64,000 bases of DNA from Candidatus Bathyarchaeota archaeon. GTDB taxonomy: Archaea > Thermoproteota > Bathyarchaeia > Bathyarchaeales > Bathycorpusculaceae. The stretch lies in contig CAWEPZ010000011.1 in the NCBI GenBank assembly GCA_963811105.1, positions 800,001-864,000 on the forward strand. The letters are read 5' to 3'. A program made the translations under genes and the position numbers. A model generated the notes under the pieces. The model was given only the letters and a program-made list of their open reading frames with translations, did no database searches and was not told where the DNA came from. Below are positions 1 through 64,000 of this stretch, one piece after another (the stretch's first letter is position 1; each line of letters opens with the position of its first letter).

Positions 1-871
1 AGGCTTCGTCATAGGCTACTGGCGCTGACAATTGTCCAGTTTCTCCGCTGATGATACCTGCGAGGACACTGCCTTGCACTCGCCATGCTATGTGGGCGGA
101 GTTCGGTCCTTGTACCCATGGGGTGAATTTGTAGTTGCTCATGTATGTGTTTGTGTTAACTGGCCATTCAGTGCCTCCCCCTACGCCGTTAAATGGACAA
201 TGGCCTGCGATTACCCACCAGTCTCTGTTCTCTGGTGAGATTGGTCGCGTCCAGTAATCTGTTGGCAATGCTGCTAGAGGCCAAGACATCACTTGCTGTT
301 CCTGTACAACGAGTTCGCGATCTCCTGTGGTTGCTGGCTTGTAATAGACTGACTGTGGAAAGCTTGAAGTTGTTCCTCCGCCAAACGCGGCTCCACTTCC
401 GGTACTGTAGTTTCCTGCTGGGAAGTATCCGCCTGGAAAGTCAAACCTAAGTTTCCAAGTACCAACCTGGTCAACTGTGTACTCAAGCCATGCAGTTCCA
501 TCGCCACGATATGTTGTAAGTGGACCTATTGCGTCTTTGGTGCCGTCTGGTTTAGTGATCACTAATTGGAGATTGCCCAAGGCTCGACTTACGTGGGTTG
601 GTGGTTGGAACCAGATGTTAATCAGTATTTTTTGTCCGACACCAACGGGGTTTGGTGTGAAGCTTATGTGAGCTAGGGTTTCTAAAGTTACGTCGGGTGT
701 AACTCCGGTGGGAAGGGCTATTGAAGTTCCGTTTTGCAGATTCGTGGGTGTGATGCCTACAGGTATTGTTGTTTGCGCTTCTACTGGGATTGTTATCAGT
801 ACGATAGAAGCCAAGGTAAGAAATATGATAAATATCGCGGTTGCTTTTGCTAATTTAGGTTTAATTTGCAT
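1..871 (-). CDS. Large secreted Ig/beta-propeller (PQQ-like) surface protein, paralog 1; N-terminal ~290 aa, runs off the left edge
   Basis: Not in the ORF track. Manual translation from ATG at 871 gives MQIKPKLAKATAIFIIFLTLASIVLITIPVEAQ...SFTPNPVGVGQKILINIW...TKPDG...GGYFPAGNY...LPTDYWTRPISPENRDWW...GPNSAHIAW, the same blocks as the other paralogs. GGAG RBS upstream. Confidence 0.93.
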   Translation of the reverse strand, partial: MQIKPKLAKATAIFIIFLTLASIVLITIPVEAQTTIPVGITPTNLQNGTSIALPTGVTPDVTLETLAHISFTPNPVGVGQKILINIWFQPPTHVSRALGNLQLVITKPDGTKDAIGPLTTYRGDGTAWLEYTVDQVGTWKLRFDFPGGYFPAGNYSTGSGAAFGGGTTSSFPQSVYYKPATTGDRELVVQEQQVMSWPLAALPTDYWTRPISPENRDWWVIAGHCPFNGVGGGTEWPVNTNTYMSNYKFTPWVQGPNSAHIAWRVQGSVLAGIISGETGQLSAPVAYDEA

Positions 872-1228
872 TTTCTCTTTTCTCCTTCTTCAGAATTGTT
901 TTGGTCCATTTTTAAAACTATCGCCTGCGTTCTTATAGGTTAAGAAAAATTGTATATTTTCCTATTTAGCGTTAATTTTTTACACCATTAAAAATTATCA
1001 TTGAAGTATCATTTTGTTCTTCTTTTTCAAAAGATACGTAGTCGTGTTTGATAGAAAAAAATTCAATAATACTTAAAGAATTTATTCGTTTTTTTAAGTT
1101 ACTTCTTGTTAATGAAAAGTTTTAAAAAGTAGTTCAATAGAACGCTTAATTGGGTAAGTAGTGACTTTAAGACATCGATTTAAGGACAATGAGCTTATAT
1201 TTTGATCATTCTCTTTTCTCCTTAATTT

Positions 1229-1363
1229 GTGAAAATCTCGAATAGGAATAGTCTCGCCCAAAAAACTTTCGACCGTCTAAAAAGCTACATTTCTGATTTA
1301 AAAGACCTCGATTTAATCGAAGACCAGCTTTCATACAACCTTACTCAAAAAGGCAATCAATAG
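1229..1363 (+). pseudogene. Possible winged-helix regulator fragment
   Basis: 44 aa ending ...TFDRLKSYISDLKDLDLIEDQLSYNLTQKGNQ* resembles the recognition helix and wing (Y.LT.KG) of small archaeal wHTH proteins. No N-terminal half. Confidence 0.35.
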
Positions 1364-1644
1364 ATTCGGCGTTTCAAGAGCTTTCAAGGCTGCAACTAAG
1401 GTCTTGAGTTCTTCCTCTATTAAAGGCAACTCAATTGGCAAAATTAACTTATCAAAGGTAGTTGTTGATGGCGTGTTTTTTTCACTCCCATCAACAACTT
1501 CTAAGCCTAAACGAGATGTTTTCATTTGTACTGAGGTAAGGCTTTTGACCAGAACCTTTGCAATAGAATGCAAAGACTTTTTTCTGTTAACAGTTGTCGA
1601 AGTTGCTTTTCATCCTCAACTGTCCAAGGTTTACCCCTCGCCAT
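1331..1644 (-). pseudogene. Frameshifted HTH-like protein of a mobile-element remnant
   Basis: ATG at 1644 gives MARGKPWTVEDEKQLRQLLTEK. One missing A in the A6 run (1578-1583) shifts into ...HSIAKVLVKSLTSVQMKTSRLGLEVV...LPIELPLIEEELKTLVAALKALETP. The WT.E-E..L..L and IA..L.KS..SV..K..RLGL pattern is Myb/HTH-like. Confidence 0.6.
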
Positions 1645-1922
1645 TAAGCTTGGTTCCACCTGGTAAGAATCGATGTTTTTTCCCTACAAATAGCCCGATT
1701 ATAATTCCGGTTATGTCTGTGGTTGCTGCGAAAACTTCACTGTTCCAACTGCCTAGAAAAACCATGTGGGGCAATCTCCAGGAATGATAGACAAATGGCC
1801 ATTGCAATCGCAAATTCCACGCCCAGAACTAAGCGTTCGTCTGGTAATTCAACTTCAGAGGTTGTGCGGCCACAGACTTGGTGGCGTCGAGTGAGGGCAC
1901 GCGTAATCAGATTTTCCGCCAA
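1631..1922 (-). pseudogene. Frameshifted small membrane protein (element remnant)
   Basis: Two overlapping ORFs join into one two-TM protein: MAENLITRALTRR...LVLGVEFAIAMAICLSFLEIA / HMVFLGSWNSEVFAATTDITGIIIGLFVGKK, with the frameshift near 1765-1770. Confidence 0.5.
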
Positions 1923-2081
1923 GGAAGCCTCATCCTCATTCTCACCCTCTGCATTCGATGATACATGAATATCCTGGGAGAGCGTGGGTTTAGAAGATTA
2001 GATGAGACAATGCTTGAGCGAGACTGTCCTGAACTGCTCTTGGCGAAGCTAAGAATCATGCAATCTGCAATTTAGTTCTTC

Positions 2082-2098
2082 AAAAAAAGGGAGAAAAA
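2082..2098 (-). terminator. Archaeal U-rich terminator of paralog 2
   Basis: Minus-strand TTTTTCTCCCTTTTTTT just downstream of the stop at 2109. Confidence 0.55.
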
Positions 2099-2108
2099 TA
2101 GGGGGTTT

Positions 2109-4655
2109 TTAAGCTTTTTTCCTCGCTAAGATTGCGCCTACAATTATTATGGCGACTATTATGGCTATTATGCCTGCTACAAGGTAGGTTGCTAAGTCGC
2201 TGTTGCTTACGGTTTCTTTCGCGGTTGTTGGTGTTTGTGTCGGTAATGATGCTGGTTGTACTACTGAAGCGTATGCTTGTGCCCAGGAGCTTCCATATGA
2301 ATCGTCGCCTGCGAAAGTAGCGGTTATCTTATATTCTCCAACTATTGACGGTGTCCAAACGTAGCCGAATGTGCCGCTTGCTCCGTCTGACGTAACTGTA
2401 GCAATGTGTACAAAGTTTCCGTTAGGGTCAACTGCATCTATAGACACTGGAACTCCTATGATGTTTGCCGGCACTTGCTGTTGCATGTACAGGTAATCCA
2501 TCCAGGCACCCATTGATTGCGCTGACACACACGGTGTTCCGGGTTGAGCTGGGGATTGATCCAAGACGCTGCCTGATATGACCGCGGTGTGTCCAGTATC
2601 GAGTTCTGTTTGTGGTACCGATATTGATGTGGATGATAGACCTTTGCCAAAGGCGTACAAGTATCCATCATATGAGTTGCCTGCGGTAAGATAGCCGTCT
2701 GATATTGCTCCTGGCGCCATAGGACCGATCACGCTCCATATACCTTGGCCTGTTGTGGCATTGATGCAGTAAAGTCCCCAACCTCTCGTAATAGGCTGGC
2801 TTGGTGTGTGCTCTGTGTTGTATGTGTAGAGTTTTCCATCGGCTACCTTGGCTGAACCAAAGAATGGGTATTCGCCAGTGCCATTTGACATCGTATATGG
2901 CGTTTCAAACGGTGGTGCTGGTGCTTGGAATTTCCAGGCGCGTTGTCCTGTGCTCTCGTTGAAAGCTACTACGCCGTCGTATGTTTGCCAGTAGAAGAAG
3001 CCATATGCTGTTTCAGCGCTGTATGACCCGAACTGTCCCCATGGATAGTCAAATTGGGTTGTGGTCCAAACGAGTTTTCCAGTGAATAGGTCGAAGCAGT
3101 CAAGAATTCCTGCATCCATCGGAATGAACACTTTTCCATCGCCAACTGAGTCTGCGGCAGGATAGTATGATGTGTCGTCTGTCGTAAGGTTGTAGAGTAC
3201 TTGTCCAGTTACTATGCTAATTCCAACTATACGCGTTCCATAAGCTCCACCGGCTAATCCAAATTCTGCCCCTGTGACGGCAGCTCCACCAGAAGCTGAC
3301 CCAAATATGCCTGCAACTGTTCCTACTGCCACGCCAGTATCAAAATCGGCTAGCATCCCTGTTCCTCCTGGTGCCATGCTTACTGGCCAGCTTACGTTGC
3401 CAACTATTCTTGTTGCAAAGTTCGTGCTAGTTCCGGCGGTTGTCCAGTTTATCATTCGCCACGCTGTCGAGTTAATAGTCTGTACACTTATTACATAATT
3501 GTTATTGTAGAATGTTCCCGATGTCAACGGAGAAATCGAAACATTAAGCGTAACCGCGCCAGTGAAAGCATTTATCTTGTATAACCGACCACCGCTTAAA
3601 TTGATTAAATCGACCGTTTCGCCGTTCGCTGCTGTACCGAGGTCTTGGGCTGAAGTTGTTGCCGGCGCAATGTATGAGATTGCTGTGGGGGTAATTCCGC
3701 CTTGTGAAACTGGTATAGCATAATACTGTTGTCCTGTTTGTAGATCATAGCACACTGCGCAGCTTGTGGGAACTCCATTGATTGGTACTGTTTGAGTTTG
3801 GTAACATCGGCCAAGATAGATTACGCTTGGAGTGCCCGCCGAAGCTTGTATGCTGTATTGTCCTGCTTCACCGCCTATTATGCCACCTACGGCTTCTTGT
3901 TGTCGCCATACGATGTGTGCTGTGTTTGGAGCCGTAACGTAAGGACCACAGTAGCTTACGATACTGTTGTAGTAAGCCCATGGGAAGTTTCCTGCAATTG
4001 ATGACCATTCTCTATTATCGGGGGATATCGGTCTAGTCCAATAGTCCGTTGGTAATGGTGAATACCATGACATCACTGGTTGTTCTTGTACTACAAGAGT
4101 CTGTACCGGCGTTTTGGCTGGCTCATAATATGTTGATGGGTAATCGCGTTGGTCCATGAAGCTTGATCCTGCTGGTGCTGAATTGTTTAGAATGCCGTTG
4201 ACATATCGTCCTGCTGGGTAGTAATCGCCTGCGTAAGTAAACTGTACTGTCCAGTTGCCTGCTTGGTCAGGGGCATAGGAGAAATAATTCGTTCCATCAG
4301 CTACAAAGGAGTTAAAAGGTCCAACGACATGTTTTGTTCCGTCTGGTTTGGTGAAAGTAACGGTGTATCCTGTGTGCGCTCGGTTAGCTCCAATTGGTGG
4401 TATGATCCAAACGTTGACTAATAATGTTTGACCTACCCCGATTGGATTAGGACTGAAACTTAGGTATACAGTGTCTTGATAAGTATAAGCGGGGGTAACT
4501 CCTGAAGGTAAAGGTCCGCCTGCGGTGTTTGGGTCTTGATTTTGTTGAGCTTTAACTGGCATTGCTATGATAGCGATTGAAGACAGCAGAAATAGTATTG
4601 CAAATATCGTCTCCAAAAGAATTCTATTCTTTGTATTTATTCTTAGTGGGTTTAT
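2109..4655 (-). CDS. Large secreted Ig/beta-propeller (PQQ-like) surface protein, paralog 2
   Basis: 835 aa from TTG 4616. The frame stays open to an ATA at 4655 that follows a GAGGAGG RBS. Signal peptide, family blocks (LPTDYWTRP, AHIVW, CYDLQTG, EHTPSQP..RGW, DGYL, DQSPAQPGTPCVS, GDDSYGSS), Thr/Pro linker, C-terminal TM and basic tail. Confidence 0.93.
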   Translation of the reverse strand: MNPLRINTKNRILLETIFAILFLLSSIAIIAMPVKAQQNQDPNTAGGPLPSGVTPAYTYQDTVYLSFSPNPIGVGQTLLVNVWIIPPIGANRAHTGYTVTFTKPDGTKHVVGPFNSFVADGTNYFSYAPDQAGNWTVQFTYAGDYYPAGRYVNGILNNSAPAGSSFMDQRDYPSTYYEPAKTPVQTLVVQEQPVMSWYSPLPTDYWTRPISPDNREWSSIAGNFPWAYYNSIVSYCGPYVTAPNTAHIVWRQQEAVGGIIGGEAGQYSIQASAGTPSVIYLGRCYQTQTVPINGVPTSCAVCYDLQTGQQYYAIPVSQGGITPTAISYIAPATTSAQDLGTAANGETVDLINLSGGRLYKINAFTGAVTLNVSISPLTSGTFYNNNYVISVQTINSTAWRMINWTTAGTSTNFATRIVGNVSWPVSMAPGGTGMLADFDTGVAVGTVAGIFGSASGGAAVTGAEFGLAGGAYGTRIVGISIVTGQVLYNLTTDDTSYYPAADSVGDGKVFIPMDAGILDCFDLFTGKLVWTTTQFDYPWGQFGSYSAETAYGFFYWQTYDGVVAFNESTGQRAWKFQAPAPPFETPYTMSNGTGEYPFFGSAKVADGKLYTYNTEHTPSQPITRGWGLYCINATTGQGIWSVIGPMAPGAISDGYLTAGNSYDGYLYAFGKGLSSTSISVPQTELDTGHTAVISGSVLDQSPAQPGTPCVSAQSMGAWMDYLYMQQQVPANIIGVPVSIDAVDPNGNFVHIATVTSDGASGTFGYVWTPSIVGEYKITATFAGDDSYGSSWAQAYASVVQPASLPTQTPTTAKETVSNSDLATYLVAGIIAIIVAIIIVGAILARKKA

Positions 4656-4853
4656 TTGTTTTTCCTCCTCTCAGATAAGCGATACCTGGCTATCACCTTT
4701 AAGTGTTTTCAATCTTTGATAAAAAATATTGCAAATGATATTATGATTATTGAAGTAGTGAATTTTATGCAATCTATAGTTAGTATCACTTTTTTGATTT
4801 TGCAATAATTAGTTTTAGGTGCGGTTTTTTGAAATTTTTGCAATCAGAAACAC

Positions 4854-5405
4854 ATGTTGAATGGCAAAAAATATAACCGATTCACGGAGCTTATTTACAA
4901 ATATGGGCGTTGGGTAAGAGGAATACGCAAGGGGACTAATGTTGATAATATAGATATTGAAATATTAAAAATTCTTTTAACAGATGCTAGAGAGAATCAA
5001 AAGAGCATAGCGAAAAAATGTGGGATAACGGCTGTTTCAGTTCTTAGAAGGATCAAAAGATTGGAAGCTGAGGGCGTTATTGTTGGAACAGGGGTGATAT
5101 TGAACAGAGAAGTGCTTGGTAGTCCGTACGAGGCTACGATTTTAATAGACGCTTGTAATACATTAGAAGAAGACATAAAAAATAAAGTTAGGCAGACAAA
5201 GAATATTTTGGTTTGTGCAGAGAGCATCGGGAGATACAATTTGTGTGCACTTATCGTTGTTCATGACCTTAACGAGCTAAATGAAACTGTTGGTAAAATA
5301 AGAAACATTAAGGGAGTAAACACAGTAAACGTCAATATTTGGACGGGCAATAGGTATGGCAATTTTGCAAAAAACCTCAAGGTCGCTGAAAGCCAATGGA
5401 AATAG
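4854..5405 (+). CDS. Lrp/AsnC family transcriptional regulator
   Basis: DNIDIEILKILLTDAR...IAKKCGITAVSVLRRIKRLEAEGVI HTH plus RAM domain (GRYNL). True start is probably nearer 4940. Confidence 0.9.
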   Translation: MLNGKKYNRFTELIYKYGRWVRGIRKGTNVDNIDIEILKILLTDARENQKSIAKKCGITAVSVLRRIKRLEAEGVIVGTGVILNREVLGSPYEATILIDACNTLEEDIKNKVRQTKNILVCAESIGRYNLCALIVVHDLNELNETVGKIRNIKGVNTVNVNIWTGNRYGNFAKNLKVAESQWK

Positions 5406-5896
5406 ATGCTACAGATACTCAAATCTTAATTGAATTAATGACCAACGGCCAAATGCCTTTTTCAAAAATCAGCCAAAAAATAGGTGTGTCACGGGAGACT
5501 GTCAGAAAAAGATTTGAAAAGATGAAAAAAGAAGGGGTCATTGAAAAAATTACAATTCTTATTGACGGTCATAAGATTGGAGTTCAAGGCACAGCTTTCT
5601 TGATGATAACGTGCTTAAGAGGTGCAAACAAAGCAGCAATATTTAAAAACCTCAAGATTACACCAGACGTCTGTTTGGTTACTGAACTATTGGGCGACTT
5701 CGATTTTTTTGTTTGGGCAAGCGTAAGAGACATGCAGCAAATAGCTCAACTGACCAACGACGTCAGAAAATATGAAGGCGTAGACAGAATTGAAACTATG
5801 CTACTAACTCAAACTTACTTTGCCTTTTCTTTGATTCCCAAAATCTCTGTAAAATGCGATGGATTAGATTTCCCAAACCGCTTTCATCCTGAGTAA
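5396..5896 (+). CDS. Lrp/AsnC family transcriptional regulator (second of an overlapping pair)
   Basis: MEIDATDTQILIELMTNGQMPFSKISQKIGVSRETVRKRFEKMKKEGVI HTH plus RAM domain (LGDFDF). Overlaps the previous gene by 10 nt. Confidence 0.92.
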   Translation: MEIDATDTQILIELMTNGQMPFSKISQKIGVSRETVRKRFEKMKKEGVIEKITILIDGHKIGVQGTAFLMITCLRGANKAAIFKNLKITPDVCLVTELLGDFDFFVWASVRDMQQIAQLTNDVRKYEGVDRIETMLLTQTYFAFSLIPKISVKCDGLDFPNRFHPE

Positions 5897-5949
5897 CTTT
5901 CGACAGAAAGCAGCAGAGGCACTTGGAAGAATAGTGGGATAAGTGAAAA

Positions 5950-6534
5950 CTATGATAGTTTTTCAGGCGTCACCCAAGCGGGTTTGCCTTCCACTATCTC
6001 CCGCTCAGAAGGCATGGGATAGTGCAAGCCTAACGCTTCAAACAACCCCTGCTCGGTTTCCCCGGCGACTGCCACGCCATCCATGATTAGACCTTCGCTG
6101 TATTTGATTCGCATTCCTTTGGAAATGGCGCAGCCAGCAAGCCACATATTATGTTCCGCCGACCTCGTTCGGACAAGCAAATGAATGCCAAAAGTCGATG
6201 GTTGAGCATGGTAGAAATCAACTTGAAAAAGACCACCGTGACAAGGCAAGAATGCTTTTATGACACTGTTACCCTGACAGCTAGGTTTAGCCTTCAGGCG
6301 TCTTAGTTCTTCACTTATCTTTTGCCATTCAAAATCGCTCTTTGCGACCACGACAAAATCAATGTCATGCACCTTAGGTCTCTGCCGCCTGATGCTACCA
6401 GCAATTTCTATCTTGACACAATGAGAACATACAACAGTTTTTACCTGGTTCGCTACTTTTTCTGCATCTTTCAGGTCAATCTCGGCCAGTACAGGAACTT
6501 CGTTTTCTGGAAAAAGCGTGGATTGTTTCTTCAT
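5950..6534 (-). CDS. Minimal DNA polymerase X family protein (palm and thumb only)
   Basis: IAGSIRR...HDIDFVV nucleotidyltransferase motif, QVDFY third Asp, FGIHLLVRTRSAEHN (family TGS..HN), E..LFEALGL.Y..P.ERE. No lyase or PHP domain; 194 aa. Confidence 0.85.
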   Translation of the reverse strand: MKKQSTLFPENEVPVLAEIDLKDAEKVANQVKTVVCSHCVKIEIAGSIRRQRPKVHDIDFVVVAKSDFEWQKISEELRRLKAKPSCQGNSVIKAFLPCHGGLFQVDFYHAQPSTFGIHLLVRTRSAEHNMWLAGCAISKGMRIKYSEGLIMDGVAVAGETEQGLFEALGLHYPMPSEREIVEGKPAWVTPEKLS

Positions 6535-6567
6535 AACGTTCGCCTTTCTTCAGTTGTAACGTGGATT

Positions 6568-6870
6568 TTATAGTTTGCTTTTCATCTCCGGTTGAGGTTG
6601 GGTGCATATTTTTTGCCAAATTACATCGTTTAGTTTGTACTCGAGTTCCCGCAACTTCATCTGCTGAGCCGACAGAATAGACAGCACCATAGGCTCAAAG
6701 ATTATGGGGTTACACGCTGCCCCGCTTGCCATCCCATTATCCCTGCGTATATCCATCAGCTCACCAAAGGCAATTCGTGCTTCCTCATTTGGCATAGCAT
6801 TTCTAAATCTTTTCCACCTATGAATCTCAAACTCTAAAGCCATACGGTAAGAAGGAACAGTCTTTCCCAT
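6568..6870 (-). CDS. Conserved small archaeal helical protein of the type usually encoded in PolB2/repair operons
   Basis: MGKTVPSYRMALE.EI.RW..FR.A....IFEPMVLSIL pattern, recognised from memory of archaeal polB2-linked small proteins. Confidence 0.6.
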   Translation of the reverse strand: MGKTVPSYRMALEFEIHRWKRFRNAMPNEEARIAFGELMDIRRDNGMASGAACNPIIFEPMVLSILSAQQMKLRELEYKLNDVIWQKICTQPQPEMKSKL

Positions 6871-6994
6871 CTATGTTAAGCCTCCACACAATTCGTTGTC
6901 TCAATCATAACCAATCACTTGGGGCTCCCGCTCTTAGTTTAGACTGCTTAAAAAGAAAGCGAACAAACAACTCATTTAAGCAGTGGAGAGGTAG

Positions 6995-7170
6995 ATGAAA
7001 ATAAAAAAATTGCTTTCGTCTGAACTGCTGGCTCAAATTCAGAATTTCATCGAAGAAAAGAAAGCAATTCGGCTACACCAGCAAAGAAGAATTTGTCCGC
7101 AAGGCCATACGCTACAGACTAACCTGGCTCAAAGGCGAGACAATTTGTGAACTTCATGTCAAATCTTAAA
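6995..7170 (+). pseudogene. Frameshifted ribbon-helix-helix (CopG-like) protein
   Basis: MKIKKLLSSELLAQIQNFIEE, then a frameshift in the A-rich tract near 7055-7062, then KQFGYTSKEEFVRKAIRYRLTWLKGE. GY.S..EFVR.AIR is the RHH helix signature. End approximate. Confidence 0.6.
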
Positions 7171-7416
7171 GAACATTGTACCTTAGACACTCATATCGCA
7201 GCGTGCATATATATGGAAAAATAACATCTTTAGCTATGTTATTACCTATTAGTACAATAATCAGGTAACCAAAAGACTAGAATGACGAAACATCTCAAGC
7301 ATAAAGTGAGCTGCTAATATTGGTATTTACAGTTAAAATTTGAGATTGCCCCATGCCTTCTTGGTTCGAAAGCTCAATAGTAAATTCAGTGTTAATTCTC
7401 TTCTAACAAGTCTCCC

Positions 7417-7434
7417 AAAAAGAAAAAAGGGAAA
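7417..7434 (-). terminator. U-rich terminator of paralog 3
   Basis: Minus-strand T-tracts (TTTCCCTTTTTTCTTTTT) after the stop at 7455. Confidence 0.5.
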
Positions 7435-7454
7435 TGATTTTTTGACGAGCTGTT

Positions 7455-10010
7455 TTATGGTCGTTTTCGTAGGAGTAGTAAGCCAACTATTGCTACTGCG
7501 ATGATTATGGCAATCGCTGCTACTGCAATGGCGTACATTATTGGTGTGTTGTCAGCTTGTAAGGCGACTGTTGTGGGTGTTGGAGAAGTTGCTGCTGCTG
7601 CACCGACTGAAATAGCAGTTGATGCAGATGAGCTACCATAGGAATCGTCGCCTGCGAAAGAAGCGATAATCTTGTAGTCTCCTTCGATTGGTGGAGTCCA
7701 GGTCTTGCTGAAAGTTCCGTAGTATCCGTCTGTTGTAACGGTTCCAATGTTTTCAGAGTTGCCGTTAGAATCAAGCGCGGTTAAGGTCACTGGAACTCCA
7801 GTTATTGATTCGTTATGCCACAATCCATCGATCGGCCACTGTTTGTGCAAGTATGCCATCCACGTGCTCATAGATTCTTTAGATACGCAAGGTGTGCCTG
7901 GCTGAGCGGGAGACATATCAAGTACTGTGCCTTTTATCACAATACCGTTTCCTTTTGGCATTACAACGTCAGGCGCTGTAATTGCTGTTGCGCTTTTGCC
8001 CTTGCCGATGACGAACATGGTACCGGAATAGTGGTCGTCAATTGCGAGGTAACCGTCGGCCATGGCACCTTGAAATATCCTACTATCTACTCCTGATCCC
8101 GGCAAGTTCCATATTTCTTCACCTGTTGTGGCGTTGATGGCGAACCACTTCCATCCTCTTGTGATTGGCTCTGAGGGCGTGTGTTCACTATTGTAGGTAA
8201 AGATCTTCCCGTCGGCAACGTAAAGCGAACTGTGCCAAGAATATACGGTTGAACCATTTTGGTCTGTATAAGGTGTCTCATAAGGATCTGCTGGTGCTTC
8301 AAATTTCCAAACAATCTTTCCGTTGGTCCAATTGAATGCGTAAAGCGCTTCGTATGTTCCGCTGTAAATCATGCCGTAAGCTGATTCTGAACTGTAACTC
8401 CAGAAATCGCCCCATGGATTTGTTGTTTGTTCGCCTTGCCACAATTGTTTTCCTGTTAAAGCATCCCAGCATAACCATTGCCTATCTTCCAATACGCCCA
8501 TGGCTAACTTTCCGTTCTCAACAAGAACAGCTCCAGAACTGGTTTCAATTTTGTCAGTTGTAAAGTTCCATAACTCTTGGCCGGTTATCATGTTTGCAGC
8601 TCTCAGTTCTGTTCCAGTGAATGCGTTTCCTGATTCTGGCCTTACTGCGGCAATTGCTACTCCTGTGCCAAAGTCTTGAGTGTTGCCTAAGTCGGCCCAT
8701 GGCCAAGTTATGTTATTCACTATTCTTGCAGTGAAGGCGGTGGCGGTTCCAAGTGTTGTCCAGTTGATCAAACGGTATCCTCGCGTGCCGCCAAGGTTCT
8801 GCACCGTCAAGGCGTACCCGTTCATGTAGTACTTGCCTGTCGTCAAGGGAGCAATCGAGCCGTTGAAGGACAGGGCGCCATTGTTTGGATTATACTTTCT
8901 CAGATATCCGCCGCCTATTGACAAAAGCTGTGGTACAGTTGGTTTTGCTCCTTCGCCAGGGACCGCCAAACTCGACTCACCATATTCTATGAGGTTTGGT
9001 TCCGATTCACCTGAATATAGTGGTCTTTCCCAGAATAATTCTCCGGTGCGTATGTCATAGCACTGCCAATAATTTTGACTGCCTGGTCCATTTGGACTAA
9101 CTTTGCTAACCACTTGGTAAGCTCTTCCAGATAAGATCACCGATGGATAACCGCTATCACCCTCTATGGTTAGAGTCCCAGTATCCCCTCCAAGAAGACC
9201 TCCCAGACTATTCTCTCGTTTCCATACTATGTGTGCACTGTTTGGCGCTTGAACCCATGCAGCGAACCTAGCCAAAGGTTCCCTGGATATTCCCATTCTG
9301 TAGGTACTGGTGTTAGGGTAGAGTTCATCCCACATCGGACCTCCTCCTGGACCAAACCACGGAAAATTCCCTGCAATCGACCACCATTCTCTATATTCAG
9401 GAGGTATTGGTCTTGTCCAGTAGTCTGTTGGCAAAGGGATCGTAGGAAAAGAGGCAACCAAGTCTTTCTGCACGATAAGGGTTTCCTCTGGTGTGGAGCT
9501 TGGATAATAGTAGGCTGAGCCAAGAGCTGAACCCGTGTTGTTAGCGACGATGTATCCTTTAGAATAATTTCCTGCTGGAAAATACGTGCCTGGAAATTCA
9601 AATTTGATCTTCCATGTGCCAACTTGGTCGGCTGTGTATTCAAACCATGCAGTTGCATCTGCATCATAAGAATTCATCGTACGGATGTCTTTGGTTCCAT
9701 CTGGCTTTGTGATTGTTACTTTATATCCTGGTTCAAATCGGTCTACATGAATTGAAGGCGACGTCCATACGTTGACCAAGAAAGGCTGGCCGATCCCTAC
9801 GGGGTTAGGTCTAAAGCTGATAAACGCCTGAGTTTTTTCTGTGTTATCAACAGTTACGCCAGCTGGTAGTGGTCCGCTAACTGGTTGTTGAGCAGCAAGT
9901 TGAGCTTTGATGGGCATTGCTATCAGAGAAACAGAAGTTATCATTAAAATCATAACAACTATTGCAGATATTTTTGATTTGTCCAATGAAAAACGCATTT
10001 TTTTCACCAA
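7455..10010 (-). CDS. Large secreted Ig/beta-propeller surface protein, paralog 3
   Basis: 851 aa. Signal peptide, all family blocks, C-terminal TM plus RKRP. Confidence 0.95.
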   Translation of the reverse strand: MVKKMRFSLDKSKISAIVVMILMITSVSLIAMPIKAQLAAQQPVSGPLPAGVTVDNTEKTQAFISFRPNPVGIGQPFLVNVWTSPSIHVDRFEPGYKVTITKPDGTKDIRTMNSYDADATAWFEYTADQVGTWKIKFEFPGTYFPAGNYSKGYIVANNTGSALGSAYYYPSSTPEETLIVQKDLVASFPTIPLPTDYWTRPIPPEYREWWSIAGNFPWFGPGGGPMWDELYPNTSTYRMGISREPLARFAAWVQAPNSAHIVWKRENSLGGLLGGDTGTLTIEGDSGYPSVILSGRAYQVVSKVSPNGPGSQNYWQCYDIRTGELFWERPLYSGESEPNLIEYGESSLAVPGEGAKPTVPQLLSIGGGYLRKYNPNNGALSFNGSIAPLTTGKYYMNGYALTVQNLGGTRGYRLINWTTLGTATAFTARIVNNITWPWADLGNTQDFGTGVAIAAVRPESGNAFTGTELRAANMITGQELWNFTTDKIETSSGAVLVENGKLAMGVLEDRQWLCWDALTGKQLWQGEQTTNPWGDFWSYSSESAYGMIYSGTYEALYAFNWTNGKIVWKFEAPADPYETPYTDQNGSTVYSWHSSLYVADGKIFTYNSEHTPSEPITRGWKWFAINATTGEEIWNLPGSGVDSRIFQGAMADGYLAIDDHYSGTMFVIGKGKSATAITAPDVVMPKGNGIVIKGTVLDMSPAQPGTPCVSKESMSTWMAYLHKQWPIDGLWHNESITGVPVTLTALDSNGNSENIGTVTTDGYYGTFSKTWTPPIEGDYKIIASFAGDDSYGSSSASTAISVGAAAATSPTPTTVALQADNTPIMYAIAVAAIAIIIAVAIVGLLLLRKRP

Positions 10011-10061
10011 TTTGTTTCCTTGTACTTCTAGAAACGGCTTTTACTATATAACGTTTAATCC

Positions 10062-10074
10062 ATAATACTTTGCA
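10062..10074 (-). promoter_or_regulatory. 13-bp upstream motif TGCAAAGTATTAT shared with paralog 8 (BRE/TATA-like or operator)
   Basis: Identical 13-mer at 46734-46746 upstream of the 44144-46660 gene. Confidence 0.45.
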
Positions 10075-10421
10075 TGATTTGCGAAAAGTGTGCAAAAATA
10101 TCTTCTTTCATGATTATGGATGAAAGAAGTATTATTCAATACATCGTCACTAAGATTAACATGATGGAACTTTATTATCAAGCGAAGCGGACATAAAAGG
10201 TTGCCAACCCCAAAAACCCACACGCGAACGACAAAGCGATTAAATGCAAGAACAGCGAATAGAACTTCGGTGGACGAAATAGAAAAAGAAAAGCATTGGG
10301 TAATCGCCCCCAACTTTATAAAGGGTTTTTTGGTGTGAAATACATTAACTTAGCAATCAAGGCACTTCATCTATTCTACATTTGAATTTTCTTCTACAAG
10401 AAAGAAATATTTAACGAGAAC

Positions 10422-10438
10422 AAAAAAGGAAAAAGGAA
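10422..10438 (-). terminator. U-rich terminator of paralog 4
   Basis: Minus-strand TTCCTTTTTCCTTTTTT after the stop at 10457. Confidence 0.5.
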
Positions 10439-10456
10439 TTTGTTTCTTGTTTTGTT

Positions 10457-13069
10457 TTATTTTTTCTTCAGTAACAGCACACCGATTATAGCGATTGCAA
10501 TGATTATAGCGATTACTCCAGCGACAATGTACATTGCTAATGAATCAGTTGTGGTTTGTCCCAAGTTTATCGTATTAGTAGTTGGTGCTGTTGAGGCCTG
10601 CGCGTCAACGACGATGGCATGTGATTCTGCCCATGAACTGCCATAAGAGTTAGTGCCTGCAAAAGTTGCTGTAATCTGCCAGTTGCCTGCCATTGTTGGT
10701 GTCCATGCGAAGGCGTATGTTCCACTCACGTCACTTACTGTATTTCCAATGTGCACTGAGTTGCCATTGGGGTCGACTGCATCAATAGAGATTGGAACGC
10801 CAGTGATAGTTACGTTGTTGTATAACCCGCCGATTGGCATTTCCATATGTAAGTATTCCATATATGTGGTCATTGAAGCGTCTGATACGCATGCTTTTCC
10901 TGTTTGCGCTGGTGATTGATCTAAGACAGTCCCTGAAATGACTGCTTTTGCTCCTGTAGCTATTTGCATCTGTGGTACTGAAACTGTGGTTGCACTTTGT
11001 CCTTTGCCGAAAACATACATATATCCGTCATACGAGTTAGAAGCTGTTAAGTATCCGTCTGCAACTGCACCTGGACTCATTGAACCCGTTATGTTCCATA
11101 CACCTACACCTGTAGCAAAGTCAATAGCGAATAGTTTCCATCCTCTTACTAATGGTTGACTTGGCGTGTGTTCAGTGTTATATGCGAAAACTTTGCCATC
11201 AGCAATTGAAACTCCTGAAAAGAATGGATATACACTTGTACCGTTAGCGTCAACGTAAGGCGTTTCATATGCCGATGCCGGCGCTTCAAACTGCCAAGAT
11301 ATGTGTCCAGTTGCCCAATCTATAGCATAGATACCGTCATAACTTGAACCAATGATTTTACCGCTGTATGAAGAAACGCTGTATGCCCACCAGTCACCCC
11401 ATGGGTAACCTGTGGAGTCACTTGTCCAAAGTTTTTGTCCTGTTCGCCCGTCATAGCAGTTCCAATGTCTTCCTTGCATTGCGCAAGCTAGTTTTCCGTG
11501 GTCAACAACTAGTTCACTTGAGCTTTCACATGTTTCAGGGTCAGTTATGTTGAATAGCAACTTTCCTGTGTTTAGGTCTGCTGCCATTATTCTTGTACCA
11601 TAGAATGCGCCAAGGTTCGGGTATAGACTACTTGATAGTGTAGCGGAAATTCCTGCTTGATAGTCACATGTGCCTAGACTGCTAAATGGAAATGTCACAT
11701 TGCTGACTATTCTTGCGGTGAAGTTGTCAGTCACCAGTGAACCAAAAGTTACTCCGTTAACTTCTTCGGTTGAAGTGCTTCTCTCAATGGTCCATTTGAT
11801 TAAGCAATATTGGTTTGCAGTGGCATTTATTGTCTGTATGCTGTAGACAAAGGGGTCTGCGTAGAGTGTTCCTGCTGAAATGCCTGTTGAAGGTCCCGTA
11901 ACATTAAAGGTGACAGCACCTGTCAATGGATTGTAATAGATGATTCTTCCGCTTGCAGTTGTTGTAGGTGAAGTTATTGATACAAAGTAGACTGATACGC
12001 CCGTAGCGGCTTCTGCCCCTGGGACTTCTCCTATGCTCCGGTCATAATGAATTGCTGTTGGTGCTGACTGTCCTGTTGCCAAGGGAATCTGCCAGTATAT
12101 TTGTCCAGTTTGAAGGTCATAGCATTGCCATACACTTTGAGAAGTGGTTCCAGTTGAACTTGCTTGGGTTACTGTTTGGTAGCATCGTCCTTGGTAGATA
12201 ATGCTTGGACTTCCGCCTCCACTTGCCATAACATAATCACCGTTATCTCCTCCGAGCATTCCTGAGATGGCGCCTTGTCGCATCCAAACTATATGTGCAC
12301 TATTTGGTGCTTGAACGTAAGGAGTATAGTGATAGTTGCTAGCATAGGGGTTTGTATCTGCTGGTGGGTTGGTCATGGTGCCTGTGTATGGATAGTTGCC
12401 AAGAATTGATGCCCATTCTCTGTTCATTGGTTCTACTGGTCGGCTCCAATAGTCTGTAGGTAGTGCAGATGGTGGATATGAGAGAACTGGGGCACTTTGA
12501 ACTGTCAGTTTTTGTTCATTGGTAGAACAAGACGAATAGTATGCTGAGTCAAGATAGCGTTGTGCAGGTTCCGCATATCCTCCTGCGATGTTGCCTGCTG
12601 GGAAGTATCCGCCTGCGAATATTGCTTTGAATTGATATGTTCCAACTTGGTCAGGTGTGTATTGGAACCATGCCGATGCGTCTCCACCGTAGGTATGGAT
12701 GTTATCAACTGTCTGTGTTGTTCCGTCAGGTTCTGTTATGACAACTGAGATTCCTGTTAGATATCGGTTGTAGTGTGTTGGTGGGTTGAACCAAATGTTT
12801 ACTAGAAGTTGTTGGTTGACGCCTACTGGTTGGGGAGAGAAGCTTAGAAAAATCAATGTGTTTACTGTTATGTTAGCTGTAACACCTGAAGGTAGTGGTA
12901 TGCTTCCTTGAAGTCTAGGATTTTGGGCTGACGTTTCTCCAGAAAGATGAATATTGTTGTCCTGTGCTTTAACTGGTGATTGCATTACGAGAGTTAACGA
13001 GATCATCAATATTATCAAAGCGATTGCAATTGCGGTTTTTTTTAGATTTGTTGAAGATTTAATGTTCAT
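10457..13069 (-). CDS. Large secreted Ig/beta-propeller surface protein, paralog 4
   Basis: 870 aa. GGAG RBS, signal peptide, family blocks, TM plus KKK. Confidence 0.95.
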   Translation of the reverse strand: MNIKSSTNLKKTAIAIALIILMISLTLVMQSPVKAQDNNIHLSGETSAQNPRLQGSIPLPSGVTANITVNTLIFLSFSPQPVGVNQQLLVNIWFNPPTHYNRYLTGISVVITEPDGTTQTVDNIHTYGGDASAWFQYTPDQVGTYQFKAIFAGGYFPAGNIAGGYAEPAQRYLDSAYYSSCSTNEQKLTVQSAPVLSYPPSALPTDYWSRPVEPMNREWASILGNYPYTGTMTNPPADTNPYASNYHYTPYVQAPNSAHIVWMRQGAISGMLGGDNGDYVMASGGGSPSIIYQGRCYQTVTQASSTGTTSQSVWQCYDLQTGQIYWQIPLATGQSAPTAIHYDRSIGEVPGAEAATGVSVYFVSITSPTTTASGRIIYYNPLTGAVTFNVTGPSTGISAGTLYADPFVYSIQTINATANQYCLIKWTIERSTSTEEVNGVTFGSLVTDNFTARIVSNVTFPFSSLGTCDYQAGISATLSSSLYPNLGAFYGTRIMAADLNTGKLLFNITDPETCESSSELVVDHGKLACAMQGRHWNCYDGRTGQKLWTSDSTGYPWGDWWAYSVSSYSGKIIGSSYDGIYAIDWATGHISWQFEAPASAYETPYVDANGTSVYPFFSGVSIADGKVFAYNTEHTPSQPLVRGWKLFAIDFATGVGVWNITGSMSPGAVADGYLTASNSYDGYMYVFGKGQSATTVSVPQMQIATGAKAVISGTVLDQSPAQTGKACVSDASMTTYMEYLHMEMPIGGLYNNVTITGVPISIDAVDPNGNSVHIGNTVSDVSGTYAFAWTPTMAGNWQITATFAGTNSYGSSWAESHAIVVDAQASTAPTTNTINLGQTTTDSLAMYIVAGVIAIIIAIAIIGVLLLKKK

Positions 13070-13090
13070 TTGTTTTTCTCCTGAATTTAA

Positions 13091-13125
13091 AACGAAAGCT
13101 CCAAGGCTTTTCGTTATTGGAGCTT
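13091..13125 (-). promoter_or_regulatory. Overlapping inverted repeats between the TATA box and RBS of paralog 4
   Basis: AAGCTCCAA (13096-13104) / TTGGAGCTT (13117-13125) overlaps AACGAAAGC / GCTTTTCGTT (13091-13115). TATA-like CTTATAAG at 13140-13147. Confidence 0.55.
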
Positions 13126-13273
13126 GCTGAGCGAAGTTGCTTATAAGATTTTGCTGAATGCCCCTTTTCGACTCATTTTCTGAAATATGTCCCGGAATTA
13201 TTAAAACTCGAACAGGTTAACACATAACTGAGGAGAAGACACAAAAAAAGTTTGTGGCACACAAAAGGGAGCC

Positions 13274-13813
13274 TTAGACGGTTGTGCGTATATCGTAGCT
13301 GACTATTGCTATTTCACCGTTGGCGATCGCTTGGTTAACTGCGTCGTGGGCAACCAAGAAATAACGTTGCGTGCCAGCGCTATCTATTTGTAAAATTGCT
13401 AATCCGACTTCTCTAATTGTTATGGTTTCGCCGCTTCCATTCACAAGCACTCGTGCGATTACTGTGTCAACGTTTGCGCCGACAACACCAGAAGAACCCA
13501 CTGCTGTAGCTTGATATTGTTGATTTGCGCTTGAACCTTGAGCAGTTAAAGTTTGCATAGCATAATCAAGCGACGCTGGCGCCGTTGTTCCTGTTCCCAC
13601 TAATATGCCATAGGTCGTAGTTGCTGCAGGCGTATTAGCCGCAGACTCATTACCCCACGTGAAACTTGCAGTTGCATAGCCTAGCTGTCTCAAAGTGTTA
13701 CCTGCATCTCTAACGCAAGATGAATTAGCAACTGGGTCAGAACTGCAGGTGATATGACTAGCATAAAAATTGAAGAGTACATCAACCGATCCTAAATTTG
13801 AGATGCTCGCCAC
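13274..13813 (-). CDS. Virion structural / tail-collar-like protein (probably an orphan, 5'-degenerate viral gene)
   Basis: GILVGTGTTAPASLDYAMQT...RVLVNGSGETITIREVGL resembles the (A/V)G.G...P....AL...TIRE(I/V)GL pattern of tail-fibre attachment/collar domains. No signal peptide or TM. Confidence 0.45.
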   Translation of the reverse strand: MASISNLGSVDVLFNFYASHITCSSDPVANSSCVRDAGNTLRQLGYATASFTWGNESAANTPAATTTYGILVGTGTTAPASLDYAMQTLTAQGSSANQQYQATAVGSSGVVGANVDTVIARVLVNGSGETITIREVGLAILQIDSAGTQRYFLVAHDAVNQAIANGEIAIVSYDIRTTV

Positions 13814-13931
13814 GTAAGTAAGTAAGGGGCGAGTAGTTCACTTTTCAATCCAGAACCTAGTCAGCTCTAGGTTTTTTCGATCGATTATTAGACAAAGAAA
13901 AGAGAAGGTGGTTTGTTGTGGTCTGGTTTGT

Positions 13932-16568
13932 TTATCGTTTTCTGAGTACTAACATGATTGCTATGGCGGAGAGTACAACTACAATTGCTATTCCGATTGC
14001 TGCGGCTATGATTGTCATGGTATAATCTGGTATTACGACTCCTGCTTGAGTCGCGGATGCTTGAGGTGATGCCCCAACTGAGGCGTAGGTTGTTGCGAAT
14101 GAGCTACCGTATGAGTCGTCGCCCTTGAAAGATGCTGTAATAGCGTATTGTCCGTCGATTTCTGGCGTCCATGTGAAGCCGAAAGTGCCAGAGTATCCGT
14201 TGGTAGTTGTGTCGCCGACATGTATGTAGTTGCCGTTTGGATCAACCGCGTCGATTGACACAGGAACACCTGTTATCACATCGTTGTGACTTAAACCGTC
14301 GATGGGAAGCTGCATGTGGAGGTACTCCATTTGCGTGGTCATTGAGCCTTTGGATACGCAGGCTGTTCCAGGCTGGGCGGGGGATTGATCTAGCACTGTG
14401 CCTTTTATTACAATGCTGGTTCCTTTCGGAACAGCCATGTCGGGCGTTGTTAATGTTGTGTCGCTTTTGCCTTTGCCAAACACGTACATGTACCCGTCAT
14501 AAGCGTTTGAGCCTGTTAAGTAGCCGTCGGCGACTGCGCCAGGTGACATACGTCCGGAGATGTTCCATATTCCTTCGCCTGTGGTGATGTTGATTGCATG
14601 GAGCCTGTATCCTCTGGGTATGGGTTCGCTGACAGAGTGCTCATCAGAGTAAGCGTAAAGGACACCGTCTGCAATGCGCGAAGTGCTAGTGAAGAATGGA
14701 TAGTATTCTTCGCCTGTGTTGTCATCGCCGTAAACTGATTCATATGGGTAGTCGGGATGGGATTTGTAACGCCAGGTTACCTTGCCAGTAGTCCAGTTGT
14801 ATGCAACGACTCCGTCATACTGGTTGGAGATAATGTTGCCGCCGTATGATTGTACACCGTAGCATCCGAAGGTTCCCCAAGGCCAACTTGAAAGCTCGCT
14901 AACCCACAGTTCTTTCCCAGTTTTCAGATCCCAGCAGTGCCAGTGTCCATCGTTTAAGCGTACTGCGAATTTGCCGTGATCAGCGACAGATGTGCTTCCG
15001 CTGAAAAAGCCTCCGGTACCTTTCGTAGCATCGGTAGATGTATTCCAAAGCAACTGTCCTGTGAGTATGTTCGCACCCATTATTATTTGGCCATAAGTGA
15101 CTCCTGTGCTGGAAGTTGTAATTCCAGCAGTAACGACAGCTACATTAGCTTCATAATCGACTACACCTAAGCTGCTGAATGGCCAAGTAATGTTGCTAGA
15201 TATGCCAAGTCTGAAGTTTCCTAGGCTGAACCCCACTGTGTCTCCTGCCAAAGTCCAGTTGATTAAGCGATATCGACCGCCGGCTGCACTTGCTGCGCCA
15301 GCGCCAAGATCCTGTACAGTTAGGAAATAGGGCCAATCGTAAGAAGCATAGTAAGTGCCTGTTGTCAATGGGGAAATTGACATGTTAACTTTCACCGCTC
15401 CTGTAAAAGCATTGTATGTTATTAGTCGTCCGCCGCCGACGTACATGAGGTCAATTCTCATGCCTAAAGTGCTCGCCGTTTCACCTGGCACTACATCAAT
15501 CTCCCGTTCACTATACATAATCATTGTTGGAGCTTGGCTTCCGATTCCTGTCTGTTCCCAATATACTTGTCCCGTCCGCAGGTCATAGCATTGCCAAACG
15601 CTTGTAGGCATGTCGTAGTAAGTGCCGTTGACCAACGTTTTTGCAACTTTAGTAACGGTTTGATAGCATCGACCGTTATAGATGATCGATGGGCCGCCGC
15701 CGCCGTTCTGGAATGATGCGATTCCTACAGTGCCTCCAACAAGTCCGCCATCAACACCTGCTTGTTTCCAGACTATGTGCGCGCTCTTTGGTCCTTGAAC
15801 ATAGGGGATGTACCCATAGTTACTCATGTACTTGTTTGTGTCGGCTGGCCAATCAGCTAAGCTAACACCGCGTCCCACGCCTGCTACGATTCCAGTGCTA
15901 GGATAGTTGCCGAGTATGCTCCACCACTCTCTGTTCAATGCGGATACTGGTCTTGTCCAATAGTCCGTTGGAAGTGGAGAACCTGGCCAAGACATAACCG
16001 GTTCATTCTGTACTGTAAAATTGTATGGTCCGTCGCTGCTGGGTTTATAGTAGACTGATAAGGGAGCATTGAGGGGAGCCATGCCCTGTCCGGCGTAGTA
16101 AGAGTCTTCCGGCACGGTGTAGTTTCCGGCTGGGTAGTAGTTTCCTGGGAAGTCAAATTTGATTGTCCAATTGCCAAGTTGGGCGGGCGTATACTCGAAC
16201 CATGCTGTTGCATCGCCGTTGTAGGTCGTCAATGGCCCGAATGTTTCGGCTGTTCCGTCTGGCTTTGTAATGGTCACCATATATCCTGTAAGGACTCGAG
16301 CTACGTGGATTGGTGGTTGCAACCACAGGTTAACCAGCATGGGTTGATTGATTCCAACTGGGTTTGGTCTGAAGCTCATGTGTGCGATGGTTTCATATGA
16401 CACGTCAGGAGTAACGCCTGAAGGCAACGGTATTCCTTTGCCATCCCGATTATTTGTGGTTTGGGTTTGGGCATGTGCAGGTACAGAAAACATCATAATT
16501 GAAGAAGCCATCAAAAGTGCGAATAAGATTGCAATAGTTTTTTTCGCCATATTTGTATTATTTTTCAT
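13932..16568 (-). CDS. Large secreted Ig/beta-propeller surface protein, paralog 5
   Basis: 878 aa. Signal peptide (VPAHA/Q), family blocks, TM plus RKR. Confidence 0.95.
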   Translation of the reverse strand: MKNNTNMAKKTIAILFALLMASSIMMFSVPAHAQTQTTNNRDGKGIPLPSGVTPDVSYETIAHMSFRPNPVGINQPMLVNLWLQPPIHVARVLTGYMVTITKPDGTAETFGPLTTYNGDATAWFEYTPAQLGNWTIKFDFPGNYYPAGNYTVPEDSYYAGQGMAPLNAPLSVYYKPSSDGPYNFTVQNEPVMSWPGSPLPTDYWTRPVSALNREWWSILGNYPSTGIVAGVGRGVSLADWPADTNKYMSNYGYIPYVQGPKSAHIVWKQAGVDGGLVGGTVGIASFQNGGGGPSIIYNGRCYQTVTKVAKTLVNGTYYDMPTSVWQCYDLRTGQVYWEQTGIGSQAPTMIMYSEREIDVVPGETASTLGMRIDLMYVGGGRLITYNAFTGAVKVNMSISPLTTGTYYASYDWPYFLTVQDLGAGAASAAGGRYRLINWTLAGDTVGFSLGNFRLGISSNITWPFSSLGVVDYEANVAVVTAGITTSSTGVTYGQIIMGANILTGQLLWNTSTDATKGTGGFFSGSTSVADHGKFAVRLNDGHWHCWDLKTGKELWVSELSSWPWGTFGCYGVQSYGGNIISNQYDGVVAYNWTTGKVTWRYKSHPDYPYESVYGDDNTGEEYYPFFTSTSRIADGVLYAYSDEHSVSEPIPRGYRLHAINITTGEGIWNISGRMSPGAVADGYLTGSNAYDGYMYVFGKGKSDTTLTTPDMAVPKGTSIVIKGTVLDQSPAQPGTACVSKGSMTTQMEYLHMQLPIDGLSHNDVITGVPVSIDAVDPNGNYIHVGDTTTNGYSGTFGFTWTPEIDGQYAITASFKGDDSYGSSFATTYASVGASPQASATQAGVVIPDYTMTIIAAAIGIAIVVVLSAIAIMLVLRKR

Positions 16569-16597
16569 CTTTTTTTCTTTCCTTTTTTATATAATGG

Positions 16598-16616
16598 GCA
16601 AGTTTTGAAAACTTGC
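16598..16616. promoter_or_regulatory. Perfect palindrome (operator candidate) upstream of paralog 5
   Basis: GCAAGTTTT-G-AAAACTTGC, 30 bp upstream of the start codon. Confidence 0.55.
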
Positions 16617-16801
16617 ACCTAAACGAACTAATCGTGTTAACTAATTAATATAATATAGTGGAAAGTAGCCACTGACGACACTAGACGCAATGTAACTTTT
16701 GAGCTCGAGAGGGTTTCACGAATTTGAAAACGAGGCAGAACTGGAAACTTTTTTAATCCAACCAATTACATTTATACTGTCCATTTTTTCTCTCCCTTTT
16801 C

Positions 16802-16924
16802 TTAGTTGGTTTGTTCTTGATCTTCATCGCTTGGATATTGATACTTGTAGCATTCTTCCAGATTCCAACAAACCCGACGTCGACGCAGTATCAGATGCCG
16901 CCGCCACCACCAGCAATGACCTAA
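16802..16924 (+). pseudogene. C-terminal fragment of a DUF996-like membrane protein
   Basis: Frame not in the ORF track: LVGLFLIFIAWILILVAFFQIPTNPTSTQYQMPPPPPAMT*, followed by a T-rich terminator. No start codon or upstream homology. Confidence 0.55.
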
Positions 16925-17158
16925 ACCCATTTTTTTCTCTTTTTTTATTCCCCTTAGACATGTTATCAAAAGTTTATTCTTCACTTTATCATGCAACGAA
17001 AACTCGTCATATCCATTTTTTGGGTTAGGGACAAGAATTTCCACGCACAAATTTCAAATAATTATCCATAATGACTCTTAATCTTAAATAGAAAAGCAAC
17101 TTAGAGCACAAACAACAAAATTTGCCTCAAACAAAGCAGGAGCAGAAGCCTCTTGCAC

Positions 17159-20100
17159 TTACCAAAGCTTCCAGGGCAACTCATCCATATACTCGTTGAG
17201 GGAGCGGATTGAGGTGCCATTTTTGCCTTTCTGTCTTAAAACATCTACAAGAGCAGATGCTAGTTGCAAGTTTGTTATGACTGGTATGTTAAATTCTACG
17301 GCTTGGCGGCGGATAATGTAGCCGTCGGTTAAGATGTCTGAGAAACTATTCTGCCGGTTAGCTATAGGCACGTTGATGACTAAATCTATTTTTCGCTCTT
17401 GCAAATAATCCAAAATGTTCGGGTTAACTTCGGCTTCCTTAACCTTGTAAAGCACAGTAGCGAAAACACCCCCATCATTGAGAACCTGAGCCGTATGCGC
17501 AGTCGCGTAAATCCTAAAACCCATATCAGCAAAAGCCTTAGCTATAGGCACAACCCGCTTCTTACGTTCCTCATCTCCACCAACACTTATGAAAATCGCA
17601 CCATCTTTCGGCGGGATATTAAATTCAGCAGACTGCAACGCCTTAGAGAACGCATCAGAAAAGTTTTCGCCTAAACATGCCACTTCACCAGTACTTAGCA
17701 TTTCAACACCCAGTACCGGATCAGCTCCGCTCAAACGCATAAAGCTAAACTGCGGAACCTTGACCCCAACGTGAGGTGCAAGAGTCATTGGAGAGAGTTT
17801 TACGCCGTCAATTTTCTTGCCAAGCATTGCCAGAGTAGCTAGCTCAATTAAGTTTATTCCGCGGGTTTTGCTGACAAACGGCATTGAACGTGACGCTCGC
17901 AGATTGCATTCGATAACGTTAACTACGTCATCCTTAACAAGGTACTGAATATTATATGGACCGTGGATATTGAGAGCTTTAACTATGCTCAGGGTGCAAT
18001 CCTCAATTTTTTTCTGAACCTCAATCTTCAAGGCTTGAGGAGGAATAGTCATAGTTGCATCGCCGCTGTGGACACCTGCGTTCTCGACATGCTCCATTAT
18101 GGCCCCTATTAACACGGTTTCGCCGTCAGAAACGCCATCCACCTCAACTTCTTTCGCACGATTAATGAATTTGCTGATAACTACTGGGTGATCAAGGGAA
18201 ACTTTCGCTGCTAACTTTAGGAAATTTTCAAGCGAAGTCTCATTGTAAGCCACACGCATCGCTGACCCAGAAAGCACGTAACTTGGACGCACAATAACTG
18301 GATAACCAATTTTCTCAGCGAACCGTTTCGCTTCGCCGATTGATTGAAGTTTACTCCAGCTTGGCTGACAAATCTGAAGCTGATCCAAAAGTGCACTGAA
18401 TTTTGAGCGATCCTCCGCTAAATCAACGTTTTCAGCTGAAGTTCCTAGCAGTTTTACTCCAGCATTGGAGAGTTTCATGGCTAAATTGTTTGGAATTTGT
18501 CCACCAACGCTAGTGATTACGCCTATCGGGTTTTCTTTCTCGTAAATATCCAAAATTCGTTCCGTTGAAAGCTCTTCAAAGTAGAGTTTGTCTGAAACGT
18601 CATAATCTGTAGAGACTGTTTCTGGGTTATAGTTTACCATTATAGCTTCTTGAATACCGTTCTTTTTAAGCGCCCAAATAGTGTTAACGCCACACCAGTC
18701 AAATTCTACGCTGGAACCTATTCTGAAAACCCCTGCGCCCAACACGATGACTTTGCTTGTGTCGCTTCTTAATTCAATGTCATCTTCGTCTCCACCATAA
18801 GTGAGGTAGAGATAGTTTGTTTTCGCAGGCCACTCAGCCGCCAAAGTATCAATCTGCTTGATAACTGGAAGAATATTTGCACTTTTTCTAAAAGTCCGAA
18901 TCGTAAACTCATTAGTGCATTGGCATTCTGCAATTTGTTTATCTGAGAAACCTATACGTTTTGCTTCACGAACCACTTCAGCCGCAGAGCCTTCCGCAAG
19001 GTTTAGCTGTCGCAGTTGTGCTTCCATGTTAATGATATTTTCAATTTTATGCAGGAAGAATGGATCTACGCCACTTAAACGATAGATTTCAAGGATGGGT
19101 ATACCCATTTTTATTGCTTTAACAAGTTTGTAGAGTCGCTCGTCTGTAGGGTTGGCAATTGCATCGCGTATTCTTGCTTCTGTTTCGGGCTCTGAGTCTT
19201 CTGGGTTGCAGACTAAACCTACTTTGCCAGTGTCGAGCATACGCACGGCTTTTTGCAGTGCCTCTTCAAAGCAGCGTCCAATTGCCATCACTTCGCCAAC
19301 GGAGCGCATCTGGGGCCCGACGTGACGATCAGCATTCTTGAATTTTTGCAGGTCCCAGCGGGGGATTTTGACGGTTATGTAGTCTAAGGCTGGTTCAAAA
19401 CAGGCTGTGGTTACTTCTGTTACTTTATTTATAAGTTCTGGTAGCGTATAGCCAAGTGTAAGTTTTGTGGCTATGTAAGCTAAGGGATAACCGGTGACTT
19501 TGCTGGCGAGCGCAGAGCTTCTGGACATACGTGAATTAACTTCAATTACCCGGAATTCTTCAGATTTGGTATTTAGAGCCCATTGAATGTTGCATTCGCC
19601 TACAATACCTAAGGCTCGTATGGCGTTAATTGAAACTGAACGAATCAGGTGGTATTCGCGGTTAGACATAGTTTGTGAAGGCGCAACCACAATCGAATCC
19701 CCTGTGTGCACCCCCATAGGATCGAAATTCTCCATGTTGCAGACGGTTAAGCAATTGTCTGCGTAGTCACGCATAACCTCGTATTCGACTTCTTTCCAAT
19801 GTCCAACATACTCTTCGATAAGAATTTGGCTAATTCTGCTTTGAGCTAAACCACGGGTTGCGATCTCCTTAAGTTCTTCGGCATTATGGGCAACGCCTGC
19901 ACCTTTGCCTCCAAGAGTATAAGCAACCCTAACAATAACAGGGAAACCTATCTCATGTGCCACCTCCAACGCGTCTTTTACACTTGTGGCAGATTTACTG
20001 TTTAATGGAGGAACACCAGCTTTGAGCATTGCCTGCCGGAAACGTTCGCGATCACCAGTGTCCTCGATCGCATGAACAGGTGTTCCCAAAACCTTAACAT

Positions 20101-20434
20101 TATACTTTTGCAAAATACCCTTTTTCTCAAGTTCCAAACCGCAGTTCAACGCAGTTTGTCCGCCGAAACCCAAAAGAATGCCGTTGGGACGTTCTTTCTC
20201 GATAACTCGCTCAACAAACTCAGGCGTAACTGGAAGCAGATACACTTTACCTGACAACCGAGGGTCAGTCTGAATAGTGGCAATATTAGGATTAACTAGG
20301 ACGGTTTCAATGCCTTCTTCACGCAGAGCCTTTAGGCATTGGCTTCCAGAGTAGTCAAATTCGGCTGCTTCACCAATTTTTATGGCGCCGCTTCCAAGAA
20401 CCATTACTTTCTTTATCCAGTCAAACTTGGGCAT
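17159..20434 (-). CDS. carB: Carbamoyl-phosphate synthase large subunit
   Basis: MPKFDWIKKVMVLGSGAIKIGEAAEFDYSGSQ, two ATP-grasp halves and an MGS domain. Start reassigned to ATG 20434, adjacent to the carA stop. Confidence 0.98.
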   Translation of the reverse strand: MPKFDWIKKVMVLGSGAIKIGEAAEFDYSGSQCLKALREEGIETVLVNPNIATIQTDPRLSGKVYLLPVTPEFVERVIEKERPNGILLGFGGQTALNCGLELEKKGILQKYNVKVLGTPVHAIEDTGDRERFRQAMLKAGVPPLNSKSATSVKDALEVAHEIGFPVIVRVAYTLGGKGAGVAHNAEELKEIATRGLAQSRISQILIEEYVGHWKEVEYEVMRDYADNCLTVCNMENFDPMGVHTGDSIVVAPSQTMSNREYHLIRSVSINAIRALGIVGECNIQWALNTKSEEFRVIEVNSRMSRSSALASKVTGYPLAYIATKLTLGYTLPELINKVTEVTTACFEPALDYITVKIPRWDLQKFKNADRHVGPQMRSVGEVMAIGRCFEEALQKAVRMLDTGKVGLVCNPEDSEPETEARIRDAIANPTDERLYKLVKAIKMGIPILEIYRLSGVDPFFLHKIENIINMEAQLRQLNLAEGSAAEVVREAKRIGFSDKQIAECQCTNEFTIRTFRKSANILPVIKQIDTLAAEWPAKTNYLYLTYGGDEDDIELRSDTSKVIVLGAGVFRIGSSVEFDWCGVNTIWALKKNGIQEAIMVNYNPETVSTDYDVSDKLYFEELSTERILDIYEKENPIGVITSVGGQIPNNLAMKLSNAGVKLLGTSAENVDLAEDRSKFSALLDQLQICQPSWSKLQSIGEAKRFAEKIGYPVIVRPSYVLSGSAMRVAYNETSLENFLKLAAKVSLDHPVVISKFINRAKEVEVDGVSDGETVLIGAIMEHVENAGVHSGDATMTIPPQALKIEVQKKIEDCTLSIVKALNIHGPYNIQYLVKDDVVNVIECNLRASRSMPFVSKTRGINLIELATLAMLGKKIDGVKLSPMTLAPHVGVKVPQFSFMRLSGADPVLGVEMLSTGEVACLGENFSDAFSKALQSAEFNIPPKDGAIFISVGGDEERKKRVVPIAKAFADMGFRIYATAHTAQVLNDGGVFATVLYKVKEAEVNPNILDYLQERKIDLVINVPIANRQNSFSDILTDGYIIRRQAVEFNIPVITNLQLASALVDVLRQKGKNGTSIRSLNEYMDELPWKLW

Positions 20435-20435
20435 C

Positions 20436-21593
20436 TTATGGTGCCTCCAACATCTTTGCAAACTTATCAAACAGCATTTCGGTGTCATATGGTCCTGGCG
20501 AGGCTTCAGGATGCCACTGCACAGCAAAAACTGGTTTATTCTTGTGTTTAACGCCTTCAGTTGTTTTATCATTAGCGTTTATAAACCAAGTTTCCAAGGG
20601 AGTTTTCTTCAAGGATTCAATGTCCACTGCGTAACCGTGATTTTGAGTTGTAATGTAGCATCGGCGGTTATTCAAGTCAAACGCGGGCTGGTTTTGGGCG
20701 CGGTGACCAAACTTTAACTTGTAAGTGTCCCCGCCCATTGCTAAAGCCAGGATTTGCGCGCCCAGACAAATACCCATAAACGGAACTTTGTCAACTACCT
20801 CTCGGACGCAATCTATTGTTTTCACGCATTTTTTGGGGTCACCTGGACCATTGCTTAAGAAAACTCCGTCAGGATGGTAGCTCATTACTTTGCTAGCGGA
20901 AGTGTCATAGGGCACTCGTACAACGTTTATGCCTCGTTTAAGCAGGTTACGGATTATGCTGTACTTTACACCGCAGTCGATCAGGACAACCGTTTTGTTT
21001 CCTTCGACGGTATATGTAACAGGCTTTTTCACGGACACCTCCTTAACTAAGTCAGTCAAATTTGGATCAGCTATGGTTTTGCCATTCTTTAAAAGGGCGT
21101 CCAAATTTGGCTCTTCATTAGCTTCGAAAACTTGCAAGATTCCAAGCATAACACCGTGAGTTCTAAGCTTCTTAGTTAAGCGTCTGGTATCTACGCCGTA
21201 AATCCCTGGGACGCCCTCATCCAGAAGCCATTTATCCAGGGTTCTTGTTGAGGCCCAATGGAATGGTTCATGACATAATTCATGGATCACTAAACCTTGT
21301 ACCTGGATATGATCTGACTCAAAATACAGCGGCAAACCATGGTTTAATTCGTTGCCTGGAACACCATAATTGCCAATAAGCGGATAAGTGAAGTTTAAAA
21401 TTTGACCTTTATAAGACGGATCAGTAAGTGCTTCTGGATAACCAACCATCTGAGTTGAAAATACTACTTCACCCGAGATTTTTCCTGTTGCTCCAAAACC
21501 CTTACCGATAAAGGACGTTCCATCTTCAAGAAGCAGAATCGCTTTTTTATTTTTGTTGGACGTGCTATCTTGTGGGACCAAAGCCCTATTCAA
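20436..21593 (-). CDS. carA: Carbamoyl-phosphate synthase small subunit
   Basis: LTDPSYKGQI, SNGPGDP, GICLG catalytic Cys, QWHPEASPGP. Confidence 0.98.
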   Translation of the reverse strand: MNRALVPQDSTSNKNKKAILLLEDGTSFIGKGFGATGKISGEVVFSTQMVGYPEALTDPSYKGQILNFTYPLIGNYGVPGNELNHGLPLYFESDHIQVQGLVIHELCHEPFHWASTRTLDKWLLDEGVPGIYGVDTRRLTKKLRTHGVMLGILQVFEANEEPNLDALLKNGKTIADPNLTDLVKEVSVKKPVTYTVEGNKTVVLIDCGVKYSIIRNLLKRGINVVRVPYDTSASKVMSYHPDGVFLSNGPGDPKKCVKTIDCVREVVDKVPFMGICLGAQILALAMGGDTYKLKFGHRAQNQPAFDLNNRRCYITTQNHGYAVDIESLKKTPLETWFINANDKTTEGVKHKNKPVFAVQWHPEASPGPYDTEMLFDKFAKMLEAP

Positions 21594-21594
21594 C

Positions 21595-23106
21595 CTATAA
21601 GACTGGATTTTTAAGTCTTCCGATTGTCGAAGAAGTCGAAAGAGAATAAGACATCACGGTTAAGTTAAGTGTCTTTTCTGTGTCCTCAAGATTCTTTTGC
21701 AGCTTAGTAATGTGTGTTTTTGTTTGTTCCATTTTTTTCTTGATTGCTTTGATGGCTCTTTCAACCTCTGCGGGGGAAGGACCGCCTTGGACTTTATATG
21801 TTTCTACTATTTTGGTCGGGTTTGTGCATGCTATTATGTCCTCTTTTTTGACCGTTAACTTATCTTCAGTTGATTCCTGAGCAACTTTCTGAAGCAGTTC
21901 TGGCGTGGCATCAAGCAATGTTTGCTTGGAATCAACAAGTGATTTGACAAGAGCGCCTACTATCTTATGAGCTGTGCGGAAAGCAACATTATGTTTTTGT
22001 ACAAGCATGTTTGCGAGCTCGGTTGCGCCCACAAAACCTAAAGCGGCTTTGCTTTCAACGTTTTTGGACACTTTCAAGTTAGGCACAAGCTCTGCAAATA
22101 TACGCAATGAACTGTCCAAGTTGTCTATGGAAGCCCAGAGTTTCGGTGTTATCTCCTGGAAATCAAGATTGTAAGTTGTCGGCAAACTCTTCAGAATTGC
22201 AGTTGAAGTTACAAAATCTCCCAGGACATAGCTGGCTCTTGCTCGAATAACTTCAAGCACTTCCGGATTCTTTTTTTGCGGCATTATACTACTGGTCGAC
22301 GTGAAATCGTCAGGCAGCTCAACTGTGCCAAACTCTTGTGAGCTCCAAATTATCAAATCCTCAGCCAAACGGCTCAAATTGACGGCCATTAATGCCAAAG
22401 CGGCTTGGGTTTCAAGTATGAAGTCTCGACTACCAACTGCGTCAATCGAGTTCTCCAACACCGCGTCAAAGCCTAAGAGCTTAGCGGTTCTTTTGCGGTT
22501 TATAGGGAAACTTGTTGTTGCTAATGCACCTGAGCCAAGAGGACACAAGTTAACATGTTGATAAGCGTCTTGCAATCGTTCTAAGTCGCGGTCTAAGGCT
22601 TGAACATATGAAAGCAGGTAGTGGGCAAATGTTACTGGTTGAGCCGCTTGCAGATGAGTGTACGCCAAAATGACTGTATTAACATGCTTGCTTGCTACGT
22701 CAATAAGGTTTTGTTGCATAGCAAGAACTTTAAGCATTATTTCGGCGAGTTCTTTTCTGAGTTGCATGCGAATTGCAGTTGCTATTTGGTCGTTTCGACT
22801 TTTGGCGATATGCAGGTTTCCGCCGACGTCGGGTCCTGTTTCTTTAAGAACGGTTTCTTCAACAGCCATATGAACATCTTCAGCGGCTGGGTCAACCTTT
22901 ATGCCGTCTAGCTTTTGGAGCGCTTTGAGGATTTTTGCTCCGTCTTGCCAATGAATAATTTTTCGCTCCATAAGCATTATGATATGGGCTTTGTTAATGT
23001 CAACTACAGCTTTGGCTAAGCGTTCATCGTCTTTTCGTGAAGAAGTAAACGCTGCAACATCTTTACGTACAGATGGTAGCCGTCCGCCATGTAGTATTTT
23101 TGACAT
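21595..23106 (-). CDS. argH: Argininosuccinate lyase
   Basis: SRNDQ, YTHLQAAQP, SSIMPQKKNPE. Confidence 0.97.
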   Translation of the reverse strand: MSKILHGGRLPSVRKDVAAFTSSRKDDERLAKAVVDINKAHIIMLMERKIIHWQDGAKILKALQKLDGIKVDPAAEDVHMAVEETVLKETGPDVGGNLHIAKSRNDQIATAIRMQLRKELAEIMLKVLAMQQNLIDVASKHVNTVILAYTHLQAAQPVTFAHYLLSYVQALDRDLERLQDAYQHVNLCPLGSGALATTSFPINRKRTAKLLGFDAVLENSIDAVGSRDFILETQAALALMAVNLSRLAEDLIIWSSQEFGTVELPDDFTSTSSIMPQKKNPEVLEVIRARASYVLGDFVTSTAILKSLPTTYNLDFQEITPKLWASIDNLDSSLRIFAELVPNLKVSKNVESKAALGFVGATELANMLVQKHNVAFRTAHKIVGALVKSLVDSKQTLLDATPELLQKVAQESTEDKLTVKKEDIIACTNPTKIVETYKVQGGPSPAEVERAIKAIKKKMEQTKTHITKLQKNLEDTEKTLNLTVMSYSLSTSSTIGRLKNPVL

Positions 23107-23137
23107 TTCATTCAGCCCTCCGTTGCCTCATGCTTTC

Positions 23138-24376
23138 TTATTTTTTCTTAGTTTTCTCTGGTGCCTTTTTGTTTCGATTTTTGAGGGCGTTATACATTCT
23201 TGTCTGTAAGCCCCAGAGTTCAATGAAGCCTTTCGAGTAGGACTGATTAAATGAGGCTTTGATGTTGTAGTTTGCTAAGTTTTTGTCGTAAAGTGACATT
23301 GGCGAGGTGCGCCCGATTACAATCATGCTGCCCTTGTAGAGTTTGAGTTGGACTTCTCCAGTCACGTTTTCCTGAGACTTGTTGATGAAAGCGTCAAGGT
23401 CATCTTTGAGTGGGTCAACCCATAAGCCAGCGTAGGCAAGGAAAACCCATTCCGCGTCAACCTGCTGCTTGAAGAGGACTTGGTGCCGAGTCATAACCAT
23501 CTTTTCCAAATCTTTGTGAGCTTCCAATATGACGGTTGCTGCAGGGCACTCGTAAACTTCGCGGGATTTTATGCCGACAAGACGGTCTTCAATGTGATCT
23601 ATTCTGCCGACTCCGTTTCTTCCAGCAATCTTATTCATTTCTTCAATAAGTTCCAGCGGCAGCATAGCTTTTCCGTTTACTGCCACAGGTACGCCAGCCT
23701 CAAACTGTAAAGAAACAATTTCCGGGGTATCTGGTGCTTTTTCAGGTGAAGTTGTCCATTCATAAGCATCTTCAGGCGGCGCTTGACTTGCATCTTCAAG
23801 CAAGCCACATTCAATTGCACGTCCCCAAACGCTCGCATCTATACTGTATTTTTTAGCGGCGCTGGAGACGGGTATGCCTTTAGTTTTGGCGTAAGCGATT
23901 TCTTCTTCGCGGGTCATGCCCCACTCGCGTACGGGAGCAATAATTTTTTTGTCTGGAGCTAAAGAACCAAGTGTTACATCAAAGCGTACTTGGTCGTTGC
24001 CTCTTCCAGTGCAACCATGCGCTAAACCTGTGGCACCTTCTTTTTCGGCTACTTCAACCATCTTTGCTGCAATAAGTGGTCTTGAGAGACTCGTGCTGAT
24101 AGGATACTTTCCCTCGTAGAGGGCGTTGGCTTTTATTGCTGGAAAAATATAATCTTTTGCAAATTCGTCTTTGGCATCGATTGAAAAATGTTTTAAAACA
24201 CCAAGTTTCTTGGCTTTCTCCTCGGCGACTTTGAGGTCTTCTTGTTGGCCAACATCAACGGTCACGGTGATAACTTGCGCATCATATTTTTCTTGGAGGT
24301 ACTTGATTAACACGGATGTGTCTAATCCGCCAGAGTAGGCCAGCACGATTCTTTCGGTTATTGTTTGCTCCCTCAT
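23138..24376 (-). CDS. argG: Argininosuccinate synthase
   Basis: LAYSGGLDTS, HGCTGRGNDQVRF, GIKSREVYE. Confidence 0.98.
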   Translation of the reverse strand: MREQTITERIVLAYSGGLDTSVLIKYLQEKYDAQVITVTVDVGQQEDLKVAEEKAKKLGVLKHFSIDAKDEFAKDYIFPAIKANALYEGKYPISTSLSRPLIAAKMVEVAEKEGATGLAHGCTGRGNDQVRFDVTLGSLAPDKKIIAPVREWGMTREEEIAYAKTKGIPVSSAAKKYSIDASVWGRAIECGLLEDASQAPPEDAYEWTTSPEKAPDTPEIVSLQFEAGVPVAVNGKAMLPLELIEEMNKIAGRNGVGRIDHIEDRLVGIKSREVYECPAATVILEAHKDLEKMVMTRHQVLFKQQVDAEWVFLAYAGLWVDPLKDDLDAFINKSQENVTGEVQLKLYKGSMIVIGRTSPMSLYDKNLANYNIKASFNQSYSKGFIELWGLQTRMYNALKNRNKKAPEKTKKK

Positions 24377-24433
24377 TTTTTAATTTGATTGTTCCCGATA
24401 CCTTCAATGCTATATTTTTAAAGGTTGTGACTT

Positions 24434-24477
24434 TTTTGTTACTTAACAAAACTTAAATGTACCATTTGATACATTTA
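24434..24477. promoter_or_regulatory. Two inverted repeats in the divergent arg/thr promoter
   Basis: TTTTGTTA-CT-TAACAAAA (24434-24451) and TAAATGTA-N8-TACATTTA (24454-24477). Confidence 0.5.
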
Positions 24478-24486
24478 GTAGGTATT

Positions 24487-25065
24487 ATGACAATCGCTCA
24501 AGACGTGAGAAACTACCTACGAAACAAACCTTACCTACTGGAAGCTTTGGAAAAAGGCATAGTAAACCTTAGCGAGCTTTCAAGACAAATACAAAAAGAC
24601 CTAAAAACCGACGACACAAGCGCCATAAAAGCCGCGCTACGCCGATACTCAGAAGAACTCCAAAAGCACAAACAGAAAAGAGAAGAAAAAGTCCTTCAAC
24701 TCCTAAAACGAAGCAGTATTGCTGTCTATGACCGAAAAGCCGTCATGATAACGAGCAAAGAAATCACCACAAAACGAGGTATGGAAGTTGACTTACTAGG
24801 GAAATTTGTCTATCTGCTTGACAGAAGCGACTTACCTGAGCGCATTAGCACTTTGGTTAAGCATGACAATTGTACAATGGTTGTAGTCCATTCACCCGAG
24901 GAATTGGAAGCAACGCCTGGAGTTGTGGCCTTCTTGGCTACAATATTGGCAGAGCAAAATGTGAACATTGTTGAGTTCATTTCATGCTGGACAGAAACAA
25001 TCATGGTTGTTGACAAAAAGGACAGTCTGAAAACTTACGAAACTTTATCAAATATGGTGGGTTAA
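24487..25065 (+). CDS. Archaeal ACT-domain protein with an N-terminal helical domain (putative amino-acid-responsive regulator)
   Basis: MTIAQDVRNYL...ALEKGIVNLSELSRQI, and C-terminal ACT TPGVVAFLATILAEQNVNIVEFISCWTE. Start taken at the second ATG. Confidence 0.8.
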   Translation: MTIAQDVRNYLRNKPYLLEALEKGIVNLSELSRQIQKDLKTDDTSAIKAALRRYSEELQKHKQKREEKVLQLLKRSSIAVYDRKAVMITSKEITTKRGMEVDLLGKFVYLLDRSDLPERISTLVKHDNCTMVVVHSPEELEATPGVVAFLATILAEQNVNIVEFISCWTETIMVVDKKDSLKTYETLSNMVG

Positions 25066-25173
25066 CTTCTGCAATTTCAACAACAAAATTAATAATGCCA
25101 CAACTGATACATCACCTACAGCTTTAGTTACAACCCTTAGAAAAGACTCGAACTCAATGGATAGGGAAATAAT

Positions 25174-26424
25174 ATGGTTCATCAAGAATGTATAAACTGC
25201 AAAACACGGTACAACATAGACGAGATAGTTTACTTCTGCAAAAAATGCGGAGACATACTTGAAATAAAACTCGACTTTAAAGAGCTATCTCAAACCCTAA
25301 AGACCAGCGACTGGAAAACAAAGCCGTTGTCCGTCTGGCGATACCGCGACTTCATGCCCATTCACGAAGCCGCGCACATAGTTACCTTAAACGAAGGCGG
25401 CACAGGATTGCACCGTTCCCCGCGTTTAGGAGAAGAAGTCGGACTAAAAGAAGTGTACGTTAAGAACGAGGGGGAAAACCCCACAGGAAGCTTCAAAGAT
25501 CGAGGCATGACGGTTGGCGTCACCAAAGCCGTTGAATTAGGTGCAAAGCACGTCATCTGTGCTTCAACAGGCAATACCAGCGCCAGCTTAGCAGCCTATG
25601 CTGCAAGAGCAGGATTAAGATGCACTGTTCTTATCCCCACGGGCAAGATTGCTTACGGAAAATTGGCGCAAGCCATGATACACGGCGCCAAAGTTCTTCA
25701 GGTCCGAGGAAACTTTGATCAAGCCTTAGAATTTGTGCTAAAGCTGGCTGAGAAGCACAAGAGTATTTACCTTCTTAACTCAATTAACCCATTCCGTATT
25801 GAAGGGCAAAAATCCCTGGGATACGAAATCTGCGAGCAACTTAACAATCAAGTCCCTGACAGAATCATCATTCCTGTGGGCAATGCTGGAAACATAAGTG
25901 CTGTCTGGAAAGGCTTAACTGAGTTCCACAAACTGGGCTTCATAAAAACGTTGCCGAAAATGACAGGAATACAAGCGTCTGGCTCTGCGCCGATAGTGAC
26001 GGCTATAAAAACGAACAGCAATAAAATCATCCCGGTTGAAAACCCAGAGACTGTAGCTACTGCTATCCGAATTGGGGCTCCAGTAAGTTGGAAAAAAGCA
26101 GTCAATGCTATCCGAGAATCGCATGGAACAGCTGAGACTGTAACTGACGAGGAAATTTTGGATGCGCAAAAGATGCTTGCGCGAATTGAGGGTATCTTTG
26201 TGGAGCCTGCAAGCGCCTCATCTATTGCGGGATTGAAGAAGCTGGTAAAGAACGGCATTATCAATAGGGATGAAAGAGTAGTCTGCATTACCACAGGTCA
26301 TGGACTTAAAGACCCAGATACAGCCATTAAGCAATGTGAAAAACCAGTAGAAGTTGACGCTGAAATATCAGCAATCGAGCAGGCTTTAGGGTTAAAATCG
26401 CAAAGGGTCATTCTCGCTAGGTGA
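25174..26424 (+). CDS. thrC: Threonine synthase
   Basis: N-terminal Zn ribbon, NPTGSFKDRG PLP lysine, CASTGNTS, TGHGLKDP. Confidence 0.96.
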   Translation: MVHQECINCKTRYNIDEIVYFCKKCGDILEIKLDFKELSQTLKTSDWKTKPLSVWRYRDFMPIHEAAHIVTLNEGGTGLHRSPRLGEEVGLKEVYVKNEGENPTGSFKDRGMTVGVTKAVELGAKHVICASTGNTSASLAAYAARAGLRCTVLIPTGKIAYGKLAQAMIHGAKVLQVRGNFDQALEFVLKLAEKHKSIYLLNSINPFRIEGQKSLGYEICEQLNNQVPDRIIIPVGNAGNISAVWKGLTEFHKLGFIKTLPKMTGIQASGSAPIVTAIKTNSNKIIPVENPETVATAIRIGAPVSWKKAVNAIRESHGTAETVTDEEILDAQKMLARIEGIFVEPASASSIAGLKKLVKNGIINRDERVVCITTGHGLKDPDTAIKQCEKPVEVDAEISAIEQALGLKSQRVILAR

Positions 26425-26431
26425 AGGAAAC

Positions 26432-27481
26432 ATGAGAATTATCTTAGTTGGCTATGGCGTAGTAGGAAAAGGCGTAACTACCATTCTTGCTCGCAGATAT
26501 ACTGAAAAAGTTAAGGATTACGGATTTAACCCAAAAATCGTTGCCATCGCAGATATAGATGGCGCTGTCATAAACCCAAGAGGCCTAAGCCCAGAAAAGC
26601 TGGAAGAGATTAAACAACGAGGTTACCCCATATCCGCAGATCCCGATTTTGGTCACCCAAAAATGTTGGCGTTAGACGTTATTGACTCAGTCGAAGCAGA
26701 AGTAGTTGTTGAAGTCACCCCCGTCAACATCAAAAACGGTGAACCAGCCCTATCACACATCACCAAAGCGTTCAAAACCGGAAAACATGTTGTTACAACC
26801 AACAAAGGACCATTAGCCTTAGCAATGCCAGCTCTCACAGAACTAGCTGACTATAACAATGTGTACCTGCGATTTAGCGGAACAGTTGGCGGCGGAACAC
26901 CTATGCTGGAGTTTGCCAAACGATGCCTTGCAGGAGACAAAATCCTCGCCATACGAGGAATACTAAATGGCACAACCAATTACATACTAACTGAAATGTC
27001 TCAAAATCGACTTTCCTTCCAAGAAGCACTAACTAATGCACAGAAGCTTGGTTACGCTGAGAGGGAACCGTCCATGGATATTGACGGATTTGATACGGCA
27101 TGTAAAGTTGTCATTCTGGCGAACTGGATAATGAACAAAAAAATAACCTTAAAGGACGTTGACAGAATAGGCATAAGAGATGTTTCATTGCAGGCCCTTG
27201 ATGAAGCTTCAAAGAGGGGCAATACAATCAAGCTCATTGGTTTAATAGACAACGATAAACCAACAGTCAAGCCGACTGAAATACCGAAAAATAACCCTTT
27301 ATGCGTCAGTGGAGTTCTAAACGCGATAACCTTTTCTACTGAATACGCTGCCGAACAAACCCTCATCGGAAGAGGCGCTGGGGGAATTGAGACAGCCAGT
27401 GCAGTTTTAAGAGACCTCTTAGACATAAGACATAAGTTAGCAAATCGACTGCTAAACAATAACTCGGAGTTACAAGCATGA
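26432..27481 (+). CDS. hom: Homoserine dehydrogenase
   Basis: GYGVVG, VVTTNKGP, GILNGTTNYIL, GRGAGGIETASA. Confidence 0.96.
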   Translation: MRIILVGYGVVGKGVTTILARRYTEKVKDYGFNPKIVAIADIDGAVINPRGLSPEKLEEIKQRGYPISADPDFGHPKMLALDVIDSVEAEVVVEVTPVNIKNGEPALSHITKAFKTGKHVVTTNKGPLALAMPALTELADYNNVYLRFSGTVGGGTPMLEFAKRCLAGDKILAIRGILNGTTNYILTEMSQNRLSFQEALTNAQKLGYAEREPSMDIDGFDTACKVVILANWIMNKKITLKDVDRIGIRDVSLQALDEASKRGNTIKLIGLIDNDKPTVKPTEIPKNNPLCVSGVLNAITFSTEYAAEQTLIGRGAGGIETASAVLRDLLDIRHKLANRLLNNNSELQA

Positions 27482-28890
27482 AAAAGATAGTTATGAAGTT
27501 CGGCGGTACTAGTGTTGCCACGGGCGCCGGGATACACCACGTGGCGAATATAGTCACTCAAAACGCCAAGAATAATTGCAGAGTTGCCGTAGTTGTTTCA
27601 GCGTTGGCGGGAGTAACTAACAGTTTAATTGAATTTGCTGACCAAGCAAAGAAAAGCGATGAAAAACATATTCAAGCATTCACCAAAAAATTACTAGATG
27701 AACACTTGGCAACAATCTCAAAGGCCATAACCAGCAAGCTGATTCAAAAAGAAGTAACTCAAATCACAGAGAAAACCATTGCTGAGCTTGAGAAGGTTCT
27801 AACGGGCATATGTTATGTTGGAGAGCTCACGCCCAAATCCAAAGATTATGTTTTATCCTTCGGCGAACGACTATCAGCACCCATCGTTTGTGGAGCCATA
27901 AAAGACCATAAGTTTGAATCACAATGTTTCACAGGCAAAGAAGCAGGCATAGTAACAGACTCAAACTTTGGTGACGCAGACCCTCTGATGAACTACACTA
28001 CTCACCTAGTTCAAGAAAGGCTTAGCCCTTTGTTTGAAAAAGGTGTAATCCCGGTTGTCACAGGCTATATCGCCGCCAACCAAGATGGCATAGTAACTAC
28101 GGTTGGGCGTGGCGGATCAGATTATACAGCAACTATCCTTGGCGTTGCACTAGGCGTTGATGAAGTCTGGATATGGACAGATGTTGACGGCATCATGACT
28201 ACCGACCCCAAAATAGTTCCTTCAGCTAAGATGTTACCACAGCTTAGTTATCAGGAAGCAGCAGAAATGGCGATTTTTGGAGCAAAAGCCATGCACCCAC
28301 GTGCATTAGAGCCTGTTATGAAAGAAAACATCCCGGTAAGGATCCGGAATGTATTCCACCCTGAAACCTCTGGCACAATAGTAACCAAAGAACCCTACGC
28401 AAAAACAGCTGAAGTAGTAAAAGCCGTCGCGATGATAAAAGACGTTGCCATGCTCAACGTTAGCGGTGCAGGAATGGTTGGGGCACCTGGTAGCTACGCT
28501 AAAGTGTTTGATGTTCTTGGCAAAAATAACATTAACGTTATGATGATATCCACCGCAGTCTCAGAAGCAAACATTTCAATGATTATCCGCCGAGGGCTAC
28601 TTGGCAGAGCGATTAGCAACCTCGAAATCGCACTCCTTGATCGAGATGGTTTAGTCAGCGAGATATCATCTGAAGATGATGTGGCCGTTATTGCTGTAAT
28701 GGGCGCGAATATGAAGGGAACTTTAGGAGTAGCGTCAAGAATATTTTCAACCGTAGCGAAAAAAGGAATAAACATACGTATGATTGCCCAAGGCTCATCA
28801 GAACTTAACATTTCATTTGTTGTCAAAGAGAAAGATGGGGCGGCAGTAGTCAAAGCGATACATGAAGAATTTAACCTAGATAAGATTTAG
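27478..28890 (+). CDS. lysC: Aspartate kinase
   Basis: VMKFGGTSV, GRGGSDYTA, WTDVDG, two ACT domains. Confidence 0.96.
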   Translation: MKKIVMKFGGTSVATGAGIHHVANIVTQNAKNNCRVAVVVSALAGVTNSLIEFADQAKKSDEKHIQAFTKKLLDEHLATISKAITSKLIQKEVTQITEKTIAELEKVLTGICYVGELTPKSKDYVLSFGERLSAPIVCGAIKDHKFESQCFTGKEAGIVTDSNFGDADPLMNYTTHLVQERLSPLFEKGVIPVVTGYIAANQDGIVTTVGRGGSDYTATILGVALGVDEVWIWTDVDGIMTTDPKIVPSAKMLPQLSYQEAAEMAIFGAKAMHPRALEPVMKENIPVRIRNVFHPETSGTIVTKEPYAKTAEVVKAVAMIKDVAMLNVSGAGMVGAPGSYAKVFDVLGKNNINVMMISTAVSEANISMIIRRGLLGRAISNLEIALLDRDGLVSEISSEDDVAVIAVMGANMKGTLGVASRIFSTVAKKGINIRMIAQGSSELNISFVVKEKDGAAVVKAIHEEFNLDKI

Positions 28891-29064
28891 GTTGTACCAT
28901 GTTTTTCGTCTAAATATCGTCACATGGGATCCGCTTTTTTGATAATACAATATGCTAGTTTTTATGCTGTTTGCTTTCAAATGCTTTCTTTACTTTCCCG
29001 AAGATTTGCCTTAGTTATTGATGATTTTCCAAAATTGGATATAGAATACCTTCGTGCACTTATT

Positions 29065-31136
29065 CTATTTTTTTAGTAGTTCTATGAGTGAGGTTGAACT
29101 ATTTGTCGGTGGGAGGCATGTTTGATCTCGACAGACGTAAGCGGTTGCTTTGCCTTCGATTTGCTGGTATCCTAAGCCAGCTTTGCTTGGACTCTTCAGC
29201 ATGATAACAGTGGTTGGCAGATAATGTTTTCTTAATGCATTCAGCATATCAGACGTGTCTTTTTCGTTTAAGTTACCAACTAAAACTACGCTGCATGATG
29301 GCCCAATTAGAAAGTCAAGCGCTGTAACAAAAAAAGTGTATGCTTCTGGGGCGCCTTCTATTTCTTGCGCAAATGTTTTAGTCATTTCTGTTGCCTTTTG
29401 ATAAAATGTGGATTCGTTAGTTAATCGGCTAAGACGCAACAGATTATATAGCGCTACTGAGTTGCCTGAGGGCGTTGCTCCGTCGTAGAGTTGCTTGATT
29501 TTAGGCAGGGATGATTCCGTGTTTTGTGATTGGTAGAAGCCTCCATTATTAATATCCCAAAACTTCTCAATCATAGTTTTGGTCAAGTCAGTGGCAGCTT
29601 GAAGATATTTGTCTTCAAATAATGCCTCATAGAGTTCAATTAGCCCGAACACAAAGAAAGCGTAGTCATCCAAAAAGCCTTCCACAGCGGCTTCGCCTTT
29701 TGCGTAGCGGTGATAGAGCACGTTACCTTGGCGCATTTGATTCAGGATGAAGTCGGCGGCTTTGGTGGCGACATCAAGATAGGTTGGTTCACCGAGAACG
29801 CTACCGGCTTTGGCCAAAGCTGCAACCATTAACCCATTCCAGTCGGTTAACACTTTATCATCTACTCTCGGGGGGACCCTTTTTTTCTAGCTTCAAAAAG
29901 AGATTGGCGTATGTTGTGAAGGCGGTCTATGCTTTCCTGGAGCGTTAAGCCTTTGTATGGTGCAAGCTCCTCGAGGGGTTCGGCGATGTAAAGTATATTT
30001 TTGCCTCGGCTGCCTGGAAAGTTGCCTTCTGGTTTTAACCCGTAGACGTGCGCCGCAAATTCCGCGTCTGCTGGAGGCAGCGTATCGAGCACTTCGTCTA
30101 TCGTCCAGAGGTAGAATTTGCCTTCTTCGCCCTCTGTATCCGCATCTTGTGCTGAGTAAAACCCTCCTTTGGATGCTGCCAAGTCGCGGATGACGTAATC
30201 TAGGGTTTCTTTGGCTGCGAGTGCATAGCGTTGGGCGCCCGTTGCCTGGTAAGTTTCCGTGTAAGCAAGTGCCATTAGGGCTTGGTCAGGGAGCATTTTT
30301 TCGAAATGGGGAACCAACCACCCCTCGTCAGTACTGTATCGATGAAAACCAAAGCCTAGTTGGTCATAGATACCGCCTAGCCGCATTTGAGTAAGAGTAT
30401 TCTCGACCATCGTTAGAGCATTCTTTTGGCTCGTTCGCATATGGTAGCGAAGGAGGTATAGTAGTTTGTGTGGTGTGGGGAATTTTGGTGCAGTGCCGAA
30501 TCCTCCGTTTTCTTCATCAAAGTCTTGTGATAATCGGTCGTATGTATCTTGAAGGATTCCCTTGCCGAGTTCTTTCCTGAGCGTTCTTTTTTCCATGTAT
30601 CCGATTCGGCTCTTGATGTCTACACCAACGGTTTCAAGCTGCAATCGTTGCCCTTTCCATAGCTGTGTAATTTGAGGAACAAGGTCCAACATTCCGATTA
30701 AGCCGGCTTTGCTATATTTTGGTATGTAGCTGGCGGCGTAAAATGGGTTAAGTTTAGAGGTTAAAAGTATGTTTAGTGGCCAACCACAGTTCCTACCCAT
30801 AGCTTGGCAAACCGCCATGTAAGAGGCGTCTAAATCGGGTCTTTCTTCGCGGTCAACCTTGATACAAACAAAGGCTTGATTTAGCAGGGCGGCGACTTCT
30901 TTGTCGCTAAAGCATTCCTCTTCCATGACGTGACACCAGTGACAACTGGAGTAGCCTATGCTTAAAAAAATTGGTTTGTCTTCAGCTTTGGCTTTATCTA
31001 GAGCTTCTTGACTCCAGGGGAACCAATCAACAGGGTTGTAAGCGTGCTGAAGAAGGTAGGGACTTTTTTGATTAATGAGCCGGTTAGGCTTCGTTTCTTG
31101 TTTTGATTGCATAAAAAAGGGACATCCTATTTGCAT
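29065..31136 (-). pseudogene. YyaL/SSP411 (thioredoxin-like DUF255 plus alpha/alpha-toroid) protein split by a -1 frameshift
   Basis: [29 protein letters not shown] and PHFEKML in the 5' ORF; DDKVLTDWNGLM in the next frame. One A is missing at the A7 run 29880-29886. Confidence 0.9.
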
Positions 31137-31235
31137 TATTAGTTTCGTATCTATTATAAATTGTTAGTTAGGCATATTGGTATCTATCTAAATTACAAAA
31201 AAATAAAAAGGGAAAGAGTTTTTTTTCGATGCTTT

Positions 31236-33842
31236 TTATCGTTTTCTAAGGATTAATGCGCCGACTATTGCGACTGCTATTATTACAGCGATTCCAGTGC
31301 CTATTATTGTCATTGTGTTATCTGGAGCTGCTTGGTTTGATGTAGATGTTTGCGTTGGTGCGGCGGTTGGTGCGTTAACAACGTTTGCTGATGTTTCTGC
31401 CCATGAACTACCATAAGAGCCATCTCCCATAAAGGTTGCAGTAATCTTATAGGTGCCTGGGATTGTTGGTGTCCATACGTAGCTAAATGTTCCACTTGCG
31501 TCACTTGTCACGGTCGTGATATGTATAGGGTTGCCGTTAGGGTCAACTGTATCTATGGATACTGGAACTCCGACGACATTGGCGGGCATTTGGTGCTGCA
31601 TGTGTAGATATGCCATCCAGTCGCCCATTGAATCTGCGGAAACGCATGGCGTTCCTGGTTGAGCTGGTGATTGGTCAAGTACTGTGCCAGAGATGATTGC
31701 GTTATGTCCAGAGGTAACTTCTGTTTGAGGTGCAGAAACTGTAATAGTAGATATTCCTTTGCCAAAGACGTAGAGATATCCATCGTAGTAATCGCCTGCT
31801 GTTAGGTATCCGTCAGATACAATGCCTGGACCCATGGGACCAGTTATGTTCCATATGCCAACGCCGGTTGTAGCGTTGATGCAGTACAGTTTCCAGCCTC
31901 TAGCAAGTGGCGCAGTAGGTGAGTGTTCCTGAGTGTATGAGTAGATTTTTCCGTCCGCAACTATGCCATCGCTAAACCAAGAGTATACTTCACCATTGAG
32001 ATTGCCAGTTCCATTCGTATAAGGAGTTTCAAACGGTAAGGCGGGAGCTTGGAATAACCAGGCTAGTTTTCCGTTAGTCCAGTTGTAGGCTGCAACACCG
32101 TCGTATTGATTTGCAAAGAGAAGGCCGTAAGCTGATTGTTCAGAGTAATCTCCAAAGGTTCCCCAAGGATTAGATGAGAGTTCGCTTTGCCATAATTGTC
32201 TTCCAGTAGCCAAATCCCAACAATAATAGTGAGCATCATCGAAACGAATAGCGACTTTGCCGTGGTCTGCGACTGTGCATGAACCGCTGAAAAGTGGGAA
32301 ATCTATTCCGGCTGAAATGTTCCAAAGCAATTGTCCTGATGTAAGGCTGGCAGCCATTATTCGATTGTTTGTGGCTACTCCGGTGGCAGGGCTAACTGTG
32401 CTAGTTGTCGTAACTGCAATACCTGATTCGAAATCAGCAGTGCCTATTGAAGAGAATGGAAAAGATATGTTACTGATCAGACAAGAGGAGACGAAATTGG
32501 TGCTACTAATGCCTTGCAACGTCCAGTTGAGCAAACGGTACTGCGTGTTCGCGCCAGATCCTAAAGTCTGTATGCTTAGAACGTAAGGATCAGCGTAGAG
32601 TGTCCCTGAAGTAACTGGAATAGTCGCGTTTGAGGTGACAGCTCCGGTCATTGGATTGTACTTTACTACTAAGCCTGTGCCTGAAACGCTACTTGAGCCT
32701 ATGTATGCGAGGTTCACTATTGTTCGGTCTGTTCTTCCTAGTCCACCTGGAACTGGAGGTGCATTTTCAGCAAAACTAATGTGAGTTGGTACTTGAGTGA
32801 TGCCTGTAAGATCCCAGTATATTTGTCCCGTCTGAATATCGTAGCATTCCCAAACGGTCTGTGTCACTCCATTGAAGGGTTTAGTAACTGTTTGATAGGC
32901 TCTTCCTTCAAAGACAATGCTTGGATTCCCGTCGTTGCCTGGACCTGAAGTGCCGAAAGTAACAATGTTTCCGCTGGGATCGACATCAGGTGCTTGAGCA
33001 GTTGTGTATGCTCCGTCAACTAAACCGCCGTAAATACCGTCTAATGAGCCCTGTCGTCTCCATACGATGTGTGCAGTGTTTGGTCCGATTGTATAGGGTG
33101 TGAATTTGTAGTTGCTGTGGTACGTGTTAGTATTATCTGGCCAGCCTGGAGTTCCTTGGCCGCCTCCTACTTCTTCATAAGGACTGTTTGAACCAATTAC
33201 CCACCATTCTCTGTTTTCTGGTGAAATGGGTCTACTCCAGTAATCGGTTGGAAGTGGAGACTCTGGCCAACTTTTTACTTGATCCTGTTGCACGACTAAG
33301 GTATATTTGATTGTATTCGAAGGTGCATAATAGACAGTTTGGGTTGCGTTATAACCTCCGGTTGTTGCTGTGTTGTTGATTATTCCATTCACGTAGTATC
33401 CCTTTGGATAATAGTCGCCTGCGAAGAAGAATTGAAAGATATAGTTACCTACCTGTCCTGGAACATACGAAAACCATGCAGTTGTGTCTCCTTGATAGGA
33501 AACCATTGGACCGACGGTTTCTGAAGTTCCATCTGGCTTTGTGATTACTACTGTGTATCCTGTGTGTGCACGGTTAACTACAGTGGCAGGTTGAACCCAT
33601 ATGTTAACAAGCAATTCTTGACCGAGGCCTATGGGGTTTGGCGCGAAGCTAAGGTAAGGTATAGTCGTTATTGTCGAGTCTGCAGTAACACCAGCTGGTA
33701 ATGGTCCTCCTGTGACAGGGGTATTAGGCGAGCCACCGTGAACGCCTTCGTCTTGAGCATTAACTTTCATCATTGTCGCAGTTGAGATCATTAGTATAGC
33801 CATTATGATAATAGCTAAAGTTTTCTTTTTCATTAAAATCAT
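31236..33842 (-). CDS. Large secreted Ig/beta-propeller surface protein, paralog 6
   Basis: 868 aa. Signal peptide, family blocks, TM plus RKR, T-tract terminator at ~31197-31215. Confidence 0.95.
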   Translation of the reverse strand: MILMKKKTLAIIIMAILMISTATMMKVNAQDEGVHGGSPNTPVTGGPLPAGVTADSTITTIPYLSFAPNPIGLGQELLVNIWVQPATVVNRAHTGYTVVITKPDGTSETVGPMVSYQGDTTAWFSYVPGQVGNYIFQFFFAGDYYPKGYYVNGIINNTATTGGYNATQTVYYAPSNTIKYTLVVQQDQVKSWPESPLPTDYWSRPISPENREWWVIGSNSPYEEVGGGQGTPGWPDNTNTYHSNYKFTPYTIGPNTAHIVWRRQGSLDGIYGGLVDGAYTTAQAPDVDPSGNIVTFGTSGPGNDGNPSIVFEGRAYQTVTKPFNGVTQTVWECYDIQTGQIYWDLTGITQVPTHISFAENAPPVPGGLGRTDRTIVNLAYIGSSSVSGTGLVVKYNPMTGAVTSNATIPVTSGTLYADPYVLSIQTLGSGANTQYRLLNWTLQGISSTNFVSSCLISNISFPFSSIGTADFESGIAVTTTSTVSPATGVATNNRIMAASLTSGQLLWNISAGIDFPLFSGSCTVADHGKVAIRFDDAHYYCWDLATGRQLWQSELSSNPWGTFGDYSEQSAYGLLFANQYDGVAAYNWTNGKLAWLFQAPALPFETPYTNGTGNLNGEVYSWFSDGIVADGKIYSYTQEHSPTAPLARGWKLYCINATTGVGIWNITGPMGPGIVSDGYLTAGDYYDGYLYVFGKGISTITVSAPQTEVTSGHNAIISGTVLDQSPAQPGTPCVSADSMGDWMAYLHMQHQMPANVVGVPVSIDTVDPNGNPIHITTVTSDASGTFSYVWTPTIPGTYKITATFMGDGSYGSSWAETSANVVNAPTAAPTQTSTSNQAAPDNTMTIIGTGIAVIIAVAIVGALILRKR

Positions 33843-33876
33843 TCTTCTTTTTTACTTAAATTTTAAGAAAAAGCAA

Positions 33877-33898
33877 GGGTTCCTTTTACCCAAGGAAC
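33877..33898. promoter_or_regulatory. Overlapping inverted repeats in the leader of paralog 6
   Basis: GTTCCTT (33879-85) / AAGGAAC (33892-98) overlaps GGGT/ACCC. TATA-like TTTATAAA at ~33936-33943. Confidence 0.4.
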
Positions 33899-34091
33899 AA
33901 TGCAATTTCTAGAGTTCATGAAACAGCCTTTTGATTTATAAACATATCTGGAAATCAAGTTTACAGTTGTAAAATATTTTCGATGGACTTGTGACGTTTT
34001 TCTAACAAGGGATTTTTTTGGTTAGTTCTAGCAATTCAAATAAATGGTTGCTTAGGTTTCATATTCTGGTTGTATTTTTGGTATGGATTTT

Positions 34092-35447
34092 TTAGGTGCT
34101 GCGGAAGTTTTCGAATTGTATTTTATAATTGCTTCGTTTCCAAATGAAGTCATATGAATTGTGTTGTGGATCAAGTCTATCGATTGTTTCTTTGAAGTCA
34201 TCAGGCACTATTAAGATGAGGCAAAAGTAGTCGCCGTAATGTTTCCGGAATGCTGAAAGTTTGTTTAGGAATTCGTTAAGGTTGTTTTTAATCCCGTGTG
34301 GTTCAAGCAGAACTTTTCTGCCGTTGTTTGTTAGTTGGGGAAGGAGAAAGTCCGGTTTGTATGTTAAAGAAACATTCGAGTTTTCCTGTGACAAGTAGAA
34401 TTCCATAAACTCGTAGTAGAAAATTACTTGTCTAGTTTTCAAAAAGTCGTAGACGTCTCTTTCCATATTACTAAACGCTCCAGGTTCAATGCGTTCACCA
34501 ACCCTGTTGTAATGATAAACCACAGTTAAGTAACGCGTAAGCGGCTGAAGCAATTCCTCATGTTTTTGAATGAAAAAGCGTAGCGACCGACCAAGAGAAA
34601 TCGGTGTTAGATCAGAGTATTCAAGCCATGTTCCCAAAATAAAGAAGGGAAAATCGATTTTGGCTGGGTCATCAGGGAAAAGAGAGAGCGCAAATTGGGT
34701 TAACTTGTCTGCGTCAGCGTCGAATGCAGCTGTGTTTTCCCACCAGCTGTCGGGTTTGTTTTTGCTGTTTAATTTGAAGGGTAAGTTGTCATTATCGCTT
34801 AAACCTAAAGCAACATAGACTCTAAGTTTAGCCGCGGTAAGCGACACCATTAGGTCTTTTGGGTCAAATTGGAAGAGGCCAAGATCAGGTGGGCCTCGAA
34901 CCATCCAACGCAGATACAACCAAGACTTTGATTTATGCTGTTTATTCATCCTTTTTACGTTATAAGAAAGTTCTTCAACGAAGTCTTTGGGTTTTCTGCC
35001 CTTCTGGCTTAATTTTGTGGTGTATTCAATTAGGTCGCCATGAGCTTTTCTTTCCACAAATTGGTTAACTGAGCACAATACCTCGGGAATCTCAGCTTTT
35101 GCTTCGCCTAAATGATCCAGATTTTGTATTTTTTGTTCAAATCTTTCGACTTCGCGCTTGAATTCCAAAGGGTTCCTTATCGTATAAAGTTTATTGCCAA
35201 ATGCTTCAGAAAGATGGTTGAGTAGTAGTCGGATGTTTCTCGGGTTTCCAGTTACCTGATAGTCGCTAAGTGAGGCTGCGAGCAAAAAGTAGTGTGCCGC
35301 TTCCTGTTTAGCTGGGTAACTGTTTAAATGCATAAATGATGGTTTGGGAGTTAGGTGCAAATCAAGCTCTAAATCAGTGACGGCGCTATAAGCTTGAACG
35401 AAACTTACAACTAAGTCCTTTAAATCGTTTGGTATCAGATCAGTCAT
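34092..35447 (-). CDS. DUF2400/TIGR02757-like helical domain fused to a C-terminal PD-(D/E)XK-type nuclease domain
   Basis: WLYLRWMVRGPPDLGLFQFDPKDL...RV..ALGL...PDDPAKIDFPFFILG matches the DUF2400 pattern. The C-terminus S.MERDVYDFL...YE...YKPDFLL...VLLEPHG is nuclease-like. Confidence 0.7.
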   Translation of the reverse strand: MTDLIPNDLKDLVVSFVQAYSAVTDLELDLHLTPKPSFMHLNSYPAKQEAAHYFLLAASLSDYQVTGNPRNIRLLLNHLSEAFGNKLYTIRNPLEFKREVERFEQKIQNLDHLGEAKAEIPEVLCSVNQFVERKAHGDLIEYTTKLSQKGRKPKDFVEELSYNVKRMNKQHKSKSWLYLRWMVRGPPDLGLFQFDPKDLMVSLTAAKLRVYVALGLSDNDNLPFKLNSKNKPDSWWENTAAFDADADKLTQFALSLFPDDPAKIDFPFFILGTWLEYSDLTPISLGRSLRFFIQKHEELLQPLTRYLTVVYHYNRVGERIEPGAFSNMERDVYDFLKTRQVIFYYEFMEFYLSQENSNVSLTYKPDFLLPQLTNNGRKVLLEPHGIKNNLNEFLNKLSAFRKHYGDYFCLILIVPDDFKETIDRLDPQHNSYDFIWKRSNYKIQFENFRST

Positions 35448-35678
35448 GCTTTCTCAATTGGTTTTCTATGCTTAATTGTTTTTGTACCGTGGCGTTTGTA
35501 TTACGTTCTTTTGGCACTTATTTTGGTATTTTAGGCTGTTTTTGGAAAACTTTGGATTTTTTTGTTTGTCATACTGTAGGATTTTTATTTTGCGGGCGAT
35601 TAATCTAATAGAGGCTAATTCGGGATCACTTCAACTAATGAAAGTGAACCGAAGAAAAATTAAAACAGGAATTTTATC

Positions 35679-35744
35679 TTATTTTCCTGTTTTTGCTTCG
35701 TGCTTTGCTTTTTTCGCAGCATTCTTCTTTTTTAGAGATGGCAT
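35679..35744 (-). CDS. Possible 21-aa Lys/Ala-rich basic micropeptide
   Basis: MPSLKKKNAAKKAKHEAKTGK*, in an intergenic gap and co-oriented with its neighbours. Confidence 0.3.
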   Translation of the reverse strand: MPSLKKKNAAKKAKHEAKTGK

Positions 35745-35804
35745 GATGCTGTATTGTGCGGAGGATGCTAAAAAGACTTTTCACCTGTTTGCATTATATT
35801 GACG

Positions 35805-36395
35805 CTAATCAACTTTGCCGTTTGTTAGGCCTGTTTGATTTAAGAGTTGACTGCTTTGGTTTAGATGCCTCTTTAGTATTTCTTCTCGCCATTTTCTTTC
35901 CCAGCTTGCCCAACCGGTCTTAACTAGACTTTCTCTCAAGTGAGGATTCTGTGCGACCCAGTCTAGAAAATTCCAGAAGCGCCTCTTGTTTTGGAGCAGT
36001 TCTTTCGGAACCCCTTTTTCAACACACCACCGGACATAACCATCTTCAACCATCTTTCGAAGCTCGCCTGTGGATTCGACTTTTTGAACTTTGAATCCTT
36101 GCTTTTGCAGGTGCTCGATTACAGTGGATAAAACATATTCTGAACAAACCTTAAAACAGGTTTCACTATCCGGCTGCATGACTGCGACGATTTCATCTGC
36201 AATCTTTACGGCGTCACCGAGGTACTTCTTGTTTTTGAAGTGGGGCGGCTGAAACGAAGAAATAGGAATTCGTCGTTCCATTACCATGCGTTCAGGTGGT
36301 TTGAGGGCGCCAACCACCACACCTAGCAAGAGGTCGCTCCATCCTGAGGCATCTATTAGAATCGTTTTTCCGGGAAGAAAACAGTCTAGCGCCAA
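35805..36395 (-). CDS. Conserved hypothetical protein with an RNase H-like N-terminal strand pattern
   Basis: ILIDASGWSDLLLGVVVG resembles the IDEAG.G...GP.VV start of RNase HII-like folds, with a degenerate acidic motif. Confidence 0.5.
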   Translation of the reverse strand: MALDCFLPGKTILIDASGWSDLLLGVVVGALKPPERMVMERRIPISSFQPPHFKNKKYLGDAVKIADEIVAVMQPDSETCFKVCSEYVLSTVIEHLQKQGFKVQKVESTGELRKMVEDGYVRWCVEKGVPKELLQNKRRFWNFLDWVAQNPHLRESLVKTGWASWERKWREEILKRHLNQSSQLLNQTGLTNGKVD

Positions 36396-36605
36396 GCTTA
36401 TCCGCCATTCAATGCATTTTCAGGATGTTTCTATGAGTTCAACTAAATTTTAATCCTTCTGGTGTTCTTTTACCATAACGATGGCTTACAGCCAATATTT
36501 TGCAGCTAGGGTTGAAATGTTTTCTTAAAAGACAATGTCCGGTTAATATCCCTCGTTTAGATTAAGCAGTATATTTTTTAGATTGTTTAAGTTAATTCTT
36601 TTAAG

Positions 36606-36908
36606 GTGTTTATTGTGGGTCAGAAGTATTTGGCTATGATTAAGATAAGTCCCAGTATGGCGGCAAAACTGTATGAGCCATTGATGGAATTTAGCGAAAA
36701 ACCAATTAAAGGAGTGACACTTGAGGAGGCTTATCAAGTATTCGGCCAATGGGATTTTGCTATACTGTTTCGGGCGGATACAAATGAAGATGCGTTGCAT
36801 TTCGTTGGAGACAAAATTCGCTTAGTAGAAGGAGTTATGGAGACTTTTACTATGCCGCTGTCACCTGTAAAGGATTATCGCAAAATGAATAGCAAAAATT
36901 CGACTTGA
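36606..36908 (+). CDS. Stand-alone Lrp/AsnC ligand-binding (RAM/GYD-like) domain protein
   Basis: AYQVFGQWDFAILF...KIRLVEGVMETFT; no HTH. Confidence 0.75.
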   Translation: MFIVGQKYLAMIKISPSMAAKLYEPLMEFSEKPIKGVTLEEAYQVFGQWDFAILFRADTNEDALHFVGDKIRLVEGVMETFTMPLSPVKDYRKMNSKNST

Positions 36909-36994
36909 GTTGTTGCTTTGTTGTTTTGTTAGACTATTAATGTGTTACTTCTATAGTGTGGAACAATTGGCTCTAATTGTGAAAAACTAATAAA

Positions 36995-38314
36995 TTGATC
37001 TCTGATATATCTGAACGTTGTGTGTCAAATTTGGTTTCTGAGAAAGTAATCCATTTTCAAGCATGCCAGATAGCAACCTCTAATTCTGTAAAGCAGCACA
37101 AACTTAGGAAACTCATAGCGTGGCTATCAGAAAAAGAGGGAAGAGGAATGGAGTTCATATCATTGTATATTCCTAGGGAGAAATCGATAGATGAGGTAGT
37201 TGCAATCCTCAAAGAGGCGTCTGATTATAATGTCTCCAAATCTGACGGCGTTGGGAATCGCCTTCAAGAGGCTCTTAGGAATGTAATCCAGCGGATAAAG
37301 CTTCGGAAAGAAATTCCTGAGAATGGTCTAGCGATATTTGCTGGAGCTTTCCTCGGGAACAATTCGGAAAGCGAGGTTTTGAATGTTGAAGAGCTCGTCC
37401 CGCCTGAGCCAATTACCACCTATCTTTACGAGGTTGACAAGCATTTCCGATTAGAGCCCCTAAGAGAGATGCTTAGAGACCAAAAAGTTGTGGGACTTAT
37501 TGCCATGGATTCAAAAGAGGCTAGCTTTGGGGTGCTTAATGGTGAACGCTTTGAAATGATAGAAAATATTACTTCAGGCGTTCATGGAAAGTCTGGAAAA
37601 GGAGGATCGAGCCAAAGGAGATACGAAAGAGAACGGGACATGGCGCTCACTAACTATTTCCATAGAGTTGCGGATCATGCGAAAAAGGCATTTCTCGAAA
37701 GCTGTCAAGTTGCGGTATTGATAGTTGGTGGACCCAGCCTGACTAAAGATGATTTCTTGAAGGGTGATTTCCTTCATTATGAGCTAAAGAATATGCTTCT
37801 GGGCAGATTTGATACTCAATCAACGGGCCGAGAAGGTGTACGAGAGTTGCTTGGCAAATCATCTGAGGCAGTGAAAAATATGTGTGTGCCAGAGCAAAAA
37901 AGGACTGTGCAGCGTCTTTTGGCAGATATTGGTAAGCAAGGGGGTTTGGCTATTTATGGGCTTGATCCGGTGTTGAACGCACTTAAGAATAGTGAAGTGG
38001 AAGTTGCACTGGTGACGGATAGTACAGATATTGTTGAAGTTGTTGCAATATGCAAAAAGTGCAATCTAGCAAAGATGAAGATAGTAAGTAAGGATAGGAA
38101 GGTTCAGACAGTTCAGGACATGATATCGATTTCATGCGAGAGGTGCGGCGCGGTTGAATACTTTGTCGATGAGAAGGACATAATAGATGTTTTGGAGGAT
38201 ATGGCTTCACGCACAAACGCGGTAGTCGAGGTGATTTCTCCAGAGTCAGAGGAAAAAGCAAAGCTTAGTGCTTTGGGAGGCTTTACCGCTCTCTTGAGAT
38301 ATAGACATGGATAA
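36995..38314 (+). CDS. Divergent peptide chain release factor 1 (aRF1) paralog
   Basis: Three-domain eRF1 layout (FISLYIP, PENGLAIFAG, PPEPI..YLY, VGGPSLTKDDF, YGLDPVLNAL, GGFTALLRY) and a CxxC..CxxC minidomain. The catalytic loop reads GKSGKGGSSQRRYER. Confidence 0.9.
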   Translation: MISDISERCVSNLVSEKVIHFQACQIATSNSVKQHKLRKLIAWLSEKEGRGMEFISLYIPREKSIDEVVAILKEASDYNVSKSDGVGNRLQEALRNVIQRIKLRKEIPENGLAIFAGAFLGNNSESEVLNVEELVPPEPITTYLYEVDKHFRLEPLREMLRDQKVVGLIAMDSKEASFGVLNGERFEMIENITSGVHGKSGKGGSSQRRYERERDMALTNYFHRVADHAKKAFLESCQVAVLIVGGPSLTKDDFLKGDFLHYELKNMLLGRFDTQSTGREGVRELLGKSSEAVKNMCVPEQKRTVQRLLADIGKQGGLAIYGLDPVLNALKNSEVEVALVTDSTDIVEVVAICKKCNLAKMKIVSKDRKVQTVQDMISISCERCGAVEYFVDEKDIIDVLEDMASRTNAVVEVISPESEEKAKLSALGGFTALLRYRHG

Positions 38315-38527
38315 AATGAATACTGATTTTTTTTCTTCTTAATCGTTTTTTATTGCTGAGATCTTCGTGCTTTGTTTTTATGGTATGTTGTTGTCGGATT
38401 TAGGCGAAATTTTTTTCAGTTTGTTTTGGGGAGTATTTTCCTAATTTAGAACTTGCGATTTTTGCACGTTGCGTGAATAAGTGTAAAGAAGAGAAATAAA
38501 GATTAAAAAAGTCTCAAACCATGAAAA

Positions 38528-39079
38528 TTAGGCTTCTTTAAGATTTACGTTTATGTTTCTTATTAGCCGTTCCAAAACTTCAGTACTCATCCATTCCGTT
38601 TTAAGATATCGACGAATTTTTGCGTCACTTAACCCAATACGCTTGGCTTCCAGCACAGCGTAACGGTATGCTTCGATTTCTGTTGGTCTATCGATGTATT
38701 CGTAATTTGAGTCAAAAAGGTCTCGGCCTTCCATGTGCTGTTTCACATGGCAGAGTTCATGAATGATATCAAGATAAATGTCTTCTTTACTTCCGCTGTT
38801 TAAGTAACGTTTGTTCACGATCAAGTGCCCATCATTGTCGCTAACACCCATATAACCGAACCATATGAAATCCACCTTCAGGTTCTTGAGAACTTTTTCA
38901 GTTTCTTCCCCGAATATTCCGCGAACAGCAAGATTTTTCTCGAAGCCGGTGAAGTACTCCACAAATGCATGCGTCTCCGCGACCAAATGGATTATCCCCG
39001 TCAGGTGAAGGTTGCCAAATAAGCGGAAAATTCGCCCTGCAACATACTCTATTCCGCTCCTAGCAGTCACAGCACACAA
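38528..39079 (-). CDS. HExxH zincin-like hypothetical protein
   Basis: DIIHELCHVKQ plus downstream PTEIEAY. Start uncertain. Confidence 0.7.
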   Translation of the reverse strand: MCAVTARSGIEYVAGRIFRLFGNLHLTGIIHLVAETHAFVEYFTGFEKNLAVRGIFGEETEKVLKNLKVDFIWFGYMGVSDNDGHLIVNKRYLNSGSKEDIYLDIIHELCHVKQHMEGRDLFDSNYEYIDRPTEIEAYRYAVLEAKRIGLSDAKIRRYLKTEWMSTEVLERLIRNINVNLKEA

Positions 39080-39337
39080 CTACCTAAACTTTGATAAATA
39101 CTCAAATCACATACCCATTCAAGCTTTTGTGCCAACCAATTCTTGTATTACGAAGGCGTTAAGTTAAAATGCTTTCTCCGAATCGAAGACATGAAACGCA
39201 GAATATTTGACTTAAAGAGAACGCTGGATCAAATGAGGGATGAGGATGTTTGAAAGACGCTTGCATTTAGTCTTTGCGATGTGCTTTGACTATCCTCTGA
39301 TGAAATAAAACTTCTTCAAATTTCTGTTTTAGAAAAA

Positions 39338-41500
39338 TTAGAGTTTTAAGTTTTCGTTTCTTGTTTCAGCAGTCAAGTACTGTTTTAAACATAGGCTGTA
39401 GTCGCTACATTTGCCTGATTCCGAACAATCAAATAATCCGACGCACTCATGATGTGATTTCTCCTCCGGAGTACGATTTGACTTCAATAATTCATGTTTA
39501 ATTTCTGAAATAGGCTTAATTGGCAAAGTGACTGTGAATGTTGTGCCTTTTTCTTTTATTGTTTCAACGGTAATTGTTCCTGCGTGAGCGTCGATTATGC
39601 GTTTGCTGATTGCTAAGCCGAAGCCCATCCCCTGAGCTTTGGTAGTGACTATTGGAGAGAAGATTTTTGGCAATATTTCCTCAGCAATCCCCTCGCCGTT
39701 GTCTGTGAATGAGATTTCCAAATTGCCTTTTGTGTCCTTGCAGTTAATTGTTATTGTACCTTCGTTTGGAATTGCATCAATTCCGTTTCTGATTAGGTTG
39801 ATGAACACCCGAGTAATTCTGTTTGAATCAACTTTTATGCGGGGTTCTTCTGGAACATTGTTTAAAATTTTGATGTTTTTGGGAACGTTAGCCAAATCTA
39901 AAGCGTCCATTACGAGAGTTCGGGGTGAATTTTCTTGAAGTTCCAGGTGAATTTCTCTAGAGTAGTCTGTGAGATCGTTGATGATTTTGTTGGAGTGGTC
40001 AACGCATTTGTCGATTGTTTCAAGCGTTTCTTTAGATTTTGATTTGGAAATTGCTTCGCCGTTTTCTTTCAAGAAATGACTAGCTTTCTTGATAGCGTTC
40101 AATGGGCTTCGAAGATCATGCCCGATCATTCCTGCTAAATCCCCAATTGCTGCCAATCTTTCGGATTTGACAAGTTGTTGTTGAGTTTTCTTAAGCTCTT
40201 TAGTTCGGGTCTCAATTAGTTCCTCTAAATGCTTTGAATACTGCTCCAGCTTGTTTTCCATTTGCTTGCGATCAGTAATGTCCATGACGATTCCTCTTAT
40301 GCCCTTCACTTTAGTGTCAGAAATGATAGGGTTGGTTCTAACAAGCGCCGGAAAAGTGGAACCGTCTTTTCTCAAAAGCGTATATTCGTTAGTGCCAAGG
40401 TTTTTGCCAGTCATCGACTTCGTAATGTTCTCTTTTGCATTTTCGCGTTCCTCTGGAACAACGAAAGACAGCACGTTCATGCCTTTTTCTAGTTCTTCCG
40501 GTGTAAAGCCTGTTATTTCAAAAGCTATCTGATTAAAAAAAGAAATTCTCCCACTTATATCAGCCTCAAAAACTAACTCTGGCAAAAAATTAGCTAGTTC
40601 TCGATGTCTCTGTTCGCTTTTTATTAAGATTTCTTCGGCTTTCTTGTGTTCGTCAATGTCTAGAAACATGGCTTGCACAGCGGGATGACCATCATATTCG
40701 ATTAGGGTTGAAAACGCGTCAAGCCAAATTATGGAACCGTCTTTTCGCACTCCTCTAAACTCGTAGCTGTTGTTCGCTTCATTGCCTTCCAACCGGTTTC
40801 TAAAACGATTAAAGAAAACTGCCCTATCCTCTTGATGAATCAATTCGCCTATTTCCGAGGATGAAATAGAGGTTAACTCTTCGGGAAAGTAACCTAGCAT
40901 TTTTCCCATTGACGCATTGGCAAAAACTATGCGGAGTGGAGTATCTTGAGCAATCATTATACCTTGGAGCGATTTCTCAATAAGCATGCGATATTTGGAA
41001 TCTGATGCGGCAAGTTTCCGTGCTGATTTTTTTTGCTCCACAGTTTTGTTTATGGCATGTGCCAATTCGTAGTAGACTATCTCAGGTGAACCGCTTTTGT
41101 TGATGTAACTGTCAGCGCCTAAATTCAAGGCTTTAACTGCGATGTCTTCCCTGCCTTCGCCTATAAACAGGATAAATGGAATTTTAATGTTTTTTTCTCT
41201 GAGTTCTTTAAGAAACTCTAATCCGTTTTTCTGGGGCATTACATAATCAGAAACTATCGCATCGTAACTCCGTGTTTCTATTTTTTTTAAAGCCTCGTCA
41301 ACAGAGGTTGCATTGTCGATCTCGAACTTGTTTTCTTTTTCAAGAATCATTTTCGAAACAGATAGGATTGAAGCGTCATCGTCGACATGCAAAATAAGCA
41401 AAGATTCTTCTTTAACAAAATAGTCCGTGCTGAACACTGGTATTAAGGTTGTCTCGGAAGCTTGAAGCCCGGCTGTAGTTGGCTCCTCGGCTTTGTTCAT
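39338..41500 (-). CDS. Receiver-PAS-PAS-histidine kinase with a Cys/His-rich tail
   Basis: HVDDD and SDYVMP receiver, two PAS/PAC domains (RKDGS), GHDLRSPL H-box, NLIRNGIDA, DNGEGI, GMGFGL. Confidence 0.93.
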   Translation of the reverse strand: MNKAEEPTTAGLQASETTLIPVFSTDYFVKEESLLILHVDDDASILSVSKMILEKENKFEIDNATSVDEALKKIETRSYDAIVSDYVMPQKNGLEFLKELREKNIKIPFILFIGEGREDIAVKALNLGADSYINKSGSPEIVYYELAHAINKTVEQKKSARKLAASDSKYRMLIEKSLQGIMIAQDTPLRIVFANASMGKMLGYFPEELTSISSSEIGELIHQEDRAVFFNRFRNRLEGNEANNSYEFRGVRKDGSIIWLDAFSTLIEYDGHPAVQAMFLDIDEHKKAEEILIKSEQRHRELANFLPELVFEADISGRISFFNQIAFEITGFTPEELEKGMNVLSFVVPEERENAKENITKSMTGKNLGTNEYTLLRKDGSTFPALVRTNPIISDTKVKGIRGIVMDITDRKQMENKLEQYSKHLEELIETRTKELKKTQQQLVKSERLAAIGDLAGMIGHDLRSPLNAIKKASHFLKENGEAISKSKSKETLETIDKCVDHSNKIINDLTDYSREIHLELQENSPRTLVMDALDLANVPKNIKILNNVPEEPRIKVDSNRITRVFINLIRNGIDAIPNEGTITINCKDTKGNLEISFTDNGEGIAEEILPKIFSPIVTTKAQGMGFGLAISKRIIDAHAGTITVETIKEKGTTFTVTLPIKPISEIKHELLKSNRTPEEKSHHECVGLFDCSESGKCSDYSLCLKQYLTAETRNENLKL

Positions 41501-41884
41501 GTTGCTTTCCTTGTTCCGAAAGTGCTCAAAATGTTTATAATGTTTATGAACTTTAGATATTTAGATTAGGTTTTCAATAAAAAAATAAGTTGTGTTGTTT
41601 TTTTCAGTTTGTTTTGGGGTATTTTTTTGATTTAGGGTTTGAAATGTTTACAGGTTGCGTGTTTTTGCGTTTTTCTGAGTTGAATATTGGCTTCCTGTGT
41701 CCTTCTGCGTTTATCTGTGCTGCTCTAAGCGTTGAAGTAATTGATAATGAAAGGAGTGACTATATTGGTAGTTATAGTTTTTCAAACATTGTTTCTTGCG
41801 TGAATTAAGTTTTCGCGCGCTTATTCGCGTATTGCATAAAGCTTTTATTAGTCATTTTTAGCATAGAGTCGTCAGGTCATTAAA

Positions 41885-41968
41885 ATGGTAAAAACTCTTT
41901 TGGGTTTCGAGGAAGAAGAAGAGGACTGCGAAGACTGCGATTGTGACGACTGCGAAGATGAAGAATAA
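41885..41968 (+). CDS. 27-aa acidic, Cys-rich micropeptide
   Basis: MVKTLLGFEEEEEDCEDCDCDDCEDEE*, with a TATA-like TTTTATTA ~40 bp upstream. Confidence 0.5.
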   Translation: MVKTLLGFEEEEEDCEDCDCDDCEDEE

Positions 41969-42039
41969 CTCAATGCCTTAACATTCTTTTTTTCTAATTG
42001 CTTCAGGGGAGGTCTATGCCCTTTGTTTATGCAGTGAGA

Positions 42040-42276
42040 TCCTACTTTGGGGATTGATGTTCTGAGAGCGAGGGCGTAAACTTGTTTTAGGACTCTTGCC
42101 TGTTCAGTGCTTAAAATTTCGCAGTGCGTTTCCGTTGTATCAAAGTCTTCTCTTGAAGCCCCGTTAACTGTTCCTTGAAGGTTTTCTCCTAAACAAACAG
42201 AATAATCAGATAGTTTCAGTTGAACCGTAGTTTGAGGGGCTGCAAGTTTGTTCGTGAATTTTTTAAAGAACCCCAT
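42040..42276 (-). pseudogene. Truncated SpoOM/arrestin-like protein N-terminus
   Basis: MGFFKKFTNKLAAPQTTVQLKLSDYSVCLGENLQGTV...EDFDTTETHCEI; the sequence degenerates after ~SIPK. 3' boundary approximate. Confidence 0.45.
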
Positions 42277-42354
42277 TGTCACACATGCTGTTTTCTCATT
42301 GATAGTCAATCTGTTCTCTTTTAAGATTTATGAATCATTTTAAATTGTGCAAAA

Positions 42355-42940
42355 TTATTGTTGTGAAGTTTTTTGAATTTGATTATATCGAAAACACATA
42401 ATTAAATGGTCATTTACTAAACCAGCGGCTTGCATGAAAGCGTAGCATATAGTAGGACCAACAAAGCGGAAGCCCCGCTTTTTCAAGTCCTTGCTCATAG
42501 CTTTTGACTCATTAGATTCTGCAGGCAAATCTGCTAACCGGGTAAAAGAATTTTGGATTGGTTGTCCATGGGTAAACTGCCATATATAAGTGTCAAAGCT
42601 ATCGAATTCTTTTTGAACTTTCAGCATGCAACATGCGTTGTTGATTGTTGCCAAAATCTTGGATCTGTTTCTTACAATGGTCGCTGTCGTTAACTAATCG
42701 CTCTACGTCTTCATCGGTATATTTTGCGATTTTCTCCGGATCGAAGTTGTCAAAAGCTTTTCTGAAAGCATCTCTTTTTTTTAGTATTATTAACCAAGAG
42801 AGACCTGCTTGAAAAGCATCCAAAACAAAAAACTCAAATAACTTATTATCTTCGTGAAGGGGAACGCCCCACTCTTCATCATGATACTTTACATAAAGTG
42901 GATTATCAGTATTCCAACATCTCTGCAATTCATTGCCCAT
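42355..42940 (-). pseudogene. tag: DNA-3-methyladenine glycosylase I, frameshifted
   Basis: RC.W..DNPLYVKYHDEEWG...FQAGLSWLIILKKR in the 5' ORF; IVRNRSKILATINNA...GFRFVGPTICYAFMQAAGLVNDH.. C in the next frame. One extra base near 42680-42688. Confidence 0.9.
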
Positions 42941-43040
42941 TGACCAAACACCTTTCTGTTTGACTTGCTTAGTTTCTAAAGATGCTCTTGTTGTTTTAGG
43001 TTGCTTTTTAGTCTTAGGGTTTGTTTAGTTTGCAGGTTGC

Positions 43041-43070
43041 GACATTTTTAGACATTTTTAGACATTTTTA
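43041..43070. repeat. Perfect tandem repeat (GACATTTTTA)x3
   Basis: Seen directly, ~100 bp upstream of tag. Confidence 0.9.
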
Positions 43071-43237
43071 AATAAAAATCGACAATATTAAACAAAATTG
43101 GACAATCCCACAATCAAAGAGAAAGTCGCGCTTCAAAAAATTAGAATTCTGAAAATATGTCTTTCTGACATGAAATACTCAAGTTTTTGTCCGTTTTTTT
43201 GTAATAAAAAAGAGAGAAATTGGTTTTCTCTGAATGC

Positions 43238-44065
43238 TTAGTGTTTTTTGTAGAGTACTATGCCGACTATGGCTATTGCAATGATAATTGCGATCACTCC
43301 GCCGATTATCAAGGACATCATGGAATTGGTTATTGCATCTACGGTGATTGGCACGGTTGTCGCTGTTGGTGATGTTGTTGAAGCTGTAGTTACGGCAACG
43401 TAGGTTGAGGCCCACGAGCTGCCATATGAATTGTCGCCTGCGAAGGTGGCTGTGACTTCGTATTGTCCTGTCGTAGTAGGAGTCCAAGTGTAGCCATAAG
43501 CGCCGCTTGCATCACTTGTGACAGTTGCAATGTGCTGGTAGTTGCCGTTAGGATCAAGAGTGTCAAAGGACACTGGAACACCAATAACGGTAATGTTATG
43601 ACCAACTCCGTCAATTGGGAGACCCATGTGCAAGTATTCCATGTACGTGGGCATTGATTGTGCTGAAACGCATGCTTTGCCTTGTTCCGCTGGAGACTGA
43701 TCCAAAACAGTGCCTGTCAAGACAAGGCTTTGTCCTGAACTTATAGCTATTTGTGGACCTGAAATTGTTGTGGAGCTTAGACCTCTACCGAAGACATACA
43801 TGTATCCGTCGTACATGTTGCCTGCCGTTAGGTATCCGTCAGCGACTTCGCCTGGAGCCATATCTCCTGTTATATTCCAGATGCCTTGCCCTGTAGTGGC
43901 GTTGATGGCGTAGAGTTTCTATCCTCTGGTTGCAGGTTGGCTTGGTGTTTGTTAGGTGTTGTATGTGAAGATGATTCCGTCAGCAATGCGGGTTGTGCCG
44001 GTGAACCATGGATAATTGTCTTGGTAAGGAGTTTCAAATGCAGATGGCGCTTTTGCCTGGAATCT
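43238..44065 (-). pseudogene. Paralog 7 of the large surface family: C-terminal third only, two nonsense mutations
   Basis: RFQAKAPSAFETPYQDNYPWFTGTTRIADGIIFTYNT*QTPSQPATRG*KLYAINATTG continues in frame with the 207-aa ORF. The stops at 43952-54 (TAA for E) and 43919-21 (TAG for W) fall in conserved motifs. Confidence 0.9.
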
Positions 44066-44073
44066 GACAAAAT
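44062..44073 (+). repeat. 12-bp direct repeat ATCTGACAAAAT (second copy at 46833-46844)
   Basis: Identical copies flank paralog 8 together with its promoter and terminator. Confidence 0.6.
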
Positions 44074-44143
44074 TTCTTTTGCTGCAAATCACGTGCTAAA
44101 ACTAAAAAAAGAAAAAGGAAAGTTGTTTTTAGTTGTGCTGTTT

Positions 44144-46660
44144 TTATGCGTGTTTTCTGAGCAGTAGTATACCGACTATTGCGACTGCAATTATAATTGC
44201 AATTACTCCTGCCAAAACTGTTGTTACTACTGTATTGTTGACTGCGTCAAAAGTTACTGGTGACAATGTTGCTGTTGGAGATGTCCCTAGCGCATTGATA
44301 ACATTTGCGTATGTTTGTGCCCATGAGCTGCCGTAAGAGTTTGTGCCTGCGAATGTTGCTGTAATCTTGTAGTCGCCTGCAATTGTTGGAGCCCAAGTGT
44401 AACCGAATGTTCCGCTGACGTCGCTTGTGACTGTTGCAATGTGTATTGCGTTGCCGTTTGGATCAAGTGCATCAATGGATACTGGAACACCTGTCACTGT
44501 AACGTTATGCCATGGTCCGTCAATAGGCTGTTGCATATGCAAGTATTCCATGTATGTGTTCACTGTGTCGTCAGAAACGCATGCTTTGCCTGGCTGGGCT
44601 GGGGATTGGTCTAAGACTGTACCAGATATGATCGCGTTTGTTCCTATGGTAACACTAGTTTGTGGCGCTGAAACTGTTGTTGCGCTCTGGCCTTTGCCGA
44701 AAACATACATGAAGCCATCGTAAGAGTTGCTTGCGGTGAGATATCCATCAGATACTGCACCTTCGGTGAATGCTCCAGTTATGTTCCATACGCCTTTACC
44801 ATTTGTACAGTTTATGGCGCTTAGCTTCCATCCTCTAGCGATTGGTTGAGTTGGTGAGTGCTCAGAGTTTCCAACATACAGGATTCCGTTAGCAATAACT
44901 CCACCGCCATCGAAAGCCATGTCAGGATACCAAGGAGATTCGAAAGGTGCGCATGGTGATTCATATCGCCAGACTATCTTTCCAGTGTTCCAGTCAAACG
45001 CGTAGACACCTGCATAGCTAAATCTGTAGACATTGCCGTAGGCTGAAGCTACTGCGTAAGCACCGCCAAAGCCCCATGGATACGCCATCTTATCGCTTAC
45101 CCATGCTTGTTGTCCAGTTGTTAAGTCCCAGGCAACAAGTATACCGGATGTGTCATCTCGATCAGCGAAACAGTATTTACCATGATCTGCAACTGCTGTG
45201 CTTCCACTATAGTTTACATGGTCTGTTGTTACGTTCCACAGCACCTGTCCAGTTATCAAGCTAACACCTATCAAACGTGTTCCCATTTGAACTACTGTAG
45301 CATTAGCAGCGGCATTAGGTACGGCTTGAGCGGTAACAGATACACCTGCGTTGAAGTCACAGGTGCCTAAACTGGTGAACGGGAATGTAACGTTGCTGAT
45401 TATTCTTGCAGTGAAGTTATCGTTTGTTCCGACTACTGTCATTCCACCGTTTTTAACTTGGTCTTCGCATGTCCAGTTAATTAAACGGTTGCCAATTGCG
45501 GTGTTATTTGTCTGTATGCTTAAGACGTAGGGATCATTATAGTAGGTTCCTGTCATGCCTGTAACGTTATATATAACTGCGCCTGTAAATGGATCAATCC
45601 AGATTAGCCTCGCACCTATTGACAAAAGTCTGACACCTGGTTGCAAGTCAGCGGTATCGCCAACAACGTCAGGAAGGCCTGCAACGCCGTATGAAATAGC
45701 TGTAGGTGTGATACCACCCTGTGCAACTGGAATTTGGTAGTAAACATGTCCTGTTTGTAGGTCGTAGCATTCGGCACAGCTGCCAATTCCTGGCACTGTA
45801 ACGGTTTGGTAACATCTTCCATCATAGATCAAGCCTGGCGTACCGCTACCGGTCGTGAGGTCACCTTGTCCATTGGCTACTTTTTGGTCATCTCCTCCGA
45901 GAGCACCTGCAATTGAACCCTGTATTGTCCACAATATGTGTGCGCTGGTAGGTCCGACTGTGTATGGGCCCGCATATTCATAGTTATTCCCATATGGGTT
46001 TGGATAGTTGCCTAAGATTGGCCACCAGTCTCGGTTCAGTGTTGTTACGGGTCTTGTCCAGTAGTCCGTTGGAAGAGGCGTTCCTGGATAAGACCTGACT
46101 TGGTCTTGTTGTACAACGAATGTCATTGTTTGACTAACGCCTGGTGCATAGTAGCATGAAAGAGGTGCATTAAACACTTGACCGAACGAGGAATAGCCTA
46201 CGAGTTGACCTGAACTGTAGTTTCCAGCTGGATAATAGTTTCCAGGGAAATTAAACACAGCGCTCCAGTTGCCCGCTTGGTCTGGTATATAATAAGTATA
46301 TGCAGTTGCGTCTCCCTGATAAGAGTTGAATGGACCTAAGGTGTCTTTTGTTCCGTCTGGTTTAGTGAGGGTTACTGTGTATCCTGTTAGGAATCGTGCG
46401 TTTGTAACTGGTGGGTTCATCCACATGTTGATTAGCAATTGCTGGTTAACACCAATGGGGTTAGGGCTGATAGCGAGACCAAGGCTTGATTTAACTGTGA
46501 CATCAGGGGTAATACCTGCAGGAAGCGGTATGCCGTATGGGTTTTGTATGTTTGTGTAAGTAGCAGCGTTAGCAGTTGGCATTGTTATCAGTACTATCGA
46601 TGTAAAAAATAGAGCTATAATTGCTGCGGATTTTAGTTGGGTTAGGATTTTTTTATTCAT
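44144..46660 (-). CDS. Large secreted Ig/beta-propeller surface protein, paralog 8
   Basis: 838 aa. GAGGAG RBS, signal peptide, family blocks, TM plus RKHA, T-tract terminator at 44104-44121. Confidence 0.95.
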   Translation of the reverse strand: MNKKILTQLKSAAIIALFFTSIVLITMPTANAATYTNIQNPYGIPLPAGITPDVTVKSSLGLAISPNPIGVNQQLLINMWMNPPVTNARFLTGYTVTLTKPDGTKDTLGPFNSYQGDATAYTYYIPDQAGNWSAVFNFPGNYYPAGNYSSGQLVGYSSFGQVFNAPLSCYYAPGVSQTMTFVVQQDQVRSYPGTPLPTDYWTRPVTTLNRDWWPILGNYPNPYGNNYEYAGPYTVGPTSAHILWTIQGSIAGALGGDDQKVANGQGDLTTGSGTPGLIYDGRCYQTVTVPGIGSCAECYDLQTGHVYYQIPVAQGGITPTAISYGVAGLPDVVGDTADLQPGVRLLSIGARLIWIDPFTGAVIYNVTGMTGTYYNDPYVLSIQTNNTAIGNRLINWTCEDQVKNGGMTVVGTNDNFTARIISNVTFPFTSLGTCDFNAGVSVTAQAVPNAAANATVVQMGTRLIGVSLITGQVLWNVTTDHVNYSGSTAVADHGKYCFADRDDTSGILVAWDLTTGQQAWVSDKMAYPWGFGGAYAVASAYGNVYRFSYAGVYAFDWNTGKIVWRYESPCAPFESPWYPDMAFDGGGVIANGILYVGNSEHSPTQPIARGWKLSAINCTNGKGVWNITGAFTEGAVSDGYLTASNSYDGFMYVFGKGQSATTVSAPQTSVTIGTNAIISGTVLDQSPAQPGKACVSDDTVNTYMEYLHMQQPIDGPWHNVTVTGVPVSIDALDPNGNAIHIATVTSDVSGTFGYTWAPTIAGDYKITATFAGTNSYGSSWAQTYANVINALGTSPTATLSPVTFDAVNNTVVTTVLAGVIAIIIAVAIVGILLLRKHA

Positions 46661-47326
46661 TTTTTTCTCCTCAAAGTTTTTTCTCTTCCGTGTATTTTTT
46701 TGGAATGTCCCCTCTTATTCAATGTTTATTCTTATAATACTTTGCAGAAAAATCGAAAAATGACATTGCATTCAGAATAGATTTCATATCGTAAGAAAAG
46801 AAGCCGAATTTTAAACGTTAGTCGCACAAGCCATCTGACAAAATGCCGAAGTTACAATGAATACTTTGAATGGTTGAGGAGAATGAGAAAAAGCAATGTA
46901 ATCGATAACTCATTATCAGATTCGGAAATTGCGGAAAGTGAAAGATCCATTCCGCTATTGCTCAAAAAAAGCCTTAAGAAATTAATTTGACTTAATGGTT
47001 CCGACTCTTTGGGGCATAGTCCCATCGGAATAGATACTAGAAAAAAAAGCATCAGTTTCTCAAAAAGCGTTGCAATATTTGTTGTGGACGTGAATCTGTT
47101 TAAGTCTGCAACTCGGCGGACTTGCCATTATTAAGTTTAAGATATAGTCTAAAAGCTTTATGTTTTGTATCAGAGATTCAGCCTCAATCTGGGGTAAGCC
47201 CCAGTTCGGCTCACACCAATCTCAGTATAAGTGCCCACAACACTTTTAGGAATAATAACTCTTAATATCCAAAGAACATAAATACCATATTCGCTGAAAC
47301 TTTGAGCATCCTTAAGGAGCTAACAA

Positions 47327-48013
47327 GTGCAAATGGACTTAAGCATAATCACTTCAAATGAGGATCTTATTATCTTAAATATAGTTCTATTTTTCCTTTT
47401 CGCTCTCGCAGGATCCTTAGATTTCAAGAAAAAAGAAAACGGTGGTAAGGCAAAAGCAGCAACCGCCACAGTTACTTTAATAGTAGCTGAATCCTTCGGA
47501 CTCTCACAGCGCTTTCTAAGTTTAGGAACATTTATCGCAGAGTTCTATGTAATGATGCACGGTCTTGCAGTCAGCGCTTACGCATTTGCATGGTTATTCG
47601 GACAGAACCCGTCAGGTTGGATTCCAACAAACACACTTTTCGAAATAATTGGTTTAGCGATGTTCTTATCCGGAGGCCTGCTTGTCTTTTTCGGGTGGGA
47701 CAAGATCTTCAATTCCAGAAGAAATTCCACGCTTGTTACAGATGGACTTTACAAATATGTTCGCCACCCACAATATTTAGGAATTCTAATAGCAACTTTT
47801 GGCATGGTCGTCTATAGGTTCTCTCCAATTTCACTTCTTCTTTGGCCAGTCTTGGCGATTATATATTATCGATTAGCAAAAAAAGAGGAGATTTGTGCGG
47901 AAAATAAGTTTGGAGAACAATACTTAACATATAAACAAAGAGTTCACATGTTCTTGCCATTTGGTCTTCCGAATAATGCCCAAAAATATAATAATAAGCT
48001 TGACAAAAATTGA
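47327..48013 (+). CDS. Isoprenylcysteine carboxyl methyltransferase / PEMT family membrane protein
   Basis: LVTDGLYKYVRHPQYLG...EE....KFGEQY..Y...V..FLP. Confidence 0.88.
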   Translation: MQMDLSIITSNEDLIILNIVLFFLFALAGSLDFKKKENGGKAKAATATVTLIVAESFGLSQRFLSLGTFIAEFYVMMHGLAVSAYAFAWLFGQNPSGWIPTNTLFEIIGLAMFLSGGLLVFFGWDKIFNSRRNSTLVTDGLYKYVRHPQYLGILIATFGMVVYRFSPISLLLWPVLAIIYYRLAKKEEICAENKFGEQYLTYKQRVHMFLPFGLPNNAQKYNNKLDKN

Positions 48014-48028
48014 AATTTAACAAAGATT

Positions 48029-49339
48029 TTAGGTTTTAGTTCTTTCCTTTCTCTTCATTCTAACATACAAATATGGAACAACTAAACCAATTGCTATTAT
48101 TAAAACAGCAACTAAAGTTAACGGCTGAGTTGTTGTCTGAGAAAATTGGGAGGATTGAGGCAGAATTCCCATTCCTGAACCAAAGCAGTAAACGAAACCA
48201 TCCTCAGAACCAACGTAAAGTTTTCCATTGACAACTGCAGGAGTAGATTTTACATTGAGTCCAGTTTTGTAGGTCCAGACCAAGTCTCCAGTTTTCTGGT
48301 TCAAAGCGTAAACTCGACCATCATCGGAACCAATGAAAATCATGCCGCTCGCAATTGTTGGGGAAGAAAGTACTGGTCCATCAGTTTTAAACCTCCATAC
48401 GAATGAGCCTGTGTTCTCATCAAGAGAATAAACATACTTATCCCATGACCCAAAAAAGACCTTGCCGTCAGCAACACCGGGAGAAGAAAGCACAGATAAA
48501 ACAGTCTGGTAATCCCATAATTGTTCTCCTGTACTTTCATTCAAACAATCTATCCAACCAGGCACAGCATGCTCGCCAATAAATACCCTACCGTCAACAA
48601 CGGCAGGCGAGCCAACAATAACACCTCGAGTTTCGTAGGTCCATATCAGTTTTCCTGTGCGCTCATCCAAGGTGAAGAATCGGTAAGTCGGATCCCAACC
48701 TCCTATGAAAACCTTGCCGTCAACAACAGCTGGAGGAGAAGTAACAAAACAGTTTGTGCTATAACTCCAGACAAGTTTTCCAGTCGTTTCATTCAACGCA
48801 TAAATGTACTTATCGGCACCGCCTATGAAAACCATCCCGTCAACAACTGCTGGAGAAGAAGCAATCTCCCACCCTGTTTTGAATTGCCACATCACAGTTC
48901 CATTTTTTGCATCAAAACAGTAAACTCGTTGATCACCTGATCCTATGAACACCTTTCCATCAACAACCGCGGGGGAATCAAAGAAGAACCAATTCCCAGT
49001 TTTATACCTCCAAATTTCGACTCCAGTGCTAGCATTCAAAGCATAGATGTTTCCATCACGCGAACCAATATACATGATGCCATCAACAATGGCGGGAGAA
49101 GAGTCGATAAGATCTTGCGTTTTGAATCTCCAAAGTAGATTGTTTGTCGTTGGAGCTGGGCTTAGAGTGAAACCTGAACGATTGAGATCATAGTGAAAAG
49201 TCGGCCATGAATATTGATTGCTATTACTATCTGTGCTTATTGCAGAGGCGCCTTCAAACGTAGCCAAAAAAAATGTGGAAAAAAAAATAGCCGAAATCAG
49301 GAGAAAAGTGGAAGCCTTTTGTATTCCATTACGTTTCAT
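48029..49339 (-). CDS. BamB/PQQ-repeat beta-propeller, secreted and C-terminally anchored
   Basis: WPTFHYDLNRSG followed by eight SSPAVVDG.VFIGS.D..VYAL...TG...W repeats; signal peptide and C-terminal TM. Start taken at the ATG after GGAG. Confidence 0.92.
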   Translation of the reverse strand: MKRNGIQKASTFLLISAIFFSTFFLATFEGASAISTDSNSNQYSWPTFHYDLNRSGFTLSPAPTTNNLLWRFKTQDLIDSSPAIVDGIMYIGSRDGNIYALNASTGVEIWRYKTGNWFFFDSPAVVDGKVFIGSGDQRVYCFDAKNGTVMWQFKTGWEIASSPAVVDGMVFIGGADKYIYALNETTGKLVWSYSTNCFVTSPPAVVDGKVFIGGWDPTYRFFTLDERTGKLIWTYETRGVIVGSPAVVDGRVFIGEHAVPGWIDCLNESTGEQLWDYQTVLSVLSSPGVADGKVFFGSWDKYVYSLDENTGSFVWRFKTDGPVLSSPTIASGMIFIGSDDGRVYALNQKTGDLVWTYKTGLNVKSTPAVVNGKLYVGSEDGFVYCFGSGMGILPQSSQFSQTTTQPLTLVAVLIIAIGLVVPYLYVRMKRKERTKT

Positions 49340-49766
49340 GTCTTTTTCTCCTTTCAAACCGGGTATAGCTTCATAGAGTATTATGGGTCTTAAAATAAAG
49401 TTTTCGTTAGTTCAGTCTTTGCACCATGAATTTCGCAACTCTCTTGAGTGAGCAAATCAAGGAAAGTTTCACATAACAACTCAGTCGTATTTTAGTAAAT
49501 AAACTCAAAACGAATGCACCTATGAACATAGTAAAGCAGCAAACTTGTTGATGTTATCATAAAATGCTTAGCATACTGAACCTCAGCAAAATAGCAGTCC
49601 CAATACTCGTTCATTCTTAAATGCAGAATTACAAATCTAACTTTTTATATAATAGGCCCTGTCCATTTAACACCGTATTGAACGAGAAATCGAAGAAATA
49701 TCTATGTGTTATGAACTCTTTCTTAAGATAGTGACGTATTAAAGATTGCTTTATTTTTTTCGTGAT

Positions 49767-51155
49767 TTACTGGTTTTTTAGTTTTTGATTCTGTAAGCTA
49801 TTGATTATTAACTTAAAGAAATTATACAGTCTAAACTTGCTTACCCATAAAAATCCCGATAGCAGTACTGTGAAACCTAGAAATTGAAAATTCATCACAA
49901 GGTTACCTTCGCTCGCTGGGGTATAATTATGAAAAGTATACCCTAAAGTCTGGTTCATTGTTACTCTGAACAACAGAAAATTAGATGTCGAAAGCTTGTT
50001 CGCAGAAAAAATTTCTGAGATTATGGCTGATGCTAAGAGAAGAACCCCAATTGATACGATTGAAAAAATGCGTTTTCGATGAGTATTGATCGCTTGTTTG
50101 GTTGAATTTAAGAGTGAAAAGGATTTACCTACTATTGAAGCTGCTATCAAACTAAAAAAGGGCAATGATTGGTAGTCATATTTAATGGCGTTGTTGTAAG
50201 GTGCCTTAAGATTCAGACCTGCCCCCAAAACCATGTTGGTAATTAAAATTGGCAAAATTGAAGCAAAACAAATTAGATCAAAATAATAGATTTTTGGAAA
50301 ACGTTCTCTGAATGCAAAAGATATAATCATCGAAAAAATAGTTGCAATTACAAAAAAGCTTCCTAAACCGTAGTTCCAAACAAAAAAACCAACAAAAGAA
50401 TAGGAAGGAACTACCCCAGAATAATTAAGGTCGCTAAAATCACTATGAGCAAATATAGTTATCATTGATTTACCTAAAATAACTCCATACCATAAGAAAG
50501 ACAGCAAAAGTACAGGTAAAAGAAAAGAGATTAACTGGCTAAAGACTAGGCGAGCTTTCTTTGGGTGAGAATAAACATAGAAGAGAAACAGCGGAATCAG
50601 CATAAAGGCGGCAAAATACTTGGTCAGCAGGGCAGCAGCAAAAATCACTCCTGAAACCAGAGAAAGCTTAACTGAATATCTGCGAAAAGCGATGATTCCA
50701 ACATATAAGCTGAGTAGACTAAAGAAAAGGCATTGGACGTCTATGAGGAAGCCTCTTGAAAGCACAAGTTCCCAGGGGCTTAACGCAAAGAGTGCTGCTG
50801 CAAATAACCCTGTTGTTTTGCCATACAGTTCTTTTCCTATTTTGTATAGGACTATAGTGCTTCCAAGTCCAAGCAAGGTTACAAAAACAGTGCCCGTGCT
50901 TATCGATTCACCAAAAATCTTTAAGAATAATGCTTCAATGTAAAAACCTAATGGCGGCTGGTTAATCAAGTTGCCCATTGTATTAACATATGGCATACCC
51001 CATTTGATAACGCCAGTTGCAGCTTCGAATTCCCAAAGCGAATCTCCATTAAGAAAGGGACCTATTGAAAGCGAGACAAAAGTAATCCCTAATAGAAGGC
51101 TGAAAAGAGGATAATTTTCATCCAATATTTTTCTTAAACCAAATTTGTTAAACAT
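49767..51155 (-). CDS. GT-C (ArnT/PMT, GT39-like) membrane glycosyltransferase
   Basis: NQPPLGFY, YKIGKELYG...GLFAAALFALSP, SRGFLID, ALLTKY; multi-TM. Confidence 0.85.
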   Translation of the reverse strand: MFNKFGLRKILDENYPLFSLLLGITFVSLSIGPFLNGDSLWEFEAATGVIKWGMPYVNTMGNLINQPPLGFYIEALFLKIFGESISTGTVFVTLLGLGSTIVLYKIGKELYGKTTGLFAAALFALSPWELVLSRGFLIDVQCLFFSLLSLYVGIIAFRRYSVKLSLVSGVIFAAALLTKYFAAFMLIPLFLFYVYSHPKKARLVFSQLISFLLPVLLLSFLWYGVILGKSMITIFAHSDFSDLNYSGVVPSYSFVGFFVWNYGLGSFFVIATIFSMIISFAFRERFPKIYYFDLICFASILPILITNMVLGAGLNLKAPYNNAIKYDYQSLPFFSLIAASIVGKSFSLLNSTKQAINTHRKRIFSIVSIGVLLLASAIISEIFSANKLSTSNFLLFRVTMNQTLGYTFHNYTPASEGNLVMNFQFLGFTVLLSGFLWVSKFRLYNFFKLIINSLQNQKLKNQ

Positions 51156-51374
51156 TTCTATTCCATTTAGAATTTGAATTTGGAATTGGTGGTAGACTTT
51201 CTCCTCAGCAATCTTAGTTTATGCTACTGACCTATTAGATGGTAATTTTAATTAAAACTTTCCATTCAATTAAATTGTATAATAATCGAAACATGTTTTT
51301 TTTCACTTCATGATTTTACGAGATCGTTTTCCCCGGGGATAAACACCTTTCTCCAGCAATCGGAAATTCATATC

Positions 51375-53066
51375 TCACCTGAATGACTCTAGGAAAATCC
51401 TATATGGACTATTTCCAAAGCTTTTTTCATCAGTGAACCTTCCGGAGTCATTCATAGAGATTTTGATGGTACCTATCGTCAATGTTGTGTTGAAGAATTG
51501 AAAGATTGGTGCATTATCGTAAATGAACAAGTATTTTACATTATTCTGCTCACAAAGTCTGACGAGTTCGTCCACATTGAAGTTAGGCTGGTATGTATCA
51601 ACCGCTTGTTCAGGATATTGGAATACTTGATTTTGTCTATTATTCACTTGGAGATAAAAACTCACTATATCTTTGCTTAACTCGTTGAAAGGACCAACGA
51701 CCAATATCGACTCATTTTGACATAGTATTTCAGATAAGTAGTTAGTTGCTTCTTCGACAGGCAAACTTTGCCGGTTCTTATATATCATCCAAAGAGTTGT
51801 GTCAGCGCAATTCCACCCGAATGAAAATAATATAATTGTCAATACGAGAATGGCAGTTAATCTTCTGCTAAACCTCCCCCTGATCTTCTTTTTAGCAATT
51901 GATGGGACCGATTTTAGGTAGTTCCCATTTTTGTTGTATACAAAAATCATTGCCTTTGCAGCGGCGATTGCCAAAACTGGAAGAGCCACGAACATATAGC
52001 GCCAATCCTTGTTCCCTATTAGAGTAAAAAAAACATAAGCGATAATAAACCATGCAAGCAAGAATTTGTCTTCAGGTTTTCTTTTCCAAGCGAATAAGCC
52101 TAAACCAACCAAAGCGAAAATATAAACAAAAATTGACACAGGAGCGAAACCATAAGGTCCATAAGGCCATGTCATTGCGATCAAATAAAAAACAGGCGAT
52201 GGAAATTGTGAATCATAGGCAGATTTCTGTGGACTACCCATCGTTAACACATAAAGCCATTGATTAAGAGTTTGGTCCCTAAAAATTTGAAAAGTGATCA
52301 AAAACCAGGGTACTGCAAAAGCGGCGACTATTAAAAATAACAAAAGAATAAACCCCAGCTTCATTTTAAGACGATCACGTCCAAAAATAAACACACCGAC
52401 AATCATTACAAGTCCAGCAACAACCGCGGGGTATTTGGCAAGAAAGGCTAGACCCAGAGCAATGCCACTGAAAATGACATATCTATTTTTGTTTGTTCTT
52501 AACCAATCATAGAAAAAAAAGAGCGAAAGCGAAACAAAAAACAAAAGCATTGTTTCTATCATCGATAACCGTGAAAGTAATACAAAACCGGGCATAACGC
52601 CGAGCAGAAGGGCTGAAAGCAGGGCTACTTTTGATCCAGAAGTTGAATTAACGAATTCAAATACTACCCATATTGTGAGAATGGCAAAGACTACTGAAAC
52701 CAATCTAGCATTGAATAGGCTCACACCCCCAATTCCAAAAAAGCCGGCAGTTATTAAGTCATAAAGTGGTGGATAAAAAGGACCCTGACTCAAATAACTG
52801 TTGAAGTTTCCATGCAAAAGCATTATGCCTATGTTCAAGTGAGGAATTTCGTCCCATATGGCAGACATGCTTCCCAAATAAAGCAACAAAAAAAAGGCGT
52901 AAACTAAAATGAAAATTAAAAAGATTATTCTTGCCTTGCCCAGTCGATTTCTTAAAGTTAGGAAGACATGACTCAAACCGGTTTTCCCAATCGACTTAAA
53001 GCGCGTGCCAATATCCGGCCTAATTATAACCTTGCAGATAAAATGCAAGCGCTTGCTGTGTAACAT
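51375..53066 (-). CDS. GT-C (ArnT/PMT, GT39-like) membrane glycosyltransferase
   Basis: WDEIPH, YPPLY, ARLVS, SRLSMIE, AFLAKYP, KDWRY. Confidence 0.88.
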   Translation of the reverse strand: MLHSKRLHFICKVIIRPDIGTRFKSIGKTGLSHVFLTLRNRLGKARIIFLIFILVYAFFLLLYLGSMSAIWDEIPHLNIGIMLLHGNFNSYLSQGPFYPPLYDLITAGFFGIGGVSLFNARLVSVVFAILTIWVVFEFVNSTSGSKVALLSALLLGVMPGFVLLSRLSMIETMLLFFVSLSLFFFYDWLRTNKNRYVIFSGIALGLAFLAKYPAVVAGLVMIVGVFIFGRDRLKMKLGFILLLFLIVAAFAVPWFLITFQIFRDQTLNQWLYVLTMGSPQKSAYDSQFPSPVFYLIAMTWPYGPYGFAPVSIFVYIFALVGLGLFAWKRKPEDKFLLAWFIIAYVFFTLIGNKDWRYMFVALPVLAIAAAKAMIFVYNKNGNYLKSVPSIAKKKIRGRFSRRLTAILVLTIILFSFGWNCADTTLWMIYKNRQSLPVEEATNYLSEILCQNESILVVGPFNELSKDIVSFYLQVNNRQNQVFQYPEQAVDTYQPNFNVDELVRLCEQNNVKYLFIYDNAPIFQFFNTTLTIGTIKISMNDSGRFTDEKSFGNSPYRIFLESFR

Positions 53067-53399
53067 AGCTACATCCTGATAATCATTGTTTTTTGTTTAA
53101 GCAGACTTTTATGATTTGTGGAAGAACAGGATTTCTCGTTTGACAATAGAGGATTGAACTGAATTTACGTGCTCTGTTATTCCTTAATGTCTCTTTTGGA
53201 GTTCAACTGGCTTTTGATGAGGTTTCTTCGTGTTTTCGAGAAAGTCGCTTTTTATTTCAGTTTCGTTTGCCAAATAAATGAACAAGAATTTGATGGTAGA
53301 CTTTGGCTTATTAGTTATCAGTTTTTGGACACTTTGCTTAATTTGCTTCATGTAAGTGAACAACACCCAGAGATTTCGAATAAATAATTTGCTTCCTAT

Positions 53400-53802
53400 G
53401 CATGCAGGTTTTTCATGACGAAGTGTACGTTGAATAAGCATGGAAGGACGTTGTGGCGTTGGGAACACGCTGAAGTGCTGGATGAGCCGAGGGAGAGGAT
53501 GCTTCGTGAGCCTGAGAAGATGGCTTTAAGGAAGGAGCTTGTGGAGCATCCGTTTGGGACTATGAAGCGAGCATTCAATCAAGGTTATCTTCTGCTCAAG
53601 GAACTTAGGAAAGTGAGCGGAGAAGTGGGCTACACTATGCTGGCTTACAATATGAGGCGCGTTCTGAACATTCTTGGACCCGGGTTCACGCGGGTTTTCT
53701 GGTGAAGTCGGGGAAGAATGGAAGTAGAAAGGCAGAGAAACAGGGTTTTAGCAACCTTGAAGCCTTGACGCTCAAAGTAAACAATGAATTTTCACACGGT
53801 CT
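53400..53802 (+). mobile_element. IS1182-family transposase 3' remnant with right terminal repeat
   Basis: RKELVEHPFGTMKR...GYLLL..LRKVSGEVG...LAYNMRR is the DDE C-terminus. TTTTCACACGGTCT ending at 53802 resembles an IS1182 end. The 5' part is deleted. Confidence 0.8.
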
Positions 53803-53942
53803 CTTCAATCACGCGCGCTGAGTTGCTTAAATTGGTTGAAATTTCGCCCGATTTTTTAATTAATAGATACAATTTTTTATTTAATATCAGGCAAAAGAAT
53901 TATGCTAAAACGAAATTTTGACATAACTTAATTAGGTTAAAC

Positions 53943-53996
53943 AACCCTTGCTAAGGGTTATGAGCATAGGCTTAACTTTGGTTTGCCTCGTGCTCA
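53943..53996 (+). promoter_or_regulatory. Inverted repeats in the leader of paralog 9
   Basis: AACCCTT-GCT-AAGGGTT (53943-59), then TGAGCA..AGGC...GCCT..TGCTCA (53961-96) just before the GGAG RBS. Confidence 0.45.
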
Positions 53997-54016
53997 AATT
54001 TGGAGAAAAAACAAAA

Positions 54017-56611
54017 ATGAATTCAAAAAAAGTTAAAAAAATGAAATATTTTGCTGTTACCGTTGCAATTCTAATGCTAACGTCTATTCTACTGACAGTA
54101 AATCCAGTTCAAGCGCAAGTCGTTGACCAAGGCGGAGAAAACCCCAGCACTCCTGGCGGGTCAATTCCGCTTCCAGCAGGTGTCACTCCTGACCTATCAT
54201 ACCAAACCATTGCTTACATCAGCTTCAGACCAAACCCCATCGGAGTCAACCAGCCTCTACTCATCAACGTTTGGCTAGAACCACCAACACACGTAGCACG
54301 ATACTTCACAAAAGCCTTCCAAGTAACTCTAACCAAGCCAGACGGAACAACAGACTCTCAACTATTGACATCATACTACGGAGACACAACCTCGTACATG
54401 GACTACAACGTAAACCAAGTCGGCAATTGGCAGATTAGACTTGACTTCCTTGGCGGATACTTCGCAGCTGGAAACTATACTTCAAGTGCAGCATTCACCC
54501 TGAACCAGACATTAAACGCACCTCAAAGTGTTTACTATAAGCCGAGTACAAGCGGAACCTTCAACTTTACCGTGCAACCCAATGTAGCGCTCTCATGGCC
54601 CGGTGCTCCACTTCCAACAGATTACTGGTCAAGACCAGTGAACCCATTAAACAGAGAATGGTGGTCAATTCTAGGCAACTACCCAGGCGTAGGAGTCTCA
54701 TCTCCTCCAGGCAATCCAACCTGGCCAGCCGACACAAATCTACATGTTCAATCTCTCTATAACTTCGTCCCCTATGTGCAAGGACCATCAAGCTGTCACA
54801 TAGTATGGCAGCAACAGACCGCAATCTCAGGCATGATAGGAGGCACCTTGTATCAGTTATCCAACACTGGTGTCAGCGGCACTCCAAACATAATCTATGC
54901 TGGCAGAGTTTACGCTACCTATGCAAAACCAGGAACTGGAACGACTGCAGTGACCTATTGGAAATGCTATGACCTTCAAACTGGACAACTTTACTGGGAA
55001 AGACCATTGGCAACAGGTGAATCAGCCCCAACACAAATTATCTACATTACAAGGACAGTATCTGCTGTTACTGGAGACACCGCTTCTCAGAGAAACCTAG
55101 GCGCAGCACTGATGTTTGTAGGTGGAGGACGAATAGTAACCTACGACCCATCGACAGGCTCTGTTATATGGAACGTTTCAATATCGCCCTTTACAAGTGG
55201 CACCTTCATTTCTAACGATGTAACTGCACCCGACTTCTTGACTATACAAACTCTCGGTTCAGGCTCAAACACACAGTACCGTCTAATTAACTGGACTATA
55301 ACAGGCGATATAGCTTACCCAGACTTAGTCAACCGCAGAGTAGGTGTAATTAGCAACGTATCATTTCCATCAAGCAGCTTAGGCACTATGGACCTCGATG
55401 CTGGCGTAACTGTTCTTTCAACAGCTGTAAACATACCTGCCTCAGTAGGCGTCTCTTATAGCTACATTTTAACTGGCGTAAGCCTCATAACAGGACAAGT
55501 ACTATGGAACATAACAACAGATGCATCCTCAGGCTTGGGTGGCTTTTACAACCCGAGCACCGCATGTGCTGACCACGGATTATTCGCAGTTCGCTTGAAT
55601 GACGGATTATATCATGCTTGGAATATTCAGACTGGAGCAGTGGCATGGGTCAGCCCATTATCAAGCTATCCATGGGGAGAATTCGGCGGATACGACACAT
55701 CATCAGCCTACGGCTTGCTTATCTACCCACAATACGACGGTGTAGTAGCCTATAACTGGACGAACGGTCAAATCGTGTGGAACTGTCAATACAAAGCTCA
55801 ATATCCATACGACAATGCTTTCGGCGAAACTTATCCATACGACGGTGCTTGCATGATTGCTGACGGAATGGTTTATGTAGCCAACACTGAACACTCACCC
55901 AGCCAACCAGTGGAGCGAGGATATGCACTAAGATGCATAAACGCATCCAATGGTCAAGTGATATGGAGTATATTAAACACAATAAATCAAGCTGCGATCT
56001 CAGATGGCTACCTAATAGGCATGGATATCTATAACGGCATGCAGTACGCGTACGGCAAAGGATTAAGCTCCACTACAGTCACATCATCTCCAGCGGTCAC
56101 AACACAGAGCAACCAAGTATTAATTCAAGGCACAGTGTTAGATCAATCCCCTGCACAACCAGGCACTCCATGCGTATCACATGAATCAATGGAAACACAA
56201 ATGGAATACTTGCACTTGCAACAGTCAATCCAAGGCGTCGCTGGTAATGCAACCATAACAGGAGTTCCAGTTCTGTTAACCGCTATAGGCTCTGACGGCT
56301 CAGTATACAATATCGGCACAACTACAACCAACGGATACTTTGGTACATTCGCATATGCTTGGACAGCACCAAAAGTTGACTCCTACACAATAACCGCTTC
56401 ATTTGCAGGAGACGACTCTTACGGCAGCTCATCAGCAGCAACGGGGCTATCAGTAGGTGCAGCCGCATCAACAACACCTACACCAGCTACACCAGCACCT
56501 TCAAACCTCGCCACCACAACAGACTTGATGACCTACATAGTTGTCGGAGTAATCGCTATAATCATCGCTATAGCAATAGTTGGCTTTGTACTCTACAGGA
56601 AAAAACAATAA
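54017..56611 (+). CDS. Large secreted Ig/beta-propeller surface protein, paralog 9
   Basis: Start reassigned to ATG 54017 after GGAGAAAAAACAAAA. Family blocks, TM plus RKKQ. Confidence 0.95.
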   Translation: MNSKKVKKMKYFAVTVAILMLTSILLTVNPVQAQVVDQGGENPSTPGGSIPLPAGVTPDLSYQTIAYISFRPNPIGVNQPLLINVWLEPPTHVARYFTKAFQVTLTKPDGTTDSQLLTSYYGDTTSYMDYNVNQVGNWQIRLDFLGGYFAAGNYTSSAAFTLNQTLNAPQSVYYKPSTSGTFNFTVQPNVALSWPGAPLPTDYWSRPVNPLNREWWSILGNYPGVGVSSPPGNPTWPADTNLHVQSLYNFVPYVQGPSSCHIVWQQQTAISGMIGGTLYQLSNTGVSGTPNIIYAGRVYATYAKPGTGTTAVTYWKCYDLQTGQLYWERPLATGESAPTQIIYITRTVSAVTGDTASQRNLGAALMFVGGGRIVTYDPSTGSVIWNVSISPFTSGTFISNDVTAPDFLTIQTLGSGSNTQYRLINWTITGDIAYPDLVNRRVGVISNVSFPSSSLGTMDLDAGVTVLSTAVNIPASVGVSYSYILTGVSLITGQVLWNITTDASSGLGGFYNPSTACADHGLFAVRLNDGLYHAWNIQTGAVAWVSPLSSYPWGEFGGYDTSSAYGLLIYPQYDGVVAYNWTNGQIVWNCQYKAQYPYDNAFGETYPYDGACMIADGMVYVANTEHSPSQPVERGYALRCINASNGQVIWSILNTINQAAISDGYLIGMDIYNGMQYAYGKGLSSTTVTSSPAVTTQSNQVLIQGTVLDQSPAQPGTPCVSHESMETQMEYLHLQQSIQGVAGNATITGVPVLLTAIGSDGSVYNIGTTTTNGYFGTFAYAWTAPKVDSYTITASFAGDDSYGSSSAATGLSVGAAASTTPTPATPAPSNLATTTDLMTYIVVGVIAIIIAIAIVGFVLYRKKQ

Positions 56612-56631
56612 ACATAAAACCAAACCCTAAC

Positions 56632-56652
56632 TTTCTTTTTTTATTTTTTTTT
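56632..56652 (+). terminator. U-rich terminator of paralog 9
   Basis: TTTCTTTTTTTATTTTTTTTT just after the stop. Confidence 0.6.
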
Positions 56653-56816
56653 ATAGCTTTCTTATCCGACAAGAAAACGAGTTGACAACGTTAGATAAGA
56701 CTTCACAACCTCAGAAAAGAGTTTACCGGCTTGTGTCAATTTTAAGGCTGTTAATCGTCAATTCTATTTCAGAGGTAATCCTGTTTGAGAATACCTTTCT
56801 TCTGAGCGTTGGGTCA

Positions 56817-58172
56817 TCAGATTTTTGCAGTGTTCACAATTTTATTTTTTTTATTTTTTTCATACACGAAGGCGCATGCTATAACTATTGCGATAATAAA
56901 TACTGACACGATACTGTAAACTTCAATTGAAAGGTCTTGTTCAGCTCCTAAGCAATATAAATAACCATCATCAGACCCTATGTATAGTCTTCCATTGGCA
57001 ATTGCAGGAGAGGACTTGATTAATCCTTCAGTTTTATACTTCCACGTATACGCTCCAGTTTTTTCGTCTATACAGTAAGTACATTCGTCTTCTGAACCCA
57101 CAAAGACTTTGCCCGCGGCAATAGCCGGAGAAGAAATTACTGCATCACCTGTTTTAGATTTCCATACAGTTGATCCATCTCCAGCATTCAAACAATAGAC
57201 AAATCCATCATTTGAACCCACAAAGATTTTACCTTCATCAATAGCAGGAGATGAAGACATCGGCAACTCGAATTCTCTAGCCCATATTATGGCACCTGTA
57301 TTTTCATTTAGACAATACATCCATCCAGGCACACTAGTTTCGCCTATGAATACCATGCCGTCAATAACGGTAGGAGTGGCGGAAATTATATTCAATCGAG
57401 GCGAGAAACTCCATAGAAGATCTCCAGCGTCAGCGCCAAAGCAGTAAAACTTGAACCCTGGAACCAAAGAACTTATGAAAACCTTGCCGTCAACGACTGT
57501 AGGAGAAGCCATCCGAGTTCCAGTTTTGTATTTCCACAATAAGTTCCCTGAAGTTGCATTTAAGGAATAAACATAAGTGTCAGAACATCCGATGTAGAGT
57601 TTACCGTCAACAACTGCTGGAGAAGAATCAAAAGCACCACCTGCTTGGTACTTCCAAAATAATGATCCATCACTACCATTAAAAGAATAGACGTATCCAT
57701 CATTTGATCCTACAAAGACTCGAGCATCAATAACAGTTGGAGATGAACCTTCTATCTGGTTTCCTGTTTCAAACTTCCATATCTGTGCTCCTGTAATTGC
57801 ATTTAAGGCATAGACGAAGTGGTCTCTAGAACCTACGTAAACAATACCATTAACTACGGCAGGAGAAGAATCTATTGCTCCTCCAGTTTTAAATCTCCAC
57901 AAAAGATTGTCGGCAGTTGGCGCTGGGCTTTGGGTGAAGCCAGTATGAGAGATATTATTATGGAACATAGGCCACGAATATTGATAATTATCGGCACTAG
58001 CTGACAGCGCATTGCTCGCTAGAATTGGACTAAACACGGAAAAAGCAACTACAAGAACTACAAAGAAAGCTGTAAATTTCCCCCCTCCTTCGAACAATAT
58101 TCTTTCCTTCTTTTCTTGTAGATTAGCTATTAGAGCAAAACGCAAACTAAGATAAGTCTTTCGGGATTTCAC
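56817..58172 (-). CDS. BamB/PQQ-repeat beta-propeller, secreted and C-terminally anchored
   Basis: QYSWPMFHNN..HTGFTQSPAPT..NLLWRFKT and SSPA repeats; close paralog of 48029-49339. True start is probably downstream (~58097). Confidence 0.92.
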   Translation of the reverse strand: MKSRKTYLSLRFALIANLQEKKERILFEGGGKFTAFFVVLVVAFSVFSPILASNALSASADNYQYSWPMFHNNISHTGFTQSPAPTADNLLWRFKTGGAIDSSPAVVNGIVYVGSRDHFVYALNAITGAQIWKFETGNQIEGSSPTVIDARVFVGSNDGYVYSFNGSDGSLFWKYQAGGAFDSSPAVVDGKLYIGCSDTYVYSLNATSGNLLWKYKTGTRMASPTVVDGKVFISSLVPGFKFYCFGADAGDLLWSFSPRLNIISATPTVIDGMVFIGETSVPGWMYCLNENTGAIIWAREFELPMSSSPAIDEGKIFVGSNDGFVYCLNAGDGSTVWKSKTGDAVISSPAIAAGKVFVGSEDECTYCIDEKTGAYTWKYKTEGLIKSSPAIANGRLYIGSDDGYLYCLGAEQDLSIEVYSIVSVFIIAIVIACAFVYEKNKKNKIVNTAKI

Positions 58173-58295
58173 GTTCCATCTATTGGCAACTTAAAAATAA
58201 AGCGCAAACAAACAACTGATTGTTTTAATGCTTTTTAAACCTCCATATAGGATATAGTTGTCTATTAAAGAGAGTTGAAGTTTTACCTGAAAAGA

Positions 58296-59033
58296 TCAAG
58301 AACTTTGTTTAGTCAATGAATTCGTTTTTTTCCTCCTCCAAAAAAATATGACAACCAAAATAGCTGTGATAACAGCCGCTCCTACTCCCGCTGATTCTAT
58401 GAAAAATATGTTAGTTGGCATATTATAGTCAACGATAAGGGTTGGGCCATTATTCAAGTTTCTAGAATTAAAGACAGCTGGTTCCTTAGCTGATTGAACG
58501 CTTTCCAGAATTAAGGATATCATCGACCTTCCTGTTAAGGCAGATGTAAGGTTGAATTCATAATTTACATCTGGATCGTTGACATTAACAACTTGAATTG
58601 GGATATTGGAGCCTGGAAATTGTGCGTTATTCCAAGTAATTCCTGTCTCTGTCCATGAAACATCTTCACTAACAAAAACTCCAACTTGATTGTGCGATCT
58701 GGTTCCCCAGACTGCTGTATGCATTCTCAGAACAATTGAACTTACAATTGCTTGAGGAGGAATTTGGGAAAGATCAAATTTTAACCAAGTGTTAGCCAGG
58801 GGACCTATTAAGTTGGTGCTATTGAGTCCAGCGCTTGCTTCCGCAACGCTCACATTATAATCATGCGAATACAAGAAGATGGAATTGCCAAAATTGGTGG
58901 CAGGAGAGGCGCTATCAACATAGGAGTTCGCAATAGCATCAATGGAGATTTCGTTAGTAGCTTTAACATTTGGCACCATAAAAGCTGCAAGAATCGTTAT
59001 CGCAATTACAAATGCTACAATCTTTTTAGGCAT
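58296..59033 (-). CDS. DNRLRE/CBM96-like domain surface protein with a C-terminal anchor
   Basis: NSYVDSASPATNFG, WLKFDLSQIP, WTETGITWNN, FNSRN...PTLIV; signal peptide from ATG 59033. Confidence 0.8.
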   Translation of the reverse strand: MPKKIVAFVIAITILAAFMVPNVKATNEISIDAIANSYVDSASPATNFGNSIFLYSHDYNVSVAEASAGLNSTNLIGPLANTWLKFDLSQIPPQAIVSSIVLRMHTAVWGTRSHNQVGVFVSEDVSWTETGITWNNAQFPGSNIPIQVVNVNDPDVNYEFNLTSALTGRSMISLILESVQSAKEPAVFNSRNLNNGPTLIVDYNMPTNIFFIESAGVGAAVITAILVVIFFWRRKKTNSLTKQSS

Positions 59034-59193
59034 TAATGGACCATTTCCTCTATTTGCGCCTTTAGCCAACCATCTCGCTGTTATCATTCAAATGTTCTTT
59101 ATTCTATGATGTAATTGTAAGATTTAAGAATGGAGGGTTGGGGAAATGTGGCCAATTGTCGTTAACAAAGACTTTCAATACCATACTCTGTTA

Positions 59194-60141
59194 TTATTGG
59201 GCAAAGACGTAGCTTGTTTCGTTGATGACTTCAGTTTGCCAGGTGCCTTTCCAAATAATTCCGTAAGGAATTCCAATGGAAGGGGCTGAGTAGTCTGCCA
59301 CAATGGTGTAAATGGCGTTTGGAACAACGGGATAGTTAATTGTAACGTTCCAGCCTTGGCTATAGTACATGTATGTTTCTGAACCTACAAGATTTGGAGG
59401 AGTTGTTCGTCCTCCAGTCCAAACTAGGTTTTTCGTGAACTGGGTTGTTTCGGGATGGTTGGATTGGATATAGTACATAACGCCGTCGCGGACTTGCTCT
59501 TGCGATGAAAGCTGAGAATTTACTATGGATACCTGTATTGGCGGTGTTTTCAGTCCGTATGAGGGACCTGTTTCTCCTATAATGTTGTATGTTCCTGGGG
59601 AGACTTGGGTTTCTTGTTGTGGTTGGTTGTTGCTGGTCTGTTGCCAGATGTAAGTTCCTGTAATGTTTTCTTGTGGTTTGAGAGGCATTATCATAATGAA
59701 CATGGCGAATGCGCGGCCTTTTGACCATTGGAATATGATGTTGTTTGAGTCATTATTGATTAGAAAGTCAAAGTCTTGACCAGAATGATTGAAGCTTACG
59801 GTCTGATTACTAATGTTGGTGATTGTAAGCGTGATGTTAATGGGTTCGCCAAGAACGTACTGGGTTTTTTCAATAGACATTGTTAGTTCTAGGCCATCAT
59901 CAGAAGCAAAATCGATGGGCGGTATTGTTGTTGATGTTTGAGTAACTGTTGGTGTTGAAGTGGATGTGGGAGTTGTTATGGGAGTTGGTGCAGGCGAAAT
60001 AGTATTTGTGCTGTTCTGCATTGTGTTGCTTGATGGCACTTTTTCTGGGTTGTTGGTTAGGCTCCAGCCCACGGCGCCGACGCTAATCACTACGATAACG
60101 ATTATAACGATTGCTAATAATTCTCTTGGAGTTGGCGTCAT
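59194..60141 (-). CDS. Membrane-anchored protein with a Thr/Pro linker and BsuPI-like Ig domain
   Basis: N-terminal TM; GEPINITLTITN...GQDFDF...QWSKGRAF...L.P.E....W.Q...PGTY. Confidence 0.7.
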   Translation of the reverse strand: MTPTPRELLAIVIIVIVVISVGAVGWSLTNNPEKVPSSNTMQNSTNTISPAPTPITTPTSTSTPTVTQTSTTIPPIDFASDDGLELTMSIEKTQYVLGEPINITLTITNISNQTVSFNHSGQDFDFLINNDSNNIIFQWSKGRAFAMFIMIMPLKPQENITGTYIWQQTSNNQPQQETQVSPGTYNIIGETGPSYGLKTPPIQVSIVNSQLSSQEQVRDGVMYYIQSNHPETTQFTKNLVWTGGRTTPPNLVGSETYMYYSQGWNVTINYPVVPNAIYTIVADYSAPSIGIPYGIIWKGTWQTEVINETSYVFAQ

Positions 60142-60292
60142 ACTGTCTTAACCTTAACTGCATTAATTATGTTGCATAAGCAAGTTCTTAATGCTATGCT
60201 GGGAAACGGAATGTTCCAACTGGTGGAACAGATAAGATCCTGAATTGCTAAAGTGCTTTAGCGCATTATTTCGGGATAAGAAGGCTGCTGGA

Positions 60293-60886
60293 CTATTTAT
60301 TGAGGGAAGGTAGTAGGTTTGCGCCCATGCCGATTGTCCAAATGAGGTTTGGGTAGACAATCATTCTTTCCATTCCCCCAACACCGATTCCTAAGTAATC
60401 TGGTCGTGTCGTAGCAAAAAGAAAGAGAGCAAAAAGTGTTGCAAATCCCAATATTACCGAAAAATATCTGAAAGGCCCCTTAGTGATTCTGTAAGAAGTA
60501 ACTGCAGCTATTCCACCAAAAATAAAGGAAACGATTGCGGCGATGGAGTGAATAAGAGGAACTCCATTAACCAAAAATGTGTTCTCTGGAAATATTCCAA
60601 CTCCAATCGGACCTAAACCCGCCAAGACAAATAAGCTTGTGATTACGCCCCTTTTGAATTCACGTTGAATAAAATATGCACTTATCAAAATCGTTAAGCC
60701 TAACAAGATTATTGATGGATTAAAGATTGTGGCTGAGGGCTTATTCCATACTCCCAAATCACTAATGTAGTTTCTAGATACGCTATAATTTGGGTAAACC
60801 GCTTCCGCGACAATCATTCCCAAGGTAAACTGCAAACCACCGACAAGAAGCAAAGCTCCAGCAATCGTTTTGTTGTCAGAATCCAT
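60293..60886 (-). CDS. DUF998 family membrane protein
   Basis: YPNYSVSRNYISDLG, GVGIFPE, H...A, GGMER. Confidence 0.85.
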   Translation of the reverse strand: MDSDNKTIAGALLLVGGLQFTLGMIVAEAVYPNYSVSRNYISDLGVWNKPSATIFNPSIILLGLTILISAYFIQREFKRGVITSLFVLAGLGPIGVGIFPENTFLVNGVPLIHSIAAIVSFIFGGIAAVTSYRITKGPFRYFSVILGFATLFALFLFATTRPDYLGIGVGGMERMIVYPNLIWTIGMGANLLPSLNK

Positions 60887-60985
60887 AATACAAATGCTAG
60901 TGAGATAGTATTTAACGATTTTTTATCAGGCGGGTCTACTTAAAATCGTTTTTTATGTGGGTCTTTACGGCAATAAGTTTTTATG

Positions 60986-62089
60986 TTATATCATGTTTCT
61001 ATTTTTGTGGTTTTGTCGTTTTTGACGAGTTTCTGCGCGACTTTTTTCATTGAGAATTTTGTTGTTTATCATTTCCCAAAGGTCAATTTCTGGAATGGGT
61101 CTGAAACCGGGACAAAATTGTTCCTTAGCAATCTCATAGATTGCTTGGTTAATTGGCATTGGAACACCTACATTGCTGGCTAGTTTAAGCATGTATCCAC
61201 TTAGTGATTCCAGTTCTGTGGCATGTTTTCCACTGAATACGTCTTGTGTCATGCTGGTGGGGCCGACCCTGTTTACGATGAAGTCGTGGAGAGGATTTGT
61301 GGGTGATTCTGGAATGTTTACTGCTGTTTGGATATCGTTCCAGGAGGGCATGCTGCCGAGTTTGTGCTCTTTAAAGCCTGCTGCTTGCAGTACTTGGATT
61401 CCTTCTCCTAGAAGTCTTGTTGTCATGTGCACAAGGATCTTTTCTGACTCGACTGATCGTTTTCGGAATCCTACTAGAGCCATTAATGCGTTTATGAGGT
61501 TAATTGCTAGTTTGCAGTGAACAGCATCTTGTAAACGGGTTGTGATTTGGCATTCTAATCCTGAAGATAAGACGGTTTTAACGCGTTTAAGTTCGAGTAT
61601 GAGATCGTTGTTTGGTGTTCCAATAATTAGGTATCCTGGTTTTACATATGCGGCTTTCCCGACACTGTCTCGCCACGCGTTGTAGCAAACGACGCCGTAC
61701 ATTGCTCTAGAAAAGTACTTGGGTATAATCTGCTGGTTTTCTACGCCATTCTGAAGGCTCGCAACGATTGGCTGGCAATTTCCAAGATGGTGCCGAAGCG
61801 TTTGTGCTGTATGGTCAAGATCATAGTTTTTCACGGTTATGATTATGATGTCTGCAGACGGAATCTCGTCTATTGATTCAATTACTTGTACTGGTATTGG
61901 AGCAGTTGTGGCTTCTTGACCTATTTTGTAAAGTTGTAACCCGTGTTTTTTAATCGCATCGACGCTTTCGCCTCTGGCTAGAAGATGCAAGTTTTTATTT
62001 TGAGGAAAAATCCAGCCTGCTACGCTTAAACCGATTGCCCCTGCTCCGACGATTAGAACTTTGGGTTTTTCTTTCAAGGGATCACACAT
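60986..62089 (-). CDS. panE: Ketopantoate reductase (ApbA/PanE) family protein
   Basis: GAGAIG, ITVKNYD, LQNGV, KLAIN..N, SMTQD....ATELE..SG. Confidence 0.8.
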   Translation of the reverse strand: MCDPLKEKPKVLIVGAGAIGLSVAGWIFPQNKNLHLLARGESVDAIKKHGLQLYKIGQEATTAPIPVQVIESIDEIPSADIIIITVKNYDLDHTAQTLRHHLGNCQPIVASLQNGVENQQIIPKYFSRAMYGVVCYNAWRDSVGKAAYVKPGYLIIGTPNNDLILELKRVKTVLSSGLECQITTRLQDAVHCKLAINLINALMALVGFRKRSVESEKILVHMTTRLLGEGIQVLQAAGFKEHKLGSMPSWNDIQTAVNIPESPTNPLHDFIVNRVGPTSMTQDVFSGKHATELESLSGYMLKLASNVGVPMPINQAIYEIAKEQFCPGFRPIPEIDLWEMINNKILNEKSRAETRQKRQNHKNRNMI

Positions 62090-62111
62090 GGATTTTTTTT
62101 CTTCGGCGTGC

Positions 62112-62540
62112 TTACCAACCTAGTATTAATTTGAATATGCCAAGTGCTATTCCCATAGATACTACGGCGCTCAGTGCTGTTCCCCCGATCAATGTCGGAT
62201 AAAACTTGCTTGACTGAATTCCTAGTAAACGGCCGATAATTGCTACCTGAATGGGCGAGAGCACAAACACCCCGGCTATTATGCCTATCAAAGCATATTT
62301 GTTAATGAGTTTTTGACCTCTTGCTGTTCTTTTTTCGAGCCAACGTCTCAAGCCTTTTTTCCATTCTAATAATCTATTGATCAAGAAGATGGTTGCAAAA
62401 ACAGTTAAAATATTTATCGTGAGTGTCGTTGCAAAAACCAACAGGGGGTCGAATCCAACGGCCACGCCATATAGCATGCCTCCTCCGCTTTCAAAGACGA
62501 CAGATATGAGAATATAGACGTAAATCTCGAACATCCACAC
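62112..62540 (-). CDS. Small multi-TM protein (COG2426 / small multidrug export-like)
   Basis: Four hydrophobic segments; ESGGG..YG...G..P and KYALIG patterns. Confidence 0.55.
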   Translation of the reverse strand: MWMFEIYVYILISVVFESGGGMLYGVAVGFDPLLVFATTLTINILTVFATIFLINRLLEWKKGLRRWLEKRTARGQKLINKYALIGIIAGVFVLSPIQVAIIGRLLGIQSSKFYPTLIGGTALSAVVSMGIALGIFKLILGW

Positions 62541-62896
62541 ATCACTTCATAGATATTTGTTTAGTCCAATAAGGCTTATTCCACAGCCGTCGCGTGTGGT
62601 TTGAATTGATAATAAGAAGTATATATTTCATATTAAATTAAAGGACAGAATAATTGGTTCTTCTCAAGTACGAATGACGGTTTTTCAACATATTTCAACG
62701 TAGTTTCACGATAGGCCTCCACTTTATCTCAGTTGAAAAAAGATTTGTTATGATCGCTTTTGACCTGAGGAGTAGTTTTCAATAAGAAATAGTTGTTTTT
62801 TGATAGTTGGAAAGGTAAAGTTTGATGGGGTGTCGCAAGGAATAAGCAACGTTAAATACTGAGCTAAAATAACGCTAACTTAAGTAGTTGACATTT

Positions 62897-64000
62897 ATGC
62901 CCGAATACTTATCCCCTGGAGTTTATATCAAAGAAATAGAAATAGGCGCAAAACCCATCGAAGGGGTAAGCACCAGTACCGCAGGATTTATAGGGGAAAC
63001 AGAAAGAGGACCCACACTGCCCAGATTAATTACAAGTTGGTTAGATTATCAGAAAATTTTTGGCACCTATTTTGGTGGCACTAAGTATTTGCCTTACGAA
63101 GTTGAGGGCTTCTTTAATAACGGTGGTAAGCGGTGCTACATCGCAAGAGTAGTCTCTTTTGGAGTAACAAAAGCTATTTTGACTCTCAATGTTAACAGTG
63201 TTGCAGCGCTAGTTATTGAGGCTATAGGAGAAGGTGGCTGGGGACAGAGGATCGCTGTTAGAACTAGAAGGAATGCTGACAGTAAAACTTTCAAGTTAAC
63301 CGTTTTCTATTGGAAGAACAATATTGTAGCTGCCTTTAATCCTGATGACAAAGCGAATAAGAGTCTATTGCAGCCAGCTATATCAGAAGTCTATAGCAAT
63401 GTTTCAGTAGAAAAAGCCTCGCCAAATTATTATGAAGCAGTAGTCAACAGCAACTCTAACCTAATTAGAATAAGTAACCCAACAAACGGTTGTCCTGCAA
63501 TTCCTGACGATGCTGCAAGCGACATACCTATGCTTCTAGGGAATGTAACTGGCATTGAGACATCACCAACCTTGAATGACTTTAAGGGAGATAGCACGCT
63601 ACCGTCTGGAAGTAGGCGAGGTCTGCTTAGCTTCGAGGATATAGACGATATTTCGATACTCTATGTTCCAAACGTGCAAAGTATCAGCGGTTTGTCTGAA
63701 GCAGTTATCGCCCAATGTGAGAAGCTGAGAAATCGTTTCGCAATTATGGAGGTGCCAATTGGAAACTCAACCACAAGCTTCATCATGAGCACAAGAGCCA
63801 CTATGGAAACAAAATATGCTGCGTTATATTGTCCATGGTTAAAAATAATAGATCCGGTGTCCGGCAGTGAAATTCTTGTTCCACCGGGAGGATTCATAGC
63901 AGGGATATATGCTAGAAGCGACGCTGAAGTTGGAGTTCATAAAGCTCCCGCAAACGAAGTTGTTATAGGGGCGCTCAACCTTGAATATGCCTTAAGCGAA
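62897..64000 (+). CDS. Contractile tail sheath protein (eCIS/Afp-PVC type), runs off the right edge
   Basis: Not in the ORF track because there is no stop in the window. 368 open codons: MPEYLSPGVYIKEIEIGAKPIEGVSTSTAGFIGETERGP...EGFFNNGGKRCYIARV...CEKLRNRFAI...YAALYCPWLKIIDP...VPPGGFIAGIYARSDAEVGVHKAPANEVV. Confidence 0.95.
   Translation, partial: MPEYLSPGVYIKEIEIGAKPIEGVSTSTAGFIGETERGPTLPRLITSWLDYQKIFGTYFGGTKYLPYEVEGFFNNGGKRCYIARVVSFGVTKAILTLNVNSVAALVIEAIGEGGWGQRIAVRTRRNADSKTFKLTVFYWKNNIVAAFNPDDKANKSLLQPAISEVYSNVSVEKASPNYYEAVVNSNSNLIRISNPTNGCPAIPDDAASDIPMLLGNVTGIETSPTLNDFKGDSTLPSGSRRGLLSFEDIDDISILYVPNVQSISGLSEAVIAQCEKLRNRFAIMEVPIGNSTTSFIMSTRATMETKYAALYCPWLKIIDPVSGSEILVPPGGFIAGIYARSDAEVGVHKAPANEVVIGALNLEYALSE

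Follow-up and report, generated by a model that had tools for sequence, protein, structure and literature searches.

Does a sheath gene that runs into the edge of a sequenced stretch mark the start of an injection machine? This question is raised by the last gene of the window studied here (the whole stretch of 64,000 nucleotides that was analysed), which the initial annotation took for the beginning of an extracellular contractile injection system (eCIS) locus in a Bathyarchaeia-like archaeon. The open reading frame spans 62888..64000 on the plus strand and is still open at the window end. We place its start at the ATG at 62897 rather than the TTG at 62888 because homologues begin with MPEY. 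Counted from this ATG, the window holds the first 368 of the 515 codons of a contractile injection system (CIS) sheath gene (62897..64000, plus strand), recognized from its ORF, Pfam domains, PDB matches and AF2/Foldseek comparison. The full gene lies at positions 862897–864444 of contig C11 of the genome (G000), with its stop codon 444 bases beyond the window end. The start codon, the 368 open codons and the quoted sheath motifs (MPEYLSPGVYIKEI, PIEGVSTSTAGFIGETERGP, FFNNGGKRCYIARV, RFAI, YAALYCPW and VPPGGFIAGIYARSDAEVGVHKAPAN) could all be traced in the ORF and its translation. The proposed host also held up, as the closest sheath relatives include Candidatus Bathyarchaeota archaeon.

The 367 amino acids encoded in the window score 30.1 bits against Phage_sheath_1, just below the Pfam gathering cut-off of 31.4 by which the call was judged. 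Over the full 515 aa the score rises to 55.8 bits for Phage_sheath_1 (PF04984), and Phage_sheath_1C (PF17482) reaches 64.4 bits against a cut-off of 26.9. NCBIfam assigned no family to this sheath or to the other sheath of the genome, encoded on contig C2. Taken together, the two Pfam domains and the matches to CIS sheath structures bear out the suggestion of a CIS-type sheath, an observation far beyond chance.

In sequence as well as in fold, the nearest solved relative is the Cis2 sheath of Halogeometricum borinquense (9EZM). The 9ezm_A chain was matched at E 6.8e-142 in the PDB sequence search, and it was also the top Foldseek match (E 4.7e-50, TM 0.70, 44% identity) to our AF2 model (pLDDT 74.6, pTM 0.74). 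Both proteins are archaeal and combine a sheath core with an extra inserted domain; in the tree, haloarchaeal sheaths share a large clade with the relatives of our protein. The next comparison is the cytoplasmic CIS sheath of Streptomyces coelicolor (8BKY, 8BL4, 9GTP, 9GTS), whose sequence matches residues 1–512 (8bky_A, full length, E 8.7e-114) and whose structures match the fold at E 1e-24 to 1e-29 (8bky_A, E 2.4e-29). The Afp2-4 proteins of Serratia Afp (6RAO) and Pvc2-4 of Photorhabdus PVC (6J0B) share the core fold and C-terminal domain (PDB matches at E 1e-33 to 3e-54) but belong to lineage I, are shorter one-domain sheaths and occur as several paralogues in one operon.

An alignment with 51 homologues covers the whole protein from M1 to E515, so that both terminal arms are present, and residues M1, P2, E3, Y4, P7, G8 and V9 as well as K495, P496, A497, E498, F499 and V500 are near-invariant in them. 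In the monomer model the arms (residues 1–26 and 469–515) are of low confidence. As in other sheaths, the protomer would be expected to polymerise by N- and C-terminal strand exchange between adjacent subunits. Self-assembly in the absence of a tube is known for sheath proteins, examples being T4 polysheath and VipA/B.

The genes around the sheath are cellular. As anticipated, those upstream are divergent and lie on the minus strand: a small multidrug export protein family gene at 62112..62540 (Sm_multidrug_ex, 45.2 bits), a ketopantoate reductase-like gene (ApbA/PanE) at 60986..62089 (ApbA 91.6 and ApbA_C 60.1 bits) and a DUF998 membrane protein gene at 60293..60886 (76.6 bits). The Pfam scan of flanking ORFs covered 14 downstream of the sheath in L003 and 11 in L004, together with 6 upstream ORFs of the window and 13 that lie farther upstream in it. 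Besides the three families above, it placed BsuPI, CBM96 and PQQ_2 upstream, while M50 peptidase, MPG glycosylase, CarboxypepD_reg, H+-PPase, SDR, CorA, PFK and helicase followed downstream, where all 15 ORFs are cellular. Over the 40 kb downstream and the 26 kb upstream, the scanned ORFs included no CIS part: neither a tube gene (PF06841), nor baseplate genes (gp25, Baseplate_J), nor a spike, a Pvc16/DUF4255 cap or an AAA+ ATPase. Likewise, when 16 proteins of the genome's own eCIS cluster were used as tblastn queries, only the sheath itself matched at this locus. The reading of the gene as the head of an eCIS locus is thus not borne out; what emerges is a lone sheath with neither tube nor baseplate, an outcome named in advance as refuting that reading. 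The gene stands by itself among cellular genes and does not open an operon. The absence of portal, terminase, capsid and integrase genes noted upstream does hold, and it extends over the 40 kb downstream.

The intergenic region upstream of the sheath (62541..62896, plus strand) measures 356 bp, close to the approximately 355 bp first reported. It is AT-rich (GC 0.33) and probably carries the gene's own promoter, judging from TATA-like motifs at −45 (62852) and −32 (62865) relative to the ATG; that these coincide with two weak genome-wide TATA-like peaks adds little weight. No Shine-Dalgarno-like motif was found in 62541..62896, and a T-rich tract follows the stop codon. Probably the gene is still expressed, as a single-gene transcript that is translated. 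Its composition is native, with a GC3 of 0.396 at the 46th percentile and a codon score at the 32nd percentile of 1007 long ORFs. Insertion by a mobile element was considered and rejected, since neither tRNA genes nor bracketing or att-like repeats were found around the sheath.

Such isolation is unusual for this kind of gene. Of the 142 related sheath loci that could be assessed, 135 have a tube gene on the same strand at most 3 kb downstream, and in most related loci an AAA ATPase and Pvc16 are found 1–5 kb upstream and a spike and gp25 downstream. Sheaths of about 510 aa from Methanosarcinales, Methanoperedens, Methanobacterium, Bacillota and Nitrospirota align over 100% of the length at 56–64% identity, have the same domain layout and fall into the same 80-row clade (support 99), but they are flanked by AAA ATPase/Pvc16, tube, spike and gp25 genes, and the lone sheath is not. 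Haloarchaeal CIS likewise comprise at least 14 structural genes in a cluster, with a membrane anchor and toxins, whereas our gene has no cluster. According to the accessible text of PMC11566945, the H. borinquense CIS is a membrane-anchored archaeal system of 'clade IIa' with T6SS-like action, and placement in this clade is judged by the phylogeny of Cis11/Afp11 and by the presence of a conserved gene for the membrane anchor. As neither a cognate Cis11 nor an anchor lies beside the lone sheath, its likeness to clade IIa extends to sheath similarity with 9EZM only. The S. coelicolor CIS, as outlined in the accessible part of PMC10066040, is encoded by a complete bacterial cluster and acts inside the producer, causing cell death.

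If the machine is not here, is it elsewhere in the genome? The assembly is a Bathyarchaeia metagenome-assembled genome of 3.49 Mb in 15 contigs, 96.7% complete with an estimated contamination of 4.3%. It does encode a complete eCIS, at positions 460788–493076 of contig C2, so the proposal of an eCIS in this archaeon is right for the genome and wrong for the locus at 62897. The C2 cluster holds one sheath gene, of 704 aa, and the sole gp25 match of the genome (C2:479220). Outside this cluster, the only CIS-like pieces genome-wide are the lone sheath and a tube pseudogene with three in-frame TAA codons at C11:666022–666450, which is closest to tubes of the canonical lineage that the lone sheath also belongs to (33% identity to L147 and 25% to L052). 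Searches of the whole genome with proteins of canonical-lineage clusters revealed no second set of tube, baseplate, spike and cap.

The lone state is not confined to this assembly. An independent metagenome contig (L117) carries an orthologue with 75% amino acid identity, and its positions 1–160, covering the 5′ end of DUF998 and upstream DNA, match C11:860767–860926 at 87% nucleotide identity, so that DUF998 anchors the synteny of the two loci. About 120 nt before the sheath ATG are 82% identical and the 126 nt after the stop codon 78% identical, and no tube is found in the 1.7 kb downstream of the sheath in L117. The same flanks and the missing tube indicate that the orphan state was inherited and is not an assembly artefact. 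L117 has no Sm_multidrug_ex and panE genes between DUF998 and the sheath, and beyond the immediate flanks the gene contexts of the two diverge. In the tree the sheath belongs to a subclade of 10 members, nine of which are protein records of full length (506–532 aa); the lineage has therefore stayed open through roughly 30% amino acid divergence. Some of these members (P0003–P0010) may still reside in clusters.

Other lone copies have fared worse. Those of L117 and L040 carry frameshifts, and those of G012 (contig C5) and G031 carry stops. Both frameshifted copies shift to +1 near codons 162–166; in the DNA alignment, however, one has a 1-nt insertion and the other a 2-nt gap, some 25 nt apart. 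A programmed frameshift was rejected on account of these differing indels, which point to independent lesions or to assembly errors; the latter could explain both. We also considered an island shared with contig C13 of G012, where a sheath and tube pair lies among PQQ_2 proteins, and rejected it for lack of synteny, because those PQQ_2 proteins match other sites of the genome at only 29–42%.

Selection on the lone sheath appears to be relaxed but not absent, to judge from codon and residue comparisons. Against L117 it has a dN/dS of 0.19–0.31 (dS 0.47–0.61), compared with 0.11–0.14 in in-cluster control pairs (dS 0.65–0.76). Of 163 near-invariant columns it keeps 151, while 43 in-cluster canonical sheaths keep 155–163; the altered residues include E12K, D167S, R345V and K368E. 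Near-invariant columns account for 19 of its 117 differences from L117, as against 0–5 of 19–159 differences in canonical pairs. With P0003, which is 96% identical, 5 of 19 differences fall in such columns, where 6.0 would be expected at random and a canonical pair of equal divergence has 1 of 19. Differences from L117 and P0004 are nevertheless depleted about two-fold in near-invariant columns (p ~1e-4).

These results lead us to regard the lone sheath as probably the last intact piece of an otherwise lost second CIS locus, Cis2-like and of lineage II. As the other parts of the sheath's own lineage (tube, baseplate, spike and cap) are missing from the genome and constraint on the gene is relaxed, the protein most likely no longer has a role in injection. 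In view of the broken copies in relatives, it would be decaying slowly.

Several observations run against a relic. The ORF is intact over 515 codons, can be aligned along its whole length with functioning sheaths at 56–76% identity and has a dN/dS well below 1; near-invariant columns are still partly avoided, the subclade has stayed open, and both the upstream and the downstream flanks are conserved in L117. Furthermore, decay is far more advanced in the presumed partner tube than in the sheath, which suggests that the sheath has been kept for a reason.

Such a reason might be domestication: a selected role that requires neither a baseplate nor a tube of its own, for instance as a self-assembling cytoplasmic tubule or scaffold, with the altered conserved residues reflecting a change of function and not decay. 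We consider this unlikely, although several observations favour it. The frame is intact, near-invariant sites are partly avoided at the dN/dS given above, and the orphan state is older than the split from L117. The genus also offers a parallel: among the 119 other species genomes, 29 retain an unbroken lone sheath of about 360 aa, and this persistence keeps a domesticated role in play. At 6 of 6 loci examined (3 of them by Pfam) this short sheath has a conserved cellular neighbourhood of Fasciclin/DinB, HerA and NUDIX genes, and where dS is measurable its dN/dS is 0.09–0.13. In addition, 32 of 38 sheath-positive genomes of the genus have no gp25. Like the 515-aa sheath, the short family stands alone among cellular genes and falls into the same 27-row clade (support 95), but it lacks residues ~90–240 and forms a separate clade on a long stem branch (0.67), and for this reason its persistence cannot be transferred to the longer gene. 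In the present genome the slot of the short sheath is empty, with 96 bp between the flanking genes. A one-domain Bathyarchaeota sheath homologue of 321 aa is mentioned in the accessible text of PMC9230969.

For the 515-aa gene itself, no partner, regulator or conserved neighbour indicates a function, and its surroundings past the immediate flanks are not common to G000 and L117. The closest pair (with P0003) does not avoid conserved sites, albeit in small numbers, and lone copies have repeatedly been broken or deleted. The wider proposal, that Bathyarchaeia keep lone sheaths of 515 aa and, independently, of ~360 aa as domesticated baseplate-free polymers whose altered residues mark a change of function, is to our mind slightly more doubtful again. 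If true, it would mean that an archaeon recruited a phage-tail sheath fold for a cellular role other than injection, for example as a tubule in the cytoplasm, a scaffold or a decoy in defence.

Could the protein instead serve the eCIS on contig C2 in trans, co-assembling with or replacing its 704-aa sheath in the manner of Afp and PVC paralogues? The C2 cluster has a single sheath gene, solved Afp and PVC particles hold three sheath paralogues (the Afp2-4 and Pvc2-4 chains), and the strand-exchange termini of the two sheaths are alike (PGVYI.E at the N-terminus and APLKPAEFVI at the C-terminus). Even so, this is improbable. The two proteins share 34% identity over the core and lie in clades that are far apart (stem lengths 1.47 and 0.5), and the lineage of the lone sheath usually pairs with tubes only ~30% identical to the C2 tube. 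Known systems encode paralogous sheaths inside the cluster, while this gene lies on another contig. Moreover, congeners such as G006 and G017 have a C2-type cluster without the lone gene; their best match to it is a sheath of 566–570 aa adjoining their tube gene.

That the sheath truly heads an eCIS operon hidden by a misjoin upstream or downstream is very improbable. The assembly is metagenomic, with the contig number and contamination given above, and Logan contigs from four public DNA runs (C11:862001–867000), at 150–508 bases, are too short to bridge either junction with at least 31 letters on both sides. L117, however, has the same 5′ and 3′ flanks without a tube, the gene agrees with the genome in codon usage and GC, contig C11 spans 1.5 Mb, and the 3.49-Mb assembly holds no second set of parts of the sheath's lineage. 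Just as improbable is the tail remnant of a myovirus prophage, for although the Pfam sheath families are common to phage tail sheaths, the 26 kb upstream and the 40 kb downstream contain no capsid, portal, terminase or integrase gene, tRNA genes and att-like repeats are missing, the nearest relatives all belong to clusters of CIS type that include Pvc16, AAA ATPase and eCIS_core, the nearest structures are CIS sheaths (E 1e-114 to 1e-142, compared with only 1e-9 for phage T4 gp18) and in none of 157 loci does the sheath clade adjoin head or packaging genes.

With the lone sheath read as the relic of a second CIS, the result for the locus is mainly corrective: finding a sheath gene where a window ends does not suffice to call an eCIS. 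As a by-product, a complete eCIS was found in a Bathyarchaeia genome, and gp25 is present in 13 of 120 species genomes of the genus. In their accessible text, CIS surveys report archaeal loci from one archaeal phylum only or from ten archaeal genomes, and none of them names Bathyarchaeia (PMC8213781, PMC12210884, PMC6899500). Our literature search returned nothing relevant on orphan or stand-alone tail sheaths, and the accessible text of papers linking Bathyarchaeia to contractile injection describes no such lone-sheath locus.

The genus offers a natural series in which to follow the dismantling of injection machines and to ask if any single part is retained for another purpose. An orphan tube occurs in 22 of 25 congeners with an orphan sheath and in 12 of 56 without one. 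The two were rejected as a cognate pair, because in G014 and G001 the orphan tube shares 70% identity with the C2-type tube and is thus of another lineage than their sheath. Overall, isolated sheath and tube genes derived from two or more CIS lineages are strewn across the genus, some of them intact despite long divergence and others in visible decay.

The ORF listing of the window contained a single long plus-strand ORF in this region, running from a TTG at 62888 to the window end. We took ATG 62897 as the start codon because homologues start with MPEY. The initial annotation had counted 368 codons from this ATG, and all of the motifs it quoted are present in the translation; the intergenic region that it put at ~355 bp measures 356 bp (62541–62896), up to the preceding divergent gene. 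Read onward in the genome, the ORF stops at C11:864444 (C11 being the contig that holds the window, at positions 800001–864000), which gives a product of 515 aa. For Phage_sheath_1, the in-window portion alone scored slightly below the Pfam cut-off (30.1 vs. 31.4 bits). The full-length protein exceeded the cut-offs of both Phage_sheath_1 (55.8 bits) and Phage_sheath_1C (64.4 bits), which confirms the earlier identification of a sheath gene.

Full-length homologues of ~510 aa share 56–76% identity with this protein and belong to records named Methanoperedens, Methanosarcina, Methanolobus, Methanobacterium, several Bacillota, Nitrospirota, and others. Compared with solved structures, the protein was closest in sequence to 9EZM, the Cis2 sheath of Halogeometricum borinquense (E 6.8e-142), and the Streptomyces coelicolor CIS sheath (8BKY/8BL4) aligned across residues 1–512 at an E-value of about 1e-113. 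The Pvc2 and Afp2-4 sheaths matched far more weakly, and T4 gp18 reached an E-value of only about 1e-9. An AlphaFold2 model built from 52 sequences had a mean pLDDT of 74.6, with low confidence limited to the terminal arms (residues 1–26 and 469–515) and two loops. Foldseek again placed 9EZM first (E 4.7e-50, TM 0.70, 44% identity) and the Streptomyces sheath second. This is a real sheath gene of the Cis2-like type, and it is complete. It is worth stressing that the available text of PMC11566945 describes the 9EZM system as archaeal, membrane-anchored, contact-dependent, and of 'clade IIa', and that of PMC10066040 describes the Streptomyces CIS as working in the cytoplasm, so the label 'extracellular' is not assured even for relatives located within CIS clusters.

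In a quick IQ-TREE analysis of sheaths (105 rows, 272 columns), the protein paired with P0003 (96% identity) within a 10-row subclade (support 99) that also includes P0004–P0010 and the independent metagenome contig L117. This subclade is nested in a 27-row clade (support 95), whose remaining members include further Bathyarchaeota records and the congeners' short lone sheaths. Another tree, built from the 216 C-terminal columns, recovered the identical subclade with support of 98; in it, three partial sheaths with adjoining tubes (L119, L171, and L193) fell outside that subclade.

The surroundings of the gene do not agree with its proposed role as the start of an eCIS locus. The 14 ORFs directly downstream encode an M50 peptidase with PDZ, a methylpurine-DNA glycosylase, a CarboxypepD_reg domain protein, an H+-pyrophosphatase, a short-chain dehydrogenase, CorA, phosphofructokinase, a DEAD/MZB helicase, RNase_H_2, and an aldo-keto reductase, with a few showing no family or only weak Pfam matches. 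The subsequent 20 kb carries HSP20, PALP, nitroreductase, and several large PQQ_2 beta-propeller proteins. The upstream side has Sm_multidrug_ex, ApbA/PanE, DUF998, BsuPI, CBM96, and PQQ_2 proteins and, farther away, glycosyltransferases, a histidine kinase, and eRF1. No tube, baseplate, spike, cap, or AAA+ ATPase was found among the Pfam-scanned ORFs on either side, including the 14 downstream ORFs and the following 20 kb. These surroundings are cellular, and the idea of an eCIS locus beginning at 62897 is refuted.

As controls, we fetched 157 related sheath loci from public genomes and metagenomes, 142 of which extend at least 700 nt past the sheath and could be assessed. A same-strand tube gene lies within 3 kb downstream in 135 of them, and most control loci have an AAA ATPase and Pvc16 upstream of the sheath as well as a spike and gp25 ~5 kb downstream. 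The seven tube-less exceptions are L040, L074, L096, L103, L117, L126, and L134. Four of these (L040, L117, L126, and L134) belong to the same 27-row clade as the lone sheath, and L096, a Bathyarchaeota record, lies elsewhere in the tree.

Three comparisons bear on selection. Between the lone sheath and L117, dN/dS was 0.19 in the N-terminal part (dS 0.61) and 0.31 in the C-terminal part (dS 0.47), as compared with 0.11–0.14 for in-cluster sheath pairs at dS 0.65–0.76; dN was about equal on the two lineages (0.04–0.085 each). Next, of 163 near-invariant columns (at least 93% conserved among 43 in-cluster sheaths), those 43 keep 155–163 (median 161), as against 151 in the lone sheath and 145–153 in its subclade. 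The lone sheath departs from them by E12K, L32I, D167S, R345V, K368E, N375D, Q425R, V440M, A456G, R472H, R484K, and I486V. L123, whose sheath adjoins a tube gene, keeps 161, and L126, with no tube in its 4.1 kb downstream, keeps 159. Finally, we redefined the conserved columns without each tested pair, so that about 29% of differences would be expected there at random. Pairs drawn from the 43 canonical sheaths placed 0–5 of 19–159 differences at conserved columns, and orphan-subclade pairs 15–19 of 86–123. For the closest pair, the lone sheath and P0003, the count was 5 of 19 (random expectation 6.0), as against 1 of 19 for the equally divergent canonical pair L056/L057. Taken together, these substitution patterns clearly point to a constraint that is relaxed, not gone; the closest pair, with its small numbers, gives a hint that no constraint may be left today.

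We consider that the lone sheath is probably a relic of a second CIS that has been lost. The surviving gene would probably still be translatable and its product able to self-assemble, under relaxed constraint and with no role in injection. Its composition is genome-typical: GC3 is 0.396 (46th percentile) and the codon score is at the 32nd percentile among 1007 long ORFs. Relative to the ATG, TATA-like motifs at -45 and -32 fall on two modest peaks that such motifs show genome-wide, no Shine-Dalgarno-like motif was found ahead of the ATG, and a T-rich tract (TTTTAGTTTTCTTCTT) lies ~70 nt past the stop, with the M50 gene starting 347 nt past it. The promoter-like motifs and the tract are weakly suggestive of a single-gene transcription unit. 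A domesticated, stand-alone role for the protein seems unlikely to us.

The genome does encode an injection machine. Whole-genome family searches of the assembly (3.49 Mb, 15 contigs, 96.65% complete, 4.3% contamination) located a second sheath, a strong tube match, and the sole gp25 match, all on contig C2. There, a complete eCIS-type cluster, as judged by Pfam, occupies C2:460788–493076 (L011, L012) in two divergent sub-clusters. The first side comprises a 704-aa sheath, a tube (Phage_T4_gp19, 154.9 bits), a T4_baseplate/DUF6760 protein, Pvc16_N with a TIG domain, and an AAA+/WHD ATPase. Beyond a 6-kb gap follow Phage_base_V (spike), a CIS_tube protein, gp25, two Baseplate_J proteins, DUF6519, and an eCIS_core (DUF4157) protein; within the gap, the minus strand encodes a 1027-aa protein whose N-terminus resembles eCIS_core (C2:471338–474421). 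The earlier proposal of a headless injection machine in a Bathyarchaeia archaeon therefore holds for contig C2 and fails at the 62897 locus. The C2 sheath shares 34% identity with the lone sheath across the C-terminal 300 residues, and stems of 1.47 and 0.5 set their clades apart in the sheath tree. We regard use of the lone sheath in trans with the C2 machine as quite improbable. Just past the cluster (C2:494087–494384) lie a spike fragment (75% over 36 aa) and a tube fragment with one internal TAA, which may be left over from a duplication or from a cluster that was replaced.

That the lone arrangement might be an assembly artefact is very hard to credit. L117, an independent assembly and the only member of the 10-row subclade whose flanks were compared at the DNA level, matches our contig immediately around the gene: its bases 1–160 correspond to C11:860767–860926 (87%; the start of DUF998), its bases 153–300 to C11:862776–862920 (82%; 120 nt before the ATG and the first codons), and the 126 nt past its sheath stop to C11:864442–864569 (78%). 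No tube was found in the 1.7 kb downstream of its sheath. A sheath lacking a tube, with matching immediate flanks, is thus present in two independent assemblies, and GC3 and codon score are native. The orphan state is inherited, as these alignments show. None of the Logan contigs from four public DNA runs was long enough to span either junction. Farther downstream, L117 runs into a gene located on contig C3 in our genome. The latter also has an extra 1.85 kb (window 60927–62775; panE-like and Sm_multidrug_ex) between DUF998 and the sheath upstream region, either an insertion there or a deletion in L117. A prophage remnant is just as hard to credit, as capsid, portal, terminase, and integrase are absent from the Pfam-scanned flanking ORFs, as originally claimed for the upstream side, and no tRNA genes or bracketing repeats were found around the gene.

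When we searched the genome with the C2 cluster proteins and those of six canonical-lineage loci, only two CIS-like pieces turned up outside the C2 cluster (the fragments just beyond it apart): the lone sheath and a gp19-like tube pseudogene with three in-frame TAA codons (C11:666022–666450; L008:1441–1920), located between an AsnC-type regulator and CDGSH/thioredoxin genes. The top matches of the pseudogene are canonical-lineage tubes (33% and 25% identity), which makes it a candidate for the tube that once partnered the lone sheath. It is much more decayed than the sheath, which retains 57–64% identity to in-cluster relatives.

Across the genus (120 species genomes), 38, ours among them, carry a sheath homologue at an E-value of 1e-60 or better, none above 64% identity; gp25 is present in 13 of the 120 and missing from 32 of the 38. 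A ~360-aa lone sheath without residues ~90–240 (49–54% identity) is intact, with no stops, in 29 of 119 congeners and broken by stops in G012:C5 and G031. Its neighbourhood (Fasciclin/DinB, sheath, two unknown genes, HerA, NUDIX, FtsX, ABC) is conserved in all six examined loci, based on Pfam in three and tblastn in all six (L027–L031 and L033, from G008, G001, G014, G002, G010, and G012:C5). Its dN/dS is 0.09–0.13 where dS is measurable (1.3–1.6). In our genome nothing occupies this slot, and the genes on either side of it are 96 bp apart (C9:266183–272923). Five genomes with this sheath, one of them a closed single contig, had no match to gp25 or Phage_base_V and only one had Pvc16_N; all have a tube gene hundreds of kb from the sheath. 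Intact single tubes of this kind lie at L035:64–558 (G014), L037:639–1133 (G001), and L039:57–533 (G008). Those of G014 and G001 share 70% identity with the C2-type eCIS tube and differ in lineage from their sheaths, so the dispersed sheath and tube are no matched pair. All three tubes are far from any sheath and in genomes without gp25 or spike matches; the tube adjoins a CIS_tube gene in G014 and a Pvc16_N gene in G008. A third arrangement involves a sheath type of 382–391 aa, followed directly by a tube at L026:9103–10697 (G012:C13) and divergent to tube, CIS_tube, and AAA genes in L096; neither gp25 nor a spike was found in G012. From these gene complements, we read the genus as holding debris of at least two CIS lineages, some pieces being surprisingly long-lived.

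In the available text, PMC8213781 and PMC12210884 each report CIS loci from one archaeal phylum, PMC6899500 lists ten archaeal loci, of subtypes IIa and IIc, in addition to 13 split ones, and PMC9230969 notes homologues of the sheath in assemblies of Bathyarchaeota, among them one of 321 aa. That text describes neither a Bathyarchaeia CIS cluster nor lone sheath genes.

Damage is frequent among the lone sheath copies of relatives. The L117 copy has a 1-nt insertion near codon 162, and L040, a Bathyarchaeia record (60% identity, cellular genes downstream), has a 2-nt gap about 25 nt beyond that site. These different indels (L117:750–770 and L040:640–660) both cause +1 frame changes near codons 162–166, which could stem from a hot spot for mutation, from decay in each copy independently, or from errors in assembly. 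The surroundings of the lone sheath are also unusually rich in large PQQ_2/beta-propeller proteins, several of 838–887 aa (window 44147–46660, 48032–49357, 53948–56608, and 56817–58172; L004:4755–7322, 8306–10933, and 16550–19093). The family is multi-copy in these genomes, and the G012:C13 sheath–tube pair and the L134 sheath adjoin members too (29–42% identity, not orthologous).
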